A stretch of 63,483 nt of DNA, the filler included, from Folioceros fuciformis (lineage: Eukaryota): assembly GCA_049999805.1 (NCBI GenBank). It is 14 parts of 14 records of this genome, joined end to end, with 100 filler letters (N's around TTAATTAATTAA, not from the genome) between each part and the next. Parts side by side here need not be neighbours in the genome. Positions count along the whole stretch, not along the records: positions 16,770 to 27,438 come from JBNGIO010003622.1; 13 more parts are not named here. One strand, written 5' to 3'. The notes beneath the pieces were generated by a model. It saw only the letters and a program-made list of their open reading frames with translations. It did no database searches and had not been told where the DNA came from. Made by a program: the position numbers and the translations under genes. Below are positions 1 through 63,483 of the stretch, piece after piece. Each line of letters starts with the position of its first letter. Position 1 is the first letter of the stretch.

Positions 1-644
1 GGTTTGGATAGGTTTGCTTTTTGGGAAGTGAGGGTGATGGGGGAGATTTCCTGAGATAGTGAAGACCGGGGGATTTTTTTTTCCAAAAACAAAGGAAGAT
101 ACTGTACTTAATTCTTCAAGAAAAGCCAGTATCTTCCCCCCTCCAACACAACGAAACCAAAGAAGAAACATCCAAGTAAAATTTCCAACCCGTTACTCAA
201 TCTGTCACAAAACAACGAAGTATCCAACATTCTTCACTATCCATCAATCGCATTTCACAAAGAAAATTCATTTCCACACAGAGCTAACAAGAACCCCATC
301 CCCGATAAACCAGAAAACTAGATTTGAGTTTCAAAACGCATTACCCACAACCATTCTCTTTCAATCAATGTATTGATGTTCTTTACAATCGCATGACTAG
401 ACTAATCTCCAATGAACCCGTTTCAATTGGCCATCAAGCAGAGTGATACGAGACCAATCATCTCATCCCAAATTAGTATAGATCAAGTCACAAGTCATAT
501 ATATTGAAGTTCCAGATAAGCGAAGTATTGACAACGACGGAGGAAAGGTGTTTGGCAAAGAACGTATTGGGCAATGCAAATAGTAAGATTATTGATTTTT
601 CTGATTTTTTCCTTAAGGGAAATGATATGTGGAGGATATTCCTG

Positions 645-646
<2 letters not shown>

Positions 647-678
<32 letters not shown>

Positions 679-778
679 NNNNNNNNNNNNNNNNNNNNNN
701 NNNNNNNNNNNNNNNNNNNNNNNNNNNNNNNNNNNNNNNNNNNNNNNNNNNNNNNNNNNNNNNNNNNNNNNNNNNNNN

Positions 779-826
<48 letters not shown>
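647..826 (+). repeat. (GT)n microsatellite spanning an assembly gap
   Basis: Perfect GT runs on both sides of a 100-N gap. Confidence 0.95.
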
Positions 827-827
<1 letters not shown>

Positions 828-2142
828 TGAGAGATGAGTTGTCGAAATCCCTGGTTACAACATGGATGGGGAAAATGACATGAGCTGCAGGACAGGGCGT
901 TTGCAATGATAAGATGCTTGAAGAGGGTAATACTAGATTCGGATATATGTGTATTCGGCAAGGTCTGGCATCAGGGAGCGTGTCAGATCATGTGCCTAGA
1001 CGCTAAATGGGAGGTATGGTAGTAACGGTGTAGTTTCTCTGTGAGGAACACAAATATGTCAGATGTAGACAGATCCAGGAGGGAAAGTGTCCAGAAATGG
1101 CTTATCGTGCTTACTTGCTCACTGTCGAGCTGAACAGTAGCTTCACTCGGCGTCGCAATACGACTCCAGCATCCTGCGTCCCAGTCGGCCGGGCAGCGTC
1201 AAAACCACAGATAGATGACTACGGCGTACATGCTGCACGCAGGTGGTAGGACTGTCTGTGCTGTGATTCCTCTTGTCAGGCTGACCATACCGCACGGGAA
1301 GCGGGAGTTCCACACGTGGGGCAAAACGGCAAATGGGACCCAAGTATTCGGGTCACGCAGCTCGGGTAACAGGTCACTGCACCAAGTTCACGATGGTTGA
1401 ATGCCGATGACGCAGTCGAGTCACCGAACACAGTCAGATTGAACGCGGATATGGCTGCTTGTGGTGTGGTCATCAAATCCTGCGGGAGCTGGCCAAGAGG
1501 CGCCTGTGGTGATAGCGTGAACTGGTGGATTCGTAACGCTATGTGGCGTCGAGTCCGAATTTCCGAGGCGCCGGAACACAACCTCGATGAGCACAGAAAT
1601 TCTGATGCTGTCGAATTTCGTAAGTTTACGCGTCACATCCAAACTTATGTGTCAAGACTTGCATCCGGGGAAAGGGGAAGATTTCCAGGACGAGGTGCAT
1701 GTTGCCAGCTACGTGCAGTGCTCTTATTGAACAGATGAAGATCCAACGACTGGTCGTCGCGGTTCTCGCACCCTGCACTGCAGAAGTGTGATCCCAAATC
1801 GGAATCAAGCGCAATGTAAGGCTGCAGCTGGCGTGTTTCGGTGGGCTGCCGGAGGAAACCTTGCATAATCGATAGCACCTGTCGATGCCAGCCAGTAATT
1901 GAGTTTGCGGAATACGGTTTGCGGCGCATGGGTTTCTTGGAAACAATGGGCATCGCACAACAGCGTTAAGGTCTAGCGAGCTCAACAATTGAGACGATAC
2001 GTAAGTGAAAGGAGAGTGGCCAGCTCAAAATATTGAGCTGCAAAAGCGGTGCGGAGAAGCTGAAAGGTTGTTGGCTCCGCAATCGCCATCTCAGCTTCTC
2101 GATAAGGCCACTACCAGGATAGCGCAGCCAAGGGCGTTCTCA

Positions 2143-2242
2143 NNNNNNNNNNNNNNNNNNNNNNNNNNNNNNNNNNNNNNNNNNNNTTAATTAATTAANN
2201 NNNNNNNNNNNNNNNNNNNNNNNNNNNNNNNNNNNNNNNNNN
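2143..2242. other. Artificial scaffold-concatenation spacer (N44-TTAATTAATTAA-N44). The same 12-mer starts at 2187, 10094, 14402, 16714, 27483, 32159, 34420, 45483, 49106, 52767, 54916, 59834 and 62260
   Basis: An identical palindromic 12-mer with stop codons in all six frames sits in the middle of 100-bp N blocks. Genes are truncated and base composition changes at these points. Confidence 0.97.
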
Positions 2243-2392
2243 AACCAATGCAATGGATTGGCAGATTCAACCAATGCAATGGATTGGCAAATACTATGCA
2301 AACAGATACTATGCAACCAGTGCATTGGCATATTCAACCAATGCAATGCAATCACAAATACTATGCAAATAGTCTAGTGCATTGGTAGATTC
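2243..2392. repeat. Degenerate short tandem repeats (aaccaatgcaatggattggca / aatactatgcaa units)
   Basis: The motifs recur several times at the scaffold start. Confidence 0.6.
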
Positions 2393-4347
2393 TCCCGTAT
2401 GTGCCTACAACAATGGATGAAGGATGAGGCCACAGTGTGAGGTGGACAATTATTTGTCTGTTTGATAGTACCTTAGGGTTTCCTTTCCATATTTGGTGTG
2501 GGAACAAGGCAAACGCCTTATGCACATGACTGAAATGACAAAGAGAAGCCCCAACCCGAGAGGAGTGGAGAAGATGTAATTATATGTTTCATGTTTTGAA
2601 ATAATATTTATGATCATTAGCTGGTCGAATGGACTCACTTAGCTTGCTCTAAGGGTGGTAGGTAGGTGGAGACCTAGACCTAATATTTTAGTATCGTGCA
2701 GAGCATTTTCGAGCAAGTTGGGTAAGAATCCCGTATAGGTATGTGACAGCAGGGGTAGAGGTAGAGAGAATGGTAGGTAGGTAGGTGGAGCGCTGCTGGT
2801 GTTGCGATTTCATTTGAGTCGGGTTTATGTGGTAGCCGTGACTCCCAACCCTTTGGCGTCCTCCTTCTCTTTGTTGCCTCTGTCTTGAGCGGCTGCCGCT
2901 CGTCACGCTCCGGCTGGCTCGCCGTTCCGTACGATGCATCACGGCGCCACCGTCGCCTAGGCTACGCTAGCCGGAGCGCTAGGTTGCTTTTGGGCCTGCC
3001 GAGGTGCTGGGAATTATGGTGTGCGGATGAGTGAGGGTGGAGGGAGGCGGAGAGGGAGCCATGGAGGGAGGGAGGGAAGGAGGAATCTGTAAGCTGTAGC
3101 CACCCGGCACGGTGCGAGCAGGCAGGGTTAGATGAAGGGGAGGAGGCGGAGGATGTGAGTGATGCGGCCGCAGACGAGACGTAGACGGAGACGGAGACGG
3201 CTTGAGGCTTGCTTCCGCTGGCGGCTGCATGGCACAACAGAGCTGGCAGGAGGAGGAGTCTGAGGAGGATGCGGAGCGCAGTGGCAGGCCGGGCCCGGTA
3301 GAGACCCCNNNNNNNNNNNNNNNNNNNNNNNNNNNNNNNNNNNNNNNNNNNNNNNNNNNNNNNNNNNNNNNNNNNNNNNNNNNNNNNNNNNNNNNNNNNN
3401 NNNNNNNNGGACTACGACGACGAAGGGGAAACTCAAGGGGCCGTGCATGTGCGGCGTGCTTCCAGTGGCTTCGGCAGCGATTCGCAGGACCACTCGGAAA
3501 GGAGTCACAAAGGGCGGCGCGTCACCATCGTTCGGGATGATGAGGGCAAGCGGGAGGGAGCTTCCAGCAGTAGATGGCCGCTCTCTCAGGACGGCTCGAG
3601 GATGGTGCGGGTGCTTTCAGCTGGTAAGCTGCAGGAGCTGGCCCCAGGGATGGTTGACGGAGGGTGCACGACACTGGGCCAAGGTCTGGGGCGGGCTGCC
3701 GAGACGTACGTTTCCTCCCACCCCCGCCCCGCTGGTGTTAACGTGCGCCTTGGTTTCTTGGAGACGGCGGTCTTTTGGGAGGCATTGTGCCTCAATGCGT
3801 GCATTTTGTGTTGGCAGGTCGGAGGACACCGAAGAGTGTGGTGTGCAGTCATCACGTAAGAAAGCTCGGATGGGTACGGGGGGAGACTGTTTGAAGGGTG
3901 AGTAGCTAGACTTTGGATTCTCTCCTCAACGTCCTCCTTTGTTGTCTCTCGCGACTGTAGGTAGATAGGGTACATGGGGGAAAGAGATGCCAGTTGAGGT
4001 GCGGTGTCGGCACCTTGCCACACAGCCTGAATTTTTTAGTTGAAATGGTCAACCAAGGCGATCATGGGATTGGAGGATATGTGTGTTTTTTGGCTGTCGT
4101 GGGAGATACAAGTTTGGTGTGTTATCATCGTGCATCCTTCTCTATGTTTTGGTGCACCGGCCCCGTTCTTGTCCTTTATGTTTTTTGGATCGCATAATGC
4201 ACTGGTGGCTGGGTGTTCTCTAATCGCATCGCATCATGGTGTGCATAGATTTTCCTTCTCAAGCATCTCCGGCAGCACTGAGCTCAGGTCGCGAGGTAAC
4301 AATCTTGCTAGCTAATTATTTCTTTGCACGTTTTGTCTTGGAGTCAG

Positions 4348-7300
4348 GTTTCACCTGACTCTTGAATGGCGGATATGGTGTGCACAGGATGCACTTGAGA
4401 AGGTTCCGACTCCTAGAAAACCTGATTTCTCGCCAGTTAATGGACAGTACAGAAATTTGGATGAGAACGAGGACGCTATCTGTGTCGAAGAGGTTCCACG
4501 TCTACTGGGACCACCTTCTGGCACCAGTGCTTCTACGCCTCGACTGGTTGAGCAGACGGCACATGGCTGTTCCTCCCCAAGTGATGGTGGCACATCTCTT
4601 CATCTCAATTCTGACCCACATGGAAGTATTGGCAAGACGGATTGTGGAGACGGTTCTGATGAACTGCCAGCTCCTTTGGGCTTGCATAAGGTAGAAAAAA
4701 ATGACGTGTTTTCCGTCTCCGCTGATGCATTTGCGAAGAGAGTTTGGCTTCTGTTGTGCCGAATATGTCTGATTGCTGCTTCATGACGTGTGAAACGTGC
4801 AAGTTTTCACCTTTCATAATTTTTATTTCATGTTGCAGCAAGATAGCTGTGAAGGAGATGTAGGAAGGGCGTGTCTTGATGTCGGTGCTAGCAGTATTGA
4901 GTCGCCTGCTGGAGTTGGTGGCTCTGTCTCGAGTATGAGGAGCCCTCCCATGAACCAGGATAGGTTTCCAAGGACTTTATTGCCAGGTGGCTCGAATTCG
5001 GTGGTATCGAGCCATGAAGACGCTTGGGTTAGCCATAATGGTCCCACGTATGAGCAGGTCCTGACTTTTCTTGGTCCCAGGATCTAGATTTCTGCGTTCA
5101 TGAGCTTCAGGAGTACTGTTCCCACTGCACATGGGTCTCTGTTTTTAGGGTCGCGCACCTGTACTTTATGTGTTCCTGCTTCGTGCCTGGGGTTACCTGC
5201 CCATGTTTCTGCTGTGAACGTGCATTGTCCATGTTGTTTAGGGTTGATGTGTGTGATGCCTGTGGATCCTAACTAGCGAAATGCTTTTCTACAGCCTAGA
5301 GGAGGCTTTGAAAGCCAGAGATCGGGTAGCTCGAAAGAGTATCTAGCAGATCGAGACATGAAAGTCATCAGCTGCGCTTCTGTAGAACCACAAGATCAGT
5401 CTGAGATGAATGGGGTAGGGGAAGGATTGAAGTCCTCAGATTCTCGTCTCTCTGCTGACGATGCCAGCTTGTGGACCACCAGGTATGGACGGATCATAGA
5501 TGGAGCTGTGGGTACATGGAGCTATGTGAACTATATTTAGAGGCTTAGTCGCAATTGTGTTTATTCCCCTCCCTTTTAGTTGATTTTCCCTGACGTCTAG
5601 TCACTGCACTCTTGCAGGAATACTTGCGTTGATGTGGGACCCAGTACTAGGTGGTGCGCAACCGGAAGTGCTCCCAATGATGGGGAAATGGCAAGGCCCT
5701 TTCAGTACCCAACTAGGGTATATGATGGTCATCCAGAAAGCTGGGTATACCCAAGTGCAGAGGGGGTGATGACTGGTCCATACAGTCTCACACAGCTTTA
5801 TGAAGGGATGATTTCCAGATATTTGCCTTCCAACCTTCCAGTCTATCCTGTTATTAATGGGCAAGTCTCTTGGGCGGTTCCCTTGGAGGTTGCTGTAAGA
5901 CAGCACACAGCATATTCGCCAGCCTTTGGTGGTTTTGCACAGCCGGACTGTGAAGCGGTTGATGTGCCGAACAGGCCGAGATTAATGTATGGGCACGTTC
6001 ATCAGAGTGAACGAGAGCAGCCTATGTCATCGGGAACACAAGTAAAGGTGGATGAAGCTAATATTGGACTTTTCAGACTCGATGACTCCTCTCCATCACA
6101 TGAGGATACTTTGCCAGTCAGTGGGAGGTCTCTATCTGACAGTCATGTGTCCTTGTCAGGGAAGGAACCTATCGCCCCTGTCTGCGCCGCTACTGCTCTG
6201 TCATCATTATCAACACCTGCACCTGCATGTCCTTCCTCGTTGTCCATTGCATCGACCGCATCTGTCCAGCCGGCTCCTCCTGAACATGGTTTTAGTCAGG
6301 CAGTTGAGCCAAAGAAGCAAGATCTGTATGTAGAAGCTTCAGCACAAGCAGAGGTTTCGGTTCCAGGGTTTGACATGACGATTTGCCGGAAACAACCAGT
6401 TTCTCCAGAGGTATGTATGATCTTGGAAGCAAGTGTGCTGCTAATTAGTCCGATTTCGTATAGTGGCCTCATCTGTGCTCATTCTGCATGCCGGCAGGGC
6501 TATCCCATGCCAACCCCCCAGGTGAAAACAGAAAAGGACAGTGGTACTTGCCTAGATGAAACTCCAGAATTACCCCCTGGATTCGATGGAATAGTACAGG
6601 CACTGCCGGGCTCAAAGTTAGCCTCTGCACTTGCAGCACGCCAGCTGAATGAGCAGCCAAGCAAGAACAATGAGCTGCATGTTCCCCTGGAATGTCAACA
6701 AAGTAGTGGTCCACTTCATTCAGTGACACCACTGGTTGGTGCTGCTGCAGACCAACAACAATATCATCAGCTGCCAGGACAAGAAGGGCTGTATAACGGG
6801 CATGTAGCCCTTCATTCTGCAGGTCAATGTGAGGCCATTGATTTGCAAATGGTGAGCTCAGTGATTTTGTGCTTGATATTGCTGATATGTATATCTTCAT
6901 TTCTGAGTATCTGACTTACGTGTTGAGTCTGTCAGGCTTGGCAGGACCTGCGCTGGCAGTATGAAGGAGCTGACAATGTGCTCAAGGGTCCATTCTCGCT
7001 CTGGCAGCTGGCGCATTGGCTCGAGACTAAACAACTGTATAGTGATTTACAGGTCTTGATGGTTGTAGCAGGTCAACTTGAATTTTGATTTTCGCTCTGA
7101 GGTTTATCTGAATTTCTAGCTATTACTTGCTGCAGATTTACGACATGCATGGCCAGTGGCACCCAACGATCTTAAGTGATCTTGTTAGACAGTCTCAGGA
7201 CGACAGCCTCTTTCCTCAGCTTTATCCCGGTTTTGAAGGCAACAGTATGTCAAACCTTTCACGTTGCCAAGTAGGAGGTTGTAGCAGAAGCACTGCAGAT

Positions 7301-10026
7301 GTTGCACCGGCAAATGTGCTGGAAATGGTTCAACGGGAGCTCCATTCAGCCACTATCTCAGCTGTCAAGCGTGTTCTCCTGGATGCTGCAATTGGGGAAC
7401 ACCTTCAAGCATGGATTGGTGCAAGAAAGCAGCCGCTGTCTATACTGACATTCCGAGATGAGAAAAGGGAGCCAGTCTCTGAGGCTCTGAAGGAGCCTGG
7501 AAATGCCACTGGGGAGAGAAGTGTACGACTCTGCCTTCTGTGTGTTCCTCGTGGTGTCCTCTGTTTGGTTGGTCTTTTCTCGCATGTGCTAACACCTGAA
7601 ATGTGAGCTATTTTGTGAGTTGAAGTTAAGTGACTTGCAGACCCTTCTGTTCATGTCCTTACATCCACAGTGTCTGTGAAGTGGGTTGATGCAAGATTTT
7701 GATTCAGGAGGATTGAATGAGCGTTGCATGTGTGTCTTTCGTGTTGCAGCCCAACTTACAAAGTGGTCAAAGGGTCCTTGAAGGTGGAACATGTCCTCTC
7801 ATTGCTGGAGAGAGGAGTGGCCCCACGGCTGAGTCTGAGTCTCCGCACACCAGGAAACCTTGCAAGATTGAGGAAGCTGTTGATGCAGGTCCGCCGGGGT
7901 TTTGTCAGCCATCAGTTCCAGTCAAGCAGGTGGCATCAAAGAATCCAAGGACTGTTATCTCAACTGAGAGATCCCTGCCTATGACAGATGCCGGCTCACA
8001 AGAAGTAGGTGTAGCTATGAAGAGTCTAAATGGCTCAGAGAGAATTTCTTCTACCAGTGGGAACGTCCGTGCCACTGGTCCTGGAGACGTGGGCAGCAAA
8101 TCTAAGTCTGTTGGTCAATGTAAGTTGAAGTCGTCTGCAGGTGCCATGAACACAGTCAGCCAAACCAAGATGGTGAAAGGTACAGCAATGTCATCGGCTT
8201 GGAAGGATTTGAGCTCTTGTTCCGGACTTGCTGGTGAAGACCCTGGTACTCCTCGGATTGTAACCAAGAAACAAAGCGATTCTAAATCTGAAAAGTCATG
8301 CTTGCCTGTTAGAGAGAGAATTCAGCTTGCAGAGAGGTATTGTGGTAGTGCTGCAGATGGTGGCGTAGCGGAGTCCATCTCAGGCTGCACCCATCAGCCA
8401 ACTGGCGTTACACAGAATAGCAGCCCGAAACGTCAATCTGTGGGCCAATGTAGGCCAAAGATTGTCCAGTCAAGGCTAGAGGAGACTCATCAGATCAGGT
8501 TGTCTGGACAGCCCGAGAAAGCCCTTTCGAAAGCTCCAGGGAAGAATTCCTCGAGTCCTGGTGTTAGGGTGGCCAAAATCAGAAATTTTAGTGCGTTGAA
8601 CGGAGGTGGATTGGATAGTTCCAAGAAGAAGCAATGTGTGAGGCTGGATCCTGGCAATCCTGTTGGAGCACTCGTGCCTTCGGGTAATGACAGTCTCAAG
8701 GGAACTCGTCGGCCTGATTTGGCAGGAAAAGGTACTTACAGACGGAGCTGATGGATTGCTGTATCTGTAGAGTACAAGGTCGCTCTAAAATGTCCATATT
8801 TCACTTGCAAGATAGTGATGTGCCTATGCTGAATTATCGTGTTCGGTAATCATCTGCAGAGTCTCTGGCAAATGGTGCACTGATAACAGGAGAGCTGGAA
8901 CATGGTAGGGTGCCTTCCCACCTCCCTGGTGACACTCAAACTTCTAGAGCACTGAACTCTAAGGTTGAGGTGCTCTTAGTGCCTGCGGCTGCACACACTG
9001 TGGACAGAGCCCCAATTAAGTTTCAAGAGAGAATGCAGAGTCCAAGAAAATCATCAGGCAGCAGCTTGAGAACAGGGTATCTGGGTTCAGAGAAGACTGT
9101 TGTTGCTGATAGAAGTAAGGAACCTTCTGTTGTGAAGGCATCCGATGCAATACACCAGGCAAGTGAACCAGGTGCAACAGCTATCACCTTCTCTGATACA
9201 CAGGAACGTCGTCGGCCTCCCAGTCCAAAAGGATGTTCTCGATGTTGTATAGATGGGTGGGAATGGCGTAGATCAGCTAAAGCAGCTCGATTGAAGGATA
9301 GGGTGATTCAGCACAAGGTGGACTCCGAGCCAAGAATCGCATCTGGTAGTAAGCTGAGGACCAAAGCAGTATCTGCTTCCCTGCGTGCAAGCAACAAAAA
9401 CAGTTTACAATCTGCACGGACCAAGAGAGCGAAGCTACGAAAATTGGCTGTGGTGCCCGACATCATGAAGCTCAGCCAACTCAAGGCACCTACTTGCCTC
9501 GCTGCTCGAAATGTATTTTTCTTCATACGGCAGGAATAGTCTGTTCGGACTTGCCTAATGGGTTCTCCACTCCTGCAGAATCGCAAGAAGCGTTTGAAAT
9601 TTCAAAGGAGCAAAATACACGAGTGGGGTCTGGTCGCTTTGGAGAACATTGCTGCAGAGGATTTTATAATTGAGTATGTCGGTGAAATAATTCGGTCCAA
9701 GGTTAGGTTTTTTGCCTCTCTTCAGGTTTGGGGCCGAGTACCTTCCTGTCCCAAATCTTTACTAACTTTTCGTAGTTCTGCAGGTGTCAGATCTCCGTGA
9801 GCAACAGTATGAAAAGATGGGTATTGGCAGCAGCTATTTGTTTCGCATTGATGACGAACACGTTGTACGTGCCTTAGTTTTGCTTGCCGATTGGGAATTA
9901 ATTGGTTTTCTGACTCAGGGTGGACTTCAGGTCTAACTTTTTCCTTTGGTATGTGATGTTCTGGCCGACTAGATTGACGCAACTAAACACGGAGGGCTTG
10001 CCAGGTTTATTAATCATTCCTGTGAG
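4348..10026 (+). CDS. ATXR7: ATXR7/SDG25-like Set1-class histone H3K4 methyltransferase; multi-exon, 5' end uncertain, 3' end truncated by scaffold end
   Basis: Two GYF-like motifs ([22 protein letters not shown] at ~5740; [23 protein letters not shown] at ~6955). Pre-SET motif [14 protein letters not shown]...[16 protein letters not shown] exons at 9579-9701, 9784-9864 and 9973-10026 read [85 protein letters not shown]. Confidence 0.9.
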
Positions 10027-10149
10027 GTGAGCCTTACTTGCAAGCATCTNNNNNNNNNNNNNNNNNNNNNNNNNNNNNNNNNNNNNNNNNNNNTTAATTA
10101 ATTAANNNNNNNNNNNNNNNNNNNNNNNNNNNNNNNNNNNNNNNNNNNN

Positions 10150-10830
10150 TATCAGTGTCCAGAGCTCGCCAGCAAATTCATGCTGCAAGTCTACAGGAGT
10201 GGCGTTTACAGTGGGTTTCCTCAACTAAGGCTTCTGCGCTGAAGAGGGTGGTGCTTGGTGGCTCTTCAGCCTTGGTGCTACAATGCCTTGGTCTCCATGA
10301 CCGTAAGCTCTCATCATTTCTCACCCAGCTTCAGACTGGGCATATGGCTATTGGGGCTTACTTTAGGAGATTCCTTGCAATGTTGAATCTCCTCTACAGA
10401 GTTTCTTCTGAAGACCTANNNNNNNNNNNNNNNNNNNNNNNNNNNNNNNNNNNNNNNNNNNNNNNNNNNNNNNNNNNNNNNNNNNNNNNNNNNNNNNNNN
10501 NNNNNNNNNNNNNNNNNNCTCGTCACCACATCCTTGGCCAGTGTATGGCCACTCGCAACACTTGGATCCAGATGTTTCAAGGCTCTTACTATGATATCCG
10601 CCAACTTCTTAGTGTTCCCAAACTCAGGGAAAAGCTTCTCTCTTACTTCAAGGCGATTGGCGATTACTTAACTTAGGCTTATTGACATAGCTATCTAGAT
10701 TTGCTATTTTGTTTGCTCTAATCCTCTTTCTTATGCGCTTTCCCAAAGTGTCCATTCAATCATGTTTTGATTCACGTTCCAGCGTCATAGCCTCACGGTT
10801 GCATACGCCTAATGATAAATAAATAAATAT
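10150..10830 (+). mobile_element. 3' end of a non-LTR retrotransposon (RNase H-bearing I/Tad/R1-like ORF2 C-terminus) with a (TAAA)n tail
   Basis: Motifs LTQLQTGHMAIGAYFRRF...RHHILGQC...LLSYFKAIG, stop at 10676, then taaataaataaat near 10816-10829. Confidence 0.6.
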
Positions 10831-10834
10831 CAAA

Positions 10835-11020
10835 TGACATATTCCTTTCCATTCTTGTGGTATGATGATATATTTTATTCTATTCTTGTGGAATTTGATG
10901 GTATATTTCTTTCTATTCCCCTATATCTAATGGTATATACCCTTCTATTCCTTTGGTATTTGATGGTATGTACCTCTTTATTCATGTGGTATCTTGATGG
11001 TATGTACCCCTCTATTGCCA
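10835..11020. repeat. Degenerate ~32-bp tandem repeat (tgatggtatatacc..ctattc..gtggta)
   Basis: Recurring atggtat/tattc/gtggta blocks. Confidence 0.55.
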
Positions 11021-12774
11021 AGCATAGCACATCCCTCTAGTCCTAGGCTATGCCTTGTCCACTTTGGTGACCAACACCAAACATGGCACCACAATGCACA
11101 AATAGGAGAACAGATTTTGTATGAGGTTGAGAGCAAGGTTGCAATAGATGAAATTTCTCTAAGATTATTTTCTATTATTGAAAAAGAGATGGAAAGTCCT
11201 ATCTACCCCAAAGATTGGAGGAACAACCCAAGCAAGGCCAGAGGCCAAAAGGAGGTACTAGGCCCTTCAAACATCATTCGCAAAAACTATCTACTGCTCC
11301 CAAAATGTCGTCATGATATGGAATAATAGAAGGCCTACCTACCACTGGTGCTAAAGAAGCCGTTTGACCTGCGCTTTTTGTTATTCTAAAAACTGTGTTT
11401 ATTCTAAACTCTTTGCAAAGCGATAGATATGTGTTGTCAAAAGAAGGCCAACTTCTCTATAGATATATACCAACTGAGCCCATAACATCCAGTCTTGCCA
11501 CAATACGCACATTGCCACGCTAATGGCATGTACAAGCCCAATTCAATAGGGCAATTAAGGCCATACTAGCTGTCCATAGCGTATGCCTTAACAAGCTAGT
11601 GACATTTGCACGCCCAATTAAATGTCATAGTCGAGGCTTGTCCTTCCCATAATGGGGCCAAACCAAGCCATGCTTCCAAGAGCTTGGATGGTAGAAATTT
11701 GAGATGCTTATTTAACAGCTAGTTGAGGGAGGAAATGAACTTTGCATTCTTGATTCCTTATTTAACCCAAAATGCAACAATGCACAAGGCAAGACGATAA
11801 CGTCACAAGGTCTGAGGATGTTGATGTGCATAGTTCCTATTGCAAAAAATCATCCACCATTCCTACATGAGCAAGAAGTAATTGGTGTGTGCAAGTCATG
11901 TTCCAAACATTGATGGAATGGACAAAATGTGCTTAGTGGTAGGGGTCCCTTTGGTAATAGCTTCTTTGTTTGTTCTAGCACTAAAGGAGACGGAGTGAGG
12001 ATATGTTGTAAAAACAAAGGGGCACTACTCTTTATTCTTTTTGGCATGCCATACCACAATACAAATATGTACCAAATGGTAGGCTTGGAGAAGCCTGAAG
12101 CAATTTGGACCGTTTGAACCAAGTTACTAGTAAGAGCATATGTGGATTTTGCTTTTCTGCGAAGAAAAGAGTTTAGATTATATTAGCTAAAAGTTGCTTT
12201 CGAAGTCACAAAAGTGAGTAAAAACCTAATGTACGAAACTAAACCCTCAAATAGAATCGTAGAACTAAAGGGAGGAGAAGCACCCTTTCCACCTGAGATT
12301 CTATCTCAACCTAGACAACTATGAGTAGCCACTTATCGAGTTGAACACAAGAGAAGCCCTTGTTAGTAGATTAATCTAAACAATGTACCTTAAGTTATAA
12401 AACAACCCTACCTTCCGTAGGGGTTTGCATGATTCTATTGGCCATTTGCACTAGGCCCAAGAAATCCAACTATCCTCTGCTTGTTTCGCTTAAACTTGTT
12501 TGAAGAGACTCTTCTTAAGCTTTCACTTTCACGCCAAGTCCTTCCCACTATAAACAACCAAGTCCACGACAAGCCCCACCACTTGATTTGATTTGGATCT
12601 TTTTTTCCATCTTCTGTTAGATTCATGATACAATGACCACATCTTATCATGACCTAAGTAATCAACCCTTTCATGAAAAGAAAAGAATTCTATAGATATA
12701 AAAAGAAGGTAGGAAACCTATCTTCCCTTAAAGAGGCGAGGCAAACCACCAAAGTTGACTTGATCACCAAGAGC

Positions 12775-13051
12775 TAAAGCTTTAAAACTAATAACAGGCT
12801 AGCTTCTAAAGTTTTAAAACAATAATAGACTAGCCCCTAAAGCTTTACAACTAATAGTAGGTCAACCCCTAATGCTTTAAAACTAATAATATGCTAGCCC
12901 CTAAAGCTTTAAAACTGATAATAGGCTAGCCCCTAAAGCTTTAAGACTAATAATAGACTAGTCCCTACAGCTTTAAAACCAATAATAGGCTAGCCCCTAA
13001 AGCCTTAAAACTAATAATAGGCTAGCCCCTAAAGCTTTAAAACTAATAATA
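12775..13051. repeat. 32-bp minisatellite (aaagctttaaaactaataataggctagcccct), ~8-9 copies
   Basis: Tandem units are directly visible. Confidence 0.9.
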
Positions 13052-14457
13052 GCATAAAAGATATCATAGTCCAAAAGGAGGAAGGGTGTATCTACTAGTG
13101 GAGTTGCCACTAGAGTTGCTGACGCTGCCTCAAATTCATGAAGATAGGAATCATATCTTTTGTTTCATGTTCAACAAATTTTATTGGGAGTTGGAGTTCC
13201 TTTTGACCTATAATTGAGGACTAGAAAAAATAAAGGAGACTTTGTACAAATGAAGAAATAGATTTTCAATCTATTCTAAAAGATTGGAGAACAATCTAGT
13301 AAAGGGCATGTAAATTAGGGGCATGAGTCCCCACCGTTTAAGTACAATCATGCTTGTCAAGACTACAAACCTTCCGGAGAACTTCGTGGTCAAGGATGTG
13401 AAAGGGCCTAGGTACCACTAGAGCTGAAAAATTGCTTCTCTTGCACTCACTTACGTCTTGTACAACGCAGTAGCCAATGTCCTTCGTAAAAGGATAAATA
13501 TACTGTGCTTATATAATAAAAGCAATTATACAAGAAAGGGGAAGACTAGCCTCAATCTTATGGTTGTGATAGACCCTAGCATGTGTCTTGAAAAACTTAG
13601 TAAAACTCTTGCTCATAATCCTATTAGCCTCGACAGTTAGAAGGATGAATATGTGGTCATCTTGCATTAGAGAATACTTGTGGATTTGGCTCTTGTGCAG
13701 CCTTTTGCTACCCATTTTAAAGGGTTTAGAAGAACATCTTTACTATTACACAACGTTCTAAATTAGATTAGTTACAACATCATCGACAATAGAAACTTGA
13801 TCCTCCGAGTTAGAAATAAGCCATCATGTAGAGGAAGCTATTAAAAAAGATGTAAAGGTACTTCCTGAGTAGGGGAAACCCATCTTCCTTACTAGTGGAT
13901 CCTAGAAAACATGACATCCTGGATGGTGTGGTGCACAACAATCCACTACCCACCTACATGACATCAAGCCAACTATATTCAAAAGTCATCAAGAGGCCTT
14001 TTGATGAATTTGGCTAGAGGCCCTACAATTGTAAATTGAAAGGGAGGAAGTCAAAGAATAAACGATGCCTATTAGGAATCCGACTGGTTATAAGGTGGGA
14101 AGAAGCTCGGAAGGTGCAACAACTATAACATACTTAAACACTAGATCAAGGATTGTAAGATGAGAAAAACCAACAAGGTTGCAAAGGGGAAGTATGTAGA
14201 TTTTAAAGAGCATGTAAGAAGAGCTTCAACATCGAGTTTATTGGTGGGATATTCTAACTTTGCTACTCATATTTATGTTTCATTATGCAAAGATTGTGTC
14301 ATACGGGAAAACAATTGAACTGCATAAAGTTTGCTAATGCTAAAATGTACCTTTGTANNNNNNNNNNNNNNNNNNNNNNNNNNNNNNNNNNNNNNNNNNN
14401 NTTAATTAATTAANNNNNNNNNNNNNNNNNNNNNNNNNNNNNNNNNNNNNNNNNNNN

Positions 14458-16669
14458 GCAAGCCCAAGAAACTGTTGAGCTGTTAATCATTGAGCAGTAA
14501 GCTGTCGTAGACGTGCTGGCATCGGGATCACCTGCCTAGTCAGCGTCTAAAAAACAAGTGAGCACTAACTTGCTACTTCCATCTGATTTGTAAGGCAATC
14601 CAAGAGATCTAGTGCCCTTTAAATATCTCAGTATGCGTTTGATGCATGTCCAGTGGGCCTTTCCAGGATNNNNNNNNNNNNNNNNNNNNNNNNNNNNNNN
14701 NNNNNNNNNNNNNNNNNNNNNNNNNNNNNNNNNNNNNNNNNNNNNNNNNNNNNNNNNNNNNNNNNNNNNTACCGACTGCTTCATTGTAAGGTATGGACTC
14801 CATCTCTTTTACTTCTTCAAGTGTGACTGGACTATCCTCTACCGACACTTTTTCGCCTGATGCTATGGGTGTACAGACGAGTCTTGCATCTTTGAGGTTG
14901 ACCCCTTTCCACCCTCTTTCCAACAGCTGGTCTACATAATGCTGCTGATGGATGAAAAAAGAATGGTCATCTGGGTTTCTTGCAAACTGGATGCCTAAGG
15001 CGTACTTAAGGGAACCAATGTTTACAATGTCATATTCTTTTACTAGGAGATCTTTGACGTATTGGATGATTTGAGAACAGCTGCCAAAGATAAATTTATC
15101 GTCTACATACAGGATGATGACTACAAAATGTTCTCTGCCTCAAAAGGTAGATGCTAGGGTCCACTGTCAAAGGTGAGAAACCTGACTTTTTCAGGTTTAG
15201 GTCTAAAGTTTCGTTCCATACCTGAGCAGATTGTTTTAGTCCGTAAATGGACTTTAATAATGTGCACACCTTTTTACTGTCCTTGACATAGCCAGGAGGT
15301 TGCAGCATATGGATATCTTCATTGAGTGTGCCGTAAAGAAATGTTGTTTTAATATCAACCTGATGAATGTCCAAATGGTGGTGAGTTGCGAAGGCCAAAA
15401 GTATCCGGATGGATGTTGACTTAACAACGGGGCTGTAAAGCCTATTTTCTTCATGATCGAAGCCTGGGACCTGGCTAAAACCTCTGGCCACGAGCCTGGC
15501 TTTACACCTAGAAACAGTGTCGTCTAGATTCAGCTTTCTCCTGAATGTCCACTTACAAGAGATGGGTTTACGTCCTTATGGTAAGTCCGTAAGTACCCAT
15601 GTTTTGTTGATGATTAAAGAGTCATACTCCGACTTAGCTGCAGCAGTCCACTCAGGGGACTTGAAAGCTTCTTCAATTGACTGAGAAATGTCCTTCATTT
15701 CAATAGCTGACATAGCTTGGTGTAGGACCACATTAACTTGGTGAGTATGCTGTTGTTGTACATCTTCTGGAGCTGGAGTTAGGGTAGTGGGAGCGGGAGC
15801 TCTGCCAATGATTGTGTCTTCGGGCCAGTGATAGATATCCTTCCAACTGGAACGAGCAGGACGAGAACGGGTAGACCGCCTCAAAACGGGTTCAACAGGA
15901 GGAGTAGGGTTGACGGTATCAGGTAGGTCATGAAGTGGTTGAGAAGAGAGAGGCGTTACCAACTCAGAAGGGGATGAATCTGGCTGACCTTGCGATGTAA
16001 GTGGTAATGCTCCAAACTAAGGGCACAACGGGTGGTGTAGAAGGATGAGCCATCTGACCTGCCTGACCTTGTATGTTCACAAGCTCATAGTCTGTAGGTG
16101 TAGATATCTCCCCCTCAAGGTCAAGGAGGGAAGAAGGAGAATATTCGTAAGGACTAGGGGCAGGAAGTGGAGTCGAGGTGGACACGGAACTAAGGTAAGT
16201 ATCAAGTAAAACGGTTTCATGAAAGTGAACGCTACGTGAAAGGGTAACCTAACATGTAGAAGGGTCGATAAGACGGTAGGCCTTGGATTGGTCAAAGTAG
16301 CCAACAAATAACAGCTTATTACTTTTGTCGTCCCATTTGTGACGCAGGGCATCAGGAATATGTGCAAACGCTGGACTGTCGAAAATTCGAAGATGAGAAA
16401 TGCGGGGTTTCTGCCTCGTCTAGCGTTCATAGGGCGTTAATGTGGGAAGTTCCTTAGTTGGGAGCCGATTCTTGATATAATTAGCAGTAGAGACTGCTTC
16501 GACCCAATAGCCTCTGGTAAGTCCTGAACGTTTAAAAAGTGACCGGGAAATCTGGAGTAATGATCTGTTTAGTCGTTCTGCAAAAGGGTTCTGGGCCGGT
16601 GTATAGGGTACTGTAAGTTGTGGAGTAATGCCTTTGGCTGTGCAGTAGGCCTGGAAGGAGTGACTGATA
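14458..16669 (-). mobile_element. Decayed Ty1/copia LTR retrotransposon pol (integrase, linker, RT, start of RNase H)
   Basis: Integrase LTVPYTPAQNPFAERLNRSL. RT motifs SEYDSLIINKTWVLTDLP, ARGFSQVPGFD, IHQVDIKTTFLYGTLNEDIHMLQPPGY, LLKSIYGLKQS, HWTCIKRILRYLKGT. Contains stops and frameshifts. Confidence 0.92.
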
Positions 16670-16769
16670 NNNNNNNNNNNNNNNNNNNNNNNNNNNNNNN
16701 NNNNNNNNNNNNNTTAATTAATTAANNNNNNNNNNNNNNNNNNNNNNNNNNNNNNNNNNNNNNNNNNNN

Positions 16770-17180
16770 CCCTCCCCCGAAGGACCTCTCGGGGCGGGGA
16801 TCGTCCCGATCCCTGCCGCCCCCACCACCCCGGTAGCCACCATAGTTGGAGAAGCCGCCGCCGAGGGAGCCAGGTTCCGGCTCCTCCCCCGTGCGGTCCC
16901 GGGGTCCCGTAGGAAACAAGCGCTGCTCCGTGGGCGTGAGGCCCCGGGAGTCCGAGATCTGTCGGTTCCTGCTACCATGTCCAACGTGAATCCCTTGCTG
17001 AAACTCACTGAAGGTCATGGGCTGGGGCTTCTTTTTCTTGCTCTTGGCCTGCGTGACAGCAGCGGACAGGTCCGGGAAGTCCGTGGTGCTGGCAACGGGA
17101 GCCCGAGCGCTCTCCCTCTCAGCATCTGCACGCTCTGCTTCGGCCGCCCAGGCGCCGGGCCCTGCCCATGGCTTTGCCAT
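16770..17180 (-). CDS. eIF4B: Plant-specific eukaryotic translation initiation factor 4B, N-terminal part (truncated by scaffold end)
   Basis: MAKPWAGPGAWAAEAERADAE...FPDL...KKKKPQPMTFSEF...GLTPTEQRLFPTGPRDR...LGGGFSNYGG matches the recalled plant eIF4B N-terminus. Confidence 0.85.
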
Positions 17181-19048
17181 GACCTTTAGCTGCTGGCTGC
17201 GCAGCACCGGCTCCCGCCGCTGCTGCTTCTGCTCCTCTGAATGCTCCTCTGCTGCGGCGCTCGCGCTAGCCCTCAAGTTACTGCTGTGTCGCCCACGTAC
17301 GAAAGACACAAGCTAACATACAGAGTCGCCCGCGAGGGCCCGGTCTCAGACAAAGGCAATCTTTCCATAACTTCGCACACATAAATACTAATGGCATTTT
17401 CCACTCATACACCTAACACAAGTATTTTCTGAGTAAATATTCATCAAGTAGCACACACACATATGCTATCCTCATTTTTACCTTCAAACCATCGAGAATA
17501 ATTTTCTCGCACATACATATATATGTGCATATATGTATATATCTTCATAAATAGATATACACTAAATAAATCAATAAATCATGTAACCCATTATGTATAA
17601 ATAACCTCTTCAACACAGCTATTTTGTAGTACCTTTTATGGCTTGCTCTAAGAAATATTCTTCATTTTTTTATAGATTTTTTGCACTTAATATTTCCTTT
17701 AAAGTGCTCTTTGTTCACTCACAAATAAATTATTTGTGTGTGATTGTTTGAATAAAGATCTCTTTTTTATTAGTTTTTTTTCTTATTTATACACAAATAA
17801 AACAAAAAAACCAGTAGACTTCATTAGAAGAAGAGAAGGTTTCAAATCCAANNNNNNNNNNNNNNNNNNNNNNNNNNNNNNNNNNNNNNNNNNNNNNNNN
17901 NNNNNNNNNNNNNNNNNNNNNNNNNNNNNNNNNNNNNNNNNNNNNNNNNNNGTCGTATGGAATGACCTTTGTGGTTCCTTTGTGAACAAATGGTTTTCCC
18001 ATCTCTTCATTAAGTAGATAAAGTTCCCATTCGACATTGATTTCCAAGTGGATTGCAATCACCATCTCACATTTGACGAACATGTATCTTGACATTTCAA
18101 AAGAAAAAACTAGACTATAGATATATAAAGTTAGAGACGTTGACATGAAAAGGCTGAGCAAGCTCACTTTACATCCCTATGTCATAAGTTGTCTAATCAC
18201 GAACCAAAGAACAACAATATCTGATTAAGAACATGATAATTCTCTCTAATATAGCTTCTTTCTAGCATGAGCATGTTGACTTACTGGCAAAACAATAGAT
18301 TGAGACGTCACTACTTAGACCTTGGCTTTATCTTTCTTTGCCCAAAACTCCTCCACAAGAGAGACAATCTTTTTAGGGCTCAAGCTCTAGGCTTAGTTGA
18401 AGCACTACCAATCTAGCAAAGGCAAGTACTTGTCTAACATTAATACTCTTTCATGGGGCTAAGAGCTCTAGCTCTAACTTTAGTTGCAGCACTAGCAGTA
18501 TAGCACCAGTAAGTGTTTAACATCAATAATCTTCCTAGGGCCCAAGCTCTTGCTCAACCCCAACATTAGTAAATCGCTTTGTAGTAATAGTGTAAAAATG
18601 AAGTAATATAACATACTTTTTTATTTATTGCTTAATAAAATAGGGATCAGGTTTACCACACTTGATAATGTAGTAACAAATTAGGATGCGGAGTTGTATG
18701 GCGTGGCTTGGTTGAAGCCCGTGGTATCCTTTCCCCTGCCCGGAAGTTTGTGTTTGTACAAGAGGCAGAAGTAGTCTATTATAGTCCACTGGCGAAGCTG
18801 GAAGAAGGATAATATCTACCGTACTCAACTTCGGCAAGTGCCTATGCTTCACGACGAGATCTTTTACTCTCTGAATTACGCTTCAAGTTGCAGTGTGTGG
18901 TCATCGGTCAGTTAACGTTCGTGCAGCCTCCGATTCCACTCGCTGCCTTCTAAAATGTTGTCCTACAAGACAGGGCGCCCAATGTTCTGTCCCTAGTCAA
19001 GTACAAAGTACCAAGAAACTTTGCAAAATTCAGCTCAGACGATGGTGG

Positions 19049-22000
19049 CTACTGCCGGTCTCCACATGAACAAAACCCATTAACAAATCTGTGAACACAA
19101 TGAGAGTCTCGAACTATGATCTCTCGGTTCTCGATCCTGGACATGATCTTCGTACTACTGTGACAATCACTGCACATTCGCAGGTTCTTTGTCACAAGGA
19201 GAGGCGTGCCAACTGAAGTGTGCAGGAGACCATATGCCAATGCTAGCTTTTCAGCATGCCCACACAAGGCATCCTCCTTCTCTCTGTCTGAGACACACTT
19301 CAGCACCACGTCTACATGAGGCGCATGGCCTCCTTCCTCTCTCAACTGTACATTTAAACTCTTCAGTTTATTGGTGATGTCATCTCTGTCTTCGCCGACG
19401 ACGAAGGTGTGTACGTTGCTGTTCACCTCAATCCATGCGCTTGCAGGCTTCTTGTGTGCACCGGCACACTTTCTCAAGCTTTCTATGCCGGCAGCATCCT
19501 GACCCATACCAGCCGTCGCATAAATGTTCGCCAACAGAATATACGCAGCTGCATCTTGAGGCTCCACTTGGACAATCTGGTCAAAGCATCGCCTTGCAAT
19601 TTCTACATTGCCGTGGATTTTGCAGGCACTAAGCAGAGATCTCCACCCCACAGTTCGATCCTGAGGAGGCAAACAAAGTAACATTCGTTCTGCTTCATTC
19701 AGATTGCCTGATCGCCCCAGGAGGTCAACCATGCTAGTCTGATGGTAGACATTCGGCACCAGGCCGAACTCTTCAACCATCATTGTGAAATACATTTCAC
19801 CCTCACATACCAGACCCTCATAACTGCATGCAACCAAGAGAATGAGGAAAGTAGTCTCGTTGGGATGAGGCCCGTCGTCCAGCATTTCCTGAAAGCACTG
19901 TAATGCCAGTCTACTCTTTCTATGTTGTGCGTACCCATTCAACAGAGCATTCCATGTCACCACATTTCTGAAGGGCAATCTGTCAAACACTTTCTGAGCA
20001 TCCTCCAAGCTTGCACATTTAGCATACATGTCCACAAGGCTGTTACCAATTACCACTTCAGCCTCTAGTCCCCTTCTCTGTATCTCCAGGTGAAGCTGCT
20101 TCCCTTGATGTAAAGCCCCAACACTGGCACATGCACTGATCAAGCATACAAATGTTGCCCTATCAGCTGGATTGATGTTCTCCCGCTGCATTGTTGCATA
20201 AAGAGCCAGGGCTTCTTGACAAAGACCATGCTGCACGTATCCTGCAATCATAGCATTCCATGTCCCTACATCCCGTGTCTGCAATCTGCTAAACAATTGG
20301 TAAGCATCCAGCAAGTCACCACACTTTGCATACATGTCCACCAGGCTGTTGCCAATATCCACATCATCCTCAAGTCCACTCGCTTGAATTTGACAATGAA
20401 GCTGCTTGCCCTCATTTAATGCTCTGAGTTCGGCACATGCTTTGAGGAGGCAAATATATGACACAGCATCAGCTACAGAGATCCCCTGCTGTTGCATACT
20501 TGCATATAGTGCCAGGGCTTCTCGACCAAACCCATGCTCAGCATATCCAGCAATCATGCAAGTCCATGTCACAGCCGATCTAGAGGTCAATTTATCAAAT
20601 GCTTTTCGAGCATTGTCCAAGCTTCCACATTTCACGTACATGTCCACGAGGCAGCTACCAACAACCATATCCGTGTCAAGTTCTCTGCCTTGGATTTGAG
20701 AGTGAAGATGCTTCCCCTCATTCAGAGCTCCAATATTTGCACACGCTTTCAAAAGGCACACAAACGTGACATGATTGGGTATTACAAGGCTCTCCTGCTC
20801 CATATTTGCGAACAGCTTCAGGGCCTCGTGGCCAAGCCCATGATCAGCGTATCCTGCTATCATGGCAGTCCAAGTCACAACATCTCGGGAGGTCATTCTG
20901 TCAAAGACGGTTCGGGCATCCTCCAAGCTGCCACACTTTGTGTACATGTCAATCAAGCTGCTACCAACAACCACATTAGCATCAAGTCCAAATTTCTGGA
21001 TTTGAGCATGCAAAACTTTCCCCTCATTCAAAGCTCTACAATTGGCACAAGCCTTCAGTAGGGCAACAAAAGTCACATAGTCAGCTGAAACCTTGTCCTT
21101 CTGCATGCTTGAAAAAAGACTGAGGGCTTCTTGGCACTGCCCATGCTCAGCATACCCAGCAATCATGGCATTCCATGTAATCACATCTTTTGCACACAAT
21201 CCATCAAAGACTCTTCGGGCGTCTACTAGGCTGCCACATTTGGCATACATGTCGACTAGGCTATTGCCAATTACCACATTTACGTTCAGGCCTCTCTCCT
21301 TAATTTTGGACTCAAGGTCCTGGCCCTCGGCTAAGGCTTCAATACTGGCACAGGCTTTCAGGACGCATACGAACGTTATAAGGGTTGGGTTGATGGCATT
21401 TTCCTCCATGCGTTTATACAGCGCTAATGCTTCTTGACCTAGCCCATGCTGAGCATATCCGGCAAGCATCGCATTCCAAGTTACCACATCCTTCGTAGGC
21501 ATTTTGTCGAAAACAAAGTGGGCATCCTCTAAGCTCCCACATTTTGCATACATGTCCACCAAGCAGTTTCCAACAAAGACGTTGGGCTCGACTGCACTCT
21601 TTGCGGCGTCGGCATGGACCTCCTTGCCAGACGCCAAATCCAGTGCCTTGGTACATGCCTTGAGGACTGCCACAAAAGTATGATCATTCGGTTGGACACC
21701 ACACTGGCGCATCTTACGATAGAGATCAATAGCCTGCTCAGGCTGCTTGTTCTCAGCATGTGCCAAAATAATAGAAGCCCACATAAAAGTGCTCGGTGCA
21801 GCCAGATTGCTGAAAACCTGCAGTGCTTCATGCAACCTGCCATGAAAAGCATACATGCGGAGAATATGGTTGGCCAGGAACACATTTGAGTCGAATCCAC
21901 TTTTGAGAGTGAGAGCATGAACACGCTTGCCCAAAGCAAGATCTCTATGGACCCTGCACACCTTGAGGGCATGATAAAATAGTCCTGCCGGAACATAAAA

Positions 22001-22656
22001 CCCTTGTCCAACCAGGAGATCCAGCAATTCAACCACCTCATTCAGCTGGCCCTCCTCACATGCTTTGCTCGAGATCCCAACATCTGGACTTCCTTCACGC
22101 CTTGACACCCTGCAACGTCGAGGGAGCTGTCAAAGACAAAGTTAATCGCAGAGCTACGATCACTTGATCTCTCAAACTAATGAAAGTTCACTTTCCCAAA
22201 ATTTCAGAGACAGTATGCACCTCTCATCGACCTCAAAATCAGTTCCGGAGTAGAATTCAGAATGGCCTGAGGCTACCCACGACCGTTGGGTGCGTGTCGG
22301 TAGCGAGTCACCCTCCAGGACCTCACTCAACGTCGTGCGCACGGCTTCGGTTTCGAGTTTGCTCTGCAAAATTGAAGAGAGCAAGTGACCGACGATGACT
22401 CCGTAATCGGCCATGAATGTTCAAATCTATCACACCGATTTACCTTGTACAACCTGCTGTCCCAATTGTACTGCAAGACATCACTTGTCCCAAATGACGG
22501 ATGCCAAGCAGACAGGCCGCTTGACCCTCCCTTTCGTGCAGCATCCTGCAACGATGACAGTCGTCTGCACCATTCCTTATAAGCGAGACACGCGGGTCTC
22601 CTCTGAATCCGGCTGGACAAAACCAGATTGCAACCCGCGCGACAACCTTTCTTCAT
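19049..22656 (-). CDS. PLS-class pentatricopeptide repeat protein with E1/E2 and a C-terminal DYW:KP deaminase-like domain, ~1138 aa; exons 22656-22444, 22363-22221, 22109-19049
   Basis: Seven tandem PLS units (VDMYAKCGSLEDA / VVTWNAMIAGYA / TFVCLLKACA), then P2-L2-S2-E1-E2. The terminal domain reads KPASAWIEV...CGHAEKLALAYGL...KNLRMCSDCH...CSCGDRQ. Two GT-AG introns (80 and 111 nt) join in phase to an ATG exon rich in R/S/L/A, resembling an organellar transit peptide. Confidence 0.95.
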
Positions 22657-23679
22657 TCCAGCTATCCACCAGCCTTGTTGTCGATGCTCACTATGAAACC
22701 CTAAGGCTCCATCAGCTTTTCACCACATCAACGTTGATCTGGACAGCGTGTAGTTCATCGCTGCACATAACCCCTTGCCAAGTCGGAACTGCTACTTCAA
22801 CAGCCCGGTGCAAGCCTCGATACGAGGACTTCCAGGCTGACCAAGCAGTGCACAGTCGGCTGCAGAGGACCTGGTATAGTCAATCAAGGAGACGAGCTGC
22901 ACAAGGTTAACGTACAAATTTGCACTGACTTGTTATTCTGAATGCTTCTTTTCTTGTGAGATCAAGGTGAACGGGCACATAACCACGTCCTGGGATGCCA
23001 AGCTCAGGTCTTGGATCCATTGTCCTCCACAATCCACTCGCTGTCTAAAACCCGAACAGCTCACCGTGGCATAATGAAGCTGATGCCTGCTTCAACGTCA
23101 GTTCTACAGACTTCTTCCAGAGGCTTCTGGAATGCGCCCAGTGAGCAAGGACAATGCCTTGGAGATGCTGCTCAGCCCAGTGAGCAAGGACAGTGTCTTG
23201 GGGTTGCTGCTCCGGATCACTTGTGTGGTCCAATTTACTGTTGGGTGTCGAGAGGTCGTTTGCCCATTACACCCAAGCCAACCCGTTTGCAAGTCCTTCC
23301 AATAGGTTATTTTCGGTAGCCAACTGCTCTGCCAACAACCAAAGTGGCTCTGCCAGCAACCAAAGTGGTTGCCATCCACAGCAGATGTTTGGCTATGACG
23401 ATGCTCCATCTACGCTGCCCATGCGCGGTTAAAGGATGCATTGCATGGATAGCTGCTCCCAATGTTTCTGGTTCCTTTGCAGTTGTGTAGACAGTGGAAA
23501 CGAGCGAGTGCGAGTATGGCCGGTAGGTGCAAGATAGCTCCCAAATGCACTGATTTCATATTCGTTCCTGATGAAAGTTCCTCACAAGGTTAACCAGATT
23601 TGGTGCTAATTCTTTGTAAGACCAACACGATCGGTTCCTCTGATTCGAGGACAGTGTGGCCGTGTTTCAAGGCATCCCT

Positions 23680-26600
23680 TCAATAAGTACCGGTGGAGCA
23701 TCCGTTCTGCCAGCCAGTACAAATGGAAGGAGGTTCACCAAATGCCAGGAGTCCGACCTTACATCCTTCAACTCGGGCTGAAGAAACTTAGTGGTCCATG
23801 AGACGATACCTGAGAGCAGTTCACAATCCCGAATTCTAAACCGTCCACAAGGGCTCGAAAGCTGGCCTCCACGATGGAAGAGTGCGCCCCGACCTGGAGA
23901 GGAATCGGACCTCAGAAGAGACGTAGCTAATGCAGATGTTTTGGGATGGCGGGAAGTCACATACCGTCGTCCACTTGCTACCATTGCCGTCGGTAAAGTC
24001 AATTGTGACTCTGGTTGTGGACATCGAGCCCTTTCTAGCTACCAAAGGCTCTAGCAGTCGGACTCGGTAGTCCGACAACTCTACTTGCTCAAGCTGTGGA
24101 TAATGCTCCTCCAGTGCCCGTCTGCTCTGATCAAGTTCCGTATTAACATGACACCATTGCGGGAGGTCGTGAGTTTTCCTCCTGGCTGAGAAGTTGGGTC
24201 AGGAGCGTACCTCAGTGCATGGCTGAGGGCGTCGACAGGTCCATTGCCTTCGGCGGCGCTCATCTGATAATCTCGCGGGTGAGAAAACTCAAGAAGTAAC
24301 CTCAAACGCAAATCACGTTTAACAAGAAGGAACAGGACCAACCTGGACTGAACTACCAACGAGTAACTTGACTAAAGCCTGGTTGACTTGTACTTCGTTC
24401 TCGATAGGGTTCACCCCGCTTTTGGAATCAGGCTTCATGTCAGCTTCGCTACCCTGTGACCCTCGATTGCTAGAGATCACGGAGAACTCCAACACACGAA
24501 AACTGAGATAACAGCACCTGTCAGCACATGTGACAAAGTACAGAAAAGTGGTGGAAGGCTGCGATTGTTTACAAAATGATTGGAAAGCACTTACGGTTGT
24601 ACATAGTCCTTGCCCTTCCGTACAATCAGCATGTCCACGGAAGCAGATGCATTCTCAAATGCACAACCCTTAGGATGCAATCGCAATACGCTTATCAGAG
24701 TAAGTACACTTGTAAGCAACGAGAAATATTTGCTAGTGGAACAAAAGCCAGAAACTTCACTGCTCAGACATTCGGTGTACCTCATTCTCCATCTGCTTGA
24801 TGCGAGCTAGAACGCTGCCAGCAACGTCTTTATCGAGCACCAAGCCTGCTTTCTCTGCCTAAATTCACATGACATGTTACACATCAATTCAGGGCAGGAG
24901 TAAGGAAGATTCAGGGGCATGTCCAGACATGATAGAGGCGCAGAACGTGCCTTGTCCAAGATGTTTCCTCGTCCGGAAAGCTCGCTCACAACAGTGCGCA
25001 TGGTATTGCCCACGAGTGTGGGATCCATATGATTGTAACTCTCAGGCATCTGCTAGCGAAATATGGGTGACGACAGATCTTTTTTGACATCAAATTGCAA
25101 CATCCCACTGCAAACGCTTAGATGGAAAATCATACCTTACGAAGTGCTGCAACGTGAATTCCTCCTTTGTGTGCAAAAGCACTCGATCCTACGTAAGGCT
25201 GTGAAGGTGACAGTTCCTGTGCGGCAACTTCAGCCACAGTGCCAGCTATCTCTGCTAGTCGTGGTAGAAAGGCAGGAGGTATGCAGAGATGACCAAGCTT
25301 GGCTTGCAAACCTCCAATGACACTCACCTTCGATGCAAGAGAAAGGACGACTGAGAACATATAGAGGAAGCTGACACTACTGCGAAGGGATCCCAGAAGA
25401 CAAAAGAGCATCGAAGAAGGAAGCCTTTGAAGTCATACCAAGTTTGCATTTCCAGTGCGCTCTCCATAGCCATTCATGCAGCCTTGCACAAGAGATGCAC
25501 CACCTCTCACAGCTGATAGACTATTAGCCACGGCCATATCCGTATCATTGTGAGTATGGATACCCACCCTGACTTTGGGCCAATCCTTAAGTGCTGCTTT
25601 CACCTCTCGAGTCCTTGCCTGCATTGCACAAAGTGCTATAATAGAATGCTCAAAACAGGGCAGGCACAAAAATAGGCTTATACCTCAATGTCCCAAGGCA
25701 TGGAGCCACCATTTGTGTCACATAGCACGACAACGTCAACTCCTGCTTTAGCTGCCGTTTGTAAGCAGTTCAGTGCATACTCCCTGAACAACACGTCAAG
25801 ATGAAATCACCTCAGTCTCTGGAGCCAGACTTGAACGACAGCTCCCTGTAAGTACACTTACTTGCCTGTTTGCAGTCATTCCGTCAAAGAAGTGTTCAGC
25901 ATCAAGCATCACCTCTCTCCCTCGGACCTGAATTGTGATACTTCACTTGAGACAAGGCTTCCGGGGAAGCCAACAGCTGCTGCTGAAGGGACTCACCGCT
26001 AACCTTGAAATAAGTGACAGTGTCGGCTATCATTCTCAAGTTCTCCTCGAGGGTTGTCTCTAGAACTCGGAACACTTGAGCATCCCAAGCCTATCACTTC
26101 CACAGGAAGTTTCAATCGTCTGGGATTCATGAAGGGCGCAGCGCTGTTAACACAAGACGAGCCCGGCATACCTTCGCTACCAAAGTAATAACCGAGGCTT
26201 CACACGAAAGTAAGGCTTGGACATTTGTATCCTGTGATGTGCACCTTCGGTTAATAAAAAATGCTTCAGCACATCAACCGTGAGAGTTCACAAGTAATTG
26301 ACAGCATAAAGACCAGACAGTACAGTCAGACCTCATCACATGAGGAATTTTTTCGACGAGTTGCTCCAAAAGCAGCCAGCTTCGTTCGACCTTGTGACTT
26401 CGAGACAACAGTTTCACAAAGGCTGAAAAAATCGGCATCTTTGGGATTTGAACCTGGCCATCCTCCCTCGATGTACTCAACACCTGCACAACAAGAACGG
26501 CACTCTTCTTCAGCAACAGTCCGACCCTGCATAAATTGGCAGAGACACCCGAGCCCAATGGGGCTTGCACTCCAACGTCCTGAAGGCAACATGAACCCAA

Positions 26601-27188
26601 AAAAAAAAAAAAGCTCCCAGTGACTGCTACAACCTCTGATCTTATAACGTCGAGATCCAAACGGAACCAGAGGATGAAACCGAGGCGTACCTAAATCAAC
26701 TAAAGCGCTGGCAATCTTCAGCTTATCGGCAAGGCTTAATGAGATTCCCACCATCTGCAAGCACACATGAACACTACAGGTGATCGCGCCGCTAACTCCA
26801 GGCAACATGAGAACATAAAAGGCGGCAGAAGGTCATCCACCTGAGCCCCATCTCGCAGCGTTGTATCATACATTGACACACGGGATCCTGTGGCAGCGCC
26901 GTCGGCAACCCGTGGCTCCACATCAATGAGTGCCTGAACATTGCAACATTACGAACATCCAACAGTCAGAATTTTCAGCGTTTCCTCATCCGCACGTGAT
27001 TCTCAGTACAGGCGCCGGCCCCGCCTTCCGGTCGACTCAGCAAGACTCCTGCACCCGATGGGACTGCAAGCAGGGGACATGATACATACCAGCTGCGACC
27101 TTGCCGAAATTGTCCTCAGTTGCGCCACTTCCGACAACGTTTTCGCATGGAGCTCACTAGAGAAACAAGGCAACATCTGAGCCTCCAT
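23680..27188 (-). CDS. cimA: Bacterial-type citramalate synthase (CimA; DRE-TIM/LeuA-related family), ~18 exons; start and last exon approximate
   Basis: Spliced translation: [210 protein letters not shown] and AFAHKGG distinguish CimA from plant IPMS, which has FAHESGIHQDG. Confidence 0.85.
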
Positions 27189-27538
27189 CGCGAGCAGCAC
27201 AAGCGGCGCAATGCTTCAAATTGACAATGCAGGTGCTTCCTGGAGCACAAGGCATGAGAGGAACAAGTGTAGGAGGGGTCATGATCCATTCTGAACCTGG
27301 ATCGCAGCGGAGGAATGAACAAGGAGCACCGTCGCAGCGGAGGAACAAGCGAGGAGGAGCGCAAGCTCCCCGCTACGCAGGGGCTACACGCAGACCTGTG
27401 TCGCCATGCATCACACGAAGGCGCTCGGCCAACAGAGGNNNNNNNNNNNNNNNNNNNNNNNNNNNNNNNNNNNNNNNNNNNNTTAATTAATTAANNNNNN
27501 NNNNNNNNNNNNNNNNNNNNNNNNNNNNNNNNNNNNNN

Positions 27539-29510
27539 TGGCCTCATTGATGTCCATGTAGTAGGGTGTATGGTATACAACAAGACTTTGACACCAAATC
27601 TCGTCATCGAGTTCAACAACATTCGAAACGATGGGAACTTAACAATATCAATTATTCAGTGCGTGATTCACGAGTACGAAGGCTTGTTTCCCGGAGCGCT
27701 ATATTTGCAGCTAGACAACGCAATACGGGAGAACAAAAATGCGTTGTTGTTTTCTTATTTGAAAATGTTAGTGGAAAAGCGGGTTTTCTCGAAGATACAA
27801 GTCGGATTCCTGCAAGTAGGGCACACGCATGACCAGGTTGATCATATGTTTTCCAGGTTTTCAACGGCACTCGGTCGGAAGGAAGCTTTGACNNNNNNNN
27901 NNNNNNNNNNNNNNNNNNNNNNNNNNNNNNNNNNNNNNNNNNNNNNNNNNNNNNNNNNNNNNNNNNNNNNNNNNNNNNNNNNNNNNNNNNNNAGCGCGTA
28001 TACCCCCATGCCAGACGTTCAAGAGGTGAACGAGGTTCCAGACTTCAGATAGTTTGTTTGGCCTATACCCTATGGGAAAGCAGGATATCAGAGTGTTGCA
28101 GCGGTTAATCAGTTGCATAACATATCATTTGAACACCAGTTTAAGATCACAAAAGAGAGTCGCGGAGATCATGGACCTGTTACAGTTATGAGAGGAAAAC
28201 AATATTCCATAGATCAATACTGGTCGCCTGATGAAGGGATAGAACTCCTGAAAGTAGTTCCAGAGAGGAATATGAAAGCCGCTCCACTGATGCATCTACA
28301 GGTGAGAAGTAGGAAACAAAAGAGTATTACGGACGATGTGGCAGGATATAATCTTTCGCAGATTCGATCAAGATTGGAGTTCAAATTACGCCAGCACTTA
28401 GGTCTGGGCGAAGACATCTGGTGGGATTCATTTTGGGCTGAGCAAGAGGCCATCGTTCAAATTATTAATTCGGGTGTAGAGCAAGACCTTGATTGGCCAT
28501 GGAGATGGTATAATCGCGACGAGGCAGAGTTGTTAAACACCTCGTTACTCGTGCCAGATGCTTTGCCAAATGCTTTGGTATCAGAAAACCCATAGATACG
28601 AGAAGTTACTAGAAGAGATATGTATGTGGGGCTGTATAGAAGAGACGCACATGTTCGGAACGATGTTGACAGCTTCAGTGGAGATGTATCAAAGATCGAA
28701 GCAGGGCACATGATTGTTGTCCCATGCGAGACAGACGTAGACAACAAGCCTTTTTGGATCGCCAAAGTGCTGGACACGCAGAAGGAAAATGACACTCAAA
28801 ATATCACAGTCCATTGATGGGTCACGAAATGTTCAAATGCATTTGAAGGCCGATATCAAGAGGAGATGAAAGTGCCGAATGAAGACCCTGTCATGGGTTC
28901 TAGACGAGGACGTAAGCGACGGCCAAGCAGAAGACTTCGGAAGCATATTGACACAATATCTGTCGCGAACACTTTTATTTTAGCGTATGGATTTGAGTTG
29001 ACTCGTCAAAAACAATTGCACGCTCGCACTCGAAACCTTATCAGAAAGAACTTGTACATGCTTAAGCGAGATGAAGAAAATCGTGCAGATGAACTTGATG
29101 ACTAGACTATACCGGTTAAGTACTTTCATGTATACCACACTTCATATATATGAACACTGTTTGCAAAGAGTTGTGGTTGGCTATTCATAAGCACCCTTGT
29201 GGGGGTGCTCATAGAGAGCGGCTACCTCGGCCTAACTGTGCGCTGGCCTAACCCTAACTCATTTTGAATAGTTGTGGTGCACTTTCCCTAGACCCAATCT
29301 GGGTGTTCACCAGCTACTAATCGTTTGATTGGAAGGAGTGCGCCGGTCTACCGGCGCACTTAAGCAAGGAGTGTGCCGGTAGACCGGCACACTTCTCCTG
29401 TCTTCGCGCCGGTAGACCGGCACACTTCTCCTGTCTTCGCGCCGGTAGACTGGCACACTTCTCCTGTCTTCATGCTGGTAGACAGGCGCACTCCTACCGG
29501 CCAGGGTTAA
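27539..29510 (+). mobile_element. Decayed DNA transposon: DDD-type (possibly Sola-like) transposase ORF to 29105 with three in-frame stops, subterminal repeats and a putative right end ...GGG|TTAA
   Basis: Motif LYLQLDNAIRENKN...FLQVGHTHDQVDHMFSRFS. ORFs at 27570, 28113, 28620 and 28866 share one frame and are split by single TAG/TAG/TGA codons. A ~33-bp palindromic repeat array lies at 29335-29500. Confidence 0.7.
29335..29500. repeat. ~33-bp tandem repeats built on the palindromic core gccggtagaccggc, including a 10-bp-stem hairpin at 29337-29360
   Basis: agtgcgccgg-tcta-ccggcgcact, then repeated gccggtagaccggcacacttctcctgtcttc. Confidence 0.85.
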
Positions 29511-29849
29511 ATGAGCGTTATTGAAAAAGCTTTAACATTTGATAGTTTCAAGTAATTCCGATTTCAAAAAATATCATTCCGTCTACTTGCAGGCGGTAGT
29601 GTCAGACCAATCGTGGAGTTGGATAAGATCAAAAAGGTTTACCATTGGTAACCCGCAATTTCAGCTAGTTTCTGGGGAAACATGACAAATGGAAAGTTTG
29701 GCATGACCGTTTTTCTGTAGATTTGGGGGTAATCCACACCAAATAGCATGATTTCTGGATATGTGCTATGGAAAATGACGCAGAAAATGACCCGAAACCC
29801 GATTTGGCGGAATACGACCGTTAGGCGCAGACCTTGTTACTTCTACACC

Positions 29850-31508
29850 TGCAGAATGGGACACACCACCGCTAACGTACAGTTCATTCCTGGTACAAAG
29901 TGACAGCACCCTAGACAGTCTAGGGGAGCCTCTATTGTATAAAGAAGCTATAAGCTGCTCAGAAGCAGCTAAGTGGAGAGAAGCCATCGATTCTGAATAT
30001 CAGTCCTTGATTGATAATGGCACTTGAGAACTGGTAGACTTACCGAAAGATAGAAAGGCAGTAACCTGCAAGTGGGTTTTTAAGAAGAAACTTGCTGTAG
30101 ATGGAAGTGTGGCACGTTTTAAGGCAAGGCTCGTTGTGAGAGGCTATAGTCAGGCCGAAGGACTTGACTATATTGAAACATTTTCCCCAGTAGTGAGAGT
30201 CACCTCGGTACGTACACTCTTTGCTATTGCAGCCCAGCGGAACTTTGCCATGGAACACATGGATGTAAAAACCGCGTTCTTGAATGGAAACCTGGAAGAA
30301 ACGATTTACATGAGACAGCCCGAGGGTTTCCAGGATACAGCGCATCCTAACAAAGTCTGCAGGCTAATAAAAACAATCTATGGCCTAAAGCAGTCGCCTC
30401 GAGCTTGGTACAATCGAATTGATACGTACCTTAAAAGGTCTAGCTTCCATTAAAGTGAAGCCGATTCAAATGTTTACAAGCTGGAAGACAAGGATGGTAT
30501 CGTGTACTTAGCCCAGTACGTGGACGATGCAGTTATTATATCCAGCAACCCAAAATCGATGGCCAAGGTGAAATCGATACTTACCTCTGAATTCTCCATG
30601 TCGGATCTGGGAAAACTTATCTGGTTCCTTGGCATTGAGATTCAGCAAGACCTTGCAGCACATGCTGTGATGATTCACCAAGCACAATATGTCAGTCAAA
30701 TACTTGCAAGGTTCAGAATGTCAGACTGCAAGCCAGCACTTACCCCAATGGCTGTGGGAGAAAACTGAGTACGGAACAGTCTCCTAAGAATGAGGACAAA
30801 CGCTTGCAAATGGAGAAGGTACCCTATCGATCAGCAGTCTGCTCCTTAATTTACTGCAGGAACTGGACACGTCCAGACCTATCACATGCAGTGGGAGTAA
30901 CGGCGCAATTCCTGATCTGCTATGGCACATCACATTGGACAGCAGTTCAAAGGGTTATGTGGTATTTGAAAGGCACACCTAAGCTGGGGCTACTTTACAA
31001 GAAGCGTCCTGAAAACCTCCTACTGACTTGTTTTTCTTATGCTAACTAGGTGTCGAATTCTGACACTTGGAAGTCCACATCAACCAACTGTCTACTGCTG
31101 GGAGCGAATGAATATGATGCCACGGTGATATCATGGTACATTAAAAAGCAGCAAGTGGTTGCTCTGTCCTCCACTGAGGCTGAGTATGCTGCTACAGCCA
31201 CTCCTTCTCAGCATATTGTGTATGCAAGGGAGCTCCTCTCCTCCCTTGGTGAAACTCAGTATGCATCAACCCTGCTCTTGTGTGACAATCCGTCAGCAAT
31301 AGCGTTAGCACAGAACCCAGTGATGCATGCCCGCACAAAGCATATTGAAATAAAACACCATTTTATACGTCAGGTGGTTAGAAATGGGCAGGCTAACCTG
31401 CAATACGTCCCGACAAATGACAATGTGTCTGACATCCTCACTAAACCACTAGCTAAAGACAAGCATGATAGATTCTGCAAGGCCATGGGCCTGACTGTGG
31501 GTTCCTAA
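29850..31508 (+). mobile_element. Decayed Ty1/copia RT-RNase H
   Basis: ARFKARLVVRGYSQAEGLDYIETFSPVV, HMDVKTAFLNGNLEETIYMRQPEGF, YGLKQSPRAW, YVDD, VALSSTEAEYAA, CDNPSAIALAQNPVMHARTKHIEIKHHFIR, SDILTKPL. Several premature stops and a frameshift. Confidence 0.95.
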
Positions 31509-33525
31509 GCTAACAAAACCTTCCCACAAGCAGCATAGCACAAGCACAATAACTCGTGTAGGTCTTCAGGGCTTCAGCTACTTCTGAATTGGCGCCTCGG
31601 CATGATGGTAGAACATCTGTACCACGGCTCTGCGTACAAGTCAGGAAGTCTGTGAGCATGGAAAGCATCTGCAGTGGGAGCACAAGCCAGCAGAAGACAG
31701 CTTCACAACCTGTGCGCACAACAAGCATCGCCCTCGACGGCGTAGATCAGCTACCAGCATCACCAAAGTCATGGCCAGGAGCAGGCACAACATGACCAGG
31801 AATTCCTTTGAGCGTGACATCGCAGCTGACCAACTTAAGTAACTTGCGCGAGGACTGAAGAAAACCTTGAATGTCATGAAAACATGCTTGCCTAAGTGGG
31901 AGTAGAGGAATACCTAACATGCTAGGGTTAGCTATTAAATAGTCAGGCATTTATTTTAAATTATTAAGTAAGCAAACGGTCGTAGGTATGAAACGCCGTA
32001 GCGTTTCATACAGTCGTGGCCAATGACGGTTAGGTTCACACCTTCGTGAACAACCGCAACACTTCACGCGCGCGACCCAAAAGGGTCTCACGGCCACAAA
32101 TTTAATTCATTCTTNNNNNNNNNNNNNNNNNNNNNNNNNNNNNNNNNNNNNNNNNNNNTTAATTAATTAANNNNNNNNNNNNNNNNNNNNNNNNNNNNNN
32201 NNNNNNNNNNNNNNGGACCTTACACTTAGCTGTATTAGCACCACGTGACACTCCCACCTCCTTTTGGCGAAAGTCTCTCGGGCTGTAAAAACATCCATAC
32301 CTGCAAGCCAGCCTCACAATGTTAATGCCTCCCTAAGTAATAAAACAATTTGCATACTTCAAACCTTCTTACCTAACATATGATGCAGCTGTATGCACTG
32401 TCGGTATTGCAGGGCGAGGTAAACTCCCCAACCTCTTAGAATCCTTCTTGTAGAAGTTTGTAGGATGAGAACTTATAGCACTCTTTTCCCCGATAAAGTC
32501 TCCCACTCTAGAAAAGAGTATGTGAGCCACCTTCACATGTTTTTGCTGCCTTGGTGCCCTGGAATGGTCATATTGAGAAGAAACCAAGTTTAGGTCAGTA
32601 AGGTTAAATAACCCTAATTTAGGAAGCTGCACCACAAAAAGTGTGTTAGTTGGTAACTCTTCTAAATTAATACAAGAACTCAAATCCATATTAGTGTCCG
32701 TAAATCATATTCTCCTATTCCAAAGAGAAAAAAAGAACCCTAACCCTAATCTCAACATTTAACCAAAATCCCTATCTCTAATCGCAAAAGCGCTTGAAAG
32801 CAAAGATTGAAGATGCCGCTCTAAACTCGCATCTCATGCTATGCAAATGACGGGAGTTCACATACTATAAGCTTGTGAGCTAGGGTGCACTTGGAGCCTT
32901 AAACAAGTATTACTAGTAACGTGGAAGCGTGTAGGGACGAGTGACTTTCTCATGTCCATGTTGGTGGTATGTAGCGCATGGGCATCAAAGCTTTTGGCCA
33001 CCTGTTCGGATTATGCATGACTCACCATAGCATGGTGATGGGCATACTGAGGTACATGTCGTGGCATACAAAGGACATATAGAGGTACATGTCGTGGCCG
33101 GCCATGGAGGGCCGTGCGGACACACGTGCCGGATAATGGCCATCGGATATCCATTTGCAAGTAGAAGTGTATAAAGTAAAAAAATGTTTTTTAATTTGGT
33201 TTAGTATTTATTATTTGTTTATGTGTCATTTTCCATTATTTTTTCTTATTTCATGATGGTCTTAAGCCCCGGAAATCCTACCTTGCTTAGCAATTGCTTT
33301 TACACTTTCATATGGCTTGGGAAAAGGAGCATGTTACCCTACCCTTAAATTGCAATAGGTTTTGATAGTTCTTGCATTTATTATGAAGGCTTTTAATCTA
33401 ACATATGTTGGCTATGTGTTGGCCTTCCAAGCACGCTCTGCTTGTTAACGTTAAATGCGCTAAGACATCTTCACGCACAAAAGGCGTCTAAAATCACATA
33501 TTTGGATATATGTTTNNNNNNNNNN

Positions 33526-34375
33526 CCAAGAAGTAAGAAGAAATTATCTTTGATACTAGGGCAAAAGAAAGAAACAATATTATACAAAGATGCTTATAGT
33601 AGAGCTACTAATCAAAAGGTTAGTATTTGGGCTTCTCATCAATTCAGCATGCTAGTTTTTGTTATGACCATAGGTCGAATTTTCAAAAAGGAAGATGGGT
33701 TTCGAAACGTAAAAGATTATGAAGCTAATTCTAAACAAAGTAACGATATGTTTCATCCCAAGGTTGAGAAGGCTTTGTTTTCATGGTCTGTGACGATGGA
33801 AGGAAATGTCACTATCTCTAACGTTATGTTGTGTGAAATGGGAAAATAGTTCTTTGATAAATTACCATAAGCTAAAAGGTTGGACCATGATATTTTCTCA
33901 TGGTTGGGTGGCAAAGTTTAAACATCAACGTGGCATCAAGGGTTGTGTGAAGCATGAAAAAGGTGTAAGTGCTGACACGTTGCAAGTGGTCTAAGATAGA
34001 ATGGAAGTCATTAAAAGTATTATGCGAGGATATGAGTCTCAAGATATTTTTGACATGGATGAAACAAGGTTGTTCTATAGGTTGGAACCAAACAAAACAT
34101 TGACAATGAAGAGGCTGAGTGGGAAGAAAACTCCAAAGGAAAGGCTAGATGTTGCTTTGACAGCCAATATGGTTGGTAGTTATAAATTACCACCCTTTGT
34201 GATCAACAAACTCTTAAGGCTATGAGCTTTTACTAGTCGCAACATTGGACGAGTGAAGAACTTGGGTATTCATTGGTCAGCAAACTCAAATGCTTGGATG
34301 TCAATACCTTAATTTAAGCAACTTATTCTCTTTTTTGATGCGAACATGAGAGTTAGGGGCCGTACTAATGTCTTG
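33526..34375 (+). mobile_element. pogo/Tigger-type transposase pseudogene (CENP-B-like HTH + DDE_1), truncated
   Basis: HPKVEKALFSW, FSHGWVAKFKHQRGI, IFDMDETRLFYRLEPNKTL..GKKTPKERLDVALTANMVGSYKLPPFVINK, ANSNAWM. Contains stops and frameshifts. Confidence 0.85.
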
Positions 34376-35194
34376 NNNNNNNNNNNNNNNNNNNNNNNNN
34401 NNNNNNNNNNNNNNNNNNNTTAATTAATTAANNNNNNNNNNNNNNNNNNNNNNNNNNNNNNNNNNNNNNNNNNNNGAGTAGAATAGTTTGTGTATTGTTA
34501 GTTTTACTTAAATTTGCTCATAAATATTAGAACTTAAATTGGCCAAAAGCCAATAAAGGTCCAAATAGTCCTTTTCTGGTAAGGAAAGACTGTCTTTCAA
34601 GGTTTGTTAACTACTAAGGCCTTGTTTTCATTAAATGAAGCCAATCATGATAACTCCCGTCATAGATTCTGTTGCTGAATAATTCAAAAGTATATATAAA
34701 AATGATAAGGTGAGTATGGGGAGTAGAAAGCTTTCCTCGTTCATTGAAAACTTAAAAAAAAGTCATGGAGTGTACGAGGGTTTTGTAATATTTGACTATT
34801 ATGAAAGTGAACTAAGTTCTAACAAATATGCTTTAGCTGTTGTTGATGCATTGAATAAGAAGTTTCTTGATCNNNNNNNNNNNNNNNNNNNNNNNNNNNN
34901 NNNNNNNNNNNNNNNNNNNNNNNNNNNNNNNNNNNNNNNNNNNNNNNNNNNNNNNNNNNNNNNNNNNNNNNNTGCATGCTTGTTGTCTATTTAACCTTAA
35001 ATTTAATGCTAAAATACAAATAAGCGTATATAGTTAGTTGATAGTTTGTTAGAGGTATTTGTTAGAAAAGTGTGAAATTCACTTTGAATGTAAATATTAA
35101 TATTAAACTATAAAAATATTTTAAAACCAGTAAATAATTTTTGAGAATGATGCTAGAGAATGAATGGGGTACTAGTTTTTGAGAATGATGCAAG

Positions 35195-35298
35195 GGCTAG
35201 TACTAGCCCCTTTTGGCTCTGGGTTGTATTGAAGCTAGTACCCTTTTGGCCCTGGGTTGTATTGAAGCTAGTACCCTTTTGGCCCTGGGTTGTATTGA
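35195..35298. repeat. 33-bp tandem repeat x3 (gctagtacccttttggccctgggttgtattgaa)
   Basis: Directly visible. Confidence 0.85.
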
Positions 35299-36325
35299 AA
35301 ATAATCTCTCTCGGTCAAAATGACAGCCCGACTAGGAGCAAGCCCCTAATGAAGCCACACTCGCAGAACCGGCTCATACCCAAGTGTGGGGTAACGAAAT
35401 CCGGTTATTTGCCAGTCCCTAGTACGGAGTAAGGAACCCTGCTCGATGTGCAAACCAGCCCGGGCTCGGTTTCAAGTACAGTTCTCTCATACAGGGTGAG
35501 GAGGACGGGAATGGCCCATTCCTCGATAGATGTACAAAGACACACTTGAACGAAAATTTTAATCCCAATCTGAGGGAAGAAAAGTCCAGCTTCTGGCAAG
35601 ATGTTTTAAATTAAAGTGCTAATCTCGAATACATGCTCCACTCCCTAGTCCTGATATTGCACACGAGAAATATCTACACAGCCATTCTCAATCCTTTGAG
35701 AGGAAGCGCACTAGCACCATCGTTGTTAACAACCTTCCACACCTGCAGGGATTTGACTTCTTTAGTCTTCAGCTCAAGACAACTCTTCTGACAAGATTGG
35801 CCACTGTGAGGTTTCTGCTGGCAGTTGCTAGCTGAACTCTTGCTTTCAATCAAATCCATATTTCAAGTAAGTTGTCAATGTAATAGCCGTACCCACAGAC
35901 ATACTTTTGGTGACAAAGGCGCCTTAGAGTGCAAAACCTGCAACTTTGGTTCTCCATTGATGCACGAGTGCCGAGGCCTGCTGCAGGTGAGGGATCATGA
36001 TAAATCTCAGGTTTACTGCAGACTTTGGCCTGGATCGCAGGACGCTTCGGCAATTCCAGATTCGCTGTACTCAGACTTCTATTCCACTCCAGCTTTTGCT
36101 TACTGCATCATCCGGTTCGCAGTGTCTTCATTTTCTTTCTCCACATAGTTCCTTGAGCCAGGTTGAACGTCTGGTGGTCGGAATACTGATAAAGCTCAAG
36201 CGCATCAAACGGCAAAATGCCAATGGCTTTGAAGGCCCCTCCATCTCCCTCCTTCCATTCTCCCACACCCTTCTGCCTCTCCTTCTACAGGTGATAAGGA
36301 CGAGCACCGTCCAAGGACGTTAGGA

Positions 36326-39300
36326 CTACAGGCTGCCCACCTTCAACTTCTGCAACATTTCAAATGCTGCGGAATGCTCCGCCTTTTTCTTATCCGACAT
36401 TTCTGTCCCTATGCAAACGGTTGGCCCACAGCCAGGCACATCCACAGTGACGGAGCATTGGAATCTGCGAGTTAGTACAGAGACGTCAGGTTTCTTCAAG
36501 GCCATCAAGAGCAGACCGAGGCAGGCCCCCGTACCTTCTAAGGTGCGCAGGGCCTGCCTCCTGGAAGACCGCGAAGGACGGGTCCCGCCACTTCTTTTTG
36601 GCACATAGCTCATGGAGAGTAGACTTCGCCCGCCTCGAGTCCAAACTAGTTGTTAGAAGTATATCACCTGCAAACAATGCAAGCTATCAAAACCATGAAT
36701 AGCCCCGAAATTGTCAACTTCGTTCTTAACTCACTCGAAGATTATAGATCCACTGGGTCAGGCATCCAGACCTGCACTGGTCGTACTGACGTCAGCATGG
36801 GTCTGCACTGGCTGATAAACATCTGCGAACAGCGTCATCCTCTTCTTGGCCATACCGCAAGCAGAACCTGTACCGTCTCCAAAATCAAGTTTCCTCTTCA
36901 TAATAGGTGCATGATTTCCATCTAATTGAAGGTCCTTGTCAATGGACACCCATTCATCAACATTCGTGTCCCCCTCCTCACAACGTATCTCAACTGGGAT
37001 CATAGTTTCGTCTGAAGTCAAAAGCTCTTGATTCAGAGATACTAGCAATTCTGTGAGCCTATGAGATGAACCGGAATCAGCTGGAGGGCATCGCTCTCCT
37101 GCACTCTCTTCTGACAATGAATCTGAAGGGAACGGGAAGTCCTCCGGATTGGAAACCTTTTCTGTTCGATGCCTATATTTCTGCTTTAAGCAAACAATAT
37201 TGTTAAAGATCCGTACATCTCGCGACTGAAAACAAGAAACGAGGAGGAATGCGAAACATCCCACCTGCAACTTTCGCAGAAGTTTCTGTGAGACATCCTT
37301 GCGAGCAGCCTTTCTACTCGTAGTCGTGGATGAAGCTGTGAGTGACCTTTCGCCATCAGAAATTTTCACTGACGCGGTGAACATGTCCTCATGGCCACCT
37401 ACTTCTGTGTGCACGGAGAATCCTTGGGTCTGACACAGCTGTAGTAACTCCCTAACAGGATGAACAGTGAGAGTTGCTGGTGTTACAAGCGGACAGAGCA
37501 ACTTTTCCATCACATCCCATGTTCTGTCCAGATCAAATCCAGTGTCGAGAGCTATTGCCCCAGCTATACTTTCCACCATGTCTCCAAGGACCTACCATGA
37601 ACAAGAGATCAGTATGTCGACATTAAAAGTACTGCTTCAAGACTTAGCAGCTAGGGGAAGGATACCTTAGGTCCACTCTCCTTTTCCCATCCACATACAC
37701 GCTCTTTAGTATGAGAACCTTCTTGATCTACACTCCATACAAATTGCCCTATCTGGCTTAAAAGTGCTCTTGACGAATGCCGAAGGTGATGCTGCAGGTT
37801 ATGTTTGACAGCAACTCGAGCGAAACAGCCATTGTTCACAGCAGCTGCTCGAAGGTCTGTCAGCTGCCCGGGAGCCAGATCCGGGTAAGATGTGAAAAGC
37901 TGCTTTGTTATCACAAAATCTAGTACTGCATCTCCTAGGAACTCCAGCCGCTTCAGATTGTCCAAAAAGCCACCACAACCCCAGATCAGTGCAACCCAAG
38001 ATCAGTCAGACCAGAAGTTGCAGCACAAAGTGATTACAGTCATCAATCCACTCCACGTTGGTTGCTGACCTGATAGCAGCGGCTGTTCACTCCATCTTGC
38101 TGTGATGCATGAGTTATGGCCTCCACCAGGAGTGCTTTGTTGTTGAAAGTGTACCCGAGGCGAGCCTCCAAAGGACCTAAGTCAGCACTTTCAAGCACTT
38201 CTGGTGTCACTGATGCTTGCTTCTGCAGCCGACCTACTAGGCAGTTCTCGTATTCGACTTCAATTCCAACCCACCTCATGAAACGCAATGCAGCAGTTTC
38301 ACCACCGTACAAATAATATGCCCCAATCAACGACTCCACAACATCTGCCATGGTCTTGAGACACAGCCACCGATGACCATCAACACAGCTTTTACCAACT
38401 TTCCTAAACGATTTCAGGCCACCACGCTGGGAAGCACAACAAGAGTCAGCCGAAGACTTCACTCCAGTCTCAGGGACGTGAAGCTCCGCAAGGTCACAAT
38501 AGCAGACCTCCTCCAATTTTCTTCTCATGCCAGGAGCGAGCCATCGCTTTGGGTCAAAAACCTCATCCCGGATATAAGCCTGCAAAATGATATCCTCGTA
38601 TGATTGATATGAAAAGATGGGTGTCCAAAACCATTTGGACAGCAGGAGTTTGCAATAAAGTCTTACAGGTAATTGACGTGCGATAGCAAGCTTATACAAG
38701 TTGTTGTTGGAAATGGCTCGACTTCGTCTGGCTGAAAGCTGCCCTTCGTGCTTACTTTGAAATACCAAGAACAAATATCGGCTGACGGCATACTTCAGAT
38801 AAGAATCACCCAACAGCTCCAACCTTTCAAGCGATGAGTCTTCAAGACACCTGGAGGTTGTAAGAGCCTCCACAATCTGCAGAGGCACAGGAACTTACGT
38901 CAGGCAATATTGCACTTAATCTACCTGCTCATCTTTTGGTTAGTACATTCACGCACCCGTGCTAGTGGAATGCCCGGGCAATCCGAGATGGCTGAAGAAA
39001 TGGTCCTTCTCAAGTGGCTAGCCTTCAAGAGTGCCTCAAGATAATGCATTACTGAGGGGATTAAGTATGATGTATGGAAAATTGAGAGTGGCAGCCCTGT
39101 AGATATGCACAGCTCAGGAGCGATATTTGCAAATCTACGCTCCTTCTTCCCCACCTTCCTCACGTCAACTGCCCACAACATGCAGGTGTTTGTAACAATC
39201 AGCTTGATAACATATAACAGCAGAATCCTTTGCATGAATAGACAGCCCTCAGCACAGACCTAGTTGCTCTGAACGTGTGAGCAGATTTCGTACGCGGTGC

Positions 39301-42300
39301 GAATGCTTTGTTTGCAAGAATGCCTGATGGACATGTATCAGCGTCTCACCATACCTGACACAGTGACAACCTTCAGTATTGCCAACAGTCACAAAAGTAT
39401 TGAGAATATGCACATGCCAGTTCTCATATGAAGGCAGGAATGCAAAGACATACTTATCCTTGAAGTAATCTCCGTAAGTTTTTTGCGGCACCGGTCCAGA
39501 GGTTTCTGCCACATGCTCCTGCCCTTTGTTCGTAGGAAATGCAGTGATAGCATTAGTTCCCTCTAGGAGTTTGGTCACAAAGTAAAACCGACCGGTGTGA
39601 CGAGTGACTACAGCAGTATCCAGAATTCGCTCAAGGCTAACCACACCATCAGCAAGCTGCACAGGGACATTGGAACTTGCTTTCATTGGTTCCGGTTGCC
39701 CCTTTTCATCATTCAGGCTTCTGATGTCACCTAAAGAGAAGCCATCGACTTCATTCTCATGAGCAAGAAACTTTGCCACATGAGCTCCTTTTCGAACATA
39801 CTCCCAATTGATTTGTGCTTGTAAAGCGTGTGTCACACCTGATCCAGTTTGCTTGGGAAATCTTGCCAACGGTAGCAGCAAGTACATCCGTGACTGTTCC
39901 CACAGCTTGTCCAGCCTTTCTCTGGACAAACAAAGGTAATCAACCTTCCAAGATGTAAATCCAGCCTGTTTTGGTGAACGAGTCACTAGTCTGGAAAACA
40001 TGCCATTGAAGAATACCTCCTGAAACTTCTTGGCATCTTCGAGCTGTCAGGGTATACGATTTGGAAACCAGTCATTCCAGGCCTCTCCACAATACTGATG
40101 AAAGGAAAAAAGAAAACAGTGATGAACTCACCTCATTTACATTGAGTTCTACTTTTGAAGCAGGAATCAAGGCGGCATTCACCGCCTGGCCCACTTTTAA
40201 GTTCAGCTTCACCACTAGTTCAGCTGCATCATTTTCCAGCTCAGACTCCAACAGAAGGACGAAATCAACGAACTCCTTTCCCTCACAGGAAGTTGGTGTG
40301 AATGTCATAATATAAGCATACAATGAAGCTCCATGCTTACTGTTGCCCCAACAACCTTCCAAGCCTTTGGTTGAAATTGTTGCATGGAGCTCTTTCTGCT
40401 TCATGTTCCCTTCAACACGATAAGCATTGTCAGCGAAACATGAGTCATCAAAGAATTGGATCACACAACATTGAGTTCCGAAGTACCTCTCCCCACTGCT
40501 ATATTGCCCACATTGTCCACAATGCTGCTATCTGGCCCTGCATCTGTGACTGGTCGCAAGTGGTCATTTAAGCCTCCCAACTTGTGCAGCTTTTCACAGG
40601 CCCTCAGACAAACCACCTGCTTTGCCAAAGCGGCATTCTTCCTCGGGGGGCCCACTTCCTCATGGATCAATGCATTTGCAGGTAGCTTTAGAGTACAGAT
40701 GTGTTCTTTGTCTTCATTCGTAGAAAAGCAGAAGTCTGGCCTTGGAATGTAAAATCTGAACAGAACCAACAGATGGACGTTGCAATGAGGAGGTAAAACG
40801 TAGGTACATTTATCTGGTTTAGAAATTTGCTGCAGTACTGATGAACAAGAGCTCTGCTTCATGTTGCGCTGACTACAGCCCGGTGGCCAAACATAGGACC
40901 ATCAGTTGGAATGTGCAGTCATCCACATACCGATCTTTTGGTAGCTTGGAGCAGTACTGATAAACAACTGCTATGCTGGAGCTAGTAGTGACAACAGCCC
41001 CAGTGTTTTCCACCTTGTAAAACTCTGGAAGTACAGCATCTGAAGGGCATGGAGTTGGGTCGGGAGCCCGACCTTCACGGTCAAGGGACAGTGCCTTCAT
41101 ATTTCGCTCCTTCGCTTTCATTTTGATGAGTTCTCCCAGATGTCGTGCCCTCCTGTCAAACCAGAAGGGCAAACAAAGATCACGCGCAATTCTGGAATTG
41201 TGCAGTGTCCTTGATTAGATACATGCCTCCCAATTACCTATCCAGAAGGACTACGTAATCAGATCCAGGCCGACGAGCACGTCCACGAGACTGAATGTAG
41301 CTGATTGGCGACTTTGGCAGGTCGAACCTTATTACTATATTGCAGCTTTGAACGTCAAGGCCTTCCTCTGCAACATCGGTAGCAATCAAAATATTTACCT
41401 GCTCCAAAGAGAGCAAAAACTCAGAAATGGGCCAGAAGACTAGAGGACGACGCCTTAGAATTTTCTGAGATTACTCATTAAGGGCAAACATAGATAACAA
41501 CCTTGCCCAGCCGAAAGGCTGCTATAACAGACTGTTGCTTGCTGGTGCTCGTATCCACATGTGAACCGCTATTACCAGTCAGAAATTCACACCGAAGGAA
41601 AGAGAGGGAACCCAGTCTACTCAGTGCATTGACTAATTCGCACAATCCAATGGTGTCAATAACCCTATCAACGAACACAATGCACCGAAGATCTGCTGTA
41701 TCTCTGCAACATAAGAGGAAGATGCAGAGATATGAGAAGGTTGTTCAGGGATGCCATCATGTCTCACACAGAAATGTATCCCCAAATATAAATTTGGACG
41801 AGTTACCGACCTGTAGCCCTTCAGAACCTTAACAAGCAGCTTCACCTTTGGGGTCAAAAGATTATTGACCAGTTCCTGTCCAGGTTCACCTGAAGGAGTT
41901 TGAATCGGGGTGCTTGAGACAAAGCTTCACAAGTAAGGCCTCCAAAAAGAGCTGGCAAACCAACACAGCCTTTCACCTGGGAGAACAAGAGATTGGAGAA
42001 GCTTGAGGGCCTCTGAAAGGAACCCCTTTTGTTGTCTGATGACGCAGTTTGCGAGTTCGCAATCCAAACACTCAAATGTTGTAGGAGCTGCATTGTCTTT
42101 CAACAATTTCACCACCACCTAAAGAACATCAAGCTAATATCAGAGAAGTTCCAGGGTGAGTTGCATTTGCTGAAGCACACAGACATACCTCCATGGCACA
42201 CCAGTATCCCAAGTCCGTAACACAATGCAGAATAGATCGACAGAGCCTGGAGATGTGGCTCTTGAGCCTTTTTGAAGCTATCTTCTGGTCTTCATATTCT

Positions 42301-43903
42301 CTACTGGGATTGGATGCTCTGGACTTTTCTTCACTGAGCACTGCATACTGGAAGTAGGGGCAATTACCCTCCACATGTGTCCAGAAACATGACAACGGAC
42401 ACCTTAGAAAGCGCTGGCAGTAGCTTCAAACGCTTTAATAATACCTTCTCTTTCAGCTCCTCCAAGGCGGAACTTAGTCTTGGATTACAATGGATGCCAG
42501 GACCCTCGTAATAGTACCCAATTTCGTTCGGGGACGGGGCAAAAGATTCTACTGCTAAGCGATCTTTTGGTGTGCAAACCTGCAAACTCCAGCCAAAACA
42601 CCTTCAGTGGGAAGGGAGCTAATCAGTTTTACAAATGCATCTCGTGTCAAGGCTATGGAGTGTGCAGGACCTGGGCGTCCAGCATCTGTTCCAGCTCCTT
42701 CATTTTCATTTCACAGTCCTCCATGTCATTAACCCCTGGCGCACCGTGGATAATTAGATTTGAACTACCAATGTGAAGGCGGCATAAGTGAAGATCTGAA
42801 AACTCTTTCGCTGTTGACCTACCTCGAGTAACTGGAGAAGCTGTCATTCCAAAAACTTTCGGTTTATAGTGGGATGCACGGTAATGCTCCTGCAAGACAC
42901 TCCATCAGCCTCCGGTTCTCTGAATCAAAGCACATTCAAGGTGTTTAAGATTCATGTTCACTTCGGCATTTACCTCCATTATCTTTGCATATGGATTTTT
43001 GCCCTTTGCATGATGACACTCATCTAGTATCAGAACTTCAACAACATCCAATTTAATCTTTGCAGTGTTCAAGGCATCTAAGAACACCTGAGGAGTCATG
43101 ACCAAAACCTGAACACGGGAACACACTTAGATAAAGCCAAAAGAGAGGGCCAGCACAGCAAGATTGCTCCATTGAATAATGTGCGCGCCTCATGGGTCTC
43201 AATCTCTTTCCTCCAGTCATCCAGAGTAAGGTCATCAACACCCCTGTCGCCGTAGTAGGCTTCTGCTCTGAAGCTGGTATGAACTCTGATAACCCCAAGT
43301 TGCTGCAATCCACCAACATGAGCTGACAACAACGATCGAGTCCATGCCTGAGCTGCGGCGGAAGGAAGAGAGCAACTACCTGAACAGCCAAGAGAACCTT
43401 GGGGACAATGAACACTGCGACACGCTTATTTAACGGGTCTCGCAGCCGAGGTGCTAAAGCCTTTAACAGCAGCACAGCAATGAGCGTCTTCCCACATCCA
43501 GTCTCAAGGTAGACTATGACATTGCGTTTCGTGGCTATCTCCAAAATTTCTAGCTGATACCTGTAGCAGCCGACACGACACGACGCAATTGCAGTCAGCC
43601 CTTTACATCACCTCTCTTGCAGCTCACAAGATCGCACAGAACTTGCCTTCGCGCAATAGAGTCGGCGTCTAATGGGACGAGCTGCTTCGTCTCCTCTTCA
43701 AGATCAGTCCCGAGCCCGCCCTTCTTTCTGGTCACCTTGACTTCAGACCGTGGTTTTTTTTTCCTACTCTCTGAACGCCTATGACGCTTCTCCCGCTTCA
43801 GAGGGTCAAGACAAGTATCATCATCCCTCGTGCGCTTCCCAAGACTGGCCTCCGCCCCCATTTCGGAGGAGAGTACCTCCATCGCAGTCTGCGAGCTGCC
43901 CAT
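36326..43903 (-). CDS. DCL3: Dicer-like endoribonuclease, most similar to the DCL3 clade (DExD helicase, helicase-C, DUF283, PAZ, 2x RNase III, 2x dsRBD); multi-exon, apparently complete
   Basis: [92 protein letters not shown]283 [17 protein letters not shown]; RNase IIIa [12 protein letters not shown] and IIIb [12 protein letters not shown]; two dsRBDs. [17 protein letters not shown] and [12 protein letters not shown] resemble DCL3. The DCL family call is firm; the subclade is an inference. Confidence 0.85.
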
Positions 43904-44605
43904 TGTACACAAGGTTCACAATTTGATCAGAAACACCCCACAGAGGCCCGATCGAGACACTTCGCAAGTAGAGTTGACAGCATGCCAGTGCTGTATTACA
44001 CGAGTACAGAGACGCTTACAAAGCTGAGTTTTCCGACTGCAATGCAAAATTTGGTCGTGCCCCACCCAACTCTAAGGCCCCGTTCTCGTCATGGCCGCCA
44101 TAACTGATTTGGCCCCCTGAAAAACCTGGAGATGGAGCCCGTCGTAACAAGCTGAGGAGAATTGACGATGGGACAGCAGAAGGGGAAAGGGGGACTCAGC
44201 TGGAGGAATTGGCTAGCTACCGTGCGCGAACGATGCCTCACGAGAGCTTGCGCACAGGACAGCCAGGTGGTGCCCCGTGAATCCAGTAGGCCGGCAGGCT
44301 TAGCCGTTTCCACGATTGCGCGTATCTGGCAGGCAACCATCACTCCGGGTACACTGAACGGACAAGAACGATGCCTCCCCAATGTTCCCGCTCTCTCCCG
44401 CCGTTCCGTAACAGCTTGGCGTTGTTGTGCCTGCTCTTTCTTCCGTTCCGTTATAGTTTGGAGAGCAGCTAAGGACATGCAACCTAGAGTTATCATTCAC
44501 AGCCGTGGAGATGATGAGTTATCATTCCCTCCCATTATGACATTTTGGGAGCATAGATGATATTCGTAGGAGAGAGTACTTTTTTTGGCCTTGGGACGTA
44601 ATAGG

Positions 44606-44742
44606 CTGTTCCTCCCATCTTTTTTGCCCTTTTGGTCCTAATGGGTTGTTCCTCCCATCTTTTTTGCCCTTTTGGTCCTAATGGGTTGTTCCTCCTGGTC
44701 CTAATGGGTTGTTCCTCCTGGTCCTAATGGGTTGTTCTTCCA
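44606..44742. repeat. Nested ~41-bp and ~21-bp tandem repeats (tggtcctaatgggttgttcctcc core)
   Basis: Directly visible. Confidence 0.75.
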
Positions 44743-45322
44743 ATCTTTGAAGTAGATGGGATTTTTTTATTTCTTTTTTAATCATAAAAAATATGCAAAT
44801 ATATTAGAGAGTGGGATTTTCTATTTTTTTTCAATCATAGAAAATATAGAACATATTAGAGAGTTATCGTTCACAGCCGCGGATAGACACGATGGAGACT
44901 TTACTAGAAATGGGGAGAGACGAGGCTAACAAGCATAGCAGCAACACATAAAGCCCTGCCAACATTCCAATAAGACAATTAATAATATGCCATAATCAAA
45001 AGTGCAGGACGGAATTTACCCGCCCTACCAATCACACCATGAGTAACAGTTTCTTGCTGCACTTGGGAGAAAAAGAGGTGGGGAAACTCTTCTCCTTGGA
45101 ACTAGAGTGACCACCAATTCAAGAGCTTGGGACCTAGCACATGCACATGTCCTTTCTTTTCATTTCAAAGCTAGCTTTAGATGGCTCAATCACTTTGGTT
45201 GTATGTCTCTTCTTTTAGGTAGATGGGTTTTTGGTTTTCCAACGTTCACCTTTGATGGGTTATTTCAGCTCGGTTTGTCTTGCAATGGGTTTATGGTTTC
45301 GCGATGCGGTGCTTTGCTTTGC

Positions 45323-45438
45323 TTTCACTGTCCAATGGGTTTTTGGTTTTGCAACGTTGTTCACTTGCGGTCCTTTGTTTTGCTGTCACTTTCCAATGGG
45401 TTTTTGGTTTTGCAACGTTGTTCACTTGCGGTCCTTTG
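45323..45438. repeat. ~61-bp tandem repeat running into the scaffold end
   Basis: Two near-identical copies of tccaatgggtttttggttttgcaacgttgttcacttgcggtcctttg. Confidence 0.8.
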
Positions 45439-45538
45439 NNNNNNNNNNNNNNNNNNNNNNNNNNNNNNNNNNNNNNNNNNNNTTAATTAATTAANNNNNN
45501 NNNNNNNNNNNNNNNNNNNNNNNNNNNNNNNNNNNNNN

Positions 45539-48072
45539 GAGGACGGAGCTGGTGGCTTGCAGCCGGCGTCGATCCGGACAGGCGCGGAGGGGCATTCGGG
45601 CTTGGCGGAGAAGGTGTCGCAGCTGGAGCGGGCTGCTGGGGACTTGGAGGACGCGGTGGCTGCAATCAACTCCTCTGCCTGGACGTACAAGAATCGGAAA
45701 GTGCTGACGGTTTCGGGCATGGAGGTGGGTGAGTGGTGTGTAGAAGTAGTAGTAGTTGTAGTAGTAGTAGTAGGAGGAGGAGTTATCATGTGGTGCATAG
45801 CATTATCTGCATTTGTGTGTGTGATGGCGACTGACTGTGAGATGCTGGTTTGGGATGAACAGGTTACTGGAGGGTTTCGGCACAAGTTGGCAGCAGCTGT
45901 GAATTTCCTGCAGGCGACGGAAAGAGTGATTGAAGATGTTGTGAGTGGCAACTTCGAGTGCGAGGATGTGGTGTCGAAGGTGGATATTAGGGTGGATCGT
46001 GCAGTTGCAGCTCTGAAGCCGGCAGCAGTTGCTGACTACCGATCTGTTTTGGCTAGCATTGGGTGGCCACCGCCTCTGTCGTCCGCTGGGAACAGTGAGG
46101 GTGGCCCAGGTGACAAGGGGGGCAACAACAATCCTTTGCTGGACATGGAACCGGAGGCGAGCAGCAAGTTTGAGAAGAGCTTCTTGGTGCTTGCAGGTCT
46201 GCAAGCGGTACAGATGAGACGGAAGGCACGGCAGCTCAGTCAAACTCCGGCTGCTTTCCAGCCGAGTCGGCAACAGAAGAAAAGACCGTCTGAACCCATT
46301 TGGGCTATCGACGAGCTTGTAGGGCCTGTAGAGTCTAGAGTGGAGTATCATTTCGTGAAATGGGTGAAGAGGCCGGAGCTGGTGTTTTCTCTTATCCATC
46401 GCCTGACAAAGCAGTACGTGGACGTTGTCGAGGAAATATTGCAGCCGCTGCTTGTCAGGGCCAAACTTACCGGTTGCAGAGCTAGGGAGGAATGGATCGC
46501 TGCCATGGTGAAGGTTGGTGGGAACCATCTTCGGACGCATGCTCTGCCTGATATTTTGGCTGATCTGCAGTATGAAATAGGGCTTACGGCTGCCCTCTGG
46601 CTGCATACGGTGGATGAGACTATTGCATTCGACGCAAAAATGCAGAGTCTGGCTGCGAGGTCGATTGGGTTGTTCCCTCTCCAAGGCAAGGAGCTGACAG
46701 GGGTCCAAGAAAGGGCTCTGGGGCTTGAGGTTGCCTGTATCTCGGTGTTTGCCGAGCGATCCGAGTGGCTGGCGATATGGGCTCGCCTTGAGTTTGGGGA
46801 TGCCCTGCAGAAGCTGAGATATGTTCTTGACAGGGAGGAGGCATGGGAAGTCAGATCGAGGCCGCATTTATCTTCGTTTCTCGAAGGAGCTGGCTACGAA
46901 AGCATTTCTGTGTCTCCCTTAGAGGAATTCGGGGCTCCCTCCGGAGCAGAGGCAATGACGACGAACATGGCCACTGTGATGGATCGGTGTCGAACACTTT
47001 TGGAAGCGGACCAACGCTTTACGTTTGTCAGGCTGGCGGCAGCTCCGCTGTCACATGAGTATCTCGACTACCTTCAAAGACGATGCAGAGAGGCAGAAGG
47101 TTTGACTTCTCTGGCCGATGAGGATTCAATGGTGAAGGTGGCTATCTGCACAAATGCAGCTCGATATTGTCATAGTGCCGTGCAAGATTGGGGGGAGGAT
47201 ATCTTCTTTCTGGAACTCAGAATGGCGGAGTTGAATCAAAGCGGTGATATCCCCAGCAGCACTAGCTTGGCAGATGTGGAGGGCAGCGTGTTTGACNNNN
47301 NNNNNNNNNNNNNNNNNNNNNNNNNNNNNNNNNNNNNNNNNNNNNNNNNNNNNNNNNNNNNNNNNNNNNNNNNNNNNNNNNNNNNNNNNNNNNNNNGCTG
47401 GAGGGCTTCACGAAATTCCAACACGACTGGATCAACAAACTGGTGATGGTGACCACCGGTGGTTTCGAAAGTACTTGCTGGGAATACATCCGGAACAGAA
47501 AGAGATGGCAGGACGAGGCCGAGGCTTCCTTGGATGGAACAGGTGGATCTCGCGAAGACCCCGTGGGTGGTTTGCAGGGTATACAGATTGACGACGCGAC
47601 TCTGTGCCCCTCCCCGAGCCTTGTGGATGCATTGGCAGAGTTGCAAAGTCGGCTGAGGGCGTTGCAACACGCCTTCTGCCAGACGAATTTTCTCGAGTAC
47701 TGGCGTGCACTTGCAACGTCCTTGGACCAGTCCTTCTTCTTCAGTGTCATCGCCGGGTCGAAGTTCTCAGAACAAGGTGGGCTGCAGCTAGCTGCGGACG
47801 TTCAGGCCCTGTTCAAGATATTCAAGGCGTTTTGTGCCCGCCCCGGAAGCTATTTCAAAAATCTGAGCGATGCATCCAAGCTGCTCACACTAGCTGAGGG
47901 GGAAGCCGCAGCACTGCTCCAGACTATGCAGGCTTCTGCGTGGGAAATGGAGGACGAGGCAGAATCGGAGGTTAAGGACGCAGTACAGGCTGTTTTGAGA
48001 AAGCATGGCGTGAAGAGACTGTCGTGTTCGGTGGCTATCAAGCTTTTGAACAACCGTGTGTATTCGAGGTGA
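45539..48072 (+). CDS. MAG2: RINT1/TIP20 family tethering factor (MAG2/MAG2-like); 5' partial, intron 45725-45862, apparent frame change only at the N gap
   Basis: ADYRSVLASIGWPPPL, EPIWAIDELVGP..EYHFVKWVKRPELVF, LQPLLVRAKLTGCRAREEWIAAMV, WLHTVDETIAFD, NAARYC..DWGEDIFFLEL, FSEQGGLQLAADVQALFKIFKAFCARP. Confidence 0.85.
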
Positions 48073-48279
48073 AGAGGTGGAAAACGTGAGTGTATTAGAT
48101 AGAGCTCAGGTGTGTATGGCCATTGCAGGAGTTTACAAAAGCCATCTCCGCTCCCCTTCCTCCATCCTGAGATCACCCGTGCGGGAAGACACATCTGCTC
48201 GCTCTCGAGAACGTTACACATATCGTACTCCTCCTCTTCCACACGATGATGGCGCGCCCATTGTGCTCAATCCGCACCC

Positions 48280-49061
48280 TTACAAAACTTGAGATCCGAA
48301 AATCACCACCACGTGCACCTCTTGCTTCCTGTCCTTGAATTCGAAAGGGCTACTGTACCCCTCGTAAGTAACACTGCTCTCATCGTAGAGCACGCCATCC
48401 CTGTCCAACTTGGACTTGAGCTGCAGCCACACAGCCCTGTAGTCGTCCTGGTCAGGGAAGCCCCCAAACGGACCAATAACCGCATGTGTGCTGGCCTCCC
48501 TCTCGTGAAAATACAGAGCTGAATCCTTGGGAATTGCGAGATCCTTCACCGATTTAAACCTACCGCACGAAGATGCCGTCAACACCTACCCACAAAATAC
48601 CATGAAGAACAGCACTAATCCGCAACCAAGTCACCTGCTCGGTGCAAAGAAAGCAATCCTCCACCCGTTGGATTCCGGGGCAGGTATAATCAGCACAGGC
48701 CCCGTCATCTCGATGACCTCCGCTCTTTCGTTTTTGCCCGAAATGTAGTCGAAGCATCGGTAGAAGCCCACCACCAGCGCCTTGGCGTAGTTGGAGTCGG
48801 CCACCAGAGTTTCTACCCATATCTGTACCGGCACAAGCCGAGAAATTACTCCCCGCAGCCATTCCCGACGCAGCAATCCAGTATACCACACGCTCACCTG
48901 CCCGTCCGGGTAATGCCGCAACTCGTACCCGTTCCGTTGCGCCAACACAGTGCACCTCGGCGTCTCGAACGACAGCTGCGGGCCGCAAACTCCCGGATCC
49001 TCGCCCCCGACCAAGCCCCGCTCATCCTCCCCTCTCGAACCACCCGGAAGCTCAAGCCGCT
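48280..49061 (-). CDS. SOUL/heme-binding protein family, 3 exons visible, 5' partial
   Basis: FETPRCTVL..YELRHY | W..GFYRCFDYISGKNERAEVIEMTGPV..FFAP | FGGF..YSSPFEFKDRKQEV, joined by GT-AG introns. Confidence 0.85.
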
Positions 49062-49283
49062 NNNNNNNNNNNNNNNNNNNNNNNNNNNNNNNNNNNNNNN
49101 NNNNNTTAATTAATTAANNNNNNNNNNNNNNNNNNNNNNNNNNNNNNNNNNNNNNNNNNNNTAGTATGTAGTAATTTTACCTCCATTCTAAATATTCTCA
49201 ATATTATATTCATATTATATTTAAAATAAAATAATTAAAATTAAAATTTAATTAAATTATGTAGAATAGAATTGATTACATAA

Positions 49284-49345
49284 TAGCTTTGTCGGTAGTC
49301 CACAAGTGATTATCTCTTGGATGATAGGTTCGAATCCTATAACTA
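49284..49345 (+). pseudogene. tRNA-like relic (Pol III A/B box; tRNA pseudogene or SINE head)
   Basis: A-box-like TAGCTTTGTCGG at 49284 and a perfect T-arm ATAGG-TTCGAAT-CCTAT at 49324-49340. No convincing acceptor or anticodon stem. Confidence 0.45.
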
Positions 49346-49759
49346 CTTATCTTATGCATAATTATTTATTTATATATTACATTTTTGAGGATAAAGTTTT
49401 TAGTATGATACACTTAGATAAGTTTGTAGGCTAAAGGAAAATTTACTAGATAAAGTAGGTTTTGTTTAGAAACAGCTTAGAAGCTAGTTTGTAGACGGAA
49501 CTGGATAGAATATTTAAGTTTTTTTCTTACCCTTTCTTAGGGTACAAGAAGCTAGCTTGAAATTAGTAGAAGAACACCGCATGATGAAAATCCCTTTTCA
49601 AGACTGATTTCACACTTCATGGCAAAAATGTGACTACAACTTTGTCTTCTCCTCCTTGTTTTGCACTTGATTAAAGACGTGATGCATTTTTATGTATTTA
49701 AAAAAAAAAAAGATAAGAAACCTATCTAACCTGGAAGAGGGAGAGGGGTCCCTTCTCTA

Positions 49760-51600
49760 CTATCTATATGGGCCGGCATAGGAAGGGGGGTTTTGGTACT
49801 TGATTTAGTAGAAGGCATAAAGGAAGGCAATCCCTTGGGGGTCCTTTTTGTGATGGATCACGTTAGGGCCCTTTCTATTACTACCTCGTTAGTTTCTTAT
49901 TACTTATATCCCTCTATGGTGGATTATTCACATTTTGGAGCTAGGTGATTGCACAAAGCGAAGCTTTTGAGGTTTTTTTCATAGAGCCACTTTGTACAAG
50001 TTTAAAGGTGAAGTTTTCTAAGTGCAAGGTTTGGTTTTGCTTCCCTTGGAATGTCTCCTCTAGTCTTCTCGAGGGCGAAATTGCTTCCTCACAAGGCCTT
50101 TGAGTTTTGGGAGTCTCGGTGAGGCCCCCAACCTTTGCCCAAGGCATTATGGATATCGCTCTTTAGCAGGACCTAGCCCATGCAGATGACCTTGCCCATT
50201 TAGAGGACCCACGTATGCCTTTTCAGAATTCTTTCCTCATGTTTTGCACGTTGTCCAAGATACCTTCTCTGGATGATACCCCCTCTTTGACATTTCTTGC
50301 AAGCTTGAGGAGCTTTGACAATAGAATCATGCAATTTTTTGGTGATATTATTGTTCATTGTACTTTGAGTGTGACGCGGGGGACCTTGCAAGGCAACATG
50401 TATATCTTCCTATCTTAGTTGGTGGCATTGGTTTGCTGGCAATAGAGATTTTGGCACTGGCAGCATTTCTTAGGAGTTGGGCCCTTTCAGCTCCCATTTT
50501 GGCTATCCATTTTCTCATTCACAATGCTTGCATTTTGGAATCTTTCATCCCTGGTATCGAGGAGGGTGCCCTTCCTTTGCACATGTCCCTAAGATCGGCT
50601 AGGGCGCCTTTTCTTTTGCCGCTAGGATTGATATGCCTCAATTTTCATCTCTTCTTGCGGTGGGAATTCAGGGACTCTAAGCTTCTCTTCTTGAGAAGAA
50701 ATACAAGAAGATGCAACTTAATATTCTTTCAGGATTCTTCTATCCCCAGGCCTGTTCGGGCACAGCTCCGTTGGTGTGTATGAAAGGGCACATGCTCTTA
50801 GCTTGACGTAGCATCAAGGCTTTCTGAATTGCACCAACCACATTCTCTACTGTAATGAGGTTTTACCTTGGTTTGGCCGAACCTTTGCTCTCTCTTCTCT
50901 TGCAATTGCGGGTCGCCTCTAGATAACCTTGGCACTCATCTTGCCACTTGTTCAAGTGGAGGTCACAACTTAGGCACTCATCTTGCATGTTGTTCAAGTG
51001 GGGGTCACAACTCAGGCACTCATCTTGCCTGTTGTTCAAGTGGGGGTCACAACTCAGGCACTCATCTTGCCTGTTGNNNNNNNNNNNNNNNNNNNNNNNN
51101 NNNNNNNNNNNNNNNNNNNNNNNNNNNNNNNNNNNNNNNNNNNNNNNNNNNNNNNNNNNNNNNNNNNNNNNNNNNNCAGGCACTCATCTTGCCTGTTGTT
51201 CAAGTGGGGGCCAACAGATTGCTGTGCATGATGCTGTGCACGATGTCATGTTTTCGTTGGCTAAGGAGGTTGGCTTTTTTCCCTTTAATAGTGTTTCTCT
51301 TTGGGTTGACCTTTTCCTCATCCAAGGAGATCAACAAGTTTTTATTGTTGACGTGGTTGTCACTAACCCCACACGAGTCACAGTTTGCAGGCACGTTATC
51401 CTCAACTCTCCGGGTTGGACGGCAAAGGGGAGTGGATCGGCTAAGGTTCATAAGTATACCCGTCCACATGCTGGACACACCTTTATTCCCCTTGCCATTG
51501 AGACCCACGGGCCATGTACTAGGCATTTTCTAAGTTTTTAAAGTCTCGCAACAAGGCGGTTCACAACTGCTCCACAACAAGCGTTGGCTAATGCCATATA
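49760..51600 (+). mobile_element. Decayed early-branching non-LTR retrotransposon (CRE/R2-like: RT + CCHC + restriction-like endonuclease)
   Basis: RT remnant GNPLGGP at ~49825; LPILVGGIG; CNCGSPLDNLGTHLATCSSGG..HDAVHD; D..DVVVTNP..AKVHKY..FIPLAIETHG, a typical RLE-domain tail. Confidence 0.7.
50931..51210 (+). repeat. 42-bp in-frame tandem repeat inside the retroelement zinc knuckle (GTHLACCSSGGHNS)n
   Basis: At least 4 copies of ggcactcatcttgcctgttgttcaagtgggggtcacaactca, spanning an N gap. Confidence 0.85.
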
Positions 51601-51765
51601 GAGGACAACAACGTTGGCAGAAGAGGTGGTGTTTGCAACCCTAGTGGTAGGTAGACCAAAGAGGTGGCATCAGCAATCTTGGTGGTAGGTAGATTAAAAA
51701 GGCGACGTTAGCAACCCTAGTGGTACGTAGACGCTTTCTCCTCCTAGATCGTGATGGATCGTGAT

Positions 51766-51950
51766 GTTTTAGGTACTATTGGTAGTTATTTTAGGTACTA
51801 TTGATAGTTATTAGGCTTGAAGGGTTAGCCCCAGTGATTGGTAGTTATTTTAGGTACTATTGATAGTTATTAGGCTTGAAGGGTTAGGCCCAGTGATTAA
51901 TAGTTATTTTAAGTACTATTGGTAGTTATTAGGCTTGAAGGGTTAGCCTC
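51766..51950. repeat. ~60-bp tandem repeat (gttattttaggtactattgatagttattaggcttgaagggttagccccagtgattggta), ~3 copies
   Basis: Directly visible. Confidence 0.8.
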
Positions 51951-52463
51951 GGTGTTCTTTCAGTTTATCTCTCTAGACGTAAATGAGTTTTTTAATCCTA
52001 TTCTTCTAAAATAAATAAGATCTAATGATTCGAAGAGGGAGATAAATGATGGATTCGAGATTTCGGGGCTAACCATAGAAGTGATAGGCGGTGGGAGAAC
52101 AGTTAAAATTAGCAAGGGTGGCGACTTCGTTGTTTATGAAGGTGCTGTGGAATACGGGACGAGTAACCGATGGTGAGCAACATGGAAGGAAGGTTAGGAA
52201 AGGTTGTCATGTTTGGCGGGGTATTGACTAGCCGGGGAGCAGCTGCAATCCTAGTCACTCCAGCTGCACTGCAGATGAAGGCCGGCGCTTCCGATTGGCC
52301 TGCAACATGTGTATGCTTGATGTCACCGGGGAAACACCGCACCTCGTTCACAGCCTGGACTCTAAATCCAACATTCTGAACGTCCAACCTGGTGGCACAC
52401 ACTCCTCGCCAAATAGCGGTCTGCAGCGTTCTCAAGATCAGGGAGGCGTCTATAGCGAGCAGG

Positions 52464-52722
52464 ATGTCTGTCAGCGAGCATAACCACCACCACCACCACC
52501 ATCGGGAGGAGGCGTTGGAGAATCCTGACGGATACTCTGAGTGTCAGGGGTACGCTGCGCAGGTTGCACCGGCGTGCGGGTACGAATCGCAGCCCGGCTA
52601 TGGCTATGGCTACGGCTACGGCGGGCAGCAGACGCAGCCGGTCGCAGGAGGCGGTGGCTACGGTGATGGATATGGCGGGCAGCAGACGCAGCCGGTCGCA
52701 GGAGGCGGTGGCTACGGCTATG
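52464..52722 (+). CDS. 5' end of a His-tract, Gly/Tyr/Gln-repeat protein (possibly ASR- or dehydrin-like stress protein), truncated
   Basis: MSVSEHNHHHHHREEALENPDGY...GYGGQQTQPVAGGGGY x2, with GC-rich coding-like composition. Confidence 0.5.
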
Positions 52723-52822
52723 NNNNNNNNNNNNNNNNNNNNNNNNNNNNNNNNNNNNNNNNNNNNTTAATTAATTAANNNNNNNNNNNNNNNNNNNNNN
52801 NNNNNNNNNNNNNNNNNNNNNN

Positions 52823-54871
52823 TACTCTCTAGATAAGCTTACTTTATAAGCTAATCTATTATAGAGCTATATTTTTAGTAGTATTTTAATTAATTTATTA
52901 TTATTTAACTTATTTAAGTTAAGTTAGTAGTACTTAGAGTACTTTACTTAGAGTACTCTAACTTAAATTAAAATAAGCTCTATAGATTTTACTTCTTTTA
53001 TAATATAATACTATACTAATTCTTATATATATTACTAGTAGCTAATTAGCTATACTCTATACTTCTTCTACTTACTCTTTATAAGCTCTAACTAATAATA
53101 ATTTATAGATAAAAGCTTAAAAATCTACTTATATTTACTATACTACTACTACTACTACTACTTCTACTACCTCTACTACTATATCTATATCTATACCTAC
53201 TATTACTATAACTACTATATACTATACTACTACTACTACTAAAGCTTTAGCTTCTTCTAGAAAATTTATATACTCTTTAGTATATATAGTATATTAACCT
53301 TAGGTAAGTAAAAAACTTCTATTAATAGAGAGTACCTTTATAAAGCTATTAGTTATTTTTACTAATAAGTCTTATATATCTCTATTAGAGAGGCTTAAGC
53401 TCTTTACTATACTTTTTAGTAAGTATAGCTTAGAACTCTTACTTCTAGAGCTTTACTTATCTAAAACTATAACTTTTTCTTACTAGAGTTAACTAGAAGC
53501 TCTTTATACTAAGCTCTACTTAAGCTATATAAATAGTATATTCTTAGAGTACTCTTTTAGAGAGTACTATAATTCTAGTACTAGAGAAGTATAGTATTAG
53601 TACTACTCTTCTAAGTACTCTTATATAAGAGTATAAGTAGCTTATTAATTATTATTTTCTATATTATTACTAATTATATATTAGACCTAGAATTACTTAT
53701 AAGTTAGTATAGAAGCTTATTAAGCTTCTATATAATAAGAAGAAATTTCTATTATATATAAAGATTACTAAAATCTATAGAGAGCTTTATATACTTCTTA
53801 TAGAAGAGTAGTATAAGAAGAAGAAGAAGAAGAAGAAGAAGAGAAAGAAAAAAGAGAAAAAAAAGAGTAAGAAAAGCTCTTATACTACTTCTTCTACTAC
53901 TTTCTCTACTATTACTTCTACTCTTAGCTACTACTACTACTACTACTATACTCTCTTTCTAGTAAAGCTCTTTATAAAGATTCTTATTTAGTACTAGTAA
54001 GCCTAAAAGTTCTTTAAAAAGCTTCTAGAGGTTTTTATAGTATAGAGGCCTAGTATCTAGTACTTTAGTACCTTAATAATACTCTATTCTATTCTATAGT
54101 TATTCTCTAATCTATTATAGTTATAGTTTAATCTAGGTATATATATTCTATAGATTAAGTTAATTCTTAAAGTACTTAAACTATAAGTTAGATAGGTTTT
54201 TAGTAAGCTTATTAGTAGATATCTTACTTATTAGTAAGTACTATACTTTAAATAATTCTTTAGTATANNNNNNNNNNNNNNNNNNNNNNNNNNNNNNNNN
54301 NNNNNNNNNNNNNNNNNNNNNNNNNNNNNNNNNNNNNNNNNNNNNNNNNNNNNNNNNNNNNNNNNNNGCTATATATTCTATATATCTATATAGTATAGTT
54401 TTATAGTAATTCTCTTATTTTCTTCTACTACTAGGCGAATTATTTACTAATTATTATAGAAGATCCTCTAGGTTATATCTAGATCTAGTATAATCTTATT
54501 AAAAAAATACTTTATAGCTATTACTTTTTTACTTATATATTATAATACGAGTAGTTCTACTTCTATTATTAAAGTTATTACTATTAATTAATAAGCTACT
54601 TTTTATAAGATTACTCTTCTAAAAAGCTATATAATATATCTATAGAATAATCTTCTAGTTTTCTAATTATTAGTAAATAAAGTATCTTTATATATAAAAA
54701 GCTTAGTTTCTTAGTAGTTACTATATTAAATTATAAGATACTAAGTTCTATAGAAGTAGATAATTACTCTATAAATAGTATTAAAGTACTTCTTACTTAA
54801 ATTTATAAAGAACTATAAGAGCTTTAAAGCTATATATACTATATTAGATTAAATTATTATTACTATATAAA
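52823..54871. other. Extremely AT-rich scaffold with a repeat-induced point mutation (RIP) dinucleotide signature; probably an ascomycete repeat
   Basis: By eye, essentially no CpA or TpG dinucleotides and very few CpG over ~1.9 kb, with a large excess of TpA (tag/cta/tat/taa). No ORFs. Confidence 0.85.
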
Positions 54872-57800
54872 NNNNNNNNNNNNNNNNNNNNNNNNNNNNN
54901 NNNNNNNNNNNNNNNTTAATTAATTAANNNNNNNNNNNNNNNNNNNNNNNNNNNNNNNNNNNNNNNNNNNNTGGCTCTTGGTGATGCAACATCCAATATT
55001 TGTAGGCCATTAAGTACTTGTGGTGCCTGGGCCCATGCTTGTTGTATAGATGTTATGAAAACTAGGAAGTGAATAAGATGTTGACAAATTAAGATTATAT
55101 CCATCGTAGATATCATTGTTAGATCATTTAGGGTTTAGGGTTTAAATATCATTGAACAAATCAAATATCATATAGGGTTTAGATATCATTGAACAAATCG
55201 TTTGTGGAGAACAACTTTATAGGAGGGACGTAGATGCCCGATTTAGCATTTATATTCTGAATATAGCATATGGAATAGTCATATTAATAATGATCATAAT
55301 TTAAATATTATTATTTGGATCTAATAAATATGTGTATATTAATGTAAACCAAGAAAAACAATCATGCCAATATGTACGGTAAAAACAAACATGCAAATAC
55401 AAACAAGTAATGTACATATATCATGAGAGAAAATTAACATAAACTTCATGGGGCTTATTTAGACATGAAGTATTTTACATAGAGAAGGACCATGACCACT
55501 CTTCTCATCTTGTATTGAATTAATGAGCAAAAAATCATGAAGAACTTACAATTACTTGTAACAACTTGCGCAATGTATTCTTGTCCATTTTTCTATTCTA
55601 GAAATTATTGCTTGAATCAAGAACTCTTTAAACGTGAGTTGCTAACTTGCTTGATACTCAACAAAGAGTAGTTTCCCCTGAGGCTTAACATAGTGTTGAG
55701 AAGAAGGATGTGTGCTTGTAAAGAAAATGATACGTAATAGAAGGCTTCATTGAGTAAACTTTAGATCTCACCATTACTTATTGTTCAACAATTATGGAGT
55801 GTTCCTTGATGCATGTCCTTGTTGCAACTGTCGTCTGTGCTTTATTATCACCTCCCAAATAGGACCCATCTCTAGTACTCTTTGTCCCAACATAGGGTCG
55901 ACATTGTTAGTAGCCTTCTAAATTGTTCTGTTGTGCTACACAAGATCTTGCCTTTCAACATCTGAATCTTTTCACCGTAAGACTGTTTAATCCTATTATA
56001 CTTTATATATATATACTTAGCATGGATTCATGAATATATGGGGGTGGCCAGCTGTCCTGCCCCCAGACACGGGGCCTATGACAGCTATCAAAGTGGACGA
56101 GGGGGTAAGCTGGCCGGAGTAGGGGGCTCGGCTTTGCTGGAGCGACAGGCAGACCAACAAAACTATCTGGATAGCTCCCTAAGTCAGCAAACGTATCACA
56201 CCAGCAAGCGTCCCCGTCGAAGTGAATGGGTGAGAGGGGGATGAGGGGTTGAAGATGGAGTGGAGGGGATGAAGCGAAGTAGGCACAAGAGCACGGGCCA
56301 GCGGAGTTACAGAAGAACACTTGGGGCCGGGAGCTTACCTTGGGGATCCGCTCTCAACTAGTCGTCGTAGCAAGGCTTACCGGGTTCAACCCTCGAACAT
56401 CGTGGTCATTCTACAGCTCCTGCAAATGGCCTACAACCTTTGTCAATTGGAGGGAGATCACCTAGTCTTCCATCACAGGGTTGCTCTTACTGTCCAGAAG
56501 AGGAAGAACCCCTCAATGTGGCGAAGGCTCGGTCGAGGTCACGACCAAGAGTGAGGAGTTGGTTGGAGACGGGGGAAAAGCGAAGATGGCTGCGAATATG
56601 GAAAGATCTGAGGCGCCTGCTGTGTTAGCAGGTCTAGTTTTTATAATAGAAATGGGGCCGCAACCCGAAGGACAACCATAAACGCAAAAGCTATTCTAAG
56701 ACTTGGGCAGGCTAATCCTGCCAGATGTCAGCTGGTTAATTATCACCTAAACTTTAATGAGCCGATGGTGGGTAGGTGCAGTGAAAGCATAGGCACAGGA
56801 GGAACTACACCGGGCTCAGGAAGAAGTGTAGGAGATGAAGGATCAGCGGGGACTGCTCCTGACTCAAGTTAAGGAAGTACACGAGGTGAATCAAGAAATG
56901 CAACAAGAACTGCTAAGGGCGCAAGAGCAGGAAATAGCTGCAGTGGAGAAGGTCCAAAAGCTCGCGGACCGTTACAAATGAGAATGCGATGAGGCTCGGA
57001 GCCAAGTCAAGAGGAAAGGGAAGGTCAAACGGAGCAGCAGGTCCACGACTGAGGTAGTGGAAGCTGCTACCGGTCAGAGAGAAACCGCACCAGTAGAGGA
57101 AAGCCCGTGGCCGGGGAAGCAGCAACAATCGTGGAACCCACAACTGGGGTGGTTGGAATAACCACCCGCACTAGGAGGACCAGACTGGAGACAACGGGAG
57201 CTAGAGGGACAAAGGGCTCCCTAGCACCCTTAGAAAGCAGAAGACAAACAGTAAGGGGTAGCCCACGGGAGGAGGGGGTAAGCACCTCATTTGCAGTAGG
57301 AGGCCAAATTGTATTACAGCACATAGATGAGGAGTCTTATATTCCTGGCCTCTATGTGAATGGGGACCATGTACTTAACCTTACTGTCCATGTGCATGTG
57401 GAAATAGGAGGGACCAAAGCCGACTGTCTGCAACTGAGGACTCGCAGGGGGTGCTTCTCCCATTGCTTTCGGATATGGGGGTTGACTCCCTGTTACTCAG
57501 AGACGATATTGAAAGAGCTCACCGAAGAGGAAGCACAGGCCTAGGTGGAGCAAGAACCAGTGCTAGTCCCCAGCAACAGACGGCCAGTAGAGGAGGAGAG
57601 GATCCCAAGGCGGGCCCCACCCTTGCCTATCTAGGATAAGTTAGCCAGCAGCGAGAGTGAGGTGGAAATTTTATGGGAGGATTTGCTTGATCAGCAGCGT
57701 GGAAGGAGAGCCAGGGGATTTGGTGGGAGAGGAAGGAGGGCCAGAAGAACGGATAGGAGGAGGGTGCGGTGCTAAGGTAAGCCAGGAGTTATTGCATCTT

Positions 57801-59144
57801 AAACATAGAATTTAGATAAGATTTGGCTAGATGCTATCTTGAACTGGATGCCGCCCGTAATTAAGGGCACCTTTCAAGTTGGCTATTTTTAGATCCAAAC
57901 TGTATGGCGGGTTGTGACACCCACTTTACAAACTTTTGACGGAATGAGGCTAGGGTGAAGGGCGGGAGGNNNNNNNNNNNNNNNNNNNNNNNNNNNNNNN
58001 NNNNNNNNNNNNNNNNNNNNNNNNNNNNNNNNNNNNNNNNNNNNNNNNNNNNNNNNNNNNNNNNNNNNNGGGGCGTATCGGCCAGCGTAGGTAAGAGTAA
58101 GCACTTATGCTCGCTAGTGTGGGTACTCCTGCAACCATCCGTGGTGGTTACGCCCCCACCTTCTGCATGATGGCATGATACTACTTCTTGAACGGACCGT
58201 CCTAACTGTCAGTCCAGCAGCCGAATTGACGAGGTAGCGTCTGGGATGTCACCCACTCTAAAAAAACTCAGATCCGCTGTAAATACTTACTTTTTCAAGT
58301 CCACTCCGTTTCATCGGATTCTAGAGAAAACTCAGGTGGATCATTGGAGTAAAGCTGCGATAGGTATTTTTGGGGTTGACACTACTCTACTCCACTAGAG
58401 GATCTTGTGCAGCCTTGGAGTCAAACACAATAGCCACACTCTACAATCTTGGTTCGTCTTCAACATCAAAGTTATCTACAAGTGGACAACTTTGATATTA
58501 ATTTTGAAGAAAATTCTATATGCATGTGGACATTATTGAACATTGCATCCATCCTTCATATAATGAAATACACCAAACCTTGCATAGACCCACTTCTTCC
58601 ATACTGATCACATGTCGGTCCAAGACCTAATGTAAGCCCAAAAATTACACACCTAAAAGTTTTCGAACCAAAATTTGGAGTGATACTGCTCTGTCCGAAG
58701 TCCCATATCGGCACGCGGCATTCGAGTTTCTTCTCCGGAAAATATTGAGGGTCTGACACGACAACCGGACTGATACCCATCAGAGTTGTCCGGTGGGTCA
58801 GCTCCGTTGGACCTCATAGCGGTGGCTCTGCCGGAAGTCCAGATTGGTCCTCTGGTAGGAGCAAAGACCGGCCTACAATTCAGGTCCGGCTATCCGCCGG
58901 ACTCCGGTGCGAGAGGCGGTGAAGCTGCTACCTGGGCCGGAGTCGTTGATGATAGCCATCCGGGGCGAAGCGGCAGCCTAGATGATGGCCAAACCCTTCA
59001 ATTCCCTGTCCTTGCCTTTCGTAGCTCTCGAATCCCAGCCGGACGATCTCACTCTCATGTCTTCGAGGTCGGCCTCTTGCCAGGCAGGGGGAGGGCTTCC
59101 TCGATGTGGCGCATGCATGGCGGGGTCGCGGTGGAAGGAGGCAC

Positions 59145-59755
59145 ATGGCGGACTGGGATCCTAGTTCCTAGCAGTGGGACTCCCTCAAATGCGTGGCTCA
59201 GCCCGCCTCAGGGGATGGGGCGAGTGGGAATGGTGACAGGTCAGCTACCGCGAGCTACGGGGACAGCGGCGGGAACAACCACGACAATGATGCAGGAGGG
59301 GTGTGTAACTTGTTGAAGGCCGGGGTGCGAAAGACCAGAATTGGGCAAGAGTTCTTGTCTCGCTCGAGAGACAAAAACTTGTTTCCGTAGAGTCTCGAGA
59401 CTCTACGGAAGCGTCAGGCGGCTTGGATCTCAAGCTAGGTGGCAGCTCCTTTTCTCTTGCAAGAGAGGAGACAGGGAACGGGTCTACGATCAATAACCGC
59501 TTCCGTTCTTCCGCTCCTGGAGCTTAGTTCGCGACTTGTCAGGTGGACGATTGTAAGGCTGACCTAAGGCTGTCCAAGGATTACCACAGGACGCACGAGG
59601 TCTGTGAAACCCATTCTAAGTTGATTAAGGCATAGAGGCGCATCAGCCGCAGCGTTTCTGCCAGCAATGTAGCAGATTCCACCCTGGCCGAGTTTGACGA
59701 AGGGAAAAGGAGCTGCTGTAGGCACTTGACCGGGCACAACAAGAGATGGAGGAGT
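59145..59755 (+). pseudogene. SBP-box (SPL1/12/14/16-like) processed pseudogene fragment
   Basis: MADWDPSS*QWDSLK; GLDLKLGG; SBP domain from 59537 reads [59 protein letters not shown], with a stop and two frameshifts. Confidence 0.85.
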
Positions 59756-59889
59756 GTGTGGGGAGAGGCAGGGTGCTAGAGTCTACGAGNNNNNNNNNNN
59801 NNNNNNNNNNNNNNNNNNNNNNNNNNNNNNNNNTTAATTAATTAANNNNNNNNNNNNNNNNNNNNNNNNNNNNNNNNNNNNNNNNNNNN

Positions 59890-59970
59890 CGGAGGTGATG
59901 GTGGCTCTAAAGGTGGTGGCGGAGGTTACGGAGGTGGTAATGGAGGCAATGGAAGTGGCGGTGGCCGTTG
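59890..59970 (+). CDS. 3' end of a glycine-rich protein (GGDGGSKGGGGGYGGGNGGNGSGGGR*), fragment
   Basis: Run of GGN codons at the scaffold start ending in TGA. Confidence 0.4.
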
Positions 59971-60268
59971 AGGTGGCCAAGGTGGTGGCTATGGAGGAGA
60001 GGCGGCAGGGAAAGACCCGTCGGCTCCACACCACCACCACAGACTCGGTACAGCACACAAAGCTACGCACAATCAAAAATATATATACAACAAACATCAC
60101 TAATTCAAAGTATCAGAATCTCCCTCCCTCTGCAACCATGATTCCCAAGGACGACATGCCCAGCAAAGCAAGGAGGCTTGTGAGACGGCCCTCCAGTTCT
60201 TCCGTTCTATACAAACGACGGAGGCGTAGAGGGCCACGTTTGGCCCTTTTGCTCGCGGCTTGCAGTCA

Positions 60269-60620
60269 TTAGAACACCCTCAGGCCATGTGTCGGCAAAA
60301 TGCTGTTCGTGCTGGCCTGAATCACTGCATCCTTGTGTGTCACGTAGTCAGGCTGTACATGTAGCGCAGGAGAGATCTTAGTCAGTCTGTGACACGATGA
60401 TGCAATTAACGAGTTCATGCTTCTTCTGAGCTCTCACATATTCAGCTGAAGACAATGTCACGAAGTTCGCCGATGTCATCTCAACTTGATCCATCTGGCA
60501 CCAGTCCGGAATCGTACACAAAGCCGGACAGTTCCTTTCGCTATCCATGTGCCAAGAATCCGTAAGCCTGTACCGGAATTTATGCTCGTCATACAGCATG
60601 CAGCTAGCCTGCTCACCAGC
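60269..60620 (-). CDS. Probable terminal exons of an unidentified spliced gene (...MDQVEMTSANFVTLSSAEY|PDYVTHKDAVIQASTNSILPTHGLRVF*)
   Basis: An in-phase GT-AG intron (gtgaga...gtacag) of typical length joins two exon-like segments ending in TAA. Product not recognised. Confidence 0.35.
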
Positions 60621-62315
60621 AGGGTGCAGATGATGCAGGCATGGAACGTGTGATGATCTTACCGCTGTGAGAGTGAGAACTTGAGACTACTATATCATCT
60701 AAGGCGATCGGTATGCACTTGATCAGCTTTCAACGATCAGGCAATAGAGCGCGTGCGGGCGCTCGGGCAATGCCCAGGAGCAGAATCTTGCACAACGTGG
60801 CTCGCCTCACGAGCTCTGCTGCCTTCGCGGGGATGCCGGTGGTCCTGCCTGCTTCCTTTCTCCGATTGGCCGGCGCTGACAACACGGGACGCAAAATGCC
60901 ACATCAGAAGAACAAGCGCCATCTTCGCCTGCTCTGCGGACATCTTAAACTTGAGGGAAGCGTCACCTGCGGCATACGTACATATGGCTCAGTCTATGCT
61001 CTGAATTCATCATCTTGATCNNNNNNNNNNNNNNNNNNNNNNNNNNNNNNNNNNNNNNNNNNNNNNNNNNNNNNNNNNNNNNNNNNNNNNNNNNNNNNNN
61101 NNNNNNNNNNNNNNNNNNNNCTGGCACTTGTTCTTCTGCTTGCTTGACTGGCATAGCAGGCGAATCCGTAGCGCACATCGTTCCATGTGCTTCTCTTCTA
61201 GAAAAGTACCTCCGATGTCGAAAACCGCTCATGAGAGACACATATAGGTGACAAGGAGGATTGAGCAACCAAGTCCTCAAGTTCAAATGTAGATAATTTC
61301 TAAACAACGAAGATCTATCAATCTGTCATGAGGCGCTTACGAGCCACTGATCAGACTCACGTTGTGACCAGCCTCACATTTCCCAGGCCTTCACCTTCAC
61401 TATTCAAGTTGATGTCAGCCTATCGACTTGACTTGAAGCTAGCGCCGGACCGAGTCCAAGATGCTTCGAATCGACTTCTCCTTCGGTGTTCAAGAATTAA
61501 CGAGCTCATGTTTCCTTTGCGCTCGTTCTTAGCTGCATGTTTCCACATGCTAATGATGGTTGCGGGGCACTGGAAACCGAACTTGGAGGCGACGATGGAT
61601 GCGTTTGCCAGGCTAAGAAGACTTTCATGATTGTGCTGTCTATAATATCCGAACCCAAACACGATAGCGCTGGTGTGCAAGGGAATGCTCACTTATTAGG
61701 CTTGAGATGCGGCTGCGGGCTTGGAATGTGGCGGAAACCAGTGGCAGTCCTAGTTGTTGGCAACGGATTGGTGGACACGTACACGTATGCATGCAAAACG
61801 TGAGGGATCAAGGTGCACGCAAGATTTCTTGCACAGCTTGGCTGCAAAGCATGTGATGTCATGAAATGCCGTCAAGTTGATATGTATCTGGGTATCCACA
61901 TCACGGGCTCACCCAAGAGGCTTGTCCCCATGGGCAAACAGGTTAGGGCAGGAAAGCCTGATTGTGGGTTACACAGCTTGCTAGCCCTCTGATCATGAGG
62001 CCTAGGTCTGAGAAAGGGCCGGTGACTTCCGATTCGCATCATTGTTGAGGCAGCCAGTTTGGAATGAGACACAGCTTAATCAGTCACTGGTCTGTTGGGC
62101 AATGGCGTGGTAAACATGGATGCAAACCTTGCCGGCGTTGTCACATCTCCGAGCTCACATCTCTTTTCGGGCTCCTCCATATTCGGTGCGCAATCGGAGG
62201 AGATTGGTGTGATATNNNNNNNNNNNNNNNNNNNNNNNNNNNNNNNNNNNNNNNNNNNNTTAATTAATTAANNNNNNNNNNNNNNNNNNNNNNNNNNNNN
62301 NNNNNNNNNNNNNNN

Positions 62316-62670
62316 AACCCTTAACCCTTAACCCTTAACCCTTAACCCTTAACCCTTAACCCTTAACCCTTAACCCTTAACCCNNNNNNNNNNAACCCTT
62401 AACCCTTAACCCTTAACCCTTAACCCTTAACCCTTAACCCTTAACCCTTAACCCTTAACCCTAAAACCCTTAACCCTTAACGCTTAACCCTTAACCCTTA
62501 ACCCTTAACCCTTAACCCTTAACCCTTAACCCTTAACGCTTAACCCTTAACCCTTAGCCCTTAACCCTAAACCCTAAACCCTCAACCTCAACCCTCAACC
62601 CTCAACCCTCAACCCTTAACCGTAAATCCCTAAACCCTAAGACCCTTAAACCGTAAAAGCCCTAAACCGT
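62316..62670 (+). repeat. Telomere-like array at scaffold start: (CCCTTAA)n = (TTAAGGG)n, grading inward into CCCTAAA, CCCTCAA and degenerate units
   Basis: More than 30 near-perfect CCCTTAA units (62316-62564), then two CCCTAAA units, about five CCCTCAA units, and decaying copies. Confidence 0.9.
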
Positions 62671-63483
62671 CAATCCTAAATATTGCGAGGGTAGCCCTAG
62701 GTGGCGAACACGATGCTTGCAAGTAAGACTTAAGGAGAAAGCAAAGATATATTTCCACAAGAGGCCAGGTGGAAAAGAGCAACGATTTGCTCCATCCAAT
62801 ATATTGTAATAAGCTAACAGAGTGTAGTATGCTAGCAGATCTAGAGCATGAAAAGCTAGAGAAAAATAAAGAAAATAGGGCAAAAATGGTTAAGGATAAT
62901 GGCCATATGGGTTTGATATTTCCCTCCCCCCTTTTTTGTTTGATGATTATGTTTGAGGTTATCCTTGACGGCTAAGAGGTGGGGATAAATGTGTTAATAC
63001 ATAAAACCTAAAAATATCTATCCCGCAAAAGATAAGAAACAAAGGGTATGAAATACCTAGCAGCTGTATGCCGGAAGGTGGATTAATGATGCCCACTTAC
63101 ATAGTGTGCCCTGGAGATTATGCTGCTTCAGATCCTCTAGCTGAATATGTGTGCCAAAGTAATGGAGTTCACATGGTGTGGCTAGGCTCCAAACCGTGTA
63201 AAGAATTCAAGGGACACACTAAGCACATCTGCAGTAAGTGTTCTAGAATGAAGTAAAAATAAAGGGGAAACAATGTATTTAACCTTTTTACTGGATGATT
63301 TAGGATCTGCTTGGGCACTCAACGAAGATGCTGGGGAGTATTATGAGGACTACTTAGAGATTGAAGGGGAAATAGAGTATAGAGCTAAAAAATGGGTTTA
63401 GCAACAGAAGACTAATCTACCCATATAGATGTTGATTTTTATCATTGGATTTATATAGACTTGGTATCTAATATACCTAAGTT

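Follow-up and report, generated by a model that had tools for sequence, protein, structure and literature searches.

A DRH-like DYW:KP PPR gene in Folioceros fuciformis, a candidate organellar U-to-C RNA editing factor

Known DYW:KP proteins

Hornwort DYW:KP proteins of the DRH subgroup were reportedly described by Gerke et al. 2020 and Gutmann et al. 2020. U-to-C conversion, with which such proteins are associated, is the one pyrimidine transition in RNA editing that lacks a proven natural enzyme. Members of the class carry KP in place of PG, alanine or cysteine after the zinc-binding histidine, an intact HxE(x)nCxxC signature, the active-site Lys88 and a non-DYW end; xHP is missing, and Met92 stands where the PG type has Val95 (PMC11845758, PMC9478123). 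These two papers, PMC7611903 and PMC12548569 are cited throughout for those parts of their text that were available. Ends in DRH and GRP mark the reported hornwort subgroups, and the synthetic protein KP1 is a DRH consensus design (PMC9478123). In the literature, DYW:KP gene counts are available for 22 hornwort, 6 lycophyte and 5 fern genomes.

The synthetic proteins KP2, KP3 and KP6 convert U to C in E. coli and in human cells, an activity abolished by HAA and AxxA mutations (PMC9478123). It also requires Lys88, and mutations of this residue abolish it (PMC11845758). KP2 and KP3 are hornwort-type designs. Three of the seven designs are active, and KP1, a consensus built mainly on DRH proteins, is not listed among them in the available part of PMC9478123. 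Activity has been demonstrated solely for consensus-designed KP domains, whose reaction possibly stalls at a crosslink. The activity of native KP proteins is called unproven in the available part of a 2025 paper (PMC11845758), as the initial annotation of the gene reported here had also held, and no validated native factor was found in the literature searched.

Gene and domain architecture

The window, which is the whole stretch of 63,483 nucleotides analysed, contains a PPR gene with the following coding features:

19049-22108, minus strand: long ORF P0001, 1019 codons plus stop, encoding a PLS-class PPR protein with a DYW:KP domain
19655-22093, minus strand: PPR array, residues 6-818, from our own segmentation by MY/TW anchors and from Pfam PPR, PPR_1, PPR_2 and PPR_3
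19451-19654, minus strand: E1 (residues 819-852, 34 aa) and E2 (residues 853-886, 34 aa), from segmentation and Pfam E_motif
19052-19450, minus strand: DYW:KP domain, 133 residues (887-1019), ending in DRQ, from Pfam, alignment and tree
19049-19051, minus strand: stop codon TAG, directly after the DYW:KP domain

The ORF has GTG as its first codon and 1026 codons if counted from stop to stop; its first in-frame ATG is codon 85. By our own segmentation, which is not that of PPRfinder, the array holds 24 motifs, namely seven P1-L1-S1 triplets and a final P2-L2-S2, in keeping with the more than 20 PLS motifs first proposed. All motif lengths are canonical, at 35/36, 35 and 31 aa in all seven triplets and at 35, 36 and 32 aa in P2, L2 and S2. 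These lengths, with which the Pfam matches agree, give the PLS-class layout of P-L-S triplets followed by P2-L2-S2-E1-E2. Pfam E_motif matches residues 832-894 (E=7.7e-14) and DYW_deaminase matches residues 927-1017 (E=1.3e-32).

A scan of the sequence found no N run inside 19049-22763, and a tblastn search of the window with P0001 detected no further PPR gene beyond 19000-22200. Downstream of the 3' end of the gene, the genomic poly(A) tract that would mark a retrocopy is absent. The neighbouring RINT1 gene is equally close to lycophyte, liverwort and fern proteins, with 40-44% identity to the best named ones.

DYW:KP marks and catalytic residues

The residues that bear on class and catalysis were located by alignment:

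19445-19450, minus strand: K887-P888, where the PG box has its PG
19250-19258, minus strand: H951-A952-E953, zinc ligand and catalytic Glu by motif, with Ala for the PG-type Ser
19187-19189, minus strand: K974, equal to Lys88 in DYW:KP numbering, counting Q1019 as position 133
19160-19177, minus strand: M978, equal to Met92, then C979-S-D-C982-H983, the CxxCH zinc ligands (alignment; PMC9478123)

The domain opens KPASAWIEV, holds HAE at 951-953 and CSDCH at 979-983, and closes CSCGDRQ; Pfam, alignment and translation confirm that these features are real and that the domain lies where the initial annotation had placed it. In an alignment with 9kfx, a synthetic PG-type protein of solved structure, the four sites stand opposite EPGCSWIEV, HSE, CGDCH and GDYW, and a gap of four residues stands opposite the PG-type SHPQ. 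At the H-P-Q positions opposite the gap, 63 canonical rows carry H in 100%, P in 98% and Q in 81% of cases. P0001 has lost xHP, and its domain has 133 residues versus 136 in the PG type.

Met is found at position 92 in 100% of 30 KP-clade rows, and Val at PG position 95 in 90% of the 63 canonical rows. HxE(x)nCxxC is intact in P0001; the columns of H951, E953, C979 and C982 are invariant in the 45 rows of alignment A1, and the Lys88 (K974) column is invariant in the same rows. By our own reading of the alignment, the shared HxE motif equates H951 and E953 with H892 and E894 of OTP86, for which zinc ligand and catalytic roles, respectively, have been described (PMC7611903). At all 11 of the columns that part the 30 KP-clade rows from the 63 canonical rows, P0001 is in the KP state.

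The C-terminal triplet is DRQ, not DYW. Two contigs contain the CAG codon of its Gln with 0 differing letters, one of 1101 letters from run X2 and one of 1673 letters from run X1, the runs representing two samples. The variant end to which attention had been drawn is present, but it is a one-residue variant of a triplet whose variability in KP proteins has been described before (PMC11845758). Judged by sequence, P0001 carries every published DYW:KP mark, and the class membership originally claimed is fully supported by these marks, by the 11 diagnostic columns and by the tree.

Phylogeny and relatives

A quick maximum likelihood (ML) tree, built from 121 rows over 137 columns, with SH-aLRT support, places P0001 in a 19-row clade (support 95) nested in a 38-row clade (93). 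Apart from these, the canonical PG/HSE/DYW rows make up a clade of 63 rows (99). The phylogenetic check suggested with the initial annotation thus groups P0001 with KP-type proteins and apart from the canonical ones. Among its 18 clade-mates, a DRH end is found in 9 and a GRP end in 4, HAE in 17 and Met92 in all 18. Since DRH and GRP ends mark hornwort subgroups, the gene most likely derives from a hornwort. In a library search, HAE occurs in 15 of the best 150 of 2466 representatives; 14 of these 15 have Met92 and none has a D-Y/F-W end.

The closest database relatives of P0001 are 55-62% identical over the last 240 residues, with 71% over the domain for a 194-aa fragment. In comparison with a relative from organism B, 11 of 20 changed codons are nonsynonymous among the differences listed, and all lie outside the catalytic residues. 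At the other end of the protein, residues 1-110 had no match at E<=1e-3 among 44 candidates when compared with shorter proteins, and 95 pattern matches of residues 1-141 in metagenome contigs yielded 0 confirmed cases. The peptide of exons 1 and 2 found no relative among 284 fetched proteins in BLAST (best E=1.9).

Introns, transcript and start codon

The gene is transcribed and spliced at two 5' introns. Record 13, a contig of run X2, joins across both, whereas the contigs of DNA runs go straight through; run X2, like run X4, is taken to be RNA by guess only. The introns predicted in the initial annotation are borne out by this contig, which gives the following 5' structure:

22444-22763, minus strand: exon 1, as far as the spliced contig reaches, holding ATG 22656-22654
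22364-22443, minus strand: intron 1, 80 nt, GT..AG, from the spliced contig
22221-22363, minus strand: exon 2, 143 nt, the 143 letters between two matched pieces of record 13
22127-22220, minus strand: intron 2 as spliced, 94 nt, GT..AG, from record 13 of run X2

This placement of exon 2 is the sole one that gives GT..AG at both introns, one alternative requiring a GC donor. Read contigs keep a single path, and rarer variants are dropped.

The only spliced contig uses the intron 2 acceptor 22127|22126, 17 nt upstream of 22110|22109. With it, ATG 22656 and the PPR ORF are in different frames, and this ATG gives 146 aa only; a TGA closes the PPR frame two codons ahead of the exon 2/3 junction, and no AUG precedes residue 85 in this frame. 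The following AG, which lies 17 nt further downstream, would make an intron of 111 nt (22110-22220) and would restore the frame exactly to ATG 22656. An intact protein of about 1138 aa with a spliced N-terminus, as originally modelled, arises only with this acceptor at 22110|22109; the introns of that model stand, but its length and start do not agree with the contig. The first 40 residues from ATG 22656, which is in frame only via the acceptor not seen, are the place of a putative organelle targeting peptide and include 9 Arg/Lys and 2 Asp/Glu. Exon 1 also holds a 12-codon uORF that begins at ATG 22758, upstream of ATG 22656. The start codon of the gene is not settled. It may be, as a smaller possibility, that the use of one or the other acceptor, at a distance of 17 nt, decides whether the mRNA is coding or non-coding.

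In run X4, the match of record 29 ends at 22108 and is followed by 146 unmatched letters, as could arise from use of the downstream acceptor in a relative or from plain divergence. Run X2 has no cover at 18300-18747 and 23228-23451 and little at 22780-23003, all of which DNA runs cover; this pattern was not counted as evidence.

Proposed function and alternative explanations

The gene is probably a nuclear gene for a full-length, DRH-like PLS-class DYW:KP PPR protein that acts as an organellar U-to-C editor of one RNA site. Its architecture, class membership and spliced transcript are shown, and import, RNA binding and U-to-C conversion are inferred. P0001 would be imported into the plastid or the mitochondrion, where its PPR array would bind a stretch of about 24 nt in one RNA, each motif recognising a single nucleotide, and its KP domain would act on a uridine 4 nt 3' of the S2-aligned base. 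By analogy with synthetic KP proteins, Lys974 (Lys88) could attack C4 of the uridine beside the zinc-bound H951/C979/C982 and E953, turning U to C. The residues at position 5 and at the last position of the P and S motifs predict the target 5'-nnCnnUYnUUnGAnRGnUUnYYnR-nnn-U-3'. The S2 motif reads T/R, a pair outside the cited code, and the R at -4 is tentative. The U-to-C activity itself is proposed for P0001 by analogy with synthetic consensus KP proteins only. Against the reading as a whole stand the absence of KP1 from the active designs, the closed PPR frame of the only spliced contig, the T/R pair of S2 and the nonsynonymous changes relative to organism B.

Editing direction in KP proteins hangs on few residues, since replacement of Lys88 makes them efficient C-to-U editors and the three-residue variants KP6u and KP6c shift direction (PMC11845758). 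Synthetic KP6 shows both activities in human cells (PMC9478123), and the deaminase ligands of P0001 are identical to those of the PG type. That P0001 is a C-to-U or dual C-to-U/U-to-C editor carrying a KP-type domain is nonetheless distinctly improbable: it has the KP state at Lys88, Ala66 and Met92 alike, and KP2 and KP3, the active hornwort-type designs, edit U to C in bacteria, where the available part of PMC9478123 reports C-to-U as not detected. Many PLS proteins use a DYW domain supplied in trans, as has been proposed for ferns (PMC12548569), and P0001 could be an RNA-binding factor without catalysis of its own, serving in stabilisation or in site recognition for another deaminase. This role is very improbable for a protein with a complete domain of its own, including H, E, CxxC, Lys88 and the C-terminal CxC, and full-length KP proteins match the number of U-to-C sites in the hornwort studied (PMC12548569).

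It is also unlikely, if a little less so, that the gene is a non-productive or decaying paralogue, transcribed into mRNA that does not yield full-length protein, either through a frame shift relative to the only plausible AUG or through a 17-nt alternative acceptor that keeps most transcripts non-coding. The single spliced contig with its 146-aa ORF and its PPR frame lacking an AUG before codon 85, the uORF and the peptide of exons 1 and 2, with no relative among the 284 fetched proteins, would all fit such a fate. However, the frame is open over 1019 codons with all catalytic and motif-length features intact, the second AG brings it back exactly, rarer splice variants drop out of single-path contigs, and the organism-B differences spare the catalytic residues.

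Within the preferred reading of P0001 as an organellar U-to-C editor, a bolder version is tentatively possible, with the balance slightly against it: P0001 may be a complete-turnover, site-specific editor of one organelle site that can be read from the 24-motif array. If so, it would provide the first validated native U-to-C factor/target pair, and would reveal which properties of natural domains are missing from the DRH consensus KP1 and from the synthetic editors that stall at a crosslink.

Significance

Because natural U-to-C enzymes lack proof and only consensus-designed domains act, a complete, expressed native KP gene is usable material for an experiment with a native factor and its native target. 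P0001 qualifies, with a clean 24-motif read-out. Among the many KP genes counted in hornwort genomes it does not stand out, and its nearest designed analogue, KP1, is not among the active designs; for these two reasons the description of the protein as a strong candidate in the initial annotation went too far. The gene is a genuine new member, good but ordinary, of a large family that has been catalogued before, and it may already be listed in gene tables such as Table S3 of PMC13386178.

Comparison with known systems

The canonical DYW:PG proteins OTP86 (7o4e), DYW1 (7w86) and 9kfx share with P0001 a deaminase fold by sequence, aligned H/E/CxxC ligands, the Lys915 equivalent, the gating-domain region and the C-terminal CxC. 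The P0001 domain matches OTP86 at E=2.1e-27 and DYW1 at E=5e-29, with the ligand positions aligned. In contrast, PG, SHP, HSE, Val95 and DYW of the canonical proteins are all replaced in P0001. No solved KP-type structure was found among the PDB sequences matching the query domain at E<=1e-5, all three being of the HSE/DYW type.

Fern and lycophyte DYW:KP proteins and synthetic KP6 resemble P0001 in the KP start, the non-DYW end and the catalytic signature. However, P0001 belongs to a 31-row clade that includes none of the named Adiantum, Ceratopteris and Diphasiastrum rows; unlike P0001, most of these rows retain xHP or xHS, and HCE or HSE is seen in many.

Proteins of the GRP subgroup and synthetic KP2 and KP3 share the 19-row clade, HAE, Met92 and Lys88 with P0001. 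GRP proteins differ in having Gly for Asp at -3 and in the loss of the 'STK' Lys, which is Q, T or E in P0010, P0011, P0024 and P0033, whereas P0001 keeps both residues.

The closest likeness is to the hornwort DRH subgroup, with its 133-aa domain without xHP, KPA start, CGHAEKLAL and TKNLRMC (PMC9478123). Asp at -3, the Lys in 'STK' and a full P2-L2-S2-E1-E2 upstream are likewise kept in P0001. The last residue of P0001 is Gln (CAG) rather than His, so that the protein ends in D-R-Q and not in the D-R-H that defines the subgroup. Since it nevertheless keeps the Asp and the 'STK' Lys that part DRH from GRP proteins, P0001 is, on these residues, DRH-like rather than a strict member of the DRH subgroup.

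Domain architecture and class assignment

The single PPR gene found in the window (no second was detected) encodes P0001, a PLS-class PPR protein that every sequence test assigns to the DYW:KP class. The scanned window contains no N runs within this gene, and its coding features are as follows.

19049-22108, minus strand: P0001 open reading frame, 1019 codons with GTG as the first codon (1026 codons stop to stop)
19450-19052, minus strand: final domain by segmentation, P0001 residues 887-1019, exactly 133 residues

P0001 matches the Pfam families PPR, PPR_1, PPR_2 and PPR_3, with an E_motif at residues 832-894 (E=7.7e-14) and a DYW_deaminase at residues 927-1017 (E=1.3e-32). Segmentation based on recurring MY and TW anchors yields 24 PPR motifs, in keeping with the "more than 20" of the initial annotation, whose coordinates for the C-terminal domain it reproduces exactly. 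Seven P1-L1-S1 triplets are followed by P2 (35 aa), L2 (36), S2 (32), E1 (34), E2 (34) and the terminal domain.

In excerpts of PMC11845758 and PMC9478123, the KP class is marked by KP in place of PG, by Ala or Cys rather than Ser after the zinc-binding His, by a variable, non-DYW C-terminal end, by a missing xHP that leaves 133 residues instead of 136, by Met92 where the PG type has Val95, and by a conserved Lys88. P0001 carries every one of these marks (K887-P888, H951-A952-E953, a DRQ end, M978 and K974). In the alignment, a gap lies opposite the SHPQ/HPQ of the PG type. When Q1019 is numbered as position 133, K974 and M978 fall on 88 and 92, and the domain is therefore of KP length. Comparing 30 rows of the query's clade with 63 canonical rows, 11 columns reach 80% conservation or more within each set and differ between them; P0001 is in the KP state in 11/11, a consistency check and not independent support, as the KP rows are drawn from the query's own clade. 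The columns picked in this way coincide with those already published.

A quick maximum-likelihood tree (121 rows, 111 distinct; 137 columns) places P0001 in a 19-row clade (SH-aLRT 95) nested in one of 38 rows (93). A separate clade of 63 rows (SH-aLRT 99) comprises the PG/HSE/DYW rows. P0001 lies outside it, so the grouping with PG enzymes that the initial annotation had named as a refutation of its proposal is not observed. The 18 clade-mates of P0001 end in DRH (9), GRP (4) or other triplets (5: DSP, VDH, DRY, DRP and DAH); HAE is present in 17 and HVE in one, and Met92 is shared by all 18. Among 1.84 billion representatives searched, 2466 are related to the domain at E<=1e-3, of which 28 reach E<=1e-30. 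HAE occurs in 15 of the best 150 of the 2466. Met92 accompanies it in 14 of these 15 and a D-Y/F-W end in none, so the KP characters co-occur and are not a chance combination.

The 5' end of the gene

Upstream of the open reading frame, the gene model depends on contigs from sequencing runs matched to the window. Record 13 (838 letters) of X2, a run only guessed to be RNA, matches 21752-22126 and 22444-22763 with 143 letters between, while contigs of the DNA runs X1 and X3 (2462 letters) are continuous through 21755-24216. One placement of record 13 gives GT..AG at both introns; the alternative needs a GC donor, with equal exon length.

22443-22364, minus strand: intron 1, 80 nt, GT..AG (X2 record 13)
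22363-22221, minus strand: exon 2, 143 nt (X2 record 13)
22220-22127, minus strand: intron 2, 94 nt, GT..AG (X2 record 13)
22720-22758, minus strand: upstream open reading frame of 12 codons in the 5' leader (ATG 22758-22756, stop TGA), ahead of ATG 22656

Since record 13 joins across both introns, the gene is transcribed and spliced, and the two 5' introns of the initial annotation are real, as seen from the spliced X2 contig against the unspliced DNA-run contigs. The intact 1138-aa protein proposed alongside them fares less simply. Its frame exists only if exon 3 starts at 22109, at the next AG, 17 nt downstream, but the observed acceptor differs. With the latter, a TGA closes the PPR frame two codons ahead of the exon 2/3 junction, ATG 22656 opens a frame of only 146 aa, and the PPR frame offers no AUG ahead of codon 85, which is inside motif S1-1. 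Intron 2 thus ends (22110-22127, minus strand) in two candidate 3' splice sites spaced 17 nt apart; the frame is lost with the upstream, observed site and regained with the downstream one. This pair may represent productive versus non-productive alternative splicing. No isoform using the downstream acceptor was seen among the contigs; contig assembly retains a single path and discards less frequent variants, so a minor productive isoform may exist. The peptide of exons 1 and 2 matched none of the 284 retrieved proteins (best E=1.9). Its first 40 residues include 9 basic and 2 acidic ones, and there is weak evidence that its start is presequence-like.

Other features of the window

The upstream neighbour at 24081-25684 (minus strand) has an HMGL-like match (E=2.1e-18) and a weak LeuA_dimer match in its exons, and looks like an isopropylmalate-synthase-like gene. 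X2 and X4 contigs (X4 likewise only guessed to be RNA) share a 79-nt skip, 24263->24343, with CT..AC on the plus strand, equivalent to GT..AG on the minus strand. Pieces of open reading frame at 36758-40046 (minus strand) match dsrm, Ribonuclease_3 (E=1.4e-17) and, weakly, PAZ, which suggests a Dicer-like gene. A RINT1/TIP1-family (MAG2-like) gene lies at 45491-48072 (plus strand); its identities to the best named proteins (Diphasiastrum 44%, Selaginella 43%, Marchantia 42%, Adiantum 40%; an unnamed protein 61%) fit a deep lineage of land plants for which the collection has no named proteins. The host is probably a hornwort.

Summed contig depth reaches thousands in all four runs at 20316-20539 and 21436-21659, compared with some 10-60 nearby. 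Paralogous PPR contigs stack by the hundreds on these conserved S-P motif junctions, a pile-up that points to a very large PPR family in the sampled organisms. The window also contains 40 regular N runs, either masked stretches or scaffold gaps, comprising 100-N runs (e.g. 17852-17951) and paired 44-N runs 12 bases apart (e.g. 27439-27482 and 27495-27538). GC is 0.247 at 54001-56000 and 0.35-0.52 elsewhere.

Predicted activity and relation to known editors

U-to-C chemistry is inferred for P0001 from synthetic proteins only. According to excerpts of PMC9478123, the synthetic consensus designs KP2, KP3 and KP6 have U-to-C activity, which HAA and AxxA mutations abolish; KP1, a DRH-based design, is outside the three active of seven designs. 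Lys88 is essential for this conversion in synthetic KP proteins (PMC11845758, in part), and a Schiff base of Lys88 at uridine C4 has been proposed. The bacterial U-to-C signal may stop at a crosslink. By analogy, the PPR array of P0001 would bind one nucleotide per motif, and the KP domain would act on the uridine four nucleotides 3' of the base that aligns with S2. Under the code and register in excerpts of PMC12733224, the fifth and last residues of each P and S motif (L motifs as n) predict the target 5'-nnCnnUYnUUnGAnRGnUUnYYnR-nnn-U; S2 reads T/R, which is outside that code.

The activity of natural KP proteins was called unknown in February 2025 (PMC11845758, in part), the KP editors in a December 2025 review are synthetic only, and no validated native KP factor was found in a search of papers outside subscription journals. 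Published counts of the KP subgroup cover 22 hornwort, 6 lycophyte and 5 fern genomes (excerpts of PMC13386178), and in Anthoceros agrestis full-length KP proteins correspond in number to U-to-C sites (excerpts of PMC12548569). DYW:KP genes are numerous and already catalogued, and the assignment of P0001, while correct, is ordinary for a specialist; a published catalogue may already include this gene. In practice, the gene is useful as one native candidate that can be cloned after its 5' end has been settled. Relative to a related sequence from organism B, a partial difference list gives 11 nonsynonymous changes in 20 changed codons, mostly conservative and none catalytic.

The catalytic set of P0001 is intact, with ligands H951, E953, C979 and C982, K974 and the C-terminal CxC. 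Via shared motifs in the alignment, H951, E953, C979, C982 and K974 are equated with H892, E894, C920, C923 and K915 of the canonical C-to-U editor OTP86, whose residue roles are taken from excerpts of PMC7611903. Within the KP class, excerpts of PMC9478123 distinguish two hornwort subgroups, DRH and GRP, with tracheophyte KP proteins clustering separately, and describe GRP proteins as lacking both the Asp at -3 and its partner Lys. Unlike these, P0001 retains D1017 (position -3) and the Lys of 'STK', a position occupied by Q, T, E and E in four GRP rows. Judged by these retained residues, P0001 is DRH-like with a His-to-Gln change, and not a strict DRH member. The terminal Gln codon, CAG, lies within contigs of both X1 and X2 (two samples) with no differing letters. 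The named fern and lycophyte KP rows fall outside the 31-row clade of P0001.

Follow-up and report, generated by a model that had tools for sequence, protein, structure and literature searches.

Does the nuclear genome of a plant carry a functional citramalate synthase of the bacterial type, and if so, from where was it inherited, when plants are held to make isoleucine only from threonine? This question was raised by a gene of Folioceros fuciformis found in the window, which here means the whole 63,483-nucleotide stretch (filler included) of assembly GCA_049999805.1 that was analysed. The assembly is very fragmented, and the window consists of many small contigs and N spacers. A gene model was built from tblastn with five orthologues, splice borders and alignment to the orthologues (Table 1). 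On the minus strand, the gene runs from an ATG at 27188 to a stop codon whose last base is 23680. These are exactly the limits given in the first-pass annotation, and the 18 exons, the number estimated there, contain 1821 coding nt for 606 amino acids with no internal stop. All of the 17 introns (65–207 nt each) have an AG acceptor, and the donors are 15 GT and 2 GC, or GT at 17 of 17 introns if two borders are moved by 4 nt. At exon 7 the donor is either GC (AG/GCAAGT) or the GT 4 nt downstream, the latter giving a protein of the same length with residue 207 changed from E to Q; at exon 11 (AAG/GCACGT) the choice is the same, and the downstream GT puts Q in place of E at residue 398, a position at which E was found in 5 of 5 aligned orthologues. 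The fragmentary gene models P0001 and P0002 imply the same two borders for exon 4, and exon 1 aligned loosely with fern N-termini.

Table 1. Exons of the citramalate synthase gene and the neighbouring gene, in positions of the whole window.
Feature	Positions	Strand	Evidence
Exon 1: ATG at 27188, first 33 aa of N-terminal extension	27090..27188	-	First in-frame ATG past a stop, GT donor
Exon 2: extension end and DTTLRDG catalytic motif	26841..26933	-	tblastn with 5 orthologues, AG/GT borders
Exon 3	26691..26754	-	tblastn with orthologues, alignment
Exon 4: [10 protein letters not shown] motif	26332..26483	-	TIGR00977 match, 55.9 bits
Exon 5	26172..26231	-	tblastn with orthologues, alignment
Exon 6	26004..26090	-	TIGR00977 match, orthologue alignment
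Exon 7: DAEHFFDG motif	25866..25927	-	TIGR00977 piece search, orthologue alignment
Exon 8: LCDTNGG motif	25684..25783	-	TIGR00977 piece search, tblastn, alignment
Exon 9: HTHND metal-binding motif and GYGERTGNA	25439..25618	-	TIGR00977 match, 67.1 bits
Exon 10: AFAHKGGIH motif	25136..25327	-	TIGR00977 match, 54 bits
Exon 11	24951..25049	-	TIGR00977 piece search, orthologue alignment
Exon 12	24781..24858	-	tblastn with orthologues, alignment
Exon 13	24595..24668	-	tblastn with orthologues, alignment
Exon 14: linker with eukaryote-type insert	24343..24502	-	tblastn, alignment
Exon 15: C-terminal regulatory domain start (GNGPVDA)	24211..24263	-	tblastn, alignment
Exon 16: regulatory domain	23965..24121	-	TIGR00977 profile positions 441–496, 37.8 bits; tblastn
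Exon 17: regulatory domain	23810..23893	-	93–96% identity to orthologues; borders those implied by P0002
Exon 18: last 8 codons and TGA stop	23680..23706	-	GT-AG intron of 103 nt; C-terminus fits orthologues
Neighbouring PPR-E-DYW gene	19049..22129	-	Pfam PPR_2 379.8 bits, E motif, DYW_deaminase 111.8 bits

The spliced protein bears the motifs DTTLRDG (residues 56–62), [10 protein letters not shown] (residues 92–101), DAEHFFDG (194–201, with DAEH at 194–197), HTHND (260–264) and AFAHKGGIH (349–357), and its C-terminal regulatory part, covered by exons 15–17, aligned end to end with the orthologues, in which PF00682, PF22617 and PF08502 were detected. A TIM barrel with the RDG and HxH metal ligands and a C-terminal LeuA-dimer domain were both present, in agreement with the earlier description of a full CimA-type protein. 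The C-terminus encoded by exon 18 (...[12 protein letters not shown]) fits the orthologue tails (...NCSEDGC..). At the other end, the Tyr of YDTTLRDG is residue 55, while P0191, an Anaerolineae protein, has it at position 7, corresponding to an N-terminal extension of about 48 aa where about 50 had been proposed. In one alignment, all of the eukaryotic homologues whose N-terminus is complete (10 of 10) had such an extension, and the bacterial protein did not. Of the first 52 residues, 6 are acidic, 5 basic and 9 Ser or Thr, with no textbook transit-peptide profile. Because the extension is shorter than those of the ferns, the true 5' end may sit in an unseen exon; a further upstream exon may lie past the contig edge at 27438.

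By searching 13 stop-to-stop ORF pieces bearing exons of the gene against NCBIfam (E≤0.01), we found that 8 of the 13 had a match and that the best family was TIGR00977, the Geobacter-type citramalate synthase, in all 8 (19.6–67.1 bits per piece); the other 5 were too short to match. All seven eukaryotic homologues tested scored 541–624 bits on TIGR00977 (cutoff 450), these being scores of the homologues and not of the spliced window protein. We also built an HMM solely from bacterial members (74 sequences); on it the window protein itself scored 671.9 bits and the eukaryotic homologues passing the cutoff 634.6–698.9 bits, as against 262.3 bits for E. coli LeuA. The window protein retains 102 of the 102 columns that are invariant across 11 diverse family members, and its identity to Selaginella P0153 and P0155/P0156 was 74–75% over 547–554 aa. 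In the tree it fell inside the clade that passes TIGR00977 and apart from IPMS, with E. coli LeuA as a distant outgroup on a branch 2.3 substitutions per site long. The HMM scores, PDB matches and tree place the protein in the Geobacter-type citramalate synthase family, outside plant IPMS/MAM, as the first-pass annotation had it; membership of plant IPMS, named there as one outcome that would overturn the idea, is rejected.

Several neighbouring subfamilies were considered and rejected. Plant IPMS/MAM and E. coli LeuA (TIGR00973-type) share the superfamily, fold and metal-binding motifs with the window protein, whereas the homologues of the latter scored 171–288 bits on NF002084–NF002088 and TIGR00973 (cutoffs 517–748; for TIGR00973 about 200–222 bits against a cutoff of 598.7), and the match of P0153 to the Brassica MAM structure 6e1j was only 116 bits. 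On the Leptospira-type CimA model (NF042433) the homologues scored 117–148 bits against a cutoff of 950, with 73.7 bits for structure 3ble. The values on the archaeal LEU1_arch model (TIGR02090), which we take to be the subfamily that holds methanogen CimA, were 193–228 bits against a cutoff of 484.75, and on the homocitrate synthase models that have a curated cutoff the eukaryotic homologues fell far below it. A PDB search revealed no solved structure of the TIGR00977-type family, the best match being homocitrate synthase with 172 bits. Compared to the Geobacter-type CimA, whose bacterial genes PGAP names cimA, the window protein is the same in HMM family, end-to-end alignment, invariant residues, phylogeny and the combination of a catalytic TIM barrel with a C-terminal LeuA-dimer regulatory domain; on the other hand, its gene is nuclear with 17 introns and the N-terminal extension, and the protein has the eukaryote-type linker insert of exon 14, while its C-terminus ends in a short tail with Cys that is common to streptophyte orthologues.

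We consider it fairly probable that this nuclear gene, belonging to a land plant without seeds, is functional and that its product, with its extension of about 48 aa, would act as a plastid TIGR00977 citramalate synthase feeding isoleucine. From what is known of the family, the enzyme would be imported into the plastid, where the TIM barrel, holding a divalent metal by the RDG Asp and the two His of HxH, would condense pyruvate and acetyl-CoA to (R)-citramalate. The isopropylmalate isomerase and dehydrogenase of the plastid leucine pathway would convert this into 2-oxobutanoate, which would feed isoleucine synthesis without threonine deaminase, and the LeuA-dimer domain would probably mediate end-product feedback. 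We infer the activity, targeting and isoleucine feedback of the window enzyme from its sequence. The same reaction and the same kind of threonine-independent isoleucine route in a plant have been proposed for apple MdCMS, which is described in PMC7826400 as a recent IPMS-derived enzyme restricted to Malus and Pyrus, without the regulatory region and also using 2-oxobutanoate. In contrast, the window gene comes from another, ancient subfamily and has retained the regulatory domain.

The strongest competitor, which we nevertheless regard as unlikely, is that a protein of this fold family acts on another 2-oxo acid, as an extra isopropylmalate synthase or in a specialised or organic-acid pathway, and does not feed isoleucine. 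Substrate choice in the TIGR00977 family rests on few characterised members and the family is without a solved structure; many bacterial homologues are named '2-isopropylmalate synthase' by JGI, and plant enzymes of the superfamily have repeatedly switched substrate (as in MdCMS, MAM and IBMS, according to PMC7826400 and a literature listing). However, the curated equivalog model specifies citramalate synthase, and the homologues pass it and fail all IPMS cutoffs; the full retention of the family-invariant columns speaks against a switch as well. Bacterial gene context also bears on this point. Nine loci from the nearest bacterial relatives were scanned for ORFs, and the ORFs of seven were run against NCBIfam. 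The TIGR00977 gene lay among leuC, leuD, leuB, ilvE or an acetolactate synthase gene at five loci (L001, L003, L012, L004 and L005), and at L003 and L069 a separate true leuA fragment adjoined it, indicating that these close relatives possess the TIGR00977 enzyme in addition to, and distinct from, LeuA. In Geobacter sulfurreducens, most isoleucine flux comes from pyruvate and deletion of cimA slows growth, as stated in PMC12131731, which cites Risso et al. 2008 for both.

It is very improbable that we are dealing with contaminating bacterial DNA or with a dead pseudogene. The fragmented state of the assembly, with its many small contigs joined by N spacers, could invite such a suspicion, but every intron has an AG acceptor and a GT or GC donor, splicing leaves an open frame of 606 codons, the invariant residues are all retained and the contig, itself uninterrupted, also carries a PPR-DYW gene. 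Between the end of this neighbour's frame and the synthase stop there are 1.55 kb, and the window's 40 N runs all fall outside 17952 to 27438, so that none separates the two genes. The window gene is an intact, nuclear, intron-rich gene of the plant. The first-pass annotation had excluded contamination from the N-terminal extension and the gapless PPR neighbour, and it was right about this neighbour and the lack of a gap; only its distance of about 1 kb was too short.

We then turn to descent. Phylogeny was calculated by IQ-TREE under LG+C20 with 51 rows, 24 of them eukaryotic, and by FastTree with 143 rows, and the two trees agreed. All 24 eukaryotic rows formed one clade (100/99 in IQ-TREE), which the red algae join, and inside it the streptophyte clade (100/100) followed the order of the species tree and contained a land-plant subclade (100/98) in which the window protein is one of 8 rows. 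The window protein branched beside Selaginella plus ferns (95/88), while its grouping with Selaginella was not rejected (AU p = 0.06). Its nesting in the land-plant subclade within a single eukaryotic clade indicates vertical descent from streptophyte-algal ancestors and not a recent transfer. Of the origins offered earlier, inheritance from algae with loss in seed plants is the best fit to the tree and to the database, in which no seed-plant or bryophyte protein occurred among the best 120 matches. A recent horizontal acquisition from bacteria by the Folioceros fuciformis lineage alone, which the overwhelmingly bacterial membership of the family and the absence of seed plants among those matches might suggest, is hardly credible against 17 spliceosomal introns, the successive nesting with Selaginella and ferns, streptophytes and eukaryotes, and an identity of only 51–54% to the nearest bacterial members versus 69–75% to land-plant and streptophyte-algal orthologues.

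On the bacterial side, the eukaryotic clade was sister to a group of Anaerolineae (Chloroflexota) with 99/98 support in the IQ-TREE sample, and members of this group scored 710–717 bits on TIGR00977. No cyanobacterial homologue was present among the best 80 of at least 600 contig loci or in the plasmid collection; Obscuribacteraceae (L005) and Margulisiibacteriota (L051), the only lineages related to cyanobacteria in our sample, did not group with the eukaryotes. By tree position, the nearest bacteria are Anaerolineae in a sample without cyanobacterial copies, and the donor may have been a Chloroflexota-like bacterium or, as the first-pass annotation offered, the cyanobacterial endosymbiont.

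The nearest land-plant and streptophyte-algal orthologues reach 69–75% identity, the proteins of Selaginella, the ferns Adiantum and Ceratopteris, and Klebsormidium lying at 69–74%, and further, more divergent copies occur in streptophyte and red algae. Deposited entries include Selaginella moellendorffii LOC9643899, Adiantum capillus-veneris GOP47_0025799 and Ceratopteris richardii KP509_11G004800, as well as proteins of Klebsormidium nitens and Porphyridium purpureum, and several of the eukaryotic orthologues already bear the automatic name '(R)-citramalate synthase'. They resemble the window protein in length class and in the N- and C-terminal additions and form one clade with it, the window copy differing in that it comes from another land-plant lineage. 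The gene is already deposited and automatically named in relatives and is not unique to Folioceros fuciformis, contrary to the suggestion that it is a peculiarity of this lineage. The first-pass annotation had also asked whether orthologues are widespread and characterised: widespread they are, and our literature search for TIGR00977-type enzymes of Selaginella, land plants, green algae (by titles and the starts of abstracts) and a red alga found no characterised one.

These observations suggest that non-seed plants may make isoleucine from pyruvate. Tentatively, and with more doubt than we attach to the function of the locus itself, we propose that a single citramalate synthase, anciently acquired and with its closest living relatives in Anaerolineae rather than in cyanobacteria, has been kept by red and streptophyte algae, lycophytes, ferns and Folioceros fuciformis for a plastid isoleucine route independent of threonine deaminase, and was lost in seed plants and apparently in model bryophytes. 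If this is true, the threonine-only rule of isoleucine synthesis would be confined to seed plants. With an active enzyme, isoleucine synthesis in non-seed plants and many algae would have two starting points, one of which bypasses the feedback-controlled threonine deaminase step, and models of amino-acid metabolism in ferns, lycophytes and algae would be affected. An active enzyme would also provide a natural, plant-adapted CimA for engineering, and a clear example of a bacterial gene of ancient origin that persisted for about a billion years before its loss towards the seed plants.

Five orthologues were mapped to the window by tblastn and splice borders were then set, giving a synthase gene of 18 exons whose ATG and stop coincide exactly with the limits proposed in the first-pass annotation for an intron-rich, bacterial-type cimA in a plant nuclear genome. 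The coding sequence of 1821 bases is translated into 606 amino acids without any internal stop, and the last small exon (23706-23680) yields an orthologue-like C-terminus. All 17 introns (65-207 nt; GC 0.476, and 0.508 in the exons) have an AG acceptor and 15 have a GT donor; introns 7 and 11 have a GC donor, and shifting both borders by 4 nt turns them into GT-AG introns with the same protein length (E207Q and E398Q, respectively). The start was set at the first in-frame ATG, and a further 5' exon is possible because the N-terminus of the fern orthologues is longer and the contig edge lies 250 bp upstream. P0001 and P0002 are partial gene models of other species: one begins exactly at the start of window exon 4 and runs into intron-like sequence past the end of that exon, and in the other the counterpart of exon 4 is joined straight to that of exon 17; the four borders of exons 4 and 17 therefore seem, from these fragments, to be conserved between species.

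The window is composed of small contigs of about 0.3-10 kb each, chained by two types of spacer (44 N + TTAATTAATTAA, 12 bases, + 44 N, or 100 N; for instance, 27439-27538 and 27893-27992), with 40 N runs in total. Since contigs are merely joined by spacers, gene order across them is no evidence of linkage. The synthase gene lies 1.55 kb upstream of a PPR-E-DYW gene on the same contig (17952-27438), which contains no N and carries these two minus-strand genes. The DYW domain of the PPR gene contains both the HxE and CxxCH deaminase motifs and ends in ...CSCGDRQ (19049-19060) instead of the usual ...DYW tripeptide; as the open frame has no ATG ahead of the first PPR motifs, its start may sit in an upstream exon.

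Features of the window and their positions
Feature	Coordinates	Strand	Remarks
PPR-E-DYW gene	19049-22129	minus	1026-codon open frame; PPR repeats, E motif, DYW deaminase domain
Citramalate synthase gene (candidate)	27188-23680	minus	ATG at 27188; TGA ending 23680
DUF7869 ORF	27540-28595	plus	Pfam, 124 bits; next contigs past the spacer, so not on the contig of the synthase gene; a 180-codon ORF without Pfam match comes next; resembles a piece of a transposable element
Dicer-like gene pieces	36758-43607	minus	ORFs in expected order: DEAD helicase, weak PAZ, Ribonuclease III, weak dsRNA-binding
RINT-1/TIP-1 family domain ORF	45539-47296	plus	long ORF, 62.8 bits
AT-rich stretch	52001-56000		GC 0.25-0.34, versus 0.45-0.51 in the rest of the window

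When stop-to-stop ORF pieces of the gene were compared with NCBIfam, 8 of 13 matched and TIGR00977, the model of Geobacter-type citramalate synthase (CimA), was the best in all eight; the other five were too short to give a match at E<=0.01. An exhaustive phmmer search with one window ORF retrieved 920 proteins at E<=0.001, including the full-length homologue P0003. Identity of the spliced protein was 74-75% to P0153 of Selaginella and to two unnamed proteins (P0155 and P0156), 69-72% to those of two ferns and P0003, and 51-54% to the best bacterial ones. Seven eukaryotic homologues scored 541-624 bits on TIGR00977 (cutoff 450) and fell far under the cutoff on every curated-cutoff isopropylmalate synthase (IPMS), homocitrate synthase and Leptospira-CimA model. 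On our own HMM, built from 74 bacterial members (loci L020 and L035 were omitted because the ORF picked there falls outside the family), the spliced protein scored 671.9 bits, the cutoff-passing eukaryotic homologues 634.6-698.9 and E. coli LeuA 262.3. The protein also retains all 102 columns that do not vary among 11 aligned plant, algal and bacterial sequences. The nearest solved structures were a homocitrate synthase, at 172 bits, along with several IPMS, with only 116 bits for the Brassica MAM structure 6e1j and 74 bits for Leptospira CimA. Identity as a plant IPMS or MAM is rejected by these family scores, own-HMM scores, invariant columns and structure matches, which together with the identities mark the protein, at the level of sequence, as a Geobacter-type CimA homologue. 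What the sequence shows is an intact gene of this family, with its catalytic and regulatory motifs retained and with an N-terminal extension.

Among the best 120 matches to P0003, out of the 8000 scored candidates sharing most words, named eukaryotes were Selaginella moellendorffii (3 entries), Adiantum capillus-veneris, Ceratopteris richardii, Klebsormidium nitens and Closterium (5 entries), along with EukProt identifiers SM0000..., Chlat1, Mesen1 and Mesvir1, which we take to be Spirogloea, Chlorokybus, Mesotaenium and Mesostigma, respectively. All five named bacteria were Chloroflexota (Anaerolineae and relatives). The Klebsormidium and Adiantum proteins already bear the UniRef name '(R)-citramalate synthase'. 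A further search, with P0110, identified it as the Porphyridium purpureum protein of the same name and revealed the gene to be widespread in red algae (Timspurckia, Rhodosorus, Rhodochaete, Agarophyton, Gracilariopsis, Galdieria, Cyanidium and Cyanidiococcus). Seed plants, mosses, liverworts and cyanobacteria appeared in neither list of best 120 matches, which is good evidence of true absence but not absolute, because scoring was limited to the 8000 candidates with the most shared words.

A FastTree tree of 143 rows (the window model, labelled eukaryotes, 18 bacterial database proteins, 76 of 79 proteins from bacterial loci and E. coli LeuA; proteins from loci were kept only if longer than 480 aa, and four broken gene models, P0040, P0164, P0166 and P0170, were excluded) agreed with an IQ-TREE LG+C20 tree of 51 rows x 566 columns, whose rows were picked after the first tree and from which LeuA, the database protein P0011, L020 and L035 were left out to avoid long branches. 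In the latter, 24 eukaryotic rows formed a single clade (ultrafast bootstrap/SH-aLRT 100/99), sister to six bacterial rows, four of them named Anaerolineae or Chloroflexota (99/98), and the whole was embedded in other Chloroflexota, Gallionellaceae and Bdellovibrionota sequences. The clade was divided into red algae (8 rows, six of them named) and a streptophyte-type half (16 rows; 100/100), in which the window protein fell in an 8-row land-plant subclade (100/98), adjoining Selaginella and ferns (95/88). Constraining it to group with Selaginella cost 9.9 log-likelihood units and was not rejected (AU p = 0.06), so that its lineage is one of non-seed land plants, either lycophyte or branching outside lycophytes plus ferns. 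The trees show a gene passed down vertically from algae, with subsequent losses; this pattern rules out a recent transfer.

As to the ultimate origin, no cyanobacterial homologue was found among the best 80 of at least 600 bacterial genome matches or in the plasmid collection, and the relatives of cyanobacteria, Obscuribacteraceae (L005) and Margulisiibacteriota (L051), did not group with eukaryotes in the IQ-TREE tree. The topology suggests, in a tree sample without true cyanobacterial copies, that a Chloroflexota-like bacterium may have donated the gene to an early archaeplastid. Separately, cimA of L002, L004 and L009 (Gallionellaceae and other Pseudomonadota) and of L040 (Bdellovibrionota) nested among sequences that are mostly from Anaerolineae, a hint that the gene may have moved between bacterial phyla.

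We infer the citramalate synthase reaction of the window protein, and the pathway that it would serve, from four sources. The equivalog model TIGR00977 itself bears the family name citramalate synthase, and plasmid-borne homologues are labelled 'cimA' by PGAP. In the nearest bacterial relatives, the neighbours of the TIGR00977 gene include leucine genes (leuA-fragment, leuC, leuD, TIGR00977 gene, leuB, ilvE in L003; leuC, leuD, TIGR00977 gene, leuB in L012; leuC, leuD, aldolase, TIGR00977 gene in L001; TIGR00977 gene, leuC in L004; acetolactate synthase, TIGR00977 gene, leuC in L005). In L069 a leuA fragment lies upstream, separated from the TIGR00977 gene by two opposite-strand ORFs without assignment; the separate leuA nearby in L003 and L069 argues that the TIGR00977 copy is not an isopropylmalate synthase. 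For Geobacter, PMC12131731 describes, with reference to Risso et al. 2008, a cimA deletion phenotype and pyruvate-derived isoleucine flux. Import into the plastid is plausible because all complete eukaryotic homologues in the alignment carry an N-terminal extension that the bacterial protein lacks; residues 1-52 of the window protein (6 acidic, 5 basic and 9 Ser/Thr) appear only moderately transit-peptide-like.

The citramalate synthase of apple, described in an excerpt of PMC7826400 as recent, IPMS-derived and without the regulatory region, is in these respects a different enzyme. Our literature search found no paper on a TIGR00977-type enzyme in plants or algae, and an excerpt of a brown-alga paper calls the role of citramalate in algae unknown. 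Rather than representing a new kind of system, the window protein thus adds a member to a set of orthologues that databases already list under automatic names and that is experimentally untouched; its interest, which is moderate, lies in plant amino-acid metabolism and in how the gene evolved.
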